Below are positions 1 through 51,502 of a stretch of DNA of 51,502 bases, piece after piece. Origin of the DNA: Bacteroidota bacterium (GTDB lineage: Bacteria; Bacteroidota; Ignavibacteria; UBA10030; UBA6906); assembly GCA_017860635.1 (NCBI GenBank), contig JAGDMK010000002.1, positions 1-51,502 on the forward strand, given 5' to 3'. The position numbers and the translations under genes are program-made. Under the pieces are notes generated by a model. The model worked only from the letters and a program-made list of their open reading frames with translations, searched no databases and was not told the DNA's origin. Positions within the stretch are counted from its first letter, which is position 1, and each line of letters begins with the position of its first letter.

Positions 1-1
1 C

Positions 2-847
2 CTGGAATATCCGACGGGATGGTACTACTGGTTGCCGCCGGTCGGAGGGAATGACGGAGAGCTGGGGAACGGGTTCGAGAACACGGTGGTGACGACGGAG
101 GCGGCGCACAGCGGATTGAATTCGCTGAAGTTCAACCTGCCGTTCAGCCGCCAGCCCCATGACGGGTTCGTCGGCATGCGGCGGGTCTCCCTCGGCAGCA
201 ACGCGAAAGTGGGGGATATCGTCCGGTTGACGGCCTGGCTGAAGGCAAGCAATCTGGTTCCGGACTCTGCAGCGTTGTATCCGGGGACCTGGTCAGTGGG
301 CTTGACGCCGCTCTGGTTTGCCAAGGGCGGGAACAACGACGGGTATGACGTGTTGCAGTCGAGTGACTACACGTGGCAGTTCCCGGCGGTGACGTCATTT
401 GACTGGACGCCATACACGCTGGATCTGCAGGTGCCGGCGAATGCGAAGGTGCTGGAGGTCCGTCTGCATGTGTATGCACGATTCACGGGCACGATCTACT
501 GGGATGATGTGTCAATCAGTGTGATCGGAAGCCTCACCTCTGCGGGTAAATCAAAGACCGAGATGCCGGTGTCGTATGAACTCGGTGACAACTATCCGAA
601 TCCGTTCAACCCTTCCACAAAGATACAGGTAGGGATTCCGGAAGCGGGCAACACGACGCTTGTCATCTATAATACGCTCGGTCAGACGGTCCGCACGGTG
701 ATGGATGAATACCGGGCAGCGGGCCGGTTTGAAGTCACGTGGGACGGCAAGGATGATACGGGCCGTACCGTCGGGACGGGTGTGTATCTGTACCGTCTTG
801 TGTCCGGCCAGACCTCATTGGTTAAGAAGATGATTCTTGTGAAGTAA
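2..847 (+). CDS. C-terminal part of a secreted protein with a CBM4/9-like carbohydrate-binding domain and a T9SS/FlgD-Ig C-terminal sorting domain (5' truncated by the window)
   Basis: Frame is open from base 2 (LEYPTGWYYW...). Jelly-roll CBM-like motifs (AHSGLNSLK, FDWTPYTLDLQVP, GTIYWDDVSI). Ends in NYPNPFNPST...IYNTLGQ...WDGKD...GVYLYRL...KKMILVK. Confidence 0.85.
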   Translation: MEYPTGWYYWLPPVGGNDGELGNGFENTVVTTEAAHSGLNSLKFNLPFSRQPHDGFVGMRRVSLGSNAKVGDIVRLTAWLKASNLVPDSAALYPGTWSVGLTPLWFAKGGNNDGYDVLQSSDYTWQFPAVTSFDWTPYTLDLQVPANAKVLEVRLHVYARFTGTIYWDDVSISVIGSLTSAGKSKTEMPVSYELGDNYPNPFNPSTKIQVGIPEAGNTTLVIYNTLGQTVRTVMDEYRAAGRFEVTWDGKDDTGRTVGTGVYLYRLVSGQTSLVKKMILVK

Positions 848-856
848 GCAGCGATC

Positions 857-887
857 GCAGGGGGTGCCCGCGCCGGGCATCCCCTGT
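857..887 (+). terminator. 14-bp GC-rich hairpin without U-tract (attenuator or mRNA-stabilising stem)
   Basis: gcagggggtgcccg-cgc-cgggcatcccctgt, 10 nt after the stop codon at 847. Confidence 0.6.
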
Positions 888-912
888 CGGTATAACATCC
901 AAGAGAACCATC

Positions 913-3609
913 ATGAGGACAAGCATTGTTGCGGGCCTCATCGCCGTGCTGTGCTATTCGGCGGTAGTATACGGCGGTACAACGGGCAAGATAGCCGGAA
1001 AGGTCACTGATGCCCAGACCGGCGAACCGCTTGTCGGCGTCAACGTTCTGGTTGTCGGCATGACGCTCGGTGCAAGCTCGGATATCGACGGCGAGTACTT
1101 CGTCTTGAATGTCCCTCCAGGAACCTACACCGTGAGGGCATCGGCGGTGGGGTATACCGCGATGACCGTCAATGCGGTGAAAGTCATGGTCGACCAGACA
1201 GTGCGCATCCCCTTCAGCCTGCAGCCCCAGACCGTCGAAATGAACGATGTGCTCATTACGGCTGAACGTCCGATCGTGCAGAAAGACCTCACATCCACGA
1301 CGGCTTCCGTCAGTGGCGAGGAGATTGCCTCGCTTCCGCTGGAGGACATTGCGTCTGTTGTGAACCTCCAGGCGGGAGTTGTGGACGGCCACTTCCGTGG
1401 CGGGCGATCCAACGAGGTGAAATATCTGATCGACGGGGTGTCGGTGAACGATGTCTTTTCAGGCGGGTTCACCCTCCAGGCAGAAGTGAACAGTATTGCG
1501 GAAGTGCAGGTGCTGAGCGGCACGTTCAATGCCGAATACGGCGAAGCAATGTCGGGTGTTGTCAACCAGGTCACGAAGATCGCCGGGGAACGGTACACCG
1601 GCGAAGTGTCTGCGTACGCCGGCGGATACATGACCGGCAGAACCGGGCTTTTTCTCGGCCGTGATGAGAAAGAGTTCCTCGGTTTTCTTCCCGAGCTCTA
1701 TTCAGGAGTGTACAACGTACAGGGAAGCCTGAGCGGTCCGGTGCCGGCCGTCCCGGAGCTTTTGCGGTTCTTTTTCTCCGGCCGCTATCTGGATGATAAC
1801 GGCTCCATATTCGGAACGCGCAAGTTCAACCCGCCGGATTCATCCGAGTTCTCGGCAAACGATCCCCGGGACTGGTTTGTCGGCGCGACTGGAGACGGGG
1901 CTGAAGTATCCATGAATTACTCCCGGCGCCTGACACTTCAGGGGAAGCTCGAAGCCAAGGTGGGAAGTGCGAAAGGGATTGTCCTGCAGGGCTTGTATCA
2001 GCAGACCAAATATCGTGAGTATGACCATGCCTTCCGCCTGAATCCGGACGGTGATTACCAGAGGATTCAGAAGAGCACGCTTCTCAGCGGGAGCTACACG
2101 CACGTGTTCGGTGAGTCCTCGTTTCTCGACGCAACGGCCTCGGCATTTCTGAGCGACTACAAGCAATACGTCTATGAAAACCCTCTCGACCCGCGGTATG
2201 TGAACCCGGAACGGCAGCAGGATGCCGGGGCCAATTCATTCCTTACCGGGGGAACGCAAAACTGGCACTTCAAGCATAACACAACGACGCTGACCGGCCG
2301 GTTGGACTACACCGCGCAGGTCACGCCGGTGCATCAGCTCAAGGCCGGCATTGACGGCCAGGTGCACACATTAGAATACTCGGATTTTCAGGTGCGGATT
2401 GACGCCTCAACGGGGTATCAGCCACAGATGCCGCCGGCGGGCAGCTTTGACTTCAACCAATACACCAACCATCCCTTCCAGTTTGCGGGATATGTCCAGG
2501 ACAAGATCGAACTGGAGTATCTCGTGGTCAATGTGGGAGTGCGGTTCGACTATTTCGAACCTGACGGAATGGTGCTGGTCAACCCGGACAGCATTGCTGC
2601 GCTTGATCGTATGCAGCCGCCTTACTCCGGACCGCTGTTTGCGAAGGCCAGTGCCAAGTACCAGTTCAGTCCCCGGGTGGGTCTTTCCTATCCTATTACC
2701 GATCGCGGAGCGGTGCATCTCTCCTACGGACATTTCTTCCAGGTGCCGGCCTTCTCGTACCTGTACAAGAACCCCAGTTTCCGCATCCCGCTCACCGGTA
2801 CATACCCGGAGTTCGTCGGCAATACGATCGGCAATGCCGACCTCGAGCCGCAGCGGACGACCATGTATGAGATCGGTCTTCAGCAGGAGCTGACGCCGAC
2901 CATAGGAGTAACGCTGACGGGGTACTACAAGGATATCCGGAATTTGCTCGGCCTGGAGATTCACATCAAGAACGACTTCAAGAAGTTCGGCAAGTATGTG
3001 AACCGGAACTACGGAGCGGTGCGCGGCATCACGCTTTCCTTTGAGAAGAGGCTCACCGACGGGTTCGGGACAAATGTGGACTACACCTATCAGATCGCGA
3101 AGGGTGACGCCTCGGATCCGAATGACGACTATAACAAAGCCCAGGCGAGTCCACCCATCGAGACCAACCGGTCCCTTGTGCCGTTAAGCTGGGACAGGCG
3201 GCATTCATTGAATGCAACGATCACGCTTGGCACACCCGACGATTTCATTGCCAGCCTGATTGGGCGCTTCGGATCCGGACTTCCCTATACACCGTCGCTG
3301 GTCAACCAGCGGACCGGACTCGAGAACAGTGACAACCGTCCCTCGTTCTACAACGTCGACTTGTATTGTACAAAGTATTTCACATTCAACGGGATGAATC
3401 TGTCGCTCTTTCTGAAGGTCTACAACCTGTTTGACACTGCAAACGAGTTGAACGTGTTCGGTGATACAGGGCGCGCCGGGTACACGCTGGAGCTCACGCG
3501 AGCGCAGGAAGCACCGCGGGGTGCGAACACGCTCGAGGAATACTACTCGCGGCCCGACTTCTACTCCTCGCCGCGGCAGGTCATGATCGGTGCAGCGCTG
3601 GGGTTCTGA
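913..3609 (+). CDS. TonB-dependent receptor with N-terminal carboxypeptidase-regulatory-like domain
   Basis: Signal peptide; GKIAGKVTDAQTGEPLVGVNV domain; plug motifs RGGRSNEVKYLIDG and GTFNAEYG; barrel motifs YVQDKIE, SPRVGLSYP, GNADLEPQRT; C-terminal Phe. Confidence 0.93.
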   Translation: MRTSIVAGLIAVLCYSAVVYGGTTGKIAGKVTDAQTGEPLVGVNVLVVGMTLGASSDIDGEYFVLNVPPGTYTVRASAVGYTAMTVNAVKVMVDQTVRIPFSLQPQTVEMNDVLITAERPIVQKDLTSTTASVSGEEIASLPLEDIASVVNLQAGVVDGHFRGGRSNEVKYLIDGVSVNDVFSGGFTLQAEVNSIAEVQVLSGTFNAEYGEAMSGVVNQVTKIAGERYTGEVSAYAGGYMTGRTGLFLGRDEKEFLGFLPELYSGVYNVQGSLSGPVPAVPELLRFFFSGRYLDDNGSIFGTRKFNPPDSSEFSANDPRDWFVGATGDGAEVSMNYSRRLTLQGKLEAKVGSAKGIVLQGLYQQTKYREYDHAFRLNPDGDYQRIQKSTLLSGSYTHVFGESSFLDATASAFLSDYKQYVYENPLDPRYVNPERQQDAGANSFLTGGTQNWHFKHNTTTLTGRLDYTAQVTPVHQLKAGIDGQVHTLEYSDFQVRIDASTGYQPQMPPAGSFDFNQYTNHPFQFAGYVQDKIELEYLVVNVGVRFDYFEPDGMVLVNPDSIAALDRMQPPYSGPLFAKASAKYQFSPRVGLSYPITDRGAVHLSYGHFFQVPAFSYLYKNPSFRIPLTGTYPEFVGNTIGNADLEPQRTTMYEIGLQQELTPTIGVTLTGYYKDIRNLLGLEIHIKNDFKKFGKYVNRNYGAVRGITLSFEKRLTDGFGTNVDYTYQIAKGDASDPNDDYNKAQASPPIETNRSLVPLSWDRRHSLNATITLGTPDDFIASLIGRFGSGLPYTPSLVNQRTGLENSDNRPSFYNVDLYCTKYFTFNGMNLSLFLKVYNLFDTANELNVFGDTGRAGYTLELTRAQEAPRGANTLEEYYSRPDFYSSPRQVMIGAALGF

Positions 3610-3645
3610 CAGCATCTGTTCGAGCCCGTGCAAGGTTCCACAGAG

Positions 3646-6600
3646 ATGAGGCTTCCCATGCTGTTTACTCTTCGATTCTATCGCCGGCTTGCGATCCTGC
3701 TGGTCCTCCTTTGCGCCGGGACACTGTTTTGTACGGGTCAGTACATTGTGGACAAGACAAAAGGCCAGCACGGGGAGACCAAAAAGGGATACATGGACGG
3801 CAACCTCGTCGGTACCGTGTACTACAATTTCGGCGAGGTAGCGGACTGGCAGAATGAACCGACCCGGAGCGGCGTGTGGCCCAAAGGGACCAACCACACG
3901 TATGTCGACGGTGTGGCCATGATTGTACAGGCAGAGACATCTGCACCTGATCCCGCGAATCCCTCCAACACGGTCACGTTCCATCCGCTCGAGACGAATT
4001 ACTATGAGTACACACGGTACGACAGGAGCACTGGCGTAACCTATGGGTGGTGGCCGCTGCCGGGGTATGCAGCCCGATTCCAATCGAGTCCCGCGGTGAG
4101 CAACGACCCGTCAACCTGGCCGCCGCACTGGCCAGACCGCCCGAATACCTGGGACGGATACTGGAGCGGGTACTTTGGCAAGGGGGTCCTCAATGCCGAC
4201 CTCGAAACGTACTTCGTCTACGATGATAACGAGGATCGTGAATATCTCCTCCGCTATAACTACAGACCGGATGCCGCCGATACGTCGCGCGGAGGACTTG
4301 GCATGCAAGTGCGGGCCCGGGGATTCCAGTGGTCGCAAGTCCTTGCCGAAGACGTGATCTTCTGGCACTACGAAATCTCCAACATGTCCAGCACGGACTA
4401 CACGCGAACGCTGTTCGCGCAGTACGTAGACTGGGGCATCGGAGGGCACGACAACTCATCAAACAATGCCGGGGATTACAACAAGCTGCTGAACATCTCG
4501 TACGCCTGGTCCACGGTCTCGCGCGGCAACCCCGGGAACTGGAGCCCCGTCGGTCTTTCGGGATACGCCTTCCTGGAAAGCCCGGGCCTCGCCAACGACG
4601 GTCGCGACAACGATCTTGACGGACTCACGGAAGAACGGCGCGACAATACCGCGAACCTGTTCATCAAGGAGCCATCCCAGGATCCGTTCCTGCGGGATGT
4701 GCTGAAGGACACCGCCCAGTTCCGCGTTTTCTACGGGGTCGACTGGAAGCCCCACTGGGATGCCGACGAGAACGGCAACTGGCGGTCCTTCGACGATGTC
4801 GATGCAAATGGCACCTGGGAAAACGGAGAGCCTCTCAACGATGACGTCGGCTCCGATGGCATCGGTCCGCTGGATGACGGCTACCTGGGTCCGGATCTGA
4901 ACGGCTCGGAGGGGAACGGCAGGCCGGATCAGGGCGAGCCGAATTTCGGCATCCTGGACAAGGACGAATCCGACCAGCTCGGGTTGACCGGATTTTTGAT
5001 TTCGGCAGTGCACACGTATGATCTGAATGACGACGAGCGGAACTGGAAGGCTCTATCGGCGTTGCCGGAGCCGCACGGCGGCGAGCTGGTCGGTGTCAAC
5101 CTGGCCAACCATTTCTCAAGCTACCTCTTCCGGCTCCTGGGCAGAAATTCATATGCTGCGCAGACGGGCACCATCGAAGAAACCGGCGCTACGGAACGCT
5201 TCTCCATGGCATTGATCTTCGGCATGGACGTGGACGACCTCTTCCGGCGGAAGCGGACGGTGCAGCAGATCTACAACGCCAGCTACCGGTTTGCCAAACC
5301 GCCCGAGAAACCCGTCGTGAAGGCGATTCCGGGCGACGGGCGCGTGATCCTCTACTGGGATGACCGTGCCGAGCGCACCTTTGACGCGTTCTATCAGAAG
5401 TACAATTTCGAAGGATACCGGGTGTATCGCAGCACCGACGCGAACTTCATGGAAAGCAAGATCATCACCGACGCATACGGAAAGGCGACGTATCGCAAGC
5501 CGCTTGCGCAGTTTGATCTTGTCGACGGCGTGCAGGGGCTCCATCCAATCAACGTCAACGGCGCGCTGTTCCATCTCGGCGACGAGACTGGACTCCAGCA
5601 CTCGCTCATCGATTCAAGCGTCCAGAACGGGCAGACGTACTACTATGCCGTGGTGTCGTACGATCAGGGCTTCACCACGACAACAATCGAGCAGGATTTC
5701 CTCGGCATTCCTCCTTCCGAGTGCACCAGCATCATCAAGGTCGATATCAACGGACAGGTAAAGACCGACATCAATACGGCCGTTGTCGTCCCGCGCCCGC
5801 CCGCGGCAGGCTACGTGGCAGCGCGGCTTCCCATCGTGGAGGTCACCGGTCCTGGCACAGGCACCGTGACGGCGGATATTCTGGATCCGGATTCTCTGCG
5901 TTCCAACCACACATACAAGATCGGATTCGTCGACTCGACGGCGTTCCACACAGCGGCCAATCCGTACTACTTCCTCACGGACATGACGACGGGAGACACG
6001 CTGATCACGCCGCGGCGCATGCCGGCACGAAAGGTCACCACGCCGGTAATGCACGGGTTCAGCGTGACAATGCAGAACGATCCAGCCGTAGAAATTGACC
6101 GGAACAAATCGGGCTGGAAGACGGGAAAGACGACCTATGTCACGGAAGCGGGATTCAACACCGCATTCGGACAGGGAGCTCTTGCCCTGCGCAGAGTGGA
6201 CTACCCCGCAGATTTCGAGATCCGCTTCACGAATCCCGGCAAGGGCACCATTGCACTTCCGCGGTCCACGTTCTCAAACCCTAATCCCTCGAACGTTGTC
6301 ATCAAGAACCTGACCGAGAACCGGGACAGCATCGCGCTGGTGTTCTTCGACGAGAATGCGAACGAAGTTCTGGACCCCGGCGAGGCAATCTTTATTGCCG
6401 TGGGTGACTCGGCAGGAAAACCTGCGCCGTCGTTCCGCGATGCGCGGTTCACCTGGTCCCTTGCGTTCACAAAGGACACGCTGATTGCCGAGGCGGACCA
6501 GCGTGCGCCTCAGCCGGGCGACGTGTACCTGATTTCGACACGGAAGCCGTTCCGTACAGGCGAGTTCACGGGGTTTCAGGCTCAATCGCAGCAGTACGAT

Positions 6601-6933
6601 GCAGCAAAAGCCCAATCGGACCTCGCCAATGTAGCAGTGGTACCCAACCCGTATGCCGGTGCGGCCTCATGGGAACCTGCCACAACATCTGTGGGGCGCG
6701 GGGAACGGCGCATCTTTTTTATTCACCTCCCGCGCGAGTGCACGATCAGGATCTACACGATGGCAGGCCGTCTTGTGCAGACCATTCAACATGTCTCATC
6801 GCTTGCCGACGGACAGACGTCATGGAACCTGGTGTCGCGTGACGGTATGGATGTCGCCTATGGCGTGTATGTGTACCATGTCGATGCGCCCGGCGTGGGG
6901 ACCACCGTCGGCAAATTCGCCGTTCTAAAGTAG
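3646..6933 (+). CDS. Large secreted uncharacterised protein with DxDxDG-type loops, an FN3-like domain and a divergent T9SS-like C-terminal domain
   Basis: Hydrophobic N-terminus; DNDLDG, DADENG, DVDANG loops; FN3-like segment AIPGDGRVILYWD...FEGYRVYRS...YYYAVVSYD; C-terminus VVPNPY...IRIYTMAG...WNLVSRDG...GVYVYHV...KFAVLK. Start uncertain (3628/3646/3658). Confidence 0.8.
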   Translation: MRLPMLFTLRFYRRLAILLVLLCAGTLFCTGQYIVDKTKGQHGETKKGYMDGNLVGTVYYNFGEVADWQNEPTRSGVWPKGTNHTYVDGVAMIVQAETSAPDPANPSNTVTFHPLETNYYEYTRYDRSTGVTYGWWPLPGYAARFQSSPAVSNDPSTWPPHWPDRPNTWDGYWSGYFGKGVLNADLETYFVYDDNEDREYLLRYNYRPDAADTSRGGLGMQVRARGFQWSQVLAEDVIFWHYEISNMSSTDYTRTLFAQYVDWGIGGHDNSSNNAGDYNKLLNISYAWSTVSRGNPGNWSPVGLSGYAFLESPGLANDGRDNDLDGLTEERRDNTANLFIKEPSQDPFLRDVLKDTAQFRVFYGVDWKPHWDADENGNWRSFDDVDANGTWENGEPLNDDVGSDGIGPLDDGYLGPDLNGSEGNGRPDQGEPNFGILDKDESDQLGLTGFLISAVHTYDLNDDERNWKALSALPEPHGGELVGVNLANHFSSYLFRLLGRNSYAAQTGTIEETGATERFSMALIFGMDVDDLFRRKRTVQQIYNASYRFAKPPEKPVVKAIPGDGRVILYWDDRAERTFDAFYQKYNFEGYRVYRSTDANFMESKIITDAYGKATYRKPLAQFDLVDGVQGLHPINVNGALFHLGDETGLQHSLIDSSVQNGQTYYYAVVSYDQGFTTTTIEQDFLGIPPSECTSIIKVDINGQVKTDINTAVVVPRPPAAGYVAARLPIVEVTGPGTGTVTADILDPDSLRSNHTYKIGFVDSTAFHTAANPYYFLTDMTTGDTLITPRRMPARKVTTPVMHGFSVTMQNDPAVEIDRNKSGWKTGKTTYVTEAGFNTAFGQGALALRRVDYPADFEIRFTNPGKGTIALPRSTFSNPNPSNVVIKNLTENRDSIALVFFDENANEVLDPGEAIFIAVGDSAGKPAPSFRDARFTWSLAFTKDTLIAEADQRAPQPGDVYLISTRKPFRTGEFTGFQAQSQQYDAAKAQSDLANVAVVPNPYAGAASWEPATTSVGRGERRIFFIHLPRECTIRIYTMAGRLVQTIQHVSSLADGQTSWNLVSRDGMDVAYGVYVYHVDAPGVGTTVGKFAVLK

Positions 6934-6946
6934 GAGGAGAGAGCGT

Positions 6947-7987
6947 ATGACCTCATTGCGAAGTGTGCTCCTTCTTGTCGTACTTGTGTTGCCGGCTGCG
7001 GCGTGCGCACAACCGGGCTCCCAGGAAGTGGCCAAAACGGGTACGGTGGCTGCACCGTTCCTCGAGATCCCTGCCGGGGCCGCGGCCATGGGCATGGGCA
7101 CGGCGTTTGTCAGCATCGCCAACGATGCGTCGGCGCTCTACTGGAATCCCGCGGGCGCAGCTCTCTTCACACAGAACGAAATCGTTGCGAACCACATGAC
7201 ATGGATCGCGGACACGCGGTTCGACTTTGCTGCGCTCGCCATCCCGTTGGGCGACGTCGGGACGTTTGGCCTGAGCTTCACCTCACTCTCAATGGACGAC
7301 ATGAAGGTCCGGACGGTAGACCAGCCCGAAGGGACCGGCGAGTATTTCAGCGCGGGGGACATCGCTGCCGGACTCTCCTATGCTCGGCAACTGAGCGAAC
7401 GCTTCTCGGTGGGGTTCACAGTCAAGTATATCCAGCAGAGCATCTGGCACGAATCGGCCAGCGCATTTGCGCTCGACATCGGAACGCTGTTCCGCACGGA
7501 TCTCCTCGGCGGACTGGTGGTCGGCGCCTCCCTGTCGAACTTCGGCACATCGATGCGGCTCGACGGACGCGATACGCGCCAGTTCGGCCGTGTGGATGAT
7601 ACCAAACTCGGTTCCAATGACCAGATTCCTTCGACCATCGAAATGGAATCCTGGGATCTGCCGTTGTTGTTCCATCTCGGTCTCTCCTTCAACCCCGTGA
7701 AGGACGACGAGTATCGCTGGACGGTGGCAGTCGATGCGCTTCATCCGAGCGACGACTATGAGAGCCTGAGTGTGGGCACGGAGCTGGCCTTCCGCGAATT
7801 CCTGTGCGTACGTGCCGGATACCATTCGCTCTTCCTCGACGAGGCAGAAGGAGGATTGGCGCTGGGCTTCGGGCTCACGTCGTCAATGCTCTTCTCGTCC
7901 ATGACGATTGTGCGACTGGACTACGCATACAACGACATGGGCCGGCTGGGAGGCGTCAACATGATCTCACTGGGGATACGGTTTTGA
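6947..7987 (+). CDS. PorV/PorQ-family (UPF0164, FadL-like) outer-membrane beta-barrel
   Basis: Signal peptide; family motif FLEIPAGAAAMGMG.AF...ANDASALYWNPAG; alternating beta-strands; C-terminal LGIRF; SD aggagga. Confidence 0.88.
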   Translation: MTSLRSVLLLVVLVLPAAACAQPGSQEVAKTGTVAAPFLEIPAGAAAMGMGTAFVSIANDASALYWNPAGAALFTQNEIVANHMTWIADTRFDFAALAIPLGDVGTFGLSFTSLSMDDMKVRTVDQPEGTGEYFSAGDIAAGLSYARQLSERFSVGFTVKYIQQSIWHESASAFALDIGTLFRTDLLGGLVVGASLSNFGTSMRLDGRDTRQFGRVDDTKLGSNDQIPSTIEMESWDLPLLFHLGLSFNPVKDDEYRWTVAVDALHPSDDYESLSVGTELAFREFLCVRAGYHSLFLDEAEGGLALGFGLTSSMLFSSMTIVRLDYAYNDMGRLGGVNMISLGIRF

Positions 7988-8021
7988 CCGGCTCCGCACG
8001 ACTCGTCTGGCTATTGCGCTG

Positions 8022-9632
8022 ATGCGAGCCCGCTCCCCGCGGAGCCCATTGCTCCTCGCGGCGTTCCTCTTCTGGTTCGGCGGACCTGCGACGGCCCAGG
8101 AGCAGGACCTGCGCACGCTGCTTTCCCCCGATCCGCTGGATACTGCTGTGGCCAACACGGTCGTGGCCCGCGTCGGCCCCGCATCCATCACGGCCCGGGA
8201 ATTCTTCTTCAATTATCTGTTCGGGCCATCATTCGTGAAGAAACGGCCGGACTCACGGCGGCGGCACCTCGATTTCATGCTTCACGAAAAACTCCTGGCA
8301 CTCGGCGAAGAGGCAAAGGGAAAAATTCAGGACCGCCGCGTTGAAGAGAACCTCCTGGCCGTGGAGGGAGATGTTGCGACAGAAGAACTCTATCGCGACG
8401 ATGTGTTGAGCCGGGTCCGCGTGACAGAACAAGAGATCGACTCAGCCGTACACCGGCAGAGTGTCGAAGTGAGCATGCGCTGGCTGTACGCACGGGAGGA
8501 ACAGGATGCCCGCACCCGGAGCCAGGCACTCCGGAACGGGGCTTCGTTCGACTCACTGTTCTTCATGCAGTTCAGCGACAGCAACCTTCAACGTGACGAC
8601 CGCATGATGCGGACAACCCTGTTCGGGTTGATGCAGCGCAACGGTGCGATGAGCCGGATTGCAGAAGGTCTTTCCGCGGGAATGCCGTCAGGCCCGGTGA
8701 GGGGGGCGGACGGCTGGTACATCCTCCAGGTCGATTCGCTCTGGACAAACGTCATCACCACAGGATCTGCAGATGCTGAAATGCGGCTGAGCGCCCTCCG
8801 CGCGGTCACGCAGATGAACGCTGACAGCATCTCCGACGCCTACATCCGGCAAATGATGCTCGATGCCGACCCCGTCATCCAGCGCCGGACGTTGGACATT
8901 CTCCGTGCGCACCTCGGGGAAAGAGTGCTGACGCCAGAGACATTCACGGCCTGGGATCTGGCGGGGCGTTTCCGTGCAGAACAGTCGCCTGTGGATTACG
9001 CTTATGTGGAACAGCATGAGGAAGATGTGCTTGTGACCCTGCGCGGGAAAACGATTACGCTCGGCCAGTTCCTCCGGTGGTACAGAATGCGGGAGACCGC
9101 CCTGAAACTCCGGTTGACCTCTCCGCAGGCGTTCTTCCTCTCTCTGGAAGATCTTGTGTGGCGCATGGTTCGTGATGAATTGCTGGTGGAGCGGGCCAGA
9201 AACCGCCGCCTGCACGAACGCCCGGAAGTGAGTACACAAGTCCGGTGGTGGAAAGACAAGCTGCTCTATCAGGTGGCGAAGGATTCGCTGCGGAGGGCGA
9301 TCGGTTGGACTGACTCCACGCTGCAGGCGTACTACGCGGCACATCCTCGCTCTTTCCAGGACAGCAGCGGCAACGTTCTCCCGTTCGGGTTCGTGCGGGA
9401 TGACGTTCTGCGCGAATGGTACGCCCTGACGCTCTCGGAACGCATTGTCCGTCGTCTCGCAGAGTTGCGGCGTCAATTTCCGGTCACCGTTGATGAAGAC
9501 GCTCTCAAGCGCATTCCTGTGGATGCAGAGAACAACCCGCGCGCCATCGACATTGTTGCGGCCAAAAAAGGGGGCACGTTCCCGCGCCCGGCGTTCCCAA
9601 CTATCGATCCGTTCTGGCAGACCTGGCAATAG
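8022..9632 (+). CDS. Periplasmic SurA/PrsA/PpiC-like chaperone (peptidyl-prolyl isomerase-like)
   Basis: Signal peptide; VVARVG..ITAREF; helical SurA-N-like regions; parvulin-like LRNGASFDSL...G.PSGPVRGADGWYILQV. Confidence 0.7.
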   Translation: MRARSPRSPLLLAAFLFWFGGPATAQEQDLRTLLSPDPLDTAVANTVVARVGPASITAREFFFNYLFGPSFVKKRPDSRRRHLDFMLHEKLLALGEEAKGKIQDRRVEENLLAVEGDVATEELYRDDVLSRVRVTEQEIDSAVHRQSVEVSMRWLYAREEQDARTRSQALRNGASFDSLFFMQFSDSNLQRDDRMMRTTLFGLMQRNGAMSRIAEGLSAGMPSGPVRGADGWYILQVDSLWTNVITTGSADAEMRLSALRAVTQMNADSISDAYIRQMMLDADPVIQRRTLDILRAHLGERVLTPETFTAWDLAGRFRAEQSPVDYAYVEQHEEDVLVTLRGKTITLGQFLRWYRMRETALKLRLTSPQAFFLSLEDLVWRMVRDELLVERARNRRLHERPEVSTQVRWWKDKLLYQVAKDSLRRAIGWTDSTLQAYYAAHPRSFQDSSGNVLPFGFVRDDVLREWYALTLSERIVRRLAELRRQFPVTVDEDALKRIPVDAENNPRAIDIVAAKKGGTFPRPAFPTIDPFWQTWQ

Positions 9633-9639
9633 AGGGTTC

Positions 9640-10938
9640 ATGAAATTTGTGAGCGTCACAGTACTGATGCTGTGCCTGATCGCCGGATGTGCGGACCAGG
9701 GGAAATCCCCGGACGGCGGCGGGGGTGCGGTCGAGTTGACCTACTGGCCTGCACCGAATCCGCAGGAGATCCAGCTGGCAGACACGCTGGTCCGGCGCTG
9801 GAACGCGCTGCATCCTGAATGCCTCGTGCGCATGCAGCCCATACCGGTCAGCCAGTCCACCGAAGAAGTGCTGCTGGCAGCCATCGCTGGAGGGACAACC
9901 CCGGACATCTGTTCGAACATTCAACCCGGTGCCCTGTATGATTTTGTCCGTGCCCGGGGTCTCCTGCCGCTCGACCAATTCCCCGGTTTCGATTCCATCG
10001 CTCTCGAGCGGGCAGGAGCAGAACTCCTGCAGACGTTCCGGAGTCCGGACGGTCACATCTATCAGCTACCGTGGAAGTCCAACCCTGTCATGATGTTCTA
10101 CAACAAGCGGCTGCTGCGGGAGGCGGGGATCGCAGGGCCGCCGCGCACGTTCAACGAATATCTTGCCGCGGGAAGACGCGTCACGAAGGATACCACCGGC
10201 GATGGGCAGACAGATATCTGGATGGGCGAACGGGACATCCGGCCGATCTGGTGGCAACGCCTTTTTGACTTCTACCCATTCTACATTGCTGCCTCATCAG
10301 GGCGCACGCTGTTTGCCAACGGCCAGCTTGCCCTCGATGAGCGTGCTGCAGCCGAAGTGCTGGCGTTCTTCCGCACCTGTTATGGTGAAGGCATTTATCC
10401 ACGGACCTTCTTCCAGGCCGGTGATCCGTTTCTGCTGGAGATGAAAGCGACGCACTTCTCCGGCCCGTGGGAAGTGGCCACCATCAGGAAGTTTGCGCCG
10501 ACCATGGACTACGGAGTTGCTCCGCTGCCGGTTCCGGATGATGTCACCGGACCTGTCTATACCTATGGTGACTTCAAAAACATCGCCATCTTCAGCACGT
10601 CACAGCATCCTGAAAAGGCATGGGAATTTGTCAGGTATCTTGTGCGTGCCGAACACGATCTGCTCCTCCTTCAGCTCTGTGACCAGATACCGGTACGCAC
10701 GGACCTTGTCACGAATCCCCTTTTTGCCGGATACTTCCGTGCAAACCCGGTGATGGCGGAGTTCGGCAGGCAGCTCCAGCATATTCGGGGCATTGATACC
10801 GCACCGGACCTGAAGGAAATCTTTGACACACTTTCGCAGATTTATGAAGCAAGCGCAGTGTACGGATCGACAGAACCGCAGGACGCCGTGCGCGAGATTG
10901 TCCGGCGGACGAACATCATTGTGGAGTGGAACCGGTGA
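9640..10938 (+). CDS. Sugar ABC transporter substrate-binding lipoprotein (SBP_bac_1)
   Basis: Start re-assigned to the ATG at 9640 (MKFVSV...LIAGC lipobox); motifs AGGTTPDI, GHIYQLPW, MFYNKRLL, GPW, HPEKAWEFVRYL. Confidence 0.92.
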   Translation: MKFVSVTVLMLCLIAGCADQGKSPDGGGGAVELTYWPAPNPQEIQLADTLVRRWNALHPECLVRMQPIPVSQSTEEVLLAAIAGGTTPDICSNIQPGALYDFVRARGLLPLDQFPGFDSIALERAGAELLQTFRSPDGHIYQLPWKSNPVMMFYNKRLLREAGIAGPPRTFNEYLAAGRRVTKDTTGDGQTDIWMGERDIRPIWWQRLFDFYPFYIAASSGRTLFANGQLALDERAAAEVLAFFRTCYGEGIYPRTFFQAGDPFLLEMKATHFSGPWEVATIRKFAPTMDYGVAPLPVPDDVTGPVYTYGDFKNIAIFSTSQHPEKAWEFVRYLVRAEHDLLLLQLCDQIPVRTDLVTNPLFAGYFRANPVMAEFGRQLQHIRGIDTAPDLKEIFDTLSQIYEASAVYGSTEPQDAVREIVRRTNIIVEWNR

Positions 10939-11831
10939 ACGGACGTGCATCAGGATTGCGTGACAGGTTCCGCCGGAGCAATCGGAGTGCCTACGGCCTC
11001 GTGCTTCCGTATGTCATCTTCTTCCTTGCCTTCGTGGCGTATCCGCTGACCTTCTCGTTGCTCCTGGTCTTCCACCGGTGGAACATCGTCACGCCAATGG
11101 AATGGATTGGACTGAAGAACTTCACCCGGCTTCTGGAGGACCCGCTGTTCTACGCATCCCTGCTCAACACGCTGGTCTTCCTGCTTCTCCACATCCCGCT
11201 GCAGGTTGTTGTGGCACTCGGCTTTGCGCTTCTCCTCAATTCCCGGATCCCGGGACGGGGATTCTTCCGCGCCGTGTATTTCATGCCGGTAGTGGTCTCA
11301 GGCGTTGTGGTGACCATTCTGTGGCAGCAACTCTACTCGTTCGACAACGGGCTGCTGAACGGCATGCTGCGTGCTGTTGGGATTGGCCCGGTTCCGTGGC
11401 TTGTGGATCCGCGGATTGCCATGCCCGCCATTGCGCTGATGGCCACGTGGAAGAATGTCGGCATCTACATTGTCCTGTTCCTTGCAGGACTGCAAACTAT
11501 CCCGCGTGAGCTCTATGATGCCGCAAGTGTCGACGGTGCCACACCGGCGCGCCAGTTCCTGCACATCACGCTGCCAATGCTTAACCCGACCATGGTCGTG
11601 ATCGTCGTGCTCTCCACAATCGGAGGATTCTCACTGTTCATCGAACCGTACGTGCTGACCGGCGGCGGGCCGATGCAGAGCACGCTTTCAGGAATGTTGT
11701 ACATCTACAACCAGGGATTCTATTTCAATCATATGGGATATGCCGCGACGCTGGGCTTCGTCTATGCCATGATCATCCTCCTGATCGTGCTTCTCCAGAG
11801 GAGGCTCATCGGACGGGAGCAGACTGCATGA
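10935..11831 (+). CDS. Sugar ABC transporter permease (MalF/UgpA type)
   Basis: Six TM helices; EAA loop LQTIPRELYDAASVDGA...ITLPML; GTGA overlap with the upstream stop. Confidence 0.93.
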   Translation: MNGRASGLRDRFRRSNRSAYGLVLPYVIFFLAFVAYPLTFSLLLVFHRWNIVTPMEWIGLKNFTRLLEDPLFYASLLNTLVFLLLHIPLQVVVALGFALLLNSRIPGRGFFRAVYFMPVVVSGVVVTILWQQLYSFDNGLLNGMLRAVGIGPVPWLVDPRIAMPAIALMATWKNVGIYIVLFLAGLQTIPRELYDAASVDGATPARQFLHITLPMLNPTMVVIVVLSTIGGFSLFIEPYVLTGGGPMQSTLSGMLYIYNQGFYFNHMGYAATLGFVYAMIILLIVLLQRRLIGREQTA

Positions 11832-12637
11832 AGACGTTCTTCCGGTACATCATCTTGCTGGTCGGTGCAGTGATCTTCGCCTATCCGTTTCTCTGGATGA
11901 TTGCGGGATCGTTCAAGCCCGAACTGGAGATACGCGGATTCGGCCTCTGGTCTGAACAGTTCTCGCTGCACAGCTATCACACTGTGCTGACCAAGATTCC
12001 CATCGGCCGCGCGTTGCTCAACAGTCTGATCGTGTCAGGAGCCACCACTGCGTCGGTGATTCTTTTTGGCTCCATGGTCGGGTATGCGCTTTCAAGACTT
12101 ACGTTCGTCGGTGGAAAGGCCCTGTACACGCTCATCCTTATCACGATGATGATACCGTTCCAGATTGTCCTGATTCCTCAGTACATCCTCATGGTGAAGC
12201 TCGGGTGGACAGATTCATACCTGGGCCTGGTTGCACCGACGATGATGAGCGCGTTCAGCATCATTCTGTTCCGGCAGTTCTTTATGGCAATACCGCAGGG
12301 CTTGATCGACGCGGCCCGGCTTGACGGGGCCTCAGATCTGACAATCCTCTTCCGCGTCATCTGGCCCCTCTCGCGGCCGGTGATGGTTACCGTGGCCATC
12401 CTGACATTTATGACCAGCTGGAATGAAGTCCTCTGGCCGCTGCTCGTGGTGCGGGAACGTTCTCTGATGACTATGCCCCAGATCGTGACGATCTTCACCA
12501 CTGGCGGGGAGGCCGAAGCGCAGCTCGGTTCGCTCCTCGCGGCTGCAACACTGCTGGCGCTGCCGATAATCGTCGCGTATGCATTCTTCCAGAAGTACTT
12601 CATTGAGAGCATGGCCACGACCGGCTTGAAAGGCTGA
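11828..12637 (+). CDS. Sugar ABC transporter permease (MalG/UgpE type)
   Basis: FRQFFMAIP..LIDAARLDGAS EAA motif; WNEVLWPLL; FFQKYF..G; ATGA overlap. Confidence 0.93.
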   Translation: MKTFFRYIILLVGAVIFAYPFLWMIAGSFKPELEIRGFGLWSEQFSLHSYHTVLTKIPIGRALLNSLIVSGATTASVILFGSMVGYALSRLTFVGGKALYTLILITMMIPFQIVLIPQYILMVKLGWTDSYLGLVAPTMMSAFSIILFRQFFMAIPQGLIDAARLDGASDLTILFRVIWPLSRPVMVTVAILTFMTSWNEVLWPLLVVRERSLMTMPQIVTIFTTGGEAEAQLGSLLAAATLLALPIIVAYAFFQKYFIESMATTGLKG

Positions 12638-12639
12638 CC

Positions 12640-15201
12640 ATGACACGGGTATTCGGGTGTACGCTGCTGATCCTCTTCTGTGCCTGGCAGGCTGCCGGAC
12701 AATCCCCGTACGGCTGGGAGGAAGGCTGCGCCGTGCGGTTTGCCGGCAGGTACGGGCAGGTCGAAGCCGGCGGTCCCCTCGCCGGAATCGAATGTCACGA
12801 CAGCCGGCCGCTACTGTCACGTGTGAGTCTCTATGCTCCCGTTGCGAACAGCATCGATCTGAGCACGGACTATTGGAAACGCGGCGACTCGCGACCCTTC
12901 GTTGTTGGCGTCAGGCTGGACCAGCAACAGAAGCGGTGGCTGGGGAAGGAGCCCTGGGAGTACGTGGCATCGCCGCATGCCGTGCGTTTTGAGAGAACGG
13001 AAGGCGATCTCAGGTACACGATCCGGTACGACTTCGGCAGCCGGCTGGCAGCCGTGGTCATGACGATCGGCGTTGTGAACACCGGGAGCGCACCACACCA
13101 CCTGGAAATGTATACGCATATGAGTCTGGTGCTCCGCTCCTGCCAGACCTATGCAAGAATTGCGGCGGCACAAACACAGTTCGACCGCCGCCACCATGCC
13201 ATCCTCGGGTTGTTCGATGATCCGCGCGTCGCACGGGCTGCTGTGATCGTGCAGAATGCCGGGCTTGCCCCGTCGGCCTGGACGTCAAGCGGCGAGGAGC
13301 TTGGGGTGCAGGATTCCGGCTGGTCAAACTGGATCGAACGCGAAGACGCTCCTGCCTCCACGCTGTTGCGGTCAGCGAAAAGCCGGCACCCTGTGGCCGC
13401 GTTCACATATCGCTTCTCGATTCCTCCGAGAGATTCGACCGCAATTGTTCAACTCGTGAGCAGCGTTCCCGGGAAGGATGCGGAAAAGGCGATTGTCAGC
13501 GCCGCGAAAGACTGGAGGAAAGATGTTGCCCTCTACAGGACGGCCGTGCGCCAGGCGGCGTACGGCGGTGCGGGCTTCCAATCCGGTCATGCATGGACCG
13601 ACAGCTCGGTTGCCTATTCCCGCGCACTTCTCGAGGCCAATCAGCACTACCTCAACGGTGCAATTGTCCCTATGCCCTGTCCGGCCGAGTACAATTTCTT
13701 CTTCACACACGATGTATTATTGACCTGTCTCTCGGCGATTGCGTTCGATCCCGGTCGCGTAAGGCGGGATCTGCTCTCTATTGCCGGCCATGCGAAGGGG
13801 AGAGTGATCCCGCATGCATATTACTGGAAGGACGACGGGTTCAAGACAGAATACTGCAGCCCCGGCAACTGGAACAACATGTGGTTTATCCTCGCAACCG
13901 CCAGTTATCTCCGTCACACCATGGACACAACAGCAGTCCAGCGCCTGTACCCGCTGCTTACAAAGAGTCTGGAGCAGACGCTGTCCAGACGATCGGGGAA
14001 TGTCATGCACGGCACCGAGCCGGACTGGTGGGACTTCGGACATGCCGTCGGTGCACGCGCCTATCTGACCGTTCTGACGATCAGGGCGCTGGAGGAATAT
14101 GTGTTCGTCTCTGCGTGGCTGCGGAAGAACCTTCCCCGGCTGGGAGGCTACGAGGCCATGGCCTCCGGGTTGCGCGACGGGCTTATGACGGATCTGTGGG
14201 ATGAGTCCTCCGGCTACCTTCTGAACACAATCGGACCGGAGCGTGACCGGCACATCTACATGGGAGCGTTGCTGGCGGCGGTCTTTGGCCAACTTCCAGA
14301 TGCGAATGCACAGCGGCTTGTGGCCACAGCCAGGACTATGCTGGTGGACTCCGGCATTGGCATTCGTACCGTTTCCCCTGCGGATTTCCACACCGATTCC
14401 GTGAAGAGTCTGTACAAAGTGAAAGGGAACGAAGCGGGGAATCCATTCACGTACGCGAACGGAGGCGTGTGGTACCTCGGCAACGCCTGGTATGCCCGGG
14501 CTCTCAGGTCGACCGGCGATGCCGAAGGGTCATTTGACTTCTTCGCGCGGACGATGACCGTGGACGGTATCGTGCAGAGTCCCTGCGGGCAACCCGCATT
14601 GTACGAATACCGGTACGCGAATCCGGATGCGGCAAATCATGGATGGATTGACAAGCCGACCATGATGTGGTCAGCGGGCTTCTGTATCGGCACCGCATAT
14701 CTGCTCGCGGGCCTGGAGGATAACATCTGGAACGTGACAGCAGCTGGCAAAGCTGCGAGGGCTCTGGAACATGTGCGATGCACGTATGCCTTCGGCGGCC
14801 GCAAGTCAGTGGAACGGCGGGGCAGTGGTCCCATGCTGATACGCATGCTGGCCGATGCAAAGGAAATCCCGTCGCGCATCCTTCCGCTCGACGCCAGAGG
14901 CGCAACGTCTCTCACCGTCGATATGGGAGCCATCCGGCATCCGTTTCTGGACAGCGTGAATGCGATACTTCACGCTGCTTCGCTCGATCCGGATGCGAAA
15001 GTCCTGCGGTTTGTACTTTCATCCTTCGACGACCACCTGACAACGGTGAAAGTGATCACCCCCTGGCTTGCACGGTCCGTCACCATCAACGGTGGGGCGT
15101 GGAAGGACTGGGCTGTGACTTCAACACCCACAGGGACTCTCGTGGTGACAGTCCGGTACGGGGCTTCCGAAGGCGCAGATACTGTTGAGATTCGTTTCTG
15201 A
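12640..15201 (+). CDS. Exported six-hairpin (alpha/alpha)6 glycosidase-like protein, family unassigned
   Basis: Signal peptide; N-terminal beta-sandwich, then a helical domain with FFTHD, DLWDESSGY, GIRT and YANGGVW motifs reminiscent of GH63/GH94/GH133-type enzymes. Confidence 0.65.
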   Translation: MTRVFGCTLLILFCAWQAAGQSPYGWEEGCAVRFAGRYGQVEAGGPLAGIECHDSRPLLSRVSLYAPVANSIDLSTDYWKRGDSRPFVVGVRLDQQQKRWLGKEPWEYVASPHAVRFERTEGDLRYTIRYDFGSRLAAVVMTIGVVNTGSAPHHLEMYTHMSLVLRSCQTYARIAAAQTQFDRRHHAILGLFDDPRVARAAVIVQNAGLAPSAWTSSGEELGVQDSGWSNWIEREDAPASTLLRSAKSRHPVAAFTYRFSIPPRDSTAIVQLVSSVPGKDAEKAIVSAAKDWRKDVALYRTAVRQAAYGGAGFQSGHAWTDSSVAYSRALLEANQHYLNGAIVPMPCPAEYNFFFTHDVLLTCLSAIAFDPGRVRRDLLSIAGHAKGRVIPHAYYWKDDGFKTEYCSPGNWNNMWFILATASYLRHTMDTTAVQRLYPLLTKSLEQTLSRRSGNVMHGTEPDWWDFGHAVGARAYLTVLTIRALEEYVFVSAWLRKNLPRLGGYEAMASGLRDGLMTDLWDESSGYLLNTIGPERDRHIYMGALLAAVFGQLPDANAQRLVATARTMLVDSGIGIRTVSPADFHTDSVKSLYKVKGNEAGNPFTYANGGVWYLGNAWYARALRSTGDAEGSFDFFARTMTVDGIVQSPCGQPALYEYRYANPDAANHGWIDKPTMMWSAGFCIGTAYLLAGLEDNIWNVTAAGKAARALEHVRCTYAFGGRKSVERRGSGPMLIRMLADAKEIPSRILPLDARGATSLTVDMGAIRHPFLDSVNAILHAASLDPDAKVLRFVLSSFDDHLTTVKVITPWLARSVTINGGAWKDWAVTSTPTGTLVVTVRYGASEGADTVEIRF

Positions 15202-15392
15202 GCAACCCATGTTCCGGAACGCCCGCTGTTGCGGCAGGCGATCCGGTGCAGGGCTCATGGCGGCCATGAAAGACGTCTGAGACCTGGGAGGACGTTCTCC
15301 GGAAGTGTGCGTGTACAGGTTTCGTCGCAGATGAATTCGCCGGCGCGGGACAGCCGGGTGAGGGCCAACACTAGCAGGAGGGTTCGCATCTC

Positions 15393-16403
15393 ATGAAGGC
15401 AGCTCTCTACAGAGGCCGGCATATTCTGGATGTCGTCACGCACGACCTCCGTCCGTTGCGGGTGGATGAAGTGCTCATCGATGTCGAGGCATGCGGTGTT
15501 TGCGGAACAGATGTGCATATCGTGGAAGGCACGTCGCGCTCAAACCCTCCGGTGGTACTGGGACACGAGTATGCCGGCAGGATTGTTGACAGAGGCAGGA
15601 ATGTCTCATCGCACACGGAAGGCGAGCGGGTTGCGGTCGATCCCAACATCGCCTGCGGAGAATGTGCCTACTGTAGAAAAGGACTTGTCCACCTTTGTTC
15701 CTCGCTGCGCGCGCTCGGAGTGGACATTGACGGGGGAATGGCGGAATACAGCATTGTGCCGGCGGCGCAGTGCTACACATTGGGAGAGGAGATAGCGCCC
15801 GAGGTCTGTGCCTTTGTTGAACCGGTCTCGTGCGCGGTTCATGGCATCGACAAAGCGCGGATAGCAACCGGCGACGCGGTCGTCATCATCGGGGGTGGGC
15901 CAATCGGCCAGATCATGCTGCAGCTGGCCCGCGTAGCGGGAGCGGCATTTACCACACTGGTCGAGCCGGTCGCTGAGAAGCGAGCGCTTGCGGCAGCAAG
16001 CGGAGCTTCCCGGGTTATCGATCCGAGGGAGGTGGACGTCGCAGAGGCAGTACAGGGAGATCTTCCGGAAGGTGCGGATGTCGTCATTGAGTGTGCAGGT
16101 CTCCCGGCAACGGCGGAACTGGCTCTGAAGCTCGCCCGCAGGGGCGGAACCGTGGAATTTTTCGGCGTATGTCCCCTGGGAAGCACTCTCCCGCTGGAAC
16201 CGAACCAGGTGTATTTCAAAGAGCTTACCATCGTGGGTTCCTATATCAATCCGCACACATTCAGCCGTGCCATCGCGCTTCTTCAACAGGGAAGGGTGAC
16301 GGTGAAGGACTTCTCCATGGCCCGTTTTCCCGTGGATGGTGTGCACGAAGCCCTCCGGCATCACCGGGAAAGTCTGTCATTAAAAAGCATCATCATTCCT
16401 TGA
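15393..16403 (+). CDS. Zinc-dependent medium-chain alcohol/polyol dehydrogenase
   Basis: CGTD and GHE catalytic Zn motifs; CGECAYC...C structural Zn; GGGPIG Rossmann motif; SD aggagg. Confidence 0.92.
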   Translation: MKAALYRGRHILDVVTHDLRPLRVDEVLIDVEACGVCGTDVHIVEGTSRSNPPVVLGHEYAGRIVDRGRNVSSHTEGERVAVDPNIACGECAYCRKGLVHLCSSLRALGVDIDGGMAEYSIVPAAQCYTLGEEIAPEVCAFVEPVSCAVHGIDKARIATGDAVVIIGGGPIGQIMLQLARVAGAAFTTLVEPVAEKRALAAASGASRVIDPREVDVAEAVQGDLPEGADVVIECAGLPATAELALKLARRGGTVEFFGVCPLGSTLPLEPNQVYFKELTIVGSYINPHTFSRAIALLQQGRVTVKDFSMARFPVDGVHEALRHHRESLSLKSIIIP

Positions 16404-16600
16404 ATGCCCGCGTGAAAACACCATCAGGCGATACATCGGGGGCGAATGAGCTTGTCCCAAGGACTTCAAATGCCCACCGTCTGCGGAACCAGCCCGTCCG
16501 CCGGATGCCATGCCTGAACGGAAATCGCCAGCGTTGGCGTTCCACCTGGAGGCAGTGTTCCGTGCCGTGGTCGTTCTTCCATTGGCAGCGGTGTCTCGTC

Positions 16601-17977
16601 ATGCTTGCGGTCCTCGGTCTTGTCTTCATACCTCTGTCATGCCGGAACCAGCCACAGGGATCTTTGGTGAACTTTGGCCATCTGGAGCATCTTTCAGAAC
16701 AGATCACGGTGGGCGCTGACACCGTCGACATCGTCCATGTCTATGCAAACTATCCAGACTACAACTGGGTGAGCGCAAAGGAATCAGGCCCGGAAGGAAT
16801 TGCCTGCGTGGACGACGCGGGAAGGGCCGCGACTGTGTACCTGCGGGATTTTGAGCTCAATCACCGGGAGAGCAGTCTGGATCATGCACGCCGGCTGCTC
16901 GGGTTTGTGCTTGCCATGCAGGACAGCGATGGCCAGTTCTACAACTTCATCCTCGAGGACCATACCATCAACAGGGACGGGAAGACCAGCTTCAAGTCGT
17001 TCGGCTGGTGGGCTGCCCGAGGCATATGGAGCCTCGGTCACGGGTATCGCATCTTCAGAGAAATCGACACTCTGTTTGCGCGCCGTCTCGGCCTCGCCGT
17101 AGAGCGGTCTCTCCCGCTTGTCTATGCGCTGATGATGAACTACGGGCAGACGGAACGGGAGGGGGGATTCACTTTCCCACGCTGGCTCCTGTACGAATCC
17201 GCTGCGGATGCAACATCGGAACTGTTGCTTGGCCTCCTGGAGTACTGGCGTGCTGAGCCGTCCGATTCGCTGCGGATCGCAATCAGGACCATTGCAGAGG
17301 GACTTGTGCTGATGCAGGATGGCGATATCGGGGCGTTCCCCTTTGGCCTCCATCGATCGTGGCGGACGCAATGGCATCTCTGGGGGAATAGCCAGACCCA
17401 GGCCCTTGCGATGGCCGGGAAGCTGCTGGGGGACACTGCAATGATCTCATCCGCCCGGCGTGAAGCGGATGGTTTCTATACCAGACTACTTGGTGAAGGG
17501 CTGTTCAAGGAGATGGACCTGCGCACGCCCGACGAGCGCAGAGAGTTCGAGCAGATTGCGTATGGCATACGTCCCATGGCTGTGGGACTTATCAGGTTGT
17601 ACGAAGCTACCGGCAACTCCGACTATCTCCGCCTCGCGGGAATAAGTGCGTCGTGGTTGTTCGGGAACAATGCGGCCGGCGCAACGATGTACGATTCTGC
17701 AACGGGCCGGTGCTACGATGGCATTCGGGACAGCGCCACGATAAACCGAAATTCTGGAGCGGAGTCTACAATTGAAGCGCTCGGCACGCTTGTGGAGCTC
17801 GAAGCGTATCCCGAGGCCATGGGCTATGCTCACTGCAGGCGGGTGGGCGGGGCCTCGGTGCTGCCGCTTGGCACCCACGTGTTTGAACTGCCCGGCGGGA
17901 AACGTGTTGCGCTTCACATCGATGCGCAGCAACGCAGGTTCTGGTTCGAAGAGCGACAGGTGAAGGGCGACAGATGA
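16601..17977 (+). CDS. Lipoprotein with six-hairpin glycosidase-like domain
   Basis: Lipobox-like PLSC after a hydrophobic stretch (start 16601, alternatively 16505; the ORF-track start at 16091 overlaps the dehydrogenase); motifs ACVDDAGRA, QDSDGQFYNF, GRCYDG, NRNSGAEST. Confidence 0.7.
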   Translation: MLAVLGLVFIPLSCRNQPQGSLVNFGHLEHLSEQITVGADTVDIVHVYANYPDYNWVSAKESGPEGIACVDDAGRAATVYLRDFELNHRESSLDHARRLLGFVLAMQDSDGQFYNFILEDHTINRDGKTSFKSFGWWAARGIWSLGHGYRIFREIDTLFARRLGLAVERSLPLVYALMMNYGQTEREGGFTFPRWLLYESAADATSELLLGLLEYWRAEPSDSLRIAIRTIAEGLVLMQDGDIGAFPFGLHRSWRTQWHLWGNSQTQALAMAGKLLGDTAMISSARREADGFYTRLLGEGLFKEMDLRTPDERREFEQIAYGIRPMAVGLIRLYEATGNSDYLRLAGISASWLFGNNAAGATMYDSATGRCYDGIRDSATINRNSGAESTIEALGTLVELEAYPEAMGYAHCRRVGGASVLPLGTHVFELPGGKRVALHIDAQQRRFWFEERQVKGDR

Positions 17978-20900
17978 TCCAACGGATCGATATGTGGAAA
18001 AGAATTGCCGCTGTGATGCTGTCACTGATGGGGATTGTCCTCGTGAACACATCAGGGCACGCACAGCAGATTGCGATCCCGCGCATAGACCAGATGCCGG
18101 ACATGCCATCGCCATACACCATGCGCAACTGGAAGCGGGTTGCCCTGGCATACGATTCGCTGGCATTCGATCTTGCGCGCAGCGGTCAGTATTTCCCGCT
18201 TGCCTTCCTCATGGCGAACCCGGTCAATTATCCAGGTCAGACGAGCTTCGGCCTTCACTCCTATGTGGGCGACGGACGCTCGGAAACCGGTGAGGCCATC
18301 AACGTACTGCCGGCAGTTGTCGGGGCCTCGCTCTGCGGAGCGGACAAGCGGCAACAGTTCGGACGTGACTGGGTCGTGATGTGCCAGGAGTATTTCAACA
18401 ACCGTCCGGAAGAACACGTTTACCTGAATGAGCCGGTGACGCAGAGCGGATCGGATTGGTGGTACGATGTGATGCCGAATGTGTTCTTCTATCAACTCGC
18501 TTCTCTGCATCCGGGTGCGGGGGATTTCACACGCCAGTTCGGACTGGTGGCTGACAGATGGCTTGCGGCGGTCTATGCCATGGGAGGAAGCCTCGCACCG
18601 TGGTCGCACCCAGGTCTCGAGCACCGCGGGTGGTACCTTGCCACGATGAGGCCCAACAACGAGACTCCCCATGAACCTGAAGCCGGCGGCTCCATTGCCT
18701 GGCTCTTGTATCACGCTTCCGTGGCCACGGGGAAGAAGGAGTACCGGTATGGAGCGGAATTGTGCATGGAGGAGCTGAATGCGTACACAACAAATCCGGC
18801 ATATGAGCTGCAGCTCCCCTACGGCACATACCTCGCGGCACGGATGAACGGAGAAATCGGCACCACCTTCGATGTAGAGAAGATGGTGAACTGGTGTTTC
18901 AATGTGTCACCCCTCCGGAGCTGGGGAGCGGTTGTGGGAACCTGGGGCGGCTATGATTGCTCGGGCTTGATCGGAGAAGTGAACGGCTGGAACGACTATG
19001 CATTTGCGATGAACACATTCGAGCAGATCGGGGCACTCGTGCCGCTCGTGCGGTATGATCCCCGGTTTGCCAGGGCTATTGGCAAATGGACATTGAATGC
19101 AGCCAATGCAAGCCGGCTCTTTTATGGAGGGTATCTGCCGGATGTCAACCAGGACAGCAGGGCATGGTCGGGTCAGTATGATCCGGGCTCGGTCCTCGCT
19201 CATGAAGCGCTCCGGCAAGGTGGACCGGGTCAGGTGAGTCCGTACGCAACGGGTGATGCCATTGCAGGAGGGTGGGCGCCGACCAACCTCTCGCTGTATA
19301 GTTCGTCGCATGCCGGAATTCTTGGTGCCATCATCGATACGACGAATGTGCCAGGTGTGCTGAAGCTGGATCTTCTTGCGACGGACTACTTCCATGCCCC
19401 GGCCTATCCCACCTTTCTGTTCTACAATCCGGATTCACTCACGCGCATTGTAAACTTCGCTGTCGGTAATGGAGCTCATGATCTCTACAATACGGTGACG
19501 AAGATATTCCTTGCCCGCGGGATTACCGGTGCCGCGAGCATCTCTCTTCTACCGCGCAGCGCGGTCGTTGCGGTCATCACTCCCTCCGGAGGCACGGTGA
19601 CCTACGACGAGGAGCGAATGCTTATCGACGGAATCGTGGTGGACTACCGGTCGGACCACGTTCCTTCCAACCATCGCCCGCGGATAAAAGGCTTCGGTGC
19701 CAGACCTTCCACCATATACCTGGGCGGAGATGCACAGCTCTCCTGCACCGCAGTGGATGCCGACGGGGACTCGCTTGTATTCGAGTGGTCGGCCACAGGC
19801 GGCACGCTCACCGCAGGTGGATCCACGGGATCCTGGACGGCGCCGGTAACAAAAGGAGTGTTCGATGTTGTATGCCGGATTTCAGACGGGAATGGCGGAG
19901 GCGACACAGCCCGTACGGCCATCACGGTGGTTGATTCGGCTCTTACCGTTCCTGTCATCCGTGAGATCGTCGCGCGGCCGGGGAAGGTGGATCGTGGCGC
20001 CACGACAACCGTGACCTGCCATGCAAACGATCCGTCGGGAAAGACGCTCACGTATTCATGGTTGGCCTCCGGGGGGACCATCCTGGGGCAGGATTCTGCT
20101 GTTCAATGGACCGCGCCGTCGGCTGCAGGGAACTATACCCTGGTGTGCACCGTGAACAACGGGCAAGGTGGGACAGACAAAGACAGCGTCCTGGTGCCGG
20201 TGCGCGACTTCTCGCTCACCGGAACGGGAAACCTGATCCTCTCCTTGACCTGCAACGGGAATCTGACTGATGCGAGCAGCTACGGCAACCCCGTGACCCC
20301 GACGGACATCACTTTTGTTGCTGACCGGCACGGGACAACCGGTCACGCCTGTGGATTCAACGGTGGCACCAGTTCACTGCGAATACCAAACACGGCGGCG
20401 TTGAGTTGTGACACAGCGATCTCTGTGAGTCTCTGGTTCAAACCAGGTCTCCAGATGGCGAAGGAGATGTTTCTGATTTCTCACGGAAGCTGGCAGAATC
20501 GCTGGAAGATCTCGCTGACCCCCGAGGGAAGAGTGCGGTGGACAGTGAAGACCACAGCAGGCGTCAGGGATGTGGATTCACGGACTCGTATTGTACCGGG
20601 AACGTACTATTTTGTGTCCGGGATCTACAATGGTGCCGATCTCGAGGTGTATCTGAACGGCGAGTTTGAAAACTTCGTGCCCTGGTCCGGGACACTCCTG
20701 AAGCCCGCTATCGACCTGATGGTGGGACAGATGCTTCCCGGGGATGCCAACTATAATTTTCAGGGAGTCATAGACGAGATCACCCTTCATGATTACGCGC
20801 TGACCTCCCCGCAGGTCAAGAGCCTGTGCCAGGTTGTTTCTTCAGTGAGTGGCGGCGACGCGTCCCCGGTTCCTTCTTCCACAGCCCTGACGGGAATATT

Positions 20901-21183
20901 TCCGAACCCTTTCAATGCCGGTGCGCAGATACAGTTTGTCATCGCGGCTGATGATGACCAGAGTCGGATCCGTCCTTCAGGAGAGATCGGTGGGTATCGC
21001 CAGGTTTCTGTGCGCGTCTATGACATACTGGGGAGAACTGTGGAGACCCTTGTGGAAGCTCCGCTCAGGCCGGGCCGCTATTCGGCGTGGTTCGATGGAA
21101 GCCGCGTGGCAAGCGGGGTCTACTGGTGCCGGCTGACGGCCGGGGCCCATACGGTTGTAGGCAAAATGCTGCTACTCCGATGA
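17974..21183 (+). CDS. T9SS-secreted multidomain protein: uncharacterised N-terminal putative catalytic domain, two PKD/Ig-like domains, LamG domain, sorting domain
   Basis: Signal peptide; two A.D..G..L.(F/Y).W.A.GG PKD/Ig repeats; LamG-3 (ISVSLWFKP...YLNGE...FQGVIDEI...YALT); C-terminal FPNPFN...VYDILGR...SGVYWCRL...KMLLLR. Confidence 0.85.
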   Translation: MIQRIDMWKRIAAVMLSLMGIVLVNTSGHAQQIAIPRIDQMPDMPSPYTMRNWKRVALAYDSLAFDLARSGQYFPLAFLMANPVNYPGQTSFGLHSYVGDGRSETGEAINVLPAVVGASLCGADKRQQFGRDWVVMCQEYFNNRPEEHVYLNEPVTQSGSDWWYDVMPNVFFYQLASLHPGAGDFTRQFGLVADRWLAAVYAMGGSLAPWSHPGLEHRGWYLATMRPNNETPHEPEAGGSIAWLLYHASVATGKKEYRYGAELCMEELNAYTTNPAYELQLPYGTYLAARMNGEIGTTFDVEKMVNWCFNVSPLRSWGAVVGTWGGYDCSGLIGEVNGWNDYAFAMNTFEQIGALVPLVRYDPRFARAIGKWTLNAANASRLFYGGYLPDVNQDSRAWSGQYDPGSVLAHEALRQGGPGQVSPYATGDAIAGGWAPTNLSLYSSSHAGILGAIIDTTNVPGVLKLDLLATDYFHAPAYPTFLFYNPDSLTRIVNFAVGNGAHDLYNTVTKIFLARGITGAASISLLPRSAVVAVITPSGGTVTYDEERMLIDGIVVDYRSDHVPSNHRPRIKGFGARPSTIYLGGDAQLSCTAVDADGDSLVFEWSATGGTLTAGGSTGSWTAPVTKGVFDVVCRISDGNGGGDTARTAITVVDSALTVPVIREIVARPGKVDRGATTTVTCHANDPSGKTLTYSWLASGGTILGQDSAVQWTAPSAAGNYTLVCTVNNGQGGTDKDSVLVPVRDFSLTGTGNLILSLTCNGNLTDASSYGNPVTPTDITFVADRHGTTGHACGFNGGTSSLRIPNTAALSCDTAISVSLWFKPGLQMAKEMFLISHGSWQNRWKISLTPEGRVRWTVKTTAGVRDVDSRTRIVPGTYYFVSGIYNGADLEVYLNGEFENFVPWSGTLLKPAIDLMVGQMLPGDANYNFQGVIDEITLHDYALTSPQVKSLCQVVSSVSGGDASPVPSSTALTGIFPNPFNAGAQIQFVIAADDDQSRIRPSGEIGGYRQVSVRVYDILGRTVETLVEAPLRPGRYSAWFDGSRVASGVYWCRLTAGAHTVVGKMLLLR

Positions 21184-21196
21184 GTATCATCAGGTC

Positions 21197-21427
21197 CTCA
21201 CCAACGGTGAATACCCGCGCCGGCATTCCGGCGCGAACAGTATCTCGTGAACGATCCTTGATGAGTCAAGAAGCTCACCAACGGTGAATACCCGCGCCGG
21301 CATTCCAGCGCGAACAGTATCTCGTGAACGATCCTTGATGAGTCAAGAAGCTCACCAACGGTGAATACCCGCGCCGGCATTCCGGCGCGAAGAGCATCTC
21401 ATGAGCAGTCCTCGAAGAGTCAAGATG
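21197..21427. repeat. Three tandem copies of a 77-bp palindrome-rich intergenic unit (REP/BIME-like)
   Basis: Units start at 21197, 21274 and 21351 with ctcaccaacggtgaatacccgcgccggcattccggcgcgaa. Copy 2 differs from copy 1 by 1 nt; copy 3 differs at 9 of the last 36 nt. Confidence 0.95.
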
Positions 21428-21471
21428 CTTCCCGGAGGATGTATACTCAACACACCATGCGAAAGAAAACG

Positions 21472-23928
21472 ATGTCCAAGCAGACAATTGACCTGAGCGG
21501 CTCATGGCAATTTCGATGTGAAGACACGTACAATGCCCTTCCCCGCAGCCATCAGTCGTTGGCACGGTGGATGAAAGCGGCCGTTCCCGGAACGGTCCAT
21601 ACCGACCTTATGGCCGCCGGCAAGATCGCCGATCCGTTCTACCGCACCAATGAAAACGACATTCAGTGGATAGACAGAGTGCGGTGGATCTACAGACGGA
21701 CCTTCGTTGTTTCCGATGCCGTTTTGCAGGAGCAGGCGATCGAGCTGGTGGCCGAAGGTCTCGACACCTTTGCGGCCATCCGGATCAACGATAGCCAGGT
21801 CGGATCTGCGTTCAACATGTTCATCGGGCATCGCTTCGACGTAAAATCCTCTCTCCATCCTGGCATCAATACGATTGAAATCGCCTTTGACTCTCCGACC
21901 GTGAGAGCGAAGGCGATTGAACAGGAACATGGAAGACTCCGGGTTGCGCTGGAGTCGTATCGGGCCTACGTACGCAAAGCCCAGTATTCGTTCGGGTGGG
22001 ACTGGGGGCCGAAACTCACCACATCCGGCATATGGCGCCCCATCCGCATTGAAGCGTACTCCGGCGGACGGCTCAAGGATCCAGTCGTCCGTGTGGTCTC
22101 GGCAGATGCAGATGCGGCAGAGATAGTCGTTGCCGTGTCGGTAACCAACGAAGGAAACGCACAGCACGAGCTGGACATCAGTATTACGGGAGGAGACAGG
22201 GAGGTAAAGTCATCAGCCGTCGTAGCGGGAGCGAACGCCGTGCTGAAGTGCTCCGTCTCCCAACCCAGACTCTGGTGGCCCAACGGATACGGGGAGCAGC
22301 ACCTGTACACTGCGGAACTTGCCCTCCGGCTCGGCACAGAGGTGGTGGACACGGCAAGTGTGCGTTTTGCCATTCGTACCGTGCGTCTCGTTCAGGAACC
22401 GGACGAAGAAGGGCGTTCGTTCATCATAGAGGTGAACGGGGTGCCGGTGTTCTGCAAGGGTGCCGACTGGATTCCATCGGACAGTTTCATTCCGAGGATC
22501 AAGGACGCTACATACACCCGTCTTCTCACAATGGCCCGCGACGCGTCCATGAACATGATCCGTGTGTGGGGAGGAGGGATTTATGAGCAGGAGATCTTCT
22601 ATGACCTCTGCGACCGCCTCGGTCTCATGGTGTGGCAGGATTTCATGTTCGCGTGCGGCGAGTACCCCGATCATCCTGCATTCCTGGAGGCAGTGCGCGA
22701 GGAAGCGGAATCGGTTGTGCGCCGTCTGCGCAACCATCCGTGCATCGTGCTCTGGTGTGGCAACAACGAATGTGAGTGGCTCTTCTGTACCGAAAATCCC
22801 GCCAAGACCCCTGATGACATGAGGGGCGCACCGATCTTCCGCGATGTCCTTGCCAGAGTTGTGCGCGATCAGGACGGCACGCGTCCCTACTGGCGCAGCA
22901 CGCCGTTCGGAGAGGGCTTCCCGAATGCACAGGATAACGGAAACCACCATCAGTGGGAAGTGTGGAGCGCATGGAAGGACTTCCTCCACTACCGCGAGAA
23001 CCACGCACGGTTTGTTTCCGAGTTCGGTTTTCAGGGTCCGCCCGATCCCCGCACACTCGAGCGTGTGACGCTGCCGGAGGACCGGTCACTTCATTCGGCA
23101 GTGGTGCAGCACCATAACAAACAGGTGGAAGGAATGGAGAGGCTCTTCCGGTTCCAGGCTGCGCATTACCCTGTGGCGGCGGACTGGGCCGGGTTCTTCC
23201 ACACGGGTCAACTGGTGCAGGCCGACGCGTTGAAGTGCGCCGTTGAGCACTGGCGCCGGAGGAAATTCAGAACAGGCGGGGCGCTGTTCTGGCAGCTCAA
23301 CGACTGCTGGCCTGTGATGAGCTGGTCCGTGATCGATGCCGATCTCCGCCCGAAGGCGTCGTACTATGCCGCACGCCGTTTCTTTGCACCTGTGCTCGTC
23401 TCCCTCGCGCAGGCCGGACCGGATATTCGGGTGTGGGGGACGAACGACTTCCTCGTGGATGTGCCGTCAAGGGTGTCGCTGTCTCTCCGTTCATTCAACG
23501 GAGACGTGCTCTGGCGCAAGAACATGCGCGTCGTGGTACCGCCCAATGCATCCGTCATCCTGTACACGGTGCCCGGGATTGTGATGCGCAAGGTGGATCC
23601 CGCAACCATGTACCTTCATGCAGTCCTTGCCTATGCAGGTGGAGGGGTGACGGAGAACAGGCATTACTTCCTTGAGCCCAAGCATCTTAAGCTGCCGCAT
23701 GCCCGCGTTGCCATCAGCGTGCGGAAGTCAGGTCCCGGTGTTTACCGGGCACGCGTGCGTTCCACGAAGTTTGCGTTTGGCGTCGCTCTGACTGCGGCAG
23801 TCGATGCAGACATCCATGAGAATTGGTTTGACCTGGATGTGGGGAGCGCGCGGGATGTCATAATCTCGAGCGAACTGCCGCTTGCTCAACTGCGTCGGAC
23901 GATTGCCGTCCGTGCACTCAATTCATGA
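21472..23928 (+). CDS. Beta-mannosidase, glycoside hydrolase family 2 (cytoplasmic)
   Basis: RKAQYSFGWDWGP, KGADWIP, MNMIRVWGGG, WQDFMF, GNNE (acid/base), SEFG (nucleophile), WQLND; no signal peptide; start 21457 or 21472. Confidence 0.93.
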   Translation: MSKQTIDLSGSWQFRCEDTYNALPRSHQSLARWMKAAVPGTVHTDLMAAGKIADPFYRTNENDIQWIDRVRWIYRRTFVVSDAVLQEQAIELVAEGLDTFAAIRINDSQVGSAFNMFIGHRFDVKSSLHPGINTIEIAFDSPTVRAKAIEQEHGRLRVALESYRAYVRKAQYSFGWDWGPKLTTSGIWRPIRIEAYSGGRLKDPVVRVVSADADAAEIVVAVSVTNEGNAQHELDISITGGDREVKSSAVVAGANAVLKCSVSQPRLWWPNGYGEQHLYTAELALRLGTEVVDTASVRFAIRTVRLVQEPDEEGRSFIIEVNGVPVFCKGADWIPSDSFIPRIKDATYTRLLTMARDASMNMIRVWGGGIYEQEIFYDLCDRLGLMVWQDFMFACGEYPDHPAFLEAVREEAESVVRRLRNHPCIVLWCGNNECEWLFCTENPAKTPDDMRGAPIFRDVLARVVRDQDGTRPYWRSTPFGEGFPNAQDNGNHHQWEVWSAWKDFLHYRENHARFVSEFGFQGPPDPRTLERVTLPEDRSLHSAVVQHHNKQVEGMERLFRFQAAHYPVAADWAGFFHTGQLVQADALKCAVEHWRRRKFRTGGALFWQLNDCWPVMSWSVIDADLRPKASYYAARRFFAPVLVSLAQAGPDIRVWGTNDFLVDVPSRVSLSLRSFNGDVLWRKNMRVVVPPNASVILYTVPGIVMRKVDPATMYLHAVLAYAGGGVTENRHYFLEPKHLKLPHARVAISVRKSGPGVYRARVRSTKFAFGVALTAAVDADIHENWFDLDVGSARDVIISSELPLAQLRRTIAVRALNS

Positions 23929-23952
23929 GTTTCTTTGACATGAGGCGTTGAT

Positions 23953-25065
23953 ATGAAAACCTACCCCATCACCGTCGAGCGCTGTAACGGCGCCGTCCCG
24001 ATCATCGTGCCGGGATCGAATTGGTGGGAAACGGGGGTCACCTTTAATGCGGCGGCGTTGTATCTCGAACGATCGGCAGCGAATGATAAAATTATCCAGA
24101 CCTTGTTGCCTATGCGTCGTCTGTCTGATGCCGATCTGCACAACGGCATCATCGTGATTCACTACCGTGCCCGGCCGGAGACGGATCCGGGATTGCCGTT
24201 TGTCCGCAGCTTCATCGGCCTGGCACTGTTCACTCCCGAATTCAAACCTCTCTATCGCTACAAAGAGCCCGTGATCTTTCCCGAGCCCATGCCCGATGGA
24301 GCTGACTATCTGGGTGTGGAGGATCCCCGGATCACACGCATCGGGAATACATTCACTATGGTGTATTGCGGCCTGAAAGCAGATCCGGAAACGGTGTATC
24401 ATACACAGCTCTGCACCGCGCGCTCGACCGATCTCCTGCATTGGGAGAAACTGGGACCCATGCGGGGGGATATCAACGCGCACTATAACAAAGATGGAGT
24501 GCTCTTTCCGGGGGCTGAGCAGGGGAAGTACTATCTGCTTCACCGGCCATGGTGGAATGGATTGCCTCATGCGGATTATGCCATGAATCTGGCGGTCAGT
24601 AATGCCCCGGACGGTACATGGCGTGACCTCGGACCGATTATGCATTCCTTCCACAACCCGCGGTTTAAAGAATCCTGGATCGGCGCCGGCGGTGTGCCTG
24701 TGCCCCTGGGCGATGGCAGATATATGATGATCTATCATACCGGCAACAGCAGGGCCGATAGCACCCTGGAATACGATCTGGATGCGGCGTTGCTGGATAT
24801 GCGCCACGCGGAGACGGATCCTGCCTCAGTCGTGCGCGGCCGCATCGAACACTTCATGGTCCCGGAGACGCCGGAAGAGCTCGGGTCCAGCTCCACACTG
24901 CAGGTGCAGAACGTCCTGTTCACATGCGGGTCGTATGTCTATGGTGACCACCTGTACATTGTCTATGGCGGCGCCGACACGTATCTTCTTGCTGCGCGGG
25001 TGGAGATCGCTACGCTTATGCGGGAGCTGGAGGCGGCAGACCTCAAGAATCCATTTGTCGCATAG
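23953..25065 (+). CDS. GH130 beta-mannoside phosphorylase/mannosidase
   Basis: FNAAA, GVEDPRIT, NKDGVLFP, LHRP, IYH, NVLFTCG, YGGAD five-bladed propeller motifs. Confidence 0.88.
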   Translation: MKTYPITVERCNGAVPIIVPGSNWWETGVTFNAAALYLERSAANDKIIQTLLPMRRLSDADLHNGIIVIHYRARPETDPGLPFVRSFIGLALFTPEFKPLYRYKEPVIFPEPMPDGADYLGVEDPRITRIGNTFTMVYCGLKADPETVYHTQLCTARSTDLLHWEKLGPMRGDINAHYNKDGVLFPGAEQGKYYLLHRPWWNGLPHADYAMNLAVSNAPDGTWRDLGPIMHSFHNPRFKESWIGAGGVPVPLGDGRYMMIYHTGNSRADSTLEYDLDAALLDMRHAETDPASVVRGRIEHFMVPETPEELGSSSTLQVQNVLFTCGSYVYGDHLYIVYGGADTYLLAARVEIATLMRELEAADLKNPFVA

Positions 25066-25116
25066 GATCTACCTGGTTCGTTTTAATAGACAGCCGGAAC
25101 TTCGAGGGTCAACATC

Positions 25117-26163
25117 ATGACAGCACCGCGCGTCGAACGGCTTCACGGGGGACAACCGCTGATTGAGAAGGTTGAAACTCATCCCTGGGAGAACAAAGTT
25201 ACCTTCAACCCGGCTTGCGTGCTTGTAGAAGATCAGGTCATGAAGCGGGCCGTTGTGCACGCGCTTCCGGTAGACGAGACCACCCGCAACCGTCTTTTGG
25301 GAGAGGCCGCACTCGTCATGCTCCTCTACCGCGCGCAGGGCAGAAGGACACCGGAGAAAGACCATACCAGGTCTGTGCTTGGCCTGGCTGTCTGCTCGCC
25401 GGACCTGCGCGTGCTCGCTCGCCTGGATCAACCCGTGATGATTCCGGAGGGAGAGTACGAGGATTTGGGTGTGGAAGATCCGCGGATCATGCGCGTGGGC
25501 GACCAGTTTGTCATGATCTACACAGGGTATGCGTCAGGCCGGGAGCGCAACAGAGTCCGCATCCTGATTGCCACATCGGAGGATGCGGTTCACTGGAAGA
25601 AGCATGGTCCGCTGCGCGGAACATTCAACACTGTGGACAACAAAAACGGGATGCTCTTCGAACCGGCTACCGGCAAGAACCTGCTGATGCTGCACAGGCC
25701 CATGGAGGGTGCAAATGCGATGAGGGTTCACTGGGCAGAGAGCGGGGATCTGTTCGGAGAATGGAAAGACAGGGGACTTTTCATGGACTGGAGGCCGAAT
25801 CCGCAGTTCAAGGATGTCTGGGTCGGAGGCGGGGCGCCGCCGATGTTGCTTTCTGACGGACGGTATCTTATCCTGTATCACATAGGCAACAGGGATGTCG
25901 TCGGGAAGCGCGAGTATGATCTGGGCATAGCACTCTGTGACCCGGGGCGGCCGGATCCGATTCTCCGCCGTACAGAGCCGCTGCTTCGTCCGACGACACC
26001 GCAGGAGACAATTGGTGACGCGGACCTCGGCGTGAACAACGTTGTGTTCGTGTGCGGGGCGTACTTCTGGCAGGGAGACCTGTATTTCCCGTACCAGGGA
26101 GCAGATACCTGCATCCTTGGTGCTCGCATCCCCGGGTCCGAGCTCGACCGTTTCATTTCCTGA
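25117..26163 (+). CDS. GH130 beta-mannoside phosphorylase/mannosidase (second paralogue)
   Basis: FNPAC, LYRA, GVEDPRI, NKNGMLF, LHRP, LYH, NVVFVCG, YQGAD. Confidence 0.88.
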   Translation: MTAPRVERLHGGQPLIEKVETHPWENKVTFNPACVLVEDQVMKRAVVHALPVDETTRNRLLGEAALVMLLYRAQGRRTPEKDHTRSVLGLAVCSPDLRVLARLDQPVMIPEGEYEDLGVEDPRIMRVGDQFVMIYTGYASGRERNRVRILIATSEDAVHWKKHGPLRGTFNTVDNKNGMLFEPATGKNLLMLHRPMEGANAMRVHWAESGDLFGEWKDRGLFMDWRPNPQFKDVWVGGGAPPMLLSDGRYLILYHIGNRDVVGKREYDLGIALCDPGRPDPILRRTEPLLRPTTPQETIGDADLGVNNVVFVCGAYFWQGDLYFPYQGADTCILGARIPGSELDRFIS

Positions 26164-26189
26164 CTTCAGCCACGAAAGGAGCAGTGACC

Positions 26190-26999
26190 ATGTCATCAAC
26201 ATCCCCGTGCGGTATCGTCTTTGTTCTCGGTGCCGCATTTCTGCTCTGCAGCCTGCAGCATTCCTTCGCACAAGGCCGGGTGGAAACCGGTTTCCTGAAC
26301 CGCACAGTCGAAATCGCGGGAACGGTCTACAAATATCAGATCTACATGCCGTCCACGTATACGCAAGCACAGGCCTGGCCTGTGATTCTGTTCCTGCATG
26401 GGGCAGGTGAGCGCGGAAAAGATGGACTCCTCCAGACGCAGACGGGACTTGGCGCAGCAATTCGCCAGAATGCTGACCGGTATCCCGCCATAGTCGTATT
26501 TCCTCAGTGTCCTCCTGATTCCATATGGGTGGGAGAGCCCTCGCAGGCGGCGATGATGGCTCTTCAAAAAACGCTGAAGGAATTCAAGACCGATGCGGAC
26601 CGGGTATACCTTACCGGACTCTCCATGGGTGGCAATGGCACATGGTATCTCGCCTATCGCCATCCGCAAATCTTTGCGGCTGCAGCGCCGATCTGCGGAT
26701 GGATTCAGAGGGACACTTCATGGATCAGCATGTTCGACCCTGTGGTTCCGGAGAACACAGATGCTGCATTTGAGATCGTGGCGAAGAAGCTCGTCCGCCT
26801 TCCGGTGTGGATCTTCCACGGGGAAGCAGACCCGGCGGTTCCGGTGGGTCAATCGCGGGGCGCTGCCGCCGCTCTGACCGCCATCGGCGCTCCGGTGAAG
26901 TATACCGAGCTCCCGGGCACCGGGCACAACTCATGGGACGCCGCTTACGGTTCCGAGAAATTCGTAACATGGCTGTTCGAGCAGCGCCGGGGGAAATAG
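26190..26999 (+). CDS. Exported alpha/beta-hydrolase (carboxylesterase / predicted peptidase, COG4099-like)
   Basis: Signal peptide; FLHGAGERG, GLSMGG nucleophile, HGEADPAVP, GHNSW catalytic His; SD aaaggag. Confidence 0.88.
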   Translation: MSSTSPCGIVFVLGAAFLLCSLQHSFAQGRVETGFLNRTVEIAGTVYKYQIYMPSTYTQAQAWPVILFLHGAGERGKDGLLQTQTGLGAAIRQNADRYPAIVVFPQCPPDSIWVGEPSQAAMMALQKTLKEFKTDADRVYLTGLSMGGNGTWYLAYRHPQIFAAAAPICGWIQRDTSWISMFDPVVPENTDAAFEIVAKKLVRLPVWIFHGEADPAVPVGQSRGAAAALTAIGAPVKYTELPGTGHNSWDAAYGSEKFVTWLFEQRRGK

Positions 27000-27275
27000 A
27001 CCGCTTCATTAATAATAAGGATGGACACGTCGACACGGTGGATGTCCAAGCCACCGCCCGACGCCCCCATCAGCAGGCCAGAGGTGATTCGGTCCAGCGC
27101 GCAGGGACCAATGGTCCACTCGGTTTGACAATTCTGTGACAACTGCAGCATCGCTGCGCAGTACATTGTGACCGTTCCTCCCGGGACCATCCGATGCCGG
27201 ATGTCCCCGGGGGCATCGGTGGAGCTCTCCCTCCCGGTGACGGAGAACACCGCTGCAAAAAAGAGCGGGCTGTCT

Positions 27276-28631
27276 ATGGAGCAGCAACCGGTCACACACA
27301 GAGAACGTGTGCGCTTTCGGTCAGGCGCATTCCTCATCCTCACGCAGCTTCTCTTCCTGCTGTACTCCCTGAAGTATCTTCTCCAGCCTCGCCGGTATCC
27401 ACTCTTTGCCATGCATTCCAGGAACGGGGGCGTCTTGCACTGGCTCAAAGCAGGCAACGTGCTCGGGCTGACGCGCCAGGCTGTCTTTCGTGGGAAAGCG
27501 TTCTCAGCACCTCTTGTCCCGGCTTTCCCGTCTGCAGCGTTCGACCGGATGGTTGCGAACGGAGGAATGAACGTCCTGGCTGCCGGAACAGAGTGGAAGC
27601 GGCAGATTGACCTGGCGATTCTCGCCGTGACTCGACGATGCCCCCTGTCATGCGAACACTGCTATGAGCGGTACAACACCGGAGGAACGGAGACCGTCTC
27701 TTTTGATCAGTGGAAGAGAACAATAGCTGCGCTTCAGCGGATAGGGACAAGCGTGATTGTTCTCTCAGGCGGCGAGCCGATGGTGCGTTTTGAAGATGTC
27801 CTCGAACTGCTGTCATCGGCCGACAAGAGCGCCTCGGACTTTCACATGCACACGTCCGGAATGGGTGTTACGCGCAAGCGCGCCAGACTCCTGCGGGAAG
27901 CCGGCCTCACAGCGGCGGCGGTGGGGCTGGATGATGTCGTTGAGGCACGGCACGACCGTTTGCGCGGACGACCGGGTTCATATCGCCAGGCACTGCAGGC
28001 AGTTGACTGGTTCCGAGAGGAGGGTATTCTCCCGTATCTCAACATGTGCCTGACGCGAACGCTCATCCGGTCGGGAGATCTGTGGCGTTATCTCGAGCTT
28101 GCGAAAAAGGCGAATGTCGCCTTCATCCAGATGCTTGAACCCCGTCCATGTGGTGGTTTTCTCGGAAACGCAGCTGATGTCCTGCTGACAGAAGACGATA
28201 GAGCCGCGGTCATGCGGTTCTTTGAGGCAACGCGGGATCGGCGGCAGTATCGGAACACTCCCATTGTATACTACGTCGCATACACGGAACATCCCCGGCA
28301 GATGGGATGTATGATGGGGGGATTGTCTCATTTCGCCATTGACGGCCAGGGGAACGTGACTCCTTGCGTGTTTCTTCCCGTCGGGTTCGGGAATATCCTG
28401 AGTGAGGAGTTCGAGACCATCTACAACCGCATGCGCAAAGCCATACCGCACCCCGTCCGCGCCACCTGCCCTTCACTTCTGCTCGGACGAACACTCATGA
28501 AGGAAGCTGTGCGGGGAACTGCCATGCCGGTGCCACATGAGATCATCAGGGAAGAATTCGAGTCGATTGTTCATTCTGCTGACCAGACATCCGGTGCACT
28601 TCAGAAAGAGTCCTCGGGAGAACCGTCATGA
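27276..28631 (+). CDS. Radical SAM protein with C-terminal SPASM/Twitch-like region
   Basis: CPLSCEHC (CxxxCxxC), SGGEP, HDRLRG, GCMMGG...IDGQGNVTPC...GNI...CP; start uncertain. Confidence 0.9.
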   Translation: MEQQPVTHRERVRFRSGAFLILTQLLFLLYSLKYLLQPRRYPLFAMHSRNGGVLHWLKAGNVLGLTRQAVFRGKAFSAPLVPAFPSAAFDRMVANGGMNVLAAGTEWKRQIDLAILAVTRRCPLSCEHCYERYNTGGTETVSFDQWKRTIAALQRIGTSVIVLSGGEPMVRFEDVLELLSSADKSASDFHMHTSGMGVTRKRARLLREAGLTAAAVGLDDVVEARHDRLRGRPGSYRQALQAVDWFREEGILPYLNMCLTRTLIRSGDLWRYLELAKKANVAFIQMLEPRPCGGFLGNAADVLLTEDDRAAVMRFFEATRDRRQYRNTPIVYYVAYTEHPRQMGCMMGGLSHFAIDGQGNVTPCVFLPVGFGNILSEEFETIYNRMRKAIPHPVRATCPSLLLGRTLMKEAVRGTAMPVPHEIIREEFESIVHSADQTSGALQKESSGEPS

Positions 28632-30538
28632 AACTCCAGATCAGTGTGGCAGCCGCCATTTGTGCCGGCGTGGCTCTGATGGAAGGATGTGCTCAATACT
28701 CTGAACAGAAAGCGTTCAAAGAGGAACTCCCCCTAACAACAGAGCGCATCACGGCGGTCGTGACACGTACGGGCACGGAAATTGAATTTGACGAGCGGGG
28801 CGGCTCGTATCAGCAGGAGTTCACGCTGAGTGGGACGACGGTCGACCAACAGCACGTCACATATCGCTCATCCGAGGTGAAGGAATTCCGTGCGGAAAGC
28901 CCGCGGTTTCTACCTCCTGGCGAGATCTCATCCTACACCAAAGCAGCCGAGGTGCTGATGGAGGGCGGTCGGCTCGTTATCTTTGCACCACCCGGCGGAT
29001 CGATTGGGAAGGAGTTCATAACCGGGATTGATCAGAGGAAGAATCCGCTCTCCGTCCGGCGGAACCTGTGCGTTGGAGTCCGGCTGGAATCACCTCCTGC
29101 ACTGGACCTGCGTGTGGGAGTGTTTACGCTGCCAGTAGCCGAAGTTGTTTTGCGCAATGTCAATACGCTTGTGCGGTTCGATACTGCAGGGGTCACACAA
29201 ACGCCGTTACGGGATATCGTGGCAGGAATGACTCCGCTTTCAACCCAGGTGGCCGTGCCTGTGGATAGCATTCTGTACGTGAAGGTGAAGCGGTGGGACG
29301 GGATCAAGACACTTGCCGTCTCGATCGGAGTGGTTGCCGCAGCGGCGGCGCTTGTGGTGGGAATCATTGCCGCTACAAAACAATCCTGTCCCTTTCTGTA
29401 CTCTCATGATGGAGACCACTACGTGTTTGATGCCGAGCCACTCGGTGGCGCAACGACGGCTGGACTAGCGAGAACAGATCTATCACGAATGGAACACATC
29501 AAACCGGTAGACGGTGCGTATAGAGCATTGCTCCGCAACGAAGTCAATGAAACACAGTACGTGGACAAACTCCAGTTGATGTATTGCGACCATGACTCAT
29601 CGTTCACTCTGATTGCCGACGGTGAGGATTACGTGGTGCCCATCCGGTCTTCCGTTGCGCCGACGGCTGCTCGCGACGAGACAGGAGCGGATCTTCTGCC
29701 GTTCTTCCACTCCCGGGATGGCATCGCCTGGGAAACGCACATGTTTTCGTATGAGGGTGATCCAGAGGATTCCACGCGTCACACGTTGCGGTTTACGTTC
29801 CCCAAACCATCCGGTGCATCACGGGCGACCGTGATTCTTCATGGAGGAACAACACTCTGGGGTTCCACGATGATTCGTGTGATGTATGAATTGCGGGGAA
29901 GCGATGTGGACCACTGGTATGAAGATGCCGACCGTCACGGACCGTTGTTCTTCAGAACCATGCGCTGGCTTGAACTGGAAGGTCTGTATACAATGCCGCT
30001 GTACGCCCGCAGAGGGGATGCGTGGATCGAGCGCGGGACAGTCTCCGGGGGAGGGCCGCTCATTCATGAAACCCAGACAGTGTCATTTCCCCTGGGGCGC
30101 TTCACCGGAGATTCACTCGAGCTGTGTCTCCGCCCGCCCAAGGGATTCTGGTCCTTCGACCATATAGCGATTTCATATGATGCCATCGCGCGGATGCCAC
30201 TCCGGCCCCTGACGATGACACAGGCAGTTGACCAGGTTGGCCGCGATGTATCAGCGTTGCTGGAAGAGGAAGATCACCGGTATTACGAGATGCCGACACA
30301 GCGCGACGAAGCCTCCATTGCCTGGGCTTCTCCGCCCGTGTCGCAGGGGAAACAGCGGACGCTTTTTGCCCGGACGTCGGGGTATTATGTGCTCCACCTG
30401 TCAAAAGAGGGACCGGGAGAGCTTGAAGCACTGAGCAATTTTCTGAGAACCCCGGGAGAAATCACCCGGTACTCGGCGCAGCAGTATCAGGTCTGGCGCT
30501 CTGCTCTCCGGGCCCGGTTACAACACGTGCTTGACTGA
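28628..30538 (+). CDS. Hypothetical lipoprotein with an internal hydrophobic helix followed by an SCPFLY-motif domain
   Basis: Lipobox-like MEGC; hydrophobic helix TLAVSIGVVAAAAALVVGIIAA; SCPFLYSHDG...E.QYVDKLQL; ATGA overlap with the radical SAM gene. Confidence 0.75.
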   Translation: MKLQISVAAAICAGVALMEGCAQYSEQKAFKEELPLTTERITAVVTRTGTEIEFDERGGSYQQEFTLSGTTVDQQHVTYRSSEVKEFRAESPRFLPPGEISSYTKAAEVLMEGGRLVIFAPPGGSIGKEFITGIDQRKNPLSVRRNLCVGVRLESPPALDLRVGVFTLPVAEVVLRNVNTLVRFDTAGVTQTPLRDIVAGMTPLSTQVAVPVDSILYVKVKRWDGIKTLAVSIGVVAAAAALVVGIIAATKQSCPFLYSHDGDHYVFDAEPLGGATTAGLARTDLSRMEHIKPVDGAYRALLRNEVNETQYVDKLQLMYCDHDSSFTLIADGEDYVVPIRSSVAPTAARDETGADLLPFFHSRDGIAWETHMFSYEGDPEDSTRHTLRFTFPKPSGASRATVILHGGTTLWGSTMIRVMYELRGSDVDHWYEDADRHGPLFFRTMRWLELEGLYTMPLYARRGDAWIERGTVSGGGPLIHETQTVSFPLGRFTGDSLELCLRPPKGFWSFDHIAISYDAIARMPLRPLTMTQAVDQVGRDVSALLEEEDHRYYEMPTQRDEASIAWASPPVSQGKQRTLFARTSGYYVLHLSKEGPGELEALSNFLRTPGEITRYSAQQYQVWRSALRARLQHVLD

Positions 30539-30575
30539 TGTTTATAGGAATTCCGGATTTCGATCTGGAGGTTAC

Positions 30576-31865
30576 ATGAAAGAGTCCAGCGCTGTAACGG
30601 TGCTGTTCCTCCTCTTCGTCTGCATGGCCGTGCCACTGGAGGCTCAACAGCAGGAATACAGTCCCATCCGGCATTCGCTCTCCCCGGATTCCCGCACACC
30701 GGCCTTAGTGCCTGGAGTCCCGTATGATCTGCGGTACAATGCGGTGAACGTGCAGACCCATGATGGTGTCAGCCGCACGGGCTTCTACAGTGGTCTCGTG
30801 AACGATTCCGTGATGCTGGTCAGCGGGGGGGAAGATGTTGTCATCGCATTTCGCGATGTCAAATCCTTTACGATCGACACAAAGCAGGATGGTGCATCAT
30901 CGGGGCTCTTCGGTGCTCTGGCTGGAGTCTATCTCGTGGCTGCATTGAGCGGCGAGGGTAGTGGACCAGCAGGTTATGCGAAAGACCCATTCGAGTTTGC
31001 TCCCGGGAGCATCGTGATGGCATTGCCGGGGTATGCGCTGTTCGGTCTGTTCACGTTCGCAGGTAGCCAGGAGTTCGACTTCTCGGGGAATCCGGATCGC
31101 GATGCGGCAGAATTGTCTGCGCTCAAGGAGTTCCTTCAGGGAGGACCAGGGCGGACAAAGCTTCATTTCGTCATGCACGGAGGATGGGTCTCTACGAGAA
31201 ATGCCTCGAAACCATCCGGGCTCTACTCCTCGATACCAATATACAACCCTGCAGTGCTGCCGGCGGAAGTACATGACTACAAAGGGCTGACTTCGACAAA
31301 TCTTCTGAGAAGATTTCAAATCACGTATAACATACGCCGATGGCTGGAGTTGGGCCTGGCATATGTGAGTGTGTCAGAGCCACCCACCTCTGGATTTGCT
31401 AGGACCAGCCTCACGGATTCGGTGGCCACATTTTCAGGTCACAGCGAATCGTTCAAGGGTAAGGCATTCCTTCTTGTCGGTGTCGCGGAGCCACTGCAGG
31501 ACATGCTTCCGCACATCGTCAGCATCAAAGCAGGCGCGGGTGTCGGCATCGGCACTATCGACGGGCAATTTGAAAGGCCTCTGAGTACTGTAGTGCATGT
31601 CAGGCAGATCTCGTACGGACACACGTACGAGTACTGGCGCCAGCAATCATATGTGTCGGTACCGCAGGTTTTTTCCGGAATGCGCCTTGCGCTCTCACTG
31701 TTTGGCTCGGCAGATCTCCGGCTCGCTCAAGCGGTCTCGGTTGGTTTTTTTGCTGACTACACGATGCTGGCCGGGCAAGGACTGCCTGAGGTTCCGGAAT
31801 GGAATCTTGGCTCCCGGCCGCTTGGCAACGTTTGCCTCGGCCTGGTGCTGGGATGGCATCTCTGA
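30576..31865 (+). CDS. Hypothetical exported/outer-membrane protein
   Basis: SD ggagg and ATG at 30576; signal peptide; Gly-rich helix; C-terminal alternating beta-strands ending LGWHL. Confidence 0.7.
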   Translation: MKESSAVTVLFLLFVCMAVPLEAQQQEYSPIRHSLSPDSRTPALVPGVPYDLRYNAVNVQTHDGVSRTGFYSGLVNDSVMLVSGGEDVVIAFRDVKSFTIDTKQDGASSGLFGALAGVYLVAALSGEGSGPAGYAKDPFEFAPGSIVMALPGYALFGLFTFAGSQEFDFSGNPDRDAAELSALKEFLQGGPGRTKLHFVMHGGWVSTRNASKPSGLYSSIPIYNPAVLPAEVHDYKGLTSTNLLRRFQITYNIRRWLELGLAYVSVSEPPTSGFARTSLTDSVATFSGHSESFKGKAFLLVGVAEPLQDMLPHIVSIKAGAGVGIGTIDGQFERPLSTVVHVRQISYGHTYEYWRQQSYVSVPQVFSGMRLALSLFGSADLRLAQAVSVGFFADYTMLAGQGLPEVPEWNLGSRPLGNVCLGLVLGWHL

Positions 31866-32049
31866 CGTCGCCGTCTCGTGCCGTTGAGATTCACGTGCTG
31901 CTCACCTATGTCTGCTCGGACACAACCCACACGGCGGGTCTGCCGTCAGCAATGACTTACGATGCCTGATATCTGTGCGCTGAATCACATGATGCCCCGC
32001 GTAAGAGCTTGCCAGCATTAGGTTTCTCACTAACGGCATCCAGACTCGA

Positions 32050-32078
32050 TTGCATGTCTTAGTAATTAGCCATACACT
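32050..32078 (+). promoter_or_regulatory. sigma70-type promoter
   Basis: TTGCAT-17 nt-TACACT in an AT-rich intergenic region. Confidence 0.6.
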
Positions 32079-32131
32079 AAAAGAGAGATGCACCATATCT
32101 ATGTCAAACGGATAAAATGAGGTCATCGTGT

Positions 32132-34045
32132 ATGAACCGTCCTCGAACTAATCTCATTCCGTTCCTGGTCATTCTCTTCGTTCCGATGCTGCTTCTCCCT
32201 GCGCCAGGCGTCTCCGGTGATCACAGAAAAACCCGGAATGTGCTTCTGGACAGCATAGCCTGGATTCCCCAGAATCTTCCGATCCCCGGCGTCGTTGCGG
32301 GGAATGCCGTGTGGTTCGACTACAACAACGATGGCCGTCTCGACATCCTCATGGCAGGGATGAGTGAACTCGGCCCTGTTTCCGGAATCTACCGGAACGA
32401 TGGCCAGGGTTTTTCGAATCTCCAGGCAGGCATTTGCCCGCTGGTCTCAGAGCACGGGCTTTCCTGGGCAGATATTGACAATGATGGGGATGTGGACTTC
32501 GCCATTGAAGGGACAACCGACACACTCAATACACAGCCGTTATCGAAGGTGTATACGAACAACGGCGGGGACTTCGTTGATATGAATGCCCGCATTATGG
32601 GCCTCAACGGAGGCTCCGTGACCTGGGTCGATTCTGACAATGATGGCCACCTTGACCTCCTCATCTCGGGTTCACCGGATCGGGGGAACTCGTTCTACAC
32701 AAAACTGTATCGTGTCATTAACGGCCAGTTCTACGAAGTCCCTTCGAACCTCCCGGGTGTATGGGGAAGTTCCATTGCGTGGGCTGACTACGACCACGAC
32801 GGCTACATGGATGTCTTCATCACCGGGTACGGATATGGAGTCCAGACACGCCTGTATCACAACGCAATGTCCCGCGGTGTCATCGGTTTCGATGAGGTGT
32901 ACAGTCCTCTCCGTGGAGGAGGGACATTCCGCGCGGTAAACTCGGGAGGTGTGATCTGGTTTGATTTCGACAATGATGGCTTTGTCGATCTTCTTGTGAC
33001 CGGTTCAGGCAGTGGCGGCGTTCCTGTGGCTGCGTTGTACCGCAACAATCAGGATGGATCATTTACAGAAATCCAGACAACGTTGAAGCCAGTCCACGTC
33101 AGCGCTGCTGCTGCCGGCGATTATGACAACGATGGGTACATGGATATCGCCATCTCCGGCGGGGAGCATTTTTACACCGGTACGAATATGACCACGAAGA
33201 TCTACCACAACAATGGGGATAGCACGTTTACCGATACGGGGGCAAAACTCGTCGGAACCTGGTTCGGGTCACTCGACTGGGGGGATTATGACGGGGACGG
33301 GCGGCTGGATCTCCTTGTCACCGGCGCTACTGCTGAGAGAACGCACCCAACATACGGTACTGATCTCAAACCGGTGACGATGCTGTACAAGAATGTTGCC
33401 GTCGTGGCGGGGAACTCCTCTCCCGCCACTCCGCAGGGACTTGCCACAAAGATCAATGCGCAACAGGCAACGCTCAGTTGGAAGGCCTCGACGGATGACG
33501 AGACCGATCAGAAGGCAATCACCTACAACGTCATGGTCGGAACGGCGCCTGGGAAGTTCGACGTCGTATCACCCCTTTCCGACCCGCAATCCGGTTACCG
33601 GAGAATGCCCAAATCTGGAAGCCAGGGAGCACGTACCGAGGCAATACTGAGGACTCTCTCGCCAGGGACGTACTATTGGAGAGTGCAGGCTGTTGACAAC
33701 CAGTTTGCCGGTTCTCCATTTTCCGAAGAGGGGACGTTCACTGTTACATCCACGTCGGCGGATCCGGATCCATTGGCCCCCCGAGCCTACGCGTTGCGAC
33801 AGAACTACCCCAATCCGTTCAATCCGGCAACAACCATCGCGTATGAATTGCCGCACGCATCACACGTGAGCGTGACCGTCTACGATATGCTTGGACAGCA
33901 GGTGTCAGTGGTTGTGGACGGCACGATGGAGGCAGGAGTGCACGAGGTCAGGTTTGATGCTTCCGGCCTCTCGAGCGGATTGTACCACTACAGGTTGAGT
34001 GCGGGGAGCTTCGTCCAGACCAGAAGCATGGTCTTGGTCCGGTAG
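32132..34045 (+). CDS. T9SS-secreted FG-GAP/VCBS-repeat beta-propeller protein with FN3 domain
   Basis: Seven DxDxDG repeats (DYNNDGRLD, DIDNDGDVD, DSDNDGHLD, DYDHDGYMD, DFDNDGFVD, DYDNDGYMD, DYDGDGRLD); FN3 (YYWRVQAVD); NYPNPFNP sorting domain. Confidence 0.92.
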   Translation: MNRPRTNLIPFLVILFVPMLLLPAPGVSGDHRKTRNVLLDSIAWIPQNLPIPGVVAGNAVWFDYNNDGRLDILMAGMSELGPVSGIYRNDGQGFSNLQAGICPLVSEHGLSWADIDNDGDVDFAIEGTTDTLNTQPLSKVYTNNGGDFVDMNARIMGLNGGSVTWVDSDNDGHLDLLISGSPDRGNSFYTKLYRVINGQFYEVPSNLPGVWGSSIAWADYDHDGYMDVFITGYGYGVQTRLYHNAMSRGVIGFDEVYSPLRGGGTFRAVNSGGVIWFDFDNDGFVDLLVTGSGSGGVPVAALYRNNQDGSFTEIQTTLKPVHVSAAAAGDYDNDGYMDIAISGGEHFYTGTNMTTKIYHNNGDSTFTDTGAKLVGTWFGSLDWGDYDGDGRLDLLVTGATAERTHPTYGTDLKPVTMLYKNVAVVAGNSSPATPQGLATKINAQQATLSWKASTDDETDQKAITYNVMVGTAPGKFDVVSPLSDPQSGYRRMPKSGSQGARTEAILRTLSPGTYYWRVQAVDNQFAGSPFSEEGTFTVTSTSADPDPLAPRAYALRQNYPNPFNPATTIAYELPHASHVSVTVYDMLGQQVSVVVDGTMEAGVHEVRFDASGLSSGLYHYRLSAGSFVQTRSMVLVR

Positions 34046-34153
34046 CAGGGGCATGACCGGTCTGGTCCCGAAGGACCATGGACTTGGTGCGACTGGATCT
34101 GTCAGGACGGCTGCGGCCAGACTCCTCAATAGTCTGTGTCTTGAAGGATTTTG

Positions 34154-34187
34154 AAGGGTGACGATTCCAGGTCGTCCCCCTTTTTTG
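34154..34187 (+). terminator. Rho-independent terminator
   Basis: aagggtgacga-ttccagg-tcgtcccc stem followed by tttttt. Confidence 0.65.
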
Positions 34188-34231
34188 TGATTGCCATCAT
34201 TCTGTTCGTCTGCGCCGAACACTTGGAAGCG

Positions 34232-34260
34232 TTGCATTTCAGACGAGAACGCGGTATATT
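34232..34260 (+). promoter_or_regulatory. Promoter of tRNA-Gly
   Basis: TTGCAT-17 nt-TATATT(TG), 14 nt upstream of the tRNA. Confidence 0.7.
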
Positions 34261-34274
34261 TGCATGTGAGTGCT

Positions 34275-34346
<72 letters not shown>

Positions 34347-34436
34347 CTGGTTGTTGTCATGGCTTCGAGCAGCACGATCACCCGGGTTCAACGCGGTGAA
34401 AACACTCGCCTCCAGATCATCCGGAGGCAGTTGTGT

Positions 34437-34757
34437 ATGACACACGCCTCTATTATATCTCACCTCTACGCAAACTTCTCCCACTACTGCAATCTCTGGA
34501 AGAAAGGACGGAACGAGACCGGTGAACTCGGTGCACTCGTCTTTCTGCCAGAACAGGGACTCGAGTGGGAATGGTGGGGCATGTCCGAAATTCAGGACTA
34601 TATCGTAGAGGGGGGACTCGACAGCCGGGAAATGCTGGAAGGATTGGATGAATCCGTCTCAGCTGCCGAGTTTCTGGTTCTCGTGATCGAATACGCCGAT
34701 GGACCGGGAAAACAGAAAGCACACTTCCATCGTATGTCCAAAGCGGGCATGAACTAA
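34437..34757 (+). CDS. Small hypothetical protein (106 aa)
   Basis: SD ggagg upstream of the ATG at 34437; globular-looking composition; fills the gap with no competing gene. Confidence 0.6.
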   Translation: MTHASIISHLYANFSHYCNLWKKGRNETGELGALVFLPEQGLEWEWWGMSEIQDYIVEGGLDSREMLEGLDESVSAAEFLVLVIEYADGPGKQKAHFHRMSKAGMN

Positions 34758-34902
34758 CCCCGCTCCGGCTCGAGAAGTCAAGGCCCAGATCAGGGTCAGG
34801 GTTGCCGCCAGCTGCCCCAATAGAGCCAAACTGTTTAGCCCGGATTGGCCGGCTTTCTCAGGGCCAGCGGCCCCCCTGGATCCTCTCAGCCAACACAACA
34901 TC

Positions 34903-36459
34903 TCACTTCAGCGACAGCACGACCACCGAACCTGCCGGTATCTCCAGACGCACTCTTGACCCATCCACCTTCGCTCCTTTAAACTCCTGTGGCTTCACTT
35001 TCTCCGGGTCATCAAATGTATTGTGATCCTGGATCTTTGCGGATGTGAGGATCCGTCCCTTCACCGATGTAAAACGTGCTCCCCGGACGTCCACTTCGAT
35101 TTCACGGGGTGCATGGATGTCGATGTTCACAAGCGAGATGTGCACCGCGTCTGAACGATCGCGGGACGCCGAAACGGACAATGACGGAAGGGAGGTGCCA
35201 TCAAAGGTATACTCCGGACTGTTCACGCTCACCGGCAAAAGCACGGCGTCGTGGTGCGGGGTGTACATCTCCATGACGTGATACGTTGGCGTGGTGAGCA
35301 TCCGCGCCTCATCCGTCAGCACAACTGCCTGCAGGACGTTGACCGTCTGTGCCAGGTTGGCCATACGGACACGGTCGCAGCGGTTGTTGAAGATATTGAG
35401 TGTCAGGCCGGCGAGCACGGCATCGCGCATGGTGTTCTGCTGGAACAGGAAGCCGGGGTTTGTGCCGGGTTCAACGTCATACCATCCTCCCCACTCGTCC
35501 ACGACGAGCGCTATCTTCTTCTTGGGATCATACCGGTCCATGATTGTCGCATGTCCCTTGACGAGCTCCTCCATATGCCAGGCACGCGTCATGGTGTCGA
35601 AGTATTCTGCCTCCGAGAATCTGGTGGCAGATCCCTTCTTGCCCCAGTTTGCCGAATAGTGATGGAGCGCCACTCCTTCCAGCAAACCGTGAGGGATGTC
35701 GCGCATGAGCACTTCGGTCCAGTGATAGTCGCCACCCCCTGCGCCCGAGGCGATCCGGAATATCGGGCTCTTGCCCCACGTGGATGAGACAAACGTAGAA
35801 TAGAGGCGATAGATGTTCGCATAATATTCTGCTGTCATGTTCCCGCCGCATCCCCACGTCTCATTGCCGATTCCCCAGTAACGCACCTGCCACGGTTCCA
35901 TTCTGCCGTTCTGCTTTCGCTGGTTGGCCATCGGCCCCGTGCCGCCAAAGTTGACGTATTGCACCCAATCGGTCAGTTCCTGCACGGTCCCACTTCCCAC
36001 ATTGCCCGAGATGTACGGTTCTGCGCCGAGCTGTTCACATAAGTCCAGGAACTCGTGCGTTCCGAAGCTGTTGTCCTCTGTTACGCCGCCCCACCAGGTA
36101 TTGACGATCGCCGGGCGTTTCTCCCGCGGGCCGATGCCGTCTTTCCAGTGATACGTATCGGCAAAGCATCCGCCCGGCCACCGGAGGTTCGGGATGTGGA
36201 GCCGCTTCAATGCCTGAACGACATCGTTCCGGATGCCGCGTGTATGGGGGACCTGGCTGTTTGCCTCCCCCACGAAGAATCCGCCGTAGATACAGTGTCC
36301 GAGATGCTCGGAGAAGTGTCCGTAGATATGGCGGCTGATCGTATCTTTGCCGAGGTCGGCGTTGACCACGATTCTCGTCTGCGCCGAAGCGAGTGAAAAT
36401 GTGCCGAGGGCGCACAAGACAGCTACAAGCCGCCGGGCGACGTTCATGGATGGTTGCAT
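34903..36459 (-). CDS. Alpha-L-arabinofuranosidase, GH51, with signal peptide
   Basis: [24 protein letters not shown] (acid/base), VDEWGGW (nucleophile), AQTVNVLQA; SD aggag. Confidence 0.95.
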
Positions 36460-36777
36460 GGAGGCTCCTGTTGTGGGTGCTTAAGCGGATGCCGCATGGG
36501 AAAGATAGCGTGCGGACGATCAAAGGACAAGTGCAATCTGGCCGGTGCTAATCGTCGGACCCCACTGTCTCCGGTCGCATCCCTGACGCGGACAGACGCC
36601 TTAGCGTTGCGAGTCCGGGTGATTAGGCGTTATTGTTGATCATCTTCCCGGAGTCCTCCTATGAACCACAACGTTCTGCGCTCTCTGAAATCGCTCGATC
36701 CGCGTGGATGCAGTCATTCCTTTCACGGCGGCCCGCGGGCAGCAATCCACGGTCGGGCGTGCCAGCGAACGATTCCG

Positions 36778-37998
36778 ATGTACGTCGTCCTGGCCGGCCT
36801 CATTGCCCTGTGGACTCTTCCGTCGGGTGCGCAACCTCTGGAACAGGTACAAGCAGGATACAGGCTGACACGGCTCCTCTACGAGAACACCCTTGGTGAG
36901 AAGGGTGCGACGGACTTCAGCTATGACCATGACAACCGCGTATGCAGAGGAATATGGAGACTCTCTGATGGATCGAAAAGTTCCGTCAACATCTATCAGC
37001 ACGACCATCGCGGCAATCTGGTAACCGCATTCCGGGAGTTATCGGACAGCCTGACCTCGCTTGAAGTGTACACATACGATGAGCGGGGAAACCGGATCGG
37101 GGAACGGTTTTGCCGTTCCGACAGGGTGCGGGGGACTGCAGCCTACACCTATGACCAGAATGGCAGGCGAGTCCGGGCCAGGTTCACACGCCACAAGGGG
37201 TGGCTGGATGCTGATGTCGTCTACAATTATGACGGGCAGGGACTCCTTCGTTCGGCTGTGCTCTTGAACGATGTTGATACTGTCGGCCACGTTTCCTACG
37301 AGTACGATGGTCCAGGGAACCTCGCACGCGAAACCTGGACGTTTGCGGAAGGGTGGAAACAGACGCTAACGTACGAGTATACGCCGACCACCTGCAGGAT
37401 ATGGGGAATGCCGAATCCTTTCATCACGAATACCTGCAAGGCGCGGGTCATCGCTGAAGACTACACGTTCAACAACGAGAAGGGAGGCCCATCAACCTAC
37501 GTGTACGCCAGAGACGGATCGCTTCAGCAGAAAGAGTTCCGGCGGTCCGATGGTTTTTCCTCAGTTACCACGTACACCTACGACACCGACGGCCGCCTTG
37601 TTCGTTCTGTACGTAAAACGGGTGACGGGAGTGAGAGACACTCTTCGTACACCTACGACGGGCTGCGCCGCCTCATCCTGCGAGTACAGGAAAGTGACGG
37701 TGCGATCGAATCCGTGGAATCGTACATCTACAACCCGGATGGTACCCTCCGCAAGGCGGTGTACCAGAATGTTGATGGCTGGATTTCCGGAGTCGTGAGC
37801 TTTGTCTCGGATGATCACCGGAGGCTGCTGAGGGGAAGCTTCAGGGGGAGTGACGGTTCAACGGCGGAGCTTCAGTACACCTATGACGGGGAAGACTGTT
37901 TGCGTGAGATCGTCTGGAGTTTCTCTTCGGGCGTCTTCCAGCGCTACACGTTCACGTACGAGCGGCGCAAGGCAGAACCGGGAGCTCCCGGTACGTAG
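36778..37998 (+). CDS. Exported YD-repeat protein made of two homologous halves
   Basis: Signal peptide from M36778; many YTYDxxG repeats; no RHS-core DPxG motif or toxin tip. Confidence 0.8.
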   Translation: MYVVLAGLIALWTLPSGAQPLEQVQAGYRLTRLLYENTLGEKGATDFSYDHDNRVCRGIWRLSDGSKSSVNIYQHDHRGNLVTAFRELSDSLTSLEVYTYDERGNRIGERFCRSDRVRGTAAYTYDQNGRRVRARFTRHKGWLDADVVYNYDGQGLLRSAVLLNDVDTVGHVSYEYDGPGNLARETWTFAEGWKQTLTYEYTPTTCRIWGMPNPFITNTCKARVIAEDYTFNNEKGGPSTYVYARDGSLQQKEFRRSDGFSSVTTYTYDTDGRLVRSVRKTGDGSERHSSYTYDGLRRLILRVQESDGAIESVESYIYNPDGTLRKAVYQNVDGWISGVVSFVSDDHRRLLRGSFRGSDGSTAELQYTYDGEDCLREIVWSFSSGVFQRYTFTYERRKAEPGAPGT

Positions 37999-38122
37999 TT
38001 CATAGACCAGCCAACTGTCTCCGCGGATTCAACCACAACCTGTTGGTGCTAAGAACGCCTGCGCACCTCGTGTGTACAGCACATCCCGTCGCCTGTGGGC
38101 ATCCAGTACAGTCCCGGCGGCT

Positions 38123-39688
38123 TCATTCCCCGGCCTTTTCCAGCTTTTCCAGCGCATCCTCTACACGTGATTCAAGCCGGTCCTGGTAATCGTAATCGTC
38201 GAACTCATCCACCATTTCGAACGCCTTTCGTGCCTCTGCACTTCGTCCCGTCTGTGCGTAGGCCTGGCCGAGCGTGAAGTATCCGTGGGGGAGAACCCAT
38301 CTCTCCTCCGCAGGCCGGAGTGCCAGCAATTGTTTGGACGTCTCCTCAACGTCCTGGTAGCGTTTGAGTTCGTATTGGAGCTGCATCAGACCGAGAAGAG
38401 CCCTCGAGCGGATTTCGATATCGTTTCCCGATGATGCGACCGCTGCGGTATAGAGCCTGAAGGCGGAGTCGTATGCTTTGACATTCATCTCGTTCTCGGC
38501 GCGGATGATGTCCGCTTCAGCCCCGGAGATCGGATGGCGCAGGCTGTACTGGGCGCGCCGGTAGTAGTAGGCTGCCATCGGCCCCCACATCTCGTTGTCC
38601 TTCCGGGCACGCGCGAACGCTGCCACTGCAGCATTCCGATCTCCGTTCAGCTCATGCGCAACACCGATCCGGTACCATGTCCGGCTCCAGGCACTCTGGC
38701 TGTTCTGGCCGGAGTCGGAATACAACGCATAGTGTTTTTGTGAGTTCGCAAAGTCATTCCGTGAATAGTAGATACTGCCCAGTGTGCTATGAAGGATGTT
38801 CTCGACAAACCGGATCGGTCTGCGTGAATTTCGCTCCATAGCTTTCAGGGCATCGGCCATGGCCTCATCCAGCTGGCCCGTGCGCTGGTACCAGCTGGCC
38901 CTGAGCATCAGGAAAAGGGAATTCTCGGGATATTCAGTACAGAGCTGGTTGATATAGGCGAAGGCTTCGTCCTGCCGGTGCTCGCTGAACAGGAATTGTG
39001 CAAGATACAGCCGGGCTTCGTTGCGCGTGTAGATGCCCTTCTCGGCAGCAGTCTTGAGCATTTGCAGCCCACCTTCGCGGTCCGGCGTGATGCCGAGCAG
39101 CTTCATCATCCAGTGCAGCGACCGCGGCGCTTTTGCCACGAGATAGCGGAACAGGCCGAATCCCATGTGGGCGTCGTACAGATCAGGTCTCTCCTCAACA
39201 GCTTCTTCCAGGTAAAGATATCCCTTGCGTCCTTCCGTGACAGCCTTGACGAGCGACCCCTCCGTCTGCCATAGCATCCCGCGATAGCCATAGATGCCGC
39301 CAAGATAGAACTTCGCCATCGCATCGTGTTCGTTGTTCTCCAGCAACTGCTCGCACACAGAGATCACATAGTCTGACTGTTTCATGAACGCATCGAAGTG
39401 TCTCTTGTCGCGTTCAAGCGCATACAGAGAGAAGTGGACGATGCTCTTGAAGAAATATCCACGCGGATCTTCCGGAGCCATCCGCGCAACCGAATCGAAC
39501 CGCTGTATGGCCGCATCGGTCTCAAGGCGGTAGAACCGGTCAATGCCGCGGTTGGTAATCTCGTGGACCAGCGCCCAGTCAATCGATCCGGGATCAGCAG
39601 CGCGGGTGTGAACCGGCACCGCAAGGGTGCCGAGCACTATCAGAAGAACGATTACTCTACACACTCGCGTATGCTTCCGTCTACTCAT
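38123..39688 (-). CDS. Exported tetratricopeptide-repeat protein (DUF3808-like N-terminal half)
   Basis: Signal peptide; TPR-like helices (AKFYLGGIYGYRG, DAHMGFGLF, LGSIYYSRNDF, LGQAYAQTGR). Confidence 0.85.
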   Translation of the reverse strand: MSRRKHTRVCRVIVLLIVLGTLAVPVHTRAADPGSIDWALVHEITNRGIDRFYRLETDAAIQRFDSVARMAPEDPRGYFFKSIVHFSLYALERDKRHFDAFMKQSDYVISVCEQLLENNEHDAMAKFYLGGIYGYRGMLWQTEGSLVKAVTEGRKGYLYLEEAVEERPDLYDAHMGFGLFRYLVAKAPRSLHWMMKLLGITPDREGGLQMLKTAAEKGIYTRNEARLYLAQFLFSEHRQDEAFAYINQLCTEYPENSLFLMLRASWYQRTGQLDEAMADALKAMERNSRRPIRFVENILHSTLGSIYYSRNDFANSQKHYALYSDSGQNSQSAWSRTWYRIGVAHELNGDRNAAVAAFARARKDNEMWGPMAAYYYRRAQYSLRHPISGAEADIIRAENEMNVKAYDSAFRLYTAAVASSGNDIEIRSRALLGLMQLQYELKRYQDVEETSKQLLALRPAEERWVLPHGYFTLGQAYAQTGRSAEARKAFEMVDEFDDYDYQDRLESRVEDALEKLEKAGE

Positions 39689-39860
39689 TGCACTCGACCT
39701 CTTGAAAGGGTTCCCAATAATCTACATGAATTCCGGATTGAAAGAAAGAGTTTGCCAGAGAGGGCGATTGACGTGTACGCGACGAGAGGTTTGCCAGAAG
39801 GGGGGAGAGCAACATGCTGATCGCGCCGGGGTGGCCCGGTGAGCTGGCACCGTAACGGGG

Positions 39861-40036
39861 CCCTCCGAGCTGAAGAGCTACGGGGGCCTCCGAGCTGAAG
39901 AGCTACGGCGGCTCTGCGGGCTGAAGAGGTTACAGCGCCTCTGCGGGCTGAAGAGGTTACGGCGCCTCTGCGAGCTGAAGAAGTTACGGCGGCTCTGCGG
40001 GCTGAAGAGGTTACGGCGGCTCTGCGAGCCGGGGAG
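39861..40036. repeat. Tandem array of a 25-27-bp unit, about 6.5 copies
   Basis: g(a/g)gctgaag units at 39867, 39892, 39918, 39945, 39972, 39999 and a degenerate one at 40026; consensus gggctgaagaggttacggcggctctgc. Confidence 0.93.
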
Positions 40037-40037
40037 C

Positions 40038-41240
40038 CTACGCGGCCCGGCGATGCCGGGACGAGGTCCGTGAAAACCCTGATGCAACAGTAACGCAGTA
40101 ACTCTCCATCAGGCGTGAGAAAACGCTTCCCCACGACTGCATGCGGGCTCGTGCAAGTGCTCGCAAACCATATGCGTCGCGTACTGACGGCTGGCTGAGG
40201 AGAAGGGATGTCTGATGAGCGCAGTCTTCAGCATCCCTGGGCCGGAAGAGCCGGCCTGTCGTGCCGTGCTCAATGAGGTCCGCAGCGCCTCCTGCATCGG
40301 CACAGACCGGAACCACTCCCGACGCCATGGCTTCAAGGATGACATTGCCGAATGTTTCCGTCGTCGAGGGGAAGAGAAAGATCTCGGATGAGGCAAAGGC
40401 CGTCGTCAAATCTTCTCCGCTCAGGTGTCCGAGGAAGAGTGCATCAGGGAGCAGTGCGGCGAGTTCAGCGCGGGCAGGGCCGTCTCCTGCAAGCACGAGT
40501 GCTGCGTCGCGATGGCGCGTGCGGAGAATGGTCCAGGCATCAACGAGCGTCCGCAGATCCTTTTCCCAGACCAACCTTCCGGCAAACAGGACGACGGTTT
40601 TGTCTTCGAGTCCGTGCGCCCGGCGCCACCCGTCGGAACGATGCCGGGGATGAAATACCTCTGCGTCGACACCGTGGGGGAGCCATTCGAGATTGTGAAT
40701 CCCCTGCGCGGCGAGCTCATTCAGGATTGGACGGGAGGGGACGTATACCCGTTCGCACCCATTGTAAAGAGAACGAAGGTAGTTCCAACCGCATGGCTCC
40801 AGGGCGGGCAGTTTGTAGTACGTGGCGTATTTCGGGAAATGCGTGTGATACGTGGCAACAACGGGGATCCCGAAATGCTGTCCGTACCGCACCGCGGCAC
40901 AGCCGAGTGAGCAGGGACTGTTGACGTGAATGACTGTGGGAGAAAACTGACGCAGGGCACGGGCGAATGCATTCCACCCTGGAAGGGCCAGTCGATAGTC
41001 GGGATACAACGGAAAACGGACCGACGGCACAAGGTGCATGGGAACCGGCTGTGCATTGTCCTCCGGGACGATGGCCGAAAAGCACTCGACGGGCGTTCCC
41101 GCAAGCAGAAGATGATCCAGAAGCTTGTACAACACCCGGGTGACACCGTCATGCCCAGGTCGCAGTGTGCCGTTAAAGAGCGCAACCCGGACGGATTGCC
41201 TTGCTGCCGACATATAAGAATTGTCGCTTCGCATGTTCAT
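40038..41240 (-). CDS. GT4 family glycosyltransferase (PimB/MgtA-like)
   Basis: DGVTRVL, VATYHTHF, GVDAEVFHP, GRLVWEKD, GDGP, FPSTTETFGNVILEAMASG (EX7E); start 41240 or 41234. Confidence 0.92.
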   Translation of the reverse strand: MNMRSDNSYMSAARQSVRVALFNGTLRPGHDGVTRVLYKLLDHLLLAGTPVECFSAIVPEDNAQPVPMHLVPSVRFPLYPDYRLALPGWNAFARALRQFSPTVIHVNSPCSLGCAAVRYGQHFGIPVVATYHTHFPKYATYYKLPALEPCGWNYLRSLYNGCERVYVPSRPILNELAAQGIHNLEWLPHGVDAEVFHPRHRSDGWRRAHGLEDKTVVLFAGRLVWEKDLRTLVDAWTILRTRHRDAALVLAGDGPARAELAALLPDALFLGHLSGEDLTTAFASSEIFLFPSTTETFGNVILEAMASGVVPVCADAGGAADLIEHGTTGRLFRPRDAEDCAHQTSLLLSQPSVRDAYGLRALARARMQSWGSVFSRLMESYCVTVASGFSRTSSRHRRAA

Positions 41241-41377
41241 TCCCGTTCCTCGCCCTTTGTCCAGGGTTTCGTGTCGGCACAGATCTACCAGTGTATACGG
41301 GTAGAATGAAGCGGGGTTTTGGCCAAACCGGCCGGATTTTGTGCTCTTTCCGGCAATTGCGATTCGTCTCTGCCTAT

Positions 41378-41406
41378 TTGCGAATGAGAATTGGAAGTTG
41401 TATACT
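41378..41406 (+). promoter_or_regulatory. sigma70-type promoter
   Basis: TTGCGA-17 nt-TATACT in the divergent intergenic region. Confidence 0.65.
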
Positions 41407-41458
41407 TCTCGGGTTCCTCCTAACCCACCACATCCTTTCAACAATCGCAGAGGCGACT

Positions 41459-41884
41459 ATGAATAAGCAAGGCTGGATCAGCTTCGTCGCGGTCGTGGTC
41501 CTCTTCTTCGTTCTGGGTTATCTCGTGGATGGCGTCTTGCTGGCGTCTTCGTACGAGGCCACAAAGGACCTATGGCGCCCCGACATGATGTCTCTCATGT
41601 GGGTGTTCTACGTGATCATGGTCGTGGGGGCTTTCTTCTTTGTTCTTGTCTTCTCGCGCGGGTATGAGGGGAAGGGCATTATGGAGGGAATCCGGTACGG
41701 ACTCTATATCGGCATCTGGATGGGAATTGGTATGGCCTACGGCACCTATGGAATGATCGCCATTCCCTATTCAATGGCAATCACCTGGTTCTTCTCGACC
41801 ATTGTCCAGTATGTCCTGGCCGGGATAGTTACCGCGGCGATCTTCGGTAAGAAGGCCATGGTGACGCGCGTACCACAGGCCTGA
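41459..41884 (+). CDS. Small four-TM membrane protein (DUF1761-like)
   Basis: ATG at 41459 after gagg; four hydrophobic helices; G.RYGL.IG motif. Confidence 0.75.
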   Translation: MNKQGWISFVAVVVLFFVLGYLVDGVLLASSYEATKDLWRPDMMSLMWVFYVIMVVGAFFFVLVFSRGYEGKGIMEGIRYGLYIGIWMGIGMAYGTYGMIAIPYSMAITWFFSTIVQYVLAGIVTAAIFGKKAMVTRVPQA

Positions 41885-41935
41885 TGCGGTACGCCAGAAA
41901 TGCCGATACGCTTCTGACAAAACCAGAAAGACCCT

Positions 41936-42148
41936 ATGGTGCCGACTCCTTCGCCAGCAGTATGCCTGAGCTGTGGCCGTTCAGAGATCGACTTTCCTGT
42001 GCTCGTGCTGCGCCTTGCCCACCGGGAGACGTATATCTGTCCGCAATGCCTGCCTGCACTGATCCATCATCCCGACCGGTTAACTGAAAAGCTGATCAGC
42101 GAAGGGTTGAAGGCACCCGGAGGAACGACGACCGATCTTCAGGCGTAA
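41936..42148 (+). CDS. Small putative zinc-binding protein
   Basis: CLSC...ICPQCLPALIH (two CxxC); sits in-line between neighbouring genes. Confidence 0.65.
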   Translation: MVPTPSPAVCLSCGRSEIDFPVLVLRLAHRETYICPQCLPALIHHPDRLTEKLISEGLKAPGGTTTDLQA

Positions 42149-42154
42149 GAGGAA

Positions 42155-44557
42155 ATGGACACATCCCGGCAAAACACTCTTCGAGCACTTGCCACACCCC
42201 GGATCATCCTGGTTGCAGTTTCCTTCGGTGCGGCAGCGCTGTTCACCATGCTTGCGGGGTTGCACATCCGTTTCCCCGGAACGGGGATCATTGCGGATCC
42301 CATGGAAGTGTTTGTCGCCATCGGGGCTGCATTCACCGGACCGGTGGGAGGGGTCATCATTGGAATACTTTCCGGTCTGGGTGATCCGGATCCGTCGGTT
42401 CGCCTCTATTCTATCGCCATGCACGTCGTGGGCTGCGTCTGGATCGGGTGGGCATACAAGCGCCTGGTCCACGATCGCCTGCGCATGCCCGCATTTCTTC
42501 TGGGATGGAATGCAGTCCTGTTAGTGTATTTTTTTGTGTGTACGCTTCCGGTTCTCCTCCTGGTGCGGATGCTGTTCCCGGAGTTCTCGGCCACCATCCT
42601 GGATCAGAATCTCCCGCTGTCCGAAGCAATTGTCGTACTGATGGGCGGGTGGGTCTTTGGGTACATCCTGACCGCGTGCACGACGTCTCTTGTCTTCCTG
42701 GTCCTCCCCCGTCATTTCCGGGCGCCTCTCTGGAGCTATGGGTGGAGGGATGCCGTCCGGCAGGCCCGGGCTCCCGGCGGGTATCGCCGCATCCTGGGCC
42801 TCCGGCTCACCTTCTGGTTTCTCCTGCTCTCGCTTCTTCCTCTCGCCATCGTAGCAGTGTTCATCCGCAATAATCTGAAGACCGTTGTTTTCGAGCAGCG
42901 TGCAGAGGGAGAACTGGAACTTGTCCGCGTGCTGACGCACGAACTTGTCCTGACCGGTGGCACGCCGGGCACGAGTGGAAACCGGGACAGTCCCCTCTAC
43001 GGACTGGACGACTGGTTTGTCCTTGACACTCTGCAGCAGTACATCACGCATACGGACACGGCACGCATCGGCCGCTCAGCACGGCAGGACTTCTCTTCTC
43101 TTACGCTTGCCCGACTTGCAGAGGATGTGGATGGTTTCGTCGAGGACGATGATTCCGGGATGCTCCTGATCTTTGCACAGGTGCCCGGAAAGCCGTGGAA
43201 GGCCGTCATCACGAGGCCGTCCGACGAGATCCTTGCGACACTCCGCCTGTTCGAGCAAACATCGTTTTTCCGGCTGGCGATGGCGCTCCTGATTCTGTCG
43301 GCAACCGCAGGACTCATTATCTGGCTGATCGTCGGAAGTCCCATGCGCCGTCTGACCGATGCTGTGCAGCGTTTTGGGAAAGGGGAGCGGGAGGTCCGCG
43401 TCGACACGCAGACGATGGCTGACGAGATTGAGATCCTGGGTGGCGCCTTCAATGAGATGGCGGAGAACATCGGGATTCTGCATTCCGGCCTTGAACAGGA
43501 GATCCGCGACCGGCGCCAGGCAGAGAAGGCGCTGAGGGAAAGCGAACACAAATTCCAGCAGATGGCGGAGCTCCTGCCCCAGCCTGTCTTCGAAACCGAT
43601 GCAGACGGGCGGATCACATTTGCCAACCGCGCCGCCTTTTCGGCATTCGGCTATGGGGCCGAAGATCTTGCCCGGGGATTCTCGATTCTGGATATGGTGA
43701 GCTCCGGAGATCGTGTCCGTGCCACGCAGGACACGCGTCGCGTCCTGGAAGGAAATGAGAGCGGCGGCAATGAATACCAGATGCAGCGCCGCGATGGAAC
43801 CGAATTCCCCGCTCTTGTCTATACTGCAGCCATTCTCTCGGAAAACCGGCCTGCAGGAATCCGTGGCATCGTCGTGGACATCACGGAACAGAAACACGCC
43901 GCCGGAGTGCTGCAGCAGGCAGTCCACGAAAAAGAGATACTGCTCAAAGAGGTTCACCATCGGGTGAAGAATAACCTCCAGATTATCTCCAGCCTGTTGA
44001 ATCTGCAGGCCGAAGCGCTCAATGATCCGCGCGACCGGGCGCTGTTCATGGAGAGCGAGACCCGCGTTCGCTCCATGGCGCTCATCCACGAGCGCCTGTA
44101 CAAGTCGGAGGATTTTGCGCGCGTCGAATTCAAGGAATACATCGAGTCGCTTGTGGTGTCGCTGTTTCATTCATTCGGGCACGGCGGAGTGACCTACCAT
44201 GTGGATGTTGAAGAAGTCCGCCTTCCCATCGATGTCGCTATCCCGTGCGGACTCATTGTCAATGAGCTCATTACCAACGCACTGAAACACGCTTTTCCCG
44301 GAGGGCGGCTGGGGCACATCACGGTGTCGCTCCATCAGGAAAGCGACGGCACATTCATCCTTGAAGTGCAGGACAACGGAATCGGGCTCCCTGAAGATCT
44401 GCGTCCGTCGGAGGCGAAAAGCCTGGGTCTGCATCTGGTCAGCATCCTCACGCGCCAATTACAGGGAGAACTGGAAATCCAGCGTGGTGACGGAACACTG
44501 TTTCGCGTTCATTTCGGGATTTCCGTGCCGCAGCTTGCGGATGCAAAGGCGGAGTGA
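42155..44557 (+). CDS. Membrane sensor histidine kinase (5TM-LYT-like region, Cache-like domain, HAMP, PAS, HisKA_2, HATPase)
   Basis: GAAFTGPVGG TM motif; HAMP DEIEILGGAFNEMA; PAS FETDADGRITFAN; EVHHRVKNNLQ H-box; NELITNALKHAF, DNGIG, SLGL. Confidence 0.93.
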   Translation: MDTSRQNTLRALATPRIILVAVSFGAAALFTMLAGLHIRFPGTGIIADPMEVFVAIGAAFTGPVGGVIIGILSGLGDPDPSVRLYSIAMHVVGCVWIGWAYKRLVHDRLRMPAFLLGWNAVLLVYFFVCTLPVLLLVRMLFPEFSATILDQNLPLSEAIVVLMGGWVFGYILTACTTSLVFLVLPRHFRAPLWSYGWRDAVRQARAPGGYRRILGLRLTFWFLLLSLLPLAIVAVFIRNNLKTVVFEQRAEGELELVRVLTHELVLTGGTPGTSGNRDSPLYGLDDWFVLDTLQQYITHTDTARIGRSARQDFSSLTLARLAEDVDGFVEDDDSGMLLIFAQVPGKPWKAVITRPSDEILATLRLFEQTSFFRLAMALLILSATAGLIIWLIVGSPMRRLTDAVQRFGKGEREVRVDTQTMADEIEILGGAFNEMAENIGILHSGLEQEIRDRRQAEKALRESEHKFQQMAELLPQPVFETDADGRITFANRAAFSAFGYGAEDLARGFSILDMVSSGDRVRATQDTRRVLEGNESGGNEYQMQRRDGTEFPALVYTAAILSENRPAGIRGIVVDITEQKHAAGVLQQAVHEKEILLKEVHHRVKNNLQIISSLLNLQAEALNDPRDRALFMESETRVRSMALIHERLYKSEDFARVEFKEYIESLVVSLFHSFGHGGVTYHVDVEEVRLPIDVAIPCGLIVNELITNALKHAFPGGRLGHITVSLHQESDGTFILEVQDNGIGLPEDLRPSEAKSLGLHLVSILTRQLQGELEIQRGDGTLFRVHFGISVPQLADAKAE

Positions 44558-44584
44558 ACCATGGTTGAGAAAGGATAGTATTGT

Positions 44585-44911
44585 ATGGGATACCTGCTGC
44601 TGGCGTTCGCCGTTGTCCTGAATTCTGCGGCAAATGTGCTCTTCAAGCATGCTTCAGGACTGCCTGTCTGGACGCTCGAAAAAGGGGGACTCTTTCTGGT
44701 TGCCCTTGCACTGGGTCTCGGCAATACGCTGCTCTATATCAAGTCGCTTGAAAAGCTCGAGCTCGGGGTCGCCTATCCGCTTCTCTCCGCGGCAAGCATT
44801 CTGCTGATTGCCGGCCTGTCCGTAGCCTTTTTTAAGGAAGCCATGAGCACGCAGAAGATCGTCGCCCTGAGCACGATTTTCGTCGGGATGGCTTTGCTCT
44901 GGAAGGCCTAG
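44585..44911 (+). CDS. SMR/EamA-like small membrane transporter (ArnE/EmrE-like)
   Basis: 108 aa, four TM helices; ANVLFK, LELGVAYP, FFKE motifs. Confidence 0.8.
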   Translation: MGYLLLAFAVVLNSAANVLFKHASGLPVWTLEKGGLFLVALALGLGNTLLYIKSLEKLELGVAYPLLSAASILLIAGLSVAFFKEAMSTQKIVALSTIFVGMALLWKA

Positions 44912-45017
44912 CAGCATTGGATGTCCGGATGTGCGGATGAGAGACGCGCGATGTTGCCAATTTTTGCCTCTGCCCCGCGTGCCGGCGTCTTTCTTCTCCT
45001 GTGTCGATCGTGCCTTT

Positions 45018-45046
45018 TTGATTCCGTCCCCTCCGTATCGTATCTT
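45018..45046 (+). promoter_or_regulatory. Promoter of the peptidase-hypD operon (probably leaderless)
   Basis: TTGATT-17 nt-TATCTT ending 5 nt before the ATG at 45052; no SD visible. Confidence 0.55.
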
Positions 45047-45051
45047 CAACT

Positions 45052-46261
45052 ATGCCCCATGAACTGATCAGAGAGAAGATCCAGCAGGCTACGGCGCTCC
45101 TTCCGGAGTTTGGAATCGATTGCTGGATCACGTTCGTTCGTGAAACGAGCCTGAACGGCGATCCTGTCCTTCCGTACCTCGTGGCATCAGATCTCACATG
45201 GCAGAGTGCGTTGATCTTCGGAGGCGATGATCTTCGGAGGCGATGGCAGCCGGACGGCCGTCGTGGGCAAATACGACCGTCAGATGGTGGTCGACACCGG
45301 CGCCTATGACCGGGTGCTGGATTATGTCGAAGGAATGCGTGCTCCATTGCTGGCAGAACTGGCCAGGCTTGCGCCTCGCCGGATCGCACTCAACTATTCG
45401 ATGGATTCCGAAATCTGTGATGGCATAACGCACGGCATGTATCTCACCATGATGGGATACCTGAGCGAAGCGGGGCTTGCCGACCGTGTTGTTTCTGCGG
45501 AAGGGCTGCTGTCCGCCCTTCGCCAGCGAAAGACCCCCGCTGAACTTGAACGGTTGCGCGAAGCCATTCGCCACACGGAAGAAATCTATGACGCCGCAGA
45601 ACAGTGTATCCGGCCGGGGATGAGTGAAGCCGATGTTGCCGCGTTCATGCGAACAGAGGTGGAGCGCCGGCACCTGGGGTTTGCCTGGGACCCGCACACA
45701 TGTCCGTCTGTCTTTTCCGGTCCGGACACCGCCGGAGCGCACTACGGCCCGACGGGCCGCACCATCGCACATGGCCATGTTCTGAACATGGATTTTGGTG
45801 TGCGTGTTGAGGGATATGTCTCAGACATTCAACGCACGTACTACATCCTGCGCCCGGGAGAGACGCGTGCGCCGGTGGAGGTCGAGCAGGGATTCGCAAC
45901 GATCCGTGATGCCATCGAGAGCGCGCGTGCTGCCATCCGGCCGGGTGTTGAAGGCATCGGAGTGGACTCAGCAGCCCGGACTGCAATCACCAGTCGGGGC
46001 TACGAGGAGTTTCCCCATGCGGTGGGTCATCAGGTCGGGAGGTTTGCGCACGACGGGACCGCGCTGCTGGCACCGGCATGGGAAAAATACGGCCGGAAAC
46101 CCTTTGTGCCGCTTGAAGAAGGAATGGTCTTTACAATTGAGCCGCGCCTGACGGTTGAATCGTACGGCATTGTGACAGTGGAAGAGATGATTGTGGTGAC
46201 ACATGACGGCGCAGAGTACCTTTCCCGACCCCAGACAGCGTTACGGCTCATCCGTGCATAA
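45052..46261 (+). pseudogene. Xaa-Pro aminopeptidase/prolidase (M24) frameshifted by a 16-bp tandem duplication
   Basis: ORFs 45052-45309 and 45227-46261 join into a 397-aa protein if one copy of tgatcttcggaggcga is removed; metal ligands MDFG, SDIQR, HAVGH, IEP and VEE are intact. Confidence 0.85.
45212..45243. repeat. Perfect 16-bp tandem duplication
   Basis: tgatcttcggaggcga x2. Confidence 0.97.
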
Positions 46262-47177
46262 CCATACGCCGTCCGTGACAGGAACAATCTTCGATGTCAT
46301 GCGGTTCGCGGTCAATGACGGTCCGGGGATACGAACGACGGTCTTTCTGAAGGGCTGCCTTCTTTCATGCTGGTGGTGCCACAATCCGGAAGGCCTTCAC
46401 CGCGGCATCGAAGTGGCATACAGGGTCGACCGGTGCATTCTCTGTGGCGAATGTGTTGATGCGTGCCCTCACCGCGCGCTTGCCCTGGAGGAAACGCGGG
46501 TGGTGCGTGACGAAGCCCAGTGCGTGCTCTGCGGCTCGTGTGCGGATGCATGTTACACGGAAGCCCAGGAGCGGATCGGACGGGACATCAGCGTGCGGGA
46601 TCTCCTCCAGGAAATTCTGAAGGATCGCGTTTTCTATGATGAGTCAGGAGGGGGAGTGACGTTCTCCGGAGGCGAGCCCCTTCTCCAGTTCGACTTCCTG
46701 CTTGCAGCGCTTTTGGCATGCAAGGAGCAGGAGGTTCACACAGCGGTGGAGACTTCCGGTCTTACATCGACGGAACATCTGGATCGGATACGCGCTGCCA
46801 CGGACCTCTTCCTGTTTGATGTGAAACTCGTGGACGAAGAGCGGCACAAACGATTCACGGGGGTGTCCAATACGCGCATCCTGGAGAACCTCAGGTTCCT
46901 GGCATCCGCCGGTGCGGCTGTGGTTGTGCGCCTCCCGCTCATTCCGGGTGTGAACGATGACGATGCAAACATCGACGCGCTGGCCGAGCTGCTCGCCGGC
47001 CTGGAGACGATTCGGGAGGTGCATCTCCTTCCCTACCATGCCGGTGCGTCGGCCAAGTACCGGAGCCTGGGTATGCGCGCCCGGATGGCAGATGCCCGTC
47101 CGCTGCCACGCGAGCGGGTTGAGGCGATCGCACGGTCGTTGAGTGCGCGTGGCTACACTGTACAGATTGGAGGGTGA
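46254..47177 (+). CDS. Glycyl-radical enzyme activating enzyme (HypD-AE) with ferredoxin insert
   Basis: DGPGIRTTVFLKGCLLSCWWCHNPE; CILCGECVDACP and CVLCGSCADAC; GGVTFSGGEP; LLPYH; start uncertain (46254/46275). Confidence 0.93.
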   Translation: MHNHTPSVTGTIFDVMRFAVNDGPGIRTTVFLKGCLLSCWWCHNPEGLHRGIEVAYRVDRCILCGECVDACPHRALALEETRVVRDEAQCVLCGSCADACYTEAQERIGRDISVRDLLQEILKDRVFYDESGGGVTFSGGEPLLQFDFLLAALLACKEQEVHTAVETSGLTSTEHLDRIRAATDLFLFDVKLVDEERHKRFTGVSNTRILENLRFLASAGAAVVVRLPLIPGVNDDDANIDALAELLAGLETIREVHLLPYHAGASAKYRSLGMRARMADARPLPRERVEAIARSLSARGYTVQIGG

Positions 47178-47181
47178 CAGA

Positions 47182-49539
47182 ATGACGGAGCGGGTCCGGA
47201 AACTGCGCGAGGTAAGTTGCACCACGCAGCCCTATATCTCCGCCGAACGGGCGCTCCTCGTGACGGAGGCGTACCGCACAATGGGGTTCCATTCGGCGCC
47301 GGTCATGCGGGCACTGGTGTTCAAGTATGTGATGGAACACAAGACCGTCTGTATCAGTCCTGGCGAACTCATTGTCGGAGAGCGCGGACCTGCTCCGCGG
47401 GCAACGCCGACGTATCCGGAAATCTGCTGTCACTCGCTTGAGGACCTCACGATCCTGGACACGCGACCGAAGATCCCCTATGCCGTAAGCGATGAAGTGC
47501 GGAAACACTACACCGAGACAATCATCCCATACTGGAAGGGCAGGACAATCCGTGAAAAGATCTTTGCGGAGATGACGCCGTCATGGCATGATGCCTATGC
47601 GGCGGGGATCTTCACGGAATTCATGGAGCAGCGCGCTCCCGGCCACACAGTGCTGGACGACAAGATCTATCACCGCGGCATGATGGATTTCATCCGGGAG
47701 ATCGATCTTCAGCTGGAGCATCTCGACTACTATAAGGATTCCCTGGCGTACAGCAAGCAGGAGGAATTGCGGGGCATGCGTATAGCTGCGGAGGCCATGA
47801 TACGCTTCGCTGAGCGGCATGCGCTGGCACTCGACCGGGAAGCAAGTCAATGCACAAATCCGCAGCGGCACGGCGAGCTGGCACACCTTGCCGCCATCTG
47901 CCGGAGAGTCCCCGCGCACGCTCCACAGACCTTCCATGAGGCGCTTCAGGCATACTGGTTCATGCATCTCGGCGTGGTGACAGAACTGAATCCGTGGGAC
48001 TCTTTCAATCCCGGGAGGCTGGATCAGCACCTTCTTCCTTTCTATCAGGCCGAAACAGCAAAGGGCACGCTGACAGACGAGCATGCCCGGGAGCTGCTGG
48101 AATGCCTCTGGGTGAAATTTAACAATCAGCCGGCGCCCCCCAAAGTGGGTGTGACGGCCGCCGAAAGCGCAACGTATACCGACTTCGCGAACATCAATTC
48201 GGGCGGCATGCGTCCGGACGGCTCCGACGGCGTAAACGCCGTAACCTACCTCGTGCTGGACGTGATCGACGACATGCGTCTCGTGCAGCCGAGTTCGAAT
48301 ATCCAGCTGAGCAGGAAGAATCCCGATGCATTCCTGAAACGCGCCCTCCGCATTGTCCGCAAAGGATGGGGCCAGCCTTCGATCTTCAATGCCGATGTCG
48401 TGGTCGAAGAAATGCTCAGGCAGGGGAAATCCATAGAAGATGCCCGGTGCGGCGGAACGAGCGGCTGCGTGGAAACGGGGGCATTCGGGAAAGAAAGCTA
48501 CATCCTCACCGGCTATCTCAATTTCCCGAAGATCTTCGAAGTGACATTGCACAACGGAGTCGACCCGCGCTCCGGCAAGTCTATCGGGCTGCGCACAGGC
48601 GACCCTCGATCGTTCCGCTCCTTCGGCGAACTCCTGCAGGCCTATCGTACACAGCTCCGGCATTTCGTCGACATCAAAATACGCGGAAACAATGTCATCG
48701 AGCGTATCTACGCACAGTATGTCCCGACACCGTTCCTCTCCATCCTCATCGACGACTGCATCCGGAACGGCAGAGACTACTCCGATGGCGGCGCGCGCTA
48801 CAACACAAACTACATCCAGGGCGTCGGCATCGGCACGCTGGCCGATTGCTTCTCCGCTGTCAGGACACACGTCTTTGAGACGCATGCGGTGGACATGGAT
48901 GAACTGATGCGCACGATGGAGCAGAATTTCGAGGGGAATGAGCGGCTGCATCAGCTGATGCTGAACCGGACTCCGCGGTACGGGAACGACGACGACCGGG
49001 CAGACGATCTGATGCGCGAAGGCTTCGAGATGTTCTACGAAGCCGTGAACGGCCGGCCGAACACAAAACAGGGCGTCTACCGCATTCAGATGCTCCCGAC
49101 GACGTGCCATGTCTATTTCGGGTCAGTCACGGGAGCAACCCCGGACGGACGTCTGAGCGGCGTGCCCGTTTCTGAAGGGATTTCACCGGTGCAGGGAGCG
49201 GATCGGACAGGGCCGACGGCCGTGCTGCGCTCGGCCGCGAAAATGGACCACGCGCGAACCGGCGGGACACTGCTCAACCAGAAATTCACGCCTGATCTCC
49301 TCGCGGGAGAGGAGGGCATCGAGGATCTGACACGGCTGGTGCGCTCCTATTTCACCATGGGCGGCCACCATATCCAGTTCAACGTCATCGATGCTGCAAC
49401 ACTGCGCGCCGCTCAGCAACATCCTGAACAGCACCGCGACCTGATCGTGAGGGTGGCGGGATACAGCGACTACTTCTGCGATCTGGGAAAGACGCTGCAG
49501 GACGAGATCATCGCGCGGACGGAACACCACTCGTGGTAA
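47182..49539 (+). CDS. hypD: trans-4-hydroxy-L-proline dehydratase (glycyl radical enzyme)
   Basis: FTEFMEQRAPGH, NPWD, ESATYTDFANIN, SGCVE Cys loop, YILTGY, LPTTCH, RVAGYS Gly loop; this motif set is characteristic of HypD rather than PFL or CutC. Confidence 0.9.
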   Translation: MTERVRKLREVSCTTQPYISAERALLVTEAYRTMGFHSAPVMRALVFKYVMEHKTVCISPGELIVGERGPAPRATPTYPEICCHSLEDLTILDTRPKIPYAVSDEVRKHYTETIIPYWKGRTIREKIFAEMTPSWHDAYAAGIFTEFMEQRAPGHTVLDDKIYHRGMMDFIREIDLQLEHLDYYKDSLAYSKQEELRGMRIAAEAMIRFAERHALALDREASQCTNPQRHGELAHLAAICRRVPAHAPQTFHEALQAYWFMHLGVVTELNPWDSFNPGRLDQHLLPFYQAETAKGTLTDEHARELLECLWVKFNNQPAPPKVGVTAAESATYTDFANINSGGMRPDGSDGVNAVTYLVLDVIDDMRLVQPSSNIQLSRKNPDAFLKRALRIVRKGWGQPSIFNADVVVEEMLRQGKSIEDARCGGTSGCVETGAFGKESYILTGYLNFPKIFEVTLHNGVDPRSGKSIGLRTGDPRSFRSFGELLQAYRTQLRHFVDIKIRGNNVIERIYAQYVPTPFLSILIDDCIRNGRDYSDGGARYNTNYIQGVGIGTLADCFSAVRTHVFETHAVDMDELMRTMEQNFEGNERLHQLMLNRTPRYGNDDDRADDLMREGFEMFYEAVNGRPNTKQGVYRIQMLPTTCHVYFGSVTGATPDGRLSGVPVSEGISPVQGADRTGPTAVLRSAAKMDHARTGGTLLNQKFTPDLLAGEEGIEDLTRLVRSYFTMGGHHIQFNVIDAATLRAAQQHPEQHRDLIVRVAGYSDYFCDLGKTLQDEIIARTEHHSW

Positions 49540-49592
49540 TGGATGACCTTTCCGTCACGCTTGCCTATCCGCGGTGACCCGGACCGGGGGGC

Positions 49593-49621
49593 TTGTACTT
49601 AAGTCGAAGGTATCGTATGTT
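49593..49621 (+). promoter_or_regulatory. Promoter upstream of the structured leader and tRNA-Val
   Basis: TTGTAC-17 nt-TATGTT. Confidence 0.6.
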
Positions 49622-49624
49622 ATA

Positions 49625-49736
49625 CCCCCCGAGCGATCGTGGCGCGTCGGCCGGGCTACCGCGTTTCGGCCGGATAGGGAATGGTGCTCATGATGTGCCG
49701 GGCACCGCGTGCGAGTGCGGCCACGGTCGGGGAGGG
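49625..49736 (+). ncRNA. Candidate structured RNA (three-way junction) preceding tRNA-Val
   Basis: cgatcgtggc/gccacggtcg closing stem with inner stems cggccg/cggccg and ggtgctc/gggcacc; no family recognised. Confidence 0.35.
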
Positions 49737-49750
49737 CAGACAATGCTTCC

Positions 49751-49825
49751 GGACGCTTAGCTCAGCTGGTTCAGAGCGTCGCCCTTACAAGGCGAAGGTC
49801 GCAGGTTCGAACCCTGCAGCGTCCA
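49751..49825 (+). tRNA. tRNA-Val (anticodon TAC)
   Basis: Acceptor GGACGCT/AGCGTCC; D arm GCTC/GAGC; anticodon arm TCGCC-CTTACAA-GGCGA; T arm GCAGG-TTCGAAC-CCTGC; CCA not encoded. Confidence 0.97.
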
Positions 49826-49880
49826 CAGAAACACATCGCCCAATGTTTATTGAATGACAACAGTTTCTAAGGAGGGAAGT

Positions 49881-50345
49881 ATGAGGTTCGTGTTGACGAT
49901 TGTCGCTGTGCTCTGGTGTTCCGCTGCCATCGCTGTTGCAGGAAGCCCCAAAAACTACGGCAAGGCGCTGACGCTCAAGGAGACAACGAAGGTGTCAGAG
50001 ATCCTCGCCGATCCCGCGAAATACAACGGGAAAAAAGTCCGGGTGGAAGGAGCTGTCGTGGAAGTGTGCAAGAAGCGCGGATGCTGGATCACGCTGTCGA
50101 GCGACAAGGAGTTCGAGAGCATTCAATTTAAAGTTGACGACGGGGTGATCGTATTCCCTCTTGACGCCAAAGGCAAAAACGCGGTAGCAGAAGGCATTGT
50201 TTCCGCCAAGACATATTCTGCAGAAGATCTCATCAAGCAGGGGGAACACAAGGCCGAGGAACAGGGGACCACATTCGACCCGTCCACTGTCAAGGGCCCC
50301 AAGACCGTTGTGCGCATCATGGGTGAAGGCGCGGTGATCAAATAG
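49881..50345 (+). CDS. DUF4920 family exported OB-fold-like protein
   Basis: SD aaggagg; signal peptide; V.EVCKKRGCW motif. Confidence 0.85.
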   Translation: MRFVLTIVAVLWCSAAIAVAGSPKNYGKALTLKETTKVSEILADPAKYNGKKVRVEGAVVEVCKKRGCWITLSSDKEFESIQFKVDDGVIVFPLDAKGKNAVAEGIVSAKTYSAEDLIKQGEHKAEEQGTTFDPSTVKGPKTVVRIMGEGAVIK

Positions 50346-50944
50346 TGGCCGTGGACCGCACCGCATCTCCGTCTCCTCCGCGGAAGGTCAAATGGAGGAA
50401 GTGGAACAACATCCTCCACCGGGATATCGGCTATCTCGTCGTGGCACTGACCCTGGTCTACGGCGTTTCGGGTATTGCAGTCAATCATACGGCCGACTGG
50501 AATCCGAGCTATGCCGTGGAGAAACGGGCTCTGGAAATCGGGCCGCTGGCGGGGGAAACGCGCGATGAACTTGTCAGGGAGGCGCGGGAGCGCCTCCGCC
50601 TGACTGATGAACCGGCCAACACCTTTCGACCCGACCCGGAAACCCTTCAGCTCTTCTACACACGCCTCACATACTCCATCGATATCCCCACCGGCAAAGT
50701 CCTCGTTGAAGAAGTCCGCCCGCGCAGAGTCCTCTTTGAATTCAACCAGCTGCATCTGAACGCTCCGAAGAGGGTCTGGACATATATCGCGGATCTGTAT
50801 GCCGCGAGCCTGATTGTGGTCGCGATAACCGGCATGTTTGTTCTGAAAGGCAAGACGGGCATCACCGGGCGGGGTGCCTGGCTTGTGGGTCTCGGACTCG
50901 CGATACCTCTTCTCTACTGGCTTGTATACATGTACCTCCCCTGA
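50345..50944 (+). CDS. PepSY-associated TM helix protein
   Basis: LHRDIGYL...YGVSGIAVNH and FNQLHLN...WTYIADLYA motifs; three TM helices. Confidence 0.88.
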   Translation: MAVDRTASPSPPRKVKWRKWNNILHRDIGYLVVALTLVYGVSGIAVNHTADWNPSYAVEKRALEIGPLAGETRDELVREARERLRLTDEPANTFRPDPETLQLFYTRLTYSIDIPTGKVLVEEVRPRRVLFEFNQLHLNAPKRVWTYIADLYAASLIVVAITGMFVLKGKTGITGRGAWLVGLGLAIPLLYWLVYMYLP

Positions 50945-51216
50945 TTTCTCACCTGCTGTCGAATATCCCGCACCCGGATCGTCCCACAAGAGTTGGCATT
51001 CCTGCGGGACCGTGGATAACCGCCGTATTTTCCACAGTGCACCACGCTGTTCATGTGGCATGGTCGTTGCATTTGTTTCCAGCGGTGCCGGCATCGTCAG
51101 TCCTCCTTTGCTTGGTGCTGATGTTCCCGTGTGCATCCACCGGCGCGGGCATCGCTTCCGTGACAGATCCCGGGGGCCGGCTGTAATCACCCCGCGGGGT
51201 CGAAAGAACTTCATTT

Positions 51217-51275
51217 GCACTATCGCCTCTTCTCTGCCTGCGGTGGGATGGGCCGGGAGGAGGCGATGGTGTTTT
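51217..51275 (+). other. Long imperfect RNA hairpin followed by a short U-run
   Basis: gcactatcgcctcttctctgcctg pairs with tgggccgggaggaggcgatggtgt: 23 of 24 positions paired, six G-U. Confidence 0.6.
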
Positions 51276-51502
51276 ATCCTCCCAAACTCGAAACTCGGCT
51301 GCACTTCTAAACTCCGCTGCACTTCTGCCGATAATGTAGTCAAAAGGTGGATTTCGCCGGGCAACAGCCAGTCGGGAAGGGAGCGGCAACCTGCTTCCTG
51401 CTGAAGAATTCTCCGGTTCTGCCGATAGTAGTAATGACGAAGGCCTCGGTAAGGGCCCGTGAAAAAACGATTACATTCCTAGAAAGGGGATGGCAGCATG
51501 GC

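Follow-up and report, generated by a model that had tools for sequence, protein, structure and literature searches.

What serves as the surface partner of a TonB-dependent receptor in a sugar locus that encodes no SusD? The question is raised by four co-directional genes at positions 913-9632 of the window, the whole 51,502-nucleotide stretch of Bacteroidota DNA analysed here. All on the + strand, they encode a TonB-dependent receptor (898 aa), a large protein designated BIG (1101 aa), an outer-membrane barrel of the PorV/PorQ family (346 aa) and a parvulin-like protein (536 aa; Table 1). Their tight packing, part of the original prediction, is confirmed, although the measured spacings are 18, 13 and 34 nt and not the 13-36 nt given earlier; the real start of BIG, with the signal peptide at its N-terminus, is probably 3646 or 3658. 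On present evidence we lean towards regarding the locus as one copy of a conserved three-gene module for nutrient uptake at the outer membrane (receptor, middle protein and barrel, hereafter the triad), in which a surface protein exported by type IX secretion (T9SS) is held on its own barrel and to which a parvulin-like, periplasmic extension has been added here.

Table 1. Features of the quartet and its surroundings (positions in the window; CTD, C-terminal domain)
Feature	Position	Strand	Basis
3' end of large T9SS cargo gene, type-A CTD	2..847	+	TIGR04183 38.8 bits, FlgD_ig
TonB-dependent receptor, module subfamily: N-terminal CarboxypepD_reg-like domain, plug, barrel	913..3609	+	Pfam
BIG (middle protein of 1101 aa with signal peptide)	3628..6933	+	AlphaFold2 model; Pfam family none
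BIG head domain, residues ~45-555, galactose-mutarotase-like supersandwich (predicted)	3760..5292	+	VIA-align
BIG FN3-like domain, residues ~564-700	5317..5727	+	Model secondary structure; Foldseek FN3 chains
BIG module-type CTD, residues 1003-1101	6634..6930	+	Alignment; PorZ model; 5m11_A
PorV/PorQ-family 14-strand-type outer-membrane barrel, private to triad	6947..7987	+	NF033709 208.9 bits (cut-off 90)
Secreted parvulin-type PPIase-like protein (PpiD/SurA-like)	8022..9632	+	Rotamase_2 28.7 bits (cut-off 27); Atlas neighbours
ABC sugar importer: solute-binding protein + two permeases	9445..12637	+	SBP_bac_1/8, BPD_transp_1
Catabolic part of locus	12640..26163	+	Pfam

That the quartet heads a sugar locus was borne out by what lies downstream: an ABC importer, whose solute-binding protein probably has its true start after 9632; a catabolic stretch encoding a GDE_C-like protein, an alcohol dehydrogenase, a 628-aa unknown protein, a LamG/CTD protein, a GH2 enzyme of the beta-mannosidase type and two GH130 enzymes; and an esterase. 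The locus is of the mannoside type. The gene upstream of the receptor is truncated by the contig start, its orthologues elsewhere being 860-1260 aa long. Such orthologues are present in loci L075, L045, L035 and L091. None of the four orthologous loci examined has a SusD upstream; all carry this large CTD protein, preceded by a LacI regulator, in its stead. On balance, the module seems to head a LacI-controlled operon for sugars of this type.

The receptor passes the Plug (PF07715, 28.7 bits; cut-off 23.9) and TonB_dep_Rec (PF00593, 108.3 bits; cut-off 27) models, and a CarbopepD_reg domain was also detected. Membership of the SusC/RagA subfamily was rejected, TIGR04056 scoring 70.6 bits against a cut-off of 368.25 and aligning solely at model positions 2-116, its N-terminal domain. 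Paralogues of this receptor subfamily are present in other triads of the host genome; of the best 17 matches to the receptor profile there, triads account for 13, contig ends truncate 2, a middle gene is missing beside 1 and the last stands alone. No SusD-like lipoprotein follows the receptor, just as had been claimed: BIG matches no Pfam family at E<=0.01 and therefore no SusD family, and the SusD families PF07980 and PF14322 have no match in the host genome (88% complete). Of 37 genomes in the class, 8 have SusD and 36 have the module, and across the wider sample the module is found in 85 of 120 SprA-positive genomes and in none of 31 SprA-negative ones, all 31 belonging to one family, the distributions of both SusD and SprA being confounded by phylogeny.

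The arrangement of the quartet is far above chance, recurring as a unit in the host genome and in its relatives. In orthologous loci with room for the gene in question, BIG is followed by the barrel in 60 of 61 and preceded by the receptor in 57 of 58, and 56 of 57 continue with the PPIase-like gene, a conservation of order that the original prediction had staked itself upon; the ABC importer genes are kept beside the quartet in 54 of 55. The triad itself is present in some 13-15 copies in the host genome, 13 of them complete, and 15 of the 18 PorV-family genes over the cut-off there adjoin a receptor and/or a protein with the module CTD. In five other genomes, drawn from five families, a PorV-family gene follows 21 of 23 module-CTD matches within some 500 nt on the same strand (matches of at least 60 bits, compared by eye), and 20 of the 21 CTD-barrel pairs fetched from other genomes have a receptor immediately upstream. 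A triad was also found on a metagenome contig, with 56% identity to a KSB1-labelled protein. Every one of the 41 genomes sampled in the class has the module CTD, as have 85 of the 151 sampled from the phylum, and the triad also occurs in other classes. Distances among receptors, heads, CTDs and barrels are correlated across 13 triads (Mantel r 0.72-0.83, p 0.0002) and across 28 (r 0.75-0.91). Partial Mantel tests (CTD with barrel given receptor, r 0.15; head with receptor, 0.65; barrel with receptor, 0.68) do not single out the pairing of CTD with barrel, and the correlations mainly reflect joint duplication.

As a part of the module, the 'private chaperone' proposed earlier had to be abandoned. 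None of the 12 other triads in the host genome has the parvulin-like gene; one distant homologue lies on contig C228, and of 20 regions from other genomes 1 has a homologue, placed upstream of the receptor. The protein scores 28.7 bits on Rotamase_2, no SurA_N family was detected in it and a PDB sequence search returned no match; Rotamase_2 is present in 65-70% of the members of its neighbour clusters in the Atlas, the 19th of which is PpiD-like. The gene is thus an accessory confined to this orthologous locus.

The route by which BIG may reach the surface is suggested by its CTD, a special domain common to all middle proteins. The type-A models TIGR04183 and PF18962 give no match on BIG at E<=0.01, because a loop of 15-25 residues, visible in the alignment, follows the PNPY strand as an insertion; the type-A cut-off is exceeded by three paralogous module CTDs, at 24-29 bits. 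A PorZ model matches weakly (E 2e-5) over its CTD part only, and structural comparison with the PorZ-type 5m11_A yields a Z of 11.7 (rmsd 2.4, 90 aligned, 31% identity). Judged by these similarities, the module CTD would be a modified, PorZ-like type-A domain and the middle protein a substrate of the T9SS. The earlier analogy with type-B CTDs and their PorP/SprF partners is inexact: CHU_C/type-B models are without a match on BIG, and PorP_SprF on the barrel, at E<=0.01, and PorZ-PorQ is the closer precedent. The host genome carries SprA, PorU and a canonical PorV, together with at least 150 type-A CTD matches; two models for GldM/PorM found no match in this 88% complete genome.

The barrel passes the PorV/PorQ family model, matches PF19572 at 39 bits and, by profile, resembles the solved PorV 6h3i_F (E 1.3e-12). 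It falls below the equivalog cut-offs for PorV proper (NF033710, 78.6 bits against 250), PorQ proper (NF033711, 83.3 against 220) and PorV2. Nor is it the housekeeping PorV, since it is one of 18 paralogues of which the best (310 bits) adjoins PorU on contig C300. The interface that had been foreseen between CTD and barrel was recovered by prediction of the complex, which scored 0.91 (runs of 0.90, 0.91 and 0.91) against 0.00 for the best of three controls, a mark that 58 out of 80 solved complexes and 2 out of 110 mismatched pairs attain; the 0.91 may partly reflect likeness to a known binding mode, because PorV structures have been solved (6h3i, 8gl series), and would fit a stable dock or a transient shuttle, a cognate or a non-cognate pair alike. 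Between runs, at least 88% of the contacts coincide, and the partner pLDDT is no lower than 79. Four outcomes had been set beforehand as fatal, concerning gene order, the interface, the identity of the barrel and an upstream SusD; all were checked and none materialised. The original prediction is partly supported, its core having stood up.

The barrel could, however, be a dedicated shuttle and nothing more, moving a cargo with an unusual CTD from the SprA translocon to PorU, whereupon the CTD would be cleaved and the protein released or fixed to lipopolysaccharide, to act close to the receptor with no stable complex formed with it or with the barrel. PorV is described as a shuttle of CTD cargo in the review PMC10202324, the complex prediction suits transient binding equally, PorU is present in the host genome, and three module CTDs do exceed the type-A cut-off. 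We nonetheless consider this unlikely: the canonical PorV beside PorU is already a general shuttle serving the type-A cargos, and one barrel per cargo, adjacent and co-diversifying, is the pattern of pairs in which the cargo is retained, namely PorZ-PorQ and PorU-PorV. In both, as set out in PMC10202324, the substrate of the T9SS retains its CTD and a PorV-like barrel keeps it at the surface, the CTD of PorZ remaining bound to PorQ. It is also the CTD of PorZ that the module CTD most closely resembles. These pairs differ from the module in that they are single-copy parts of the secretion machine, whereas the module pair is multiplied, with about 15 in the host genome, and is linked to a TonB-dependent receptor within loci for catabolism. 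Type-B CTD cargos with PorP/SprF partners, SprB-SprF for example, are alike in the adjacency of the genes for cargo and cognate PorV-like barrel (PMC10202324), whereas the module has a type-A-like CTD and a PorV/PorQ barrel.

The retained surface protein of the reading favoured here would present the BIG head outside the cell. BIG belongs to a large family without names; its AlphaFold2 model (pLDDT 89.4, pTM 0.79) places further beta-sandwich domains after the FN3-like domain, up to about residue 985. In VIA-align, the best fold match of the head is 9ju0 (Z 20.4, rmsd 3.2, 254 aligned); 1lf6 matches at Z 19.1, the N-domains of GH94, GH65 and GH116 are also similar, and the carbohydrate-binding N-domains of GH15, GH94 and GH65 enzymes match at Z 16-20. 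Going by fold match alone, the head appears to adopt a galactose-mutarotase-like fold of the carbohydrate-binding type, and its Asp-rich loops are probably calcium-binding. A second class of middle proteins, of about 700 aa, has by sequence the CTD alone in common with the BIG class, and its head has the fold of the BIG head (Z 19.1, rmsd 2.9, 250 aligned). This fold is common to binding domains and enzymes, including the GH174 fucanase (Z 15.0) and aldose epimerases, and is seen also in YidC. A shared supersandwich proves no function for the head.

BIG might accordingly be an enzyme in its own right, a glycanase or lyase with a catalytic supersandwich, in which case the module would couple depolymerisation at the surface to import. 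The match to the GH174 endo-fucanase (246 aligned) and to the aldose epimerases would agree with this, as would the many invariant acidic and aromatic residues of the family and the 65-91% identity among BIG orthologues. We hold it to be improbable, given that the head comes closest to N-domains of GH15, GH94 and GH65 enzymes that are themselves non-catalytic, that BIG lacks the (alpha/alpha)6 catalytic domain found in those enzymes, that no CAZy-type Pfam family was detected in it, and that separate secreted and periplasmic hydrolases are already encoded in the loci.

That the three outer-membrane proteins are independent and do no more than share their regulation, or that they have a non-import role such as envelope biogenesis or adhesion, is very improbable indeed: FadL-like barrels do have other roles, BamG of the Bacteroidota BAM complex binding a surface lipoprotein (PMC12578637), the module barrel matches BamG weakly (20.8 bits, cut-off 250; E 1.7e-4) and PorV-family barrels are also found fused to propeller or TPR domains, but the receptor carries a plug and a TonB-dependent barrel, the gene order is conserved across classes and the triads sit inside catabolic loci that also encode regulators and sugar transporters of the inner membrane. 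In the host genome, triads adjoin GH9+GH3, GH63-like, GH18, GH31 and heparinase/alginate-lyase genes, as well as LacI, RpiR or hybrid-sensor regulators, one of them HTCS-like. Some triads lie beside peptidase genes (M14, S58), and glycans may therefore not be the sole cargo.

A structural precedent for a trio of receptor, barrel and surface protein is offered by BamA-BamG-BamH, in which, according to PMC12578637, a 14-stranded FadL/PorV-like barrel stands tight against another barrel and the extracellular loops of BamG hold a surface protein. Its function, outer-membrane protein assembly, is different, and BamH is a lipoprotein whereas the middle protein of the module is a CTD protein. Genetically, the module is like SusC/SusD, since in both a receptor gene is directly followed by that of its surface partner, with many paralogues in one genome, every copy lying in a catabolic locus that is dedicated to a substrate and has a regulator of its own. 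SusD, however, has a helical TPR fold and a lipoprotein signal, whereas BIG, with its predicted beta-rich supersandwich, has a signal of the signal-peptidase-I type; the module receptor stands outside the SusC/RagA subfamily, and an obligatory third gene, the PorV-like barrel, is added. The 'CUT loci' of Proteobacteria rely, as the module would, on a TonB-dependent receptor that imports glycans without SusD; to our knowledge they have, unlike the module, no obligatory T9SS cargo or PorV-like barrel.

In the uptake module as we envisage it, BIG would cross the inner membrane by Sec, directed by its signal peptide, and be exported by the T9SS via its modified type-A CTD. As PorZ does on PorQ, and with support from the complex prediction, the CTD would stay uncleaved on the barrel encoded next to it, keeping the supersandwich head exposed on the cell and close to the receptor of the same triad, over which it might form the glycan-binding lid of the original prediction. 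The head would capture glycan fragments that the T9SS-secreted product of the upstream gene has released, and the receptor would import them; from the genomic context, the ABC system would provide the inner-membrane step and the GH2/GH130 enzymes would finish the degradation. BIG and the barrel would thereby functionally replace SusD and the surface glycan-binding lipoproteins of Bacteroidia.

A literature search for a module of receptor, CTD protein and PorV-like barrel found no description of one, and the triad is probably a so far undescribed, mostly SusD-less way to capture food polymers. It is a tentative and rather doubtful extension of this idea that the three proteins constitute one stable, three-part transporter whose surface cap is assembled by the T9SS, and that this is the main importer, replaced by SusCD in Bacteroidia. 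Were it true, the module and not SusCD would be the main glycan/nutrient importer of Ignavibacteria and several other FCB lineages, and Bacteroidia would largely have swapped it for the lipoprotein-based SusCD.

Four open reading frames (ORFs), packed on the forward strand between 913 and 9632 with spacings of 18, 13 and 34 nt, encode a TonB-dependent receptor, a large middle protein, a barrel of the PorV/PorQ family and a parvulin-like protein (see the table), which bears out the tight co-directional arrangement described in the original prediction. Against the SusC/RagA model the receptor reaches 70.6 bits, the cut-off being 368, with the match confined to its N-terminal domain; solved structures were matched solely by its N-terminal and plug parts. 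In NCBIfam the large protein has a single noteworthy match, weak and limited to the final 100 positions of the PorZ model (E 2e-5). The signal at its N-terminus looks like one for signal peptidase I and unlike that of a lipoprotein, and its Atlas record begins at residue 11. The barrel falls far under the equivalog cut-offs of PorV, PorQ and PorV2. The Atlas clusters closest to the fourth protein are parvulin/PpiD-like, and a PDB sequence search with it returned no match.

Genes and regions referred to in the text (positions are those of the window unless a genome, G, contig, C, or fetched locus, L, is named)
Feature	Location	Strand	Characteristics
TonB-dependent receptor	913-3609	+	CarboxypepD_reg-like N-terminal domain, then plug, then barrel (Pfam)
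Large middle protein, 1101 aa	3628-6933	+	no Pfam family
PorV-like barrel	6947-7987	+	PorV/PorQ family model, 208.9 bits
Parvulin-like protein	8022-9632	+	signal peptide; Rotamase_2 28.7 bits, marginal (cut-off 27)
628-aa protein	16091-17977		no Pfam family
Radical SAM/SPASM protein, then 636- and 444-aa proteins	27168-31865		no Pfam family in the latter two
Glycyl-radical enzyme beside its radical-SAM activase	46203-49539		PFL-like, 745.9 bits
TIG/IPT-domain gene	C183 4871-6205 (L142)
TIG/IPT-domain gene	C81 4176-5375 (L145)
TIG/IPT-domain gene	C48 26399-27646 (L146)
Receptor directly followed by PorV-family barrel	C352 (L136: 1-7452)		middle protein missing
Second ORF after module barrel, 495 aa	C292 (L140: 5483-6970)		weak PorV-family similarity; no Pfam family
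CTD protein, ~700 aa	G026 C15:73495-81421		split or partial CTD match; PorV-family gene not adjacent
CTD protein, ~700 aa	G028 C2:1027298-1035619		split or partial CTD match; PorV-family gene not adjacent
Triad neighbours	C278		GH9 and GH3
Triad neighbours	C228		BNR and GDSL genes, parvulin-like gene
Triad neighbours	C166		GH63-like genes
Triad neighbour	C288		PIG-L deacetylase
Triad neighbours	C292		heparinase/alginate-lyase-type gene with dehydrogenase
Triad neighbours	C81		GH18 and GHL10
Triad neighbours	C48		HTCS-like hybrid sensor with GH31
Triad neighbours	C322, C384		peptidase genes
Triad neighbour	C353		LacI regulator

On its 3' side the quartet is followed by an ABC sugar-binding protein with two permeases, a GDE_C-like protein and a dehydrogenase and, further on, by a LamG protein with a type IX secretion system (T9SS) tail, a GH2 beta-mannosidase-type enzyme, two GH130 genes and an esterase; the window opens within a gene for a protein with a standard type-A C-terminal domain (CTD). 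The 628-aa protein is kept in orthologous loci, often directly 3' of the permease genes. The radical SAM/SPASM gene and its two companions may form a peptide-maturation cassette within the sugar locus, and a glycyl-radical enzyme with its activase lies towards the far end of the window. Two sediment metatranscriptome runs from one study contain contigs 90-99% alike to the locus, which cover 25 and 28 of the 30 bins of positions 1-12700 and in single contigs span the three gene junctions; as these contigs are short and come from relatives, and the RNA libraries may contain DNA, they give no more than a hint of expression.

The gene order is conserved. We collected 71 related loci from Ignavibacteria-type genomes, including those of the cultured Rosettibacter primus and Melioribacter sp. 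OK-6-Me, and limited each count to loci long enough to show the neighbour in question. A PorV-family barrel lies 3' of the large protein in 60 of 61 loci and a receptor 5' of it in 57 of 58; the PPIase-like gene follows the barrel in 56/57, and the sugar-binding protein comes next in 54/55. One locus (L099), in which the large gene is broken, is the lone exception in all four counts. Because the contig starts at the first base of the window, the upstream side was examined in orthologous loci: in four of four (L075, L045, L035 and L091) what lies 5' of the receptor is a LacI-family regulator and a CTD protein of 860-1260 aa, with no SusD.

The receptor, the CTD-bearing middle protein and the barrel also recur as a triad elsewhere in the window's own genome (3.94 Mb, 395 contigs, 88% complete). 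Searching its six-frame ORFs with the four quartet proteins located further triads on contigs C104, C278, C322, C166, C371, C288, C292, C97, C130, C384, C81 and C48, a copy on C183 ordered barrel-receptor-middle, and copies truncated by contig ends on C228 and C353; the middle proteins are 590-1180 aa long. Seventeen ORFs score at least 415 bits on a module-receptor profile, 13 of them in triads and two cut by contig ends, the others being the one on C352 and a lone one on C57. On C352 the barrel that directly follows the receptor is itself followed by an NHL-repeat protein and a 928-aa patatin-POTRA-Omp85 fusion. Eighteen PorV-family matches exceed the cut-off, the best of which (310 bits, C300) directly follows PorU (598 bits) as the classical pair; the barrel of the quartet is not this housekeeping PorV. 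SprA is present and type-A CTDs are matched at least 150 times. The SusD models PF07980 and PF14322 found no match in this 88% complete genome. The PorZ equivalog gave no match above its cut-off in the same genome; neither did the GldM models TIGR03517 and PF12081 match, the TIGR03517 result being uninformative, since its control was found nowhere.

The neighbours of these triads, listed in the table, follow the pattern of substrate-specific utilisation loci. Directly beside the barrel gene of triads in the ~700-aa class stands a gene for a TIG/IPT-domain protein of 400-445 aa, which may act at the surface as an additional component in the manner of SusE/F, and on C292 the module barrel is followed by a second ORF of weak PorV-family similarity. 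The parvulin-like gene behaves differently. Elsewhere in this genome it has a single distant homologue (C228, E 7.5e-11), and one more was found among 20 regions from other genomes, 5' of the receptor. The private chaperone of the original prediction is therefore retained as a fixture of the orthologous locus and dropped from the general module: it is a local accessory, plausibly a periplasmic folding helper.

Beyond this genome, a profile built from 13 module CTDs matched every one of the 41 class genomes in the sample. The coordinates of CTD matches were compared with those of PorV-family matches in five genomes, each of a different family: 21 of the 23 CTD matches of at least 60 bits are followed, on the same strand and within ~500 nt 3', by a PorV-family gene, whereas two of the remaining weaker or partial matches have one ~7 kb 3', as seen with the ~700-aa CTD proteins of genomes G026 and G028. 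The 20 regions fetched hold 21 CTD-barrel pairs, 20 of them with a module-type receptor directly 5'; at locus L115 the receptor is 1.4 kb away, and the pair without an upstream receptor sits 1.1 kb from a contig end. Triads number about 9, 10, 1, 1 and 1 in the five genomes. Each also has one PorV at 298-330 bits, which in two of the five visibly comes after a CTD frame of ~1330-1390 aa, presumably PorU.

In a phylum sample of 151 genomes, the module CTD (E<=1e-14) was detected in 85, comprising 36 of 37 in the class (the window's own included) and 49 of 114 outside it. A single class genome holds as many as 15 strong copies of the triad signature. The barrel stands immediately 3' of the CTD in 12/12 loci from the phylum search, two of them outside the class. 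Relatives of the large protein bear the labels Candidatus Marinimicrobia and candidate division KSB1. A metagenome scan with the KSB1-labelled relative gave one locus, and a metagenome contig 56% identical to that protein bears the same triad. In a cluster of such relatives, one protein (P0283) is labelled as from a Methanosarcinaceae archaeon, a label that suggests misbinning in view of the T9SS-type outer-membrane nature of the family.

SprA and SusD were also sought in these 151 genomes. SprA was found in 120, which include all 85 module carriers; the 31 SprA-negative genomes all belong to one family (f29), and none has the module. Within the class, SusD is matched in 8/37 genomes, once or twice each. 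Outside it, several SusD-rich families go without the module (0/10 genomes in f30, 1/9 in f25), others have both (4/4 in f27, 17/22 in f37), and in some the module occurs without SusD (f28, module 5/5 and SusD 0/5). These distributions fit a T9SS-dependent system doing the job of SusD, and are confounded by descent. The consulted portion of the M. roseus genome paper reports one SusCDE operon and many Por-tailed CAZymes, and contains no description of the triad (PMC3534657).

All middle proteins share an end domain of ~100 residues, in which a PNPY strand leads through a variable 15-25-residue loop into a type-A-like beta-sandwich with a basic residue at its end. The standard type-A model is passed by only three module CTDs, at 24-29 bits; by sequence and model comparison the domain is nearer to the CTD of PorZ than to the generic model, and is classed as type-A/PorZ-like, not as the type B that the original prediction drew on. 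When the barrel and residues 988-1101 of the large protein were submitted together, with alignments of 54 orthologues for the former and 102 for the latter, complex prediction gave a score of 0.91 (runs 0.90, 0.91 and 0.91), against 0.00 for the best of three controls; the mark applied is reached by 58/80 solved complexes and 2/110 mismatched pairs. At least 88% of contacts are common to the runs, and partner pLDDT is at least 79. On the barrel, the predicted contacts fall in its conserved N-terminal segment (residues 28-41) and in several loops of one face; on the CTD, they involve the PNPY strand and the last strands.

The anticipated CTD-barrel interface is thus predicted, though the pass may reflect a known binding mode, because the barrel profile matches F. 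johnsoniae PorV, for which structures are available (6h3i, 8gl series), some of them probably in substrate-bound form. Nor can the modelled score tell stable docking from shuttling, or distinguish cognate from non-cognate pairs. For a stable dock there is precedent: according to a review, PorU and PorZ keep their CTDs, which remain bound to PorV and PorQ, and a cognate PorV-like barrel may shield a CTD from cleavage (PMC10202324). In a Rosetta-stone test for contact of the barrel with the receptor or the middle protein, none of nine longer fused proteins, which carried propellers or TPR domains, joined barrel to receptor, a kind of negative that is weak. Barrels of the PorV family fused to Reg_prop beta-propellers (~1046 aa) or TPR regions were seen (P0301-P0308), and these fusions suggest that such barrels more widely anchor large soluble domains in the membrane.

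Distances among receptor, N-terminal domain ('head') of the middle protein, CTD and barrel correlate strongly, both within this genome (13 triads; Mantel r 0.72-0.83, p 0.0002) and across six genomes (28 triads; r 0.75-0.91); the three genes thus duplicate and diverge as one unit, which does not by itself show contact. Partial Mantel tests, which left out L115 and the four triads of this genome with contig-cut genes (C278, C371, C292 and C97), set no CTD-barrel signal apart: that pair was weakest (r 0.15), and head-receptor (0.65) and barrel-receptor (0.68) were strongest.

AlphaFold2 folds the large protein with confidence (mean pLDDT 89.4, pTM 0.79), and the loop at 1010-1024 within the CTD is disordered. 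In this model, residues ~45-555 adopt a galactose-mutarotase-like supersandwich (VIA-align against 48,161 chains), closest to dextran dextrinase 9ju0 (Z 20.4, rmsd 3.2, 254 aligned), bacterial glucoamylase 1lf6 (Z 19.1) and GH94 phosphorylases (Z 16-18), with GH116 and GH65 enzymes also matched. The matched fold is that of the carbohydrate-binding N-domains of those enzymes; their catalytic (alpha/alpha)6 domain is missing from the model, in which an FN3-like domain and more beta-sandwiches join head to CTD. Foldseek with the whole model returned only FN3/Ig chain matches (TM <0.1), which are uninformative. The ~700-aa middle protein of C81 belongs to a separate large unnamed family and by hhalign profile comparison has the CTD alone in common with the large protein, yet its model (pLDDT 89.3, pTM 0.85) gives the same top matches (8rf9, Z 19.1, rmsd 2.9, 250 aligned; 9ju0, Z 19.0; 1lf6, Z 18.7); the view that middle proteins of different size class have unrelated heads was accordingly rejected. 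In both classes modelled, the middle slot is predicted to hold one architecture of supersandwich head, FN3 and special CTD. Likeness of fold is no proof that the modelled head binds sugar; the supersandwich is also found in a GH174 fucanase, epimerases and YidC.

The central idea of the original prediction, a surface protein docked on its own barrel in place of SusD, survives every test run, while a role of the middle protein as a lid of the receptor is putative. The components are all of known kinds. For their conserved, multiplied combination we found no published description, in a search that covered subscription journals thinly, so that an earlier one is possible. Explanations of glycan uptake in Bacteroidota, and the prediction of its loci, rest almost wholly on SusC/SusD pairs, and tools built on that pair would miss the triad loci. 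The triad is widespread and unannotated, and directly testable, because cultured Melioribacter and Rosettibacter strains bear the orthologous locus. If the proposal is true, it would name a surface partner for most TonB-dependent receptors of Ignavibacteria and related, environmentally abundant degraders, assign a function to two large 'hypothetical' protein families (one with 4267 representative clusters at E<=0.001, the other with 1317 matches at E<=1e-20 among scored candidates), and reveal that PorV-like barrels have a second role, in multiple copies, as private anchors.
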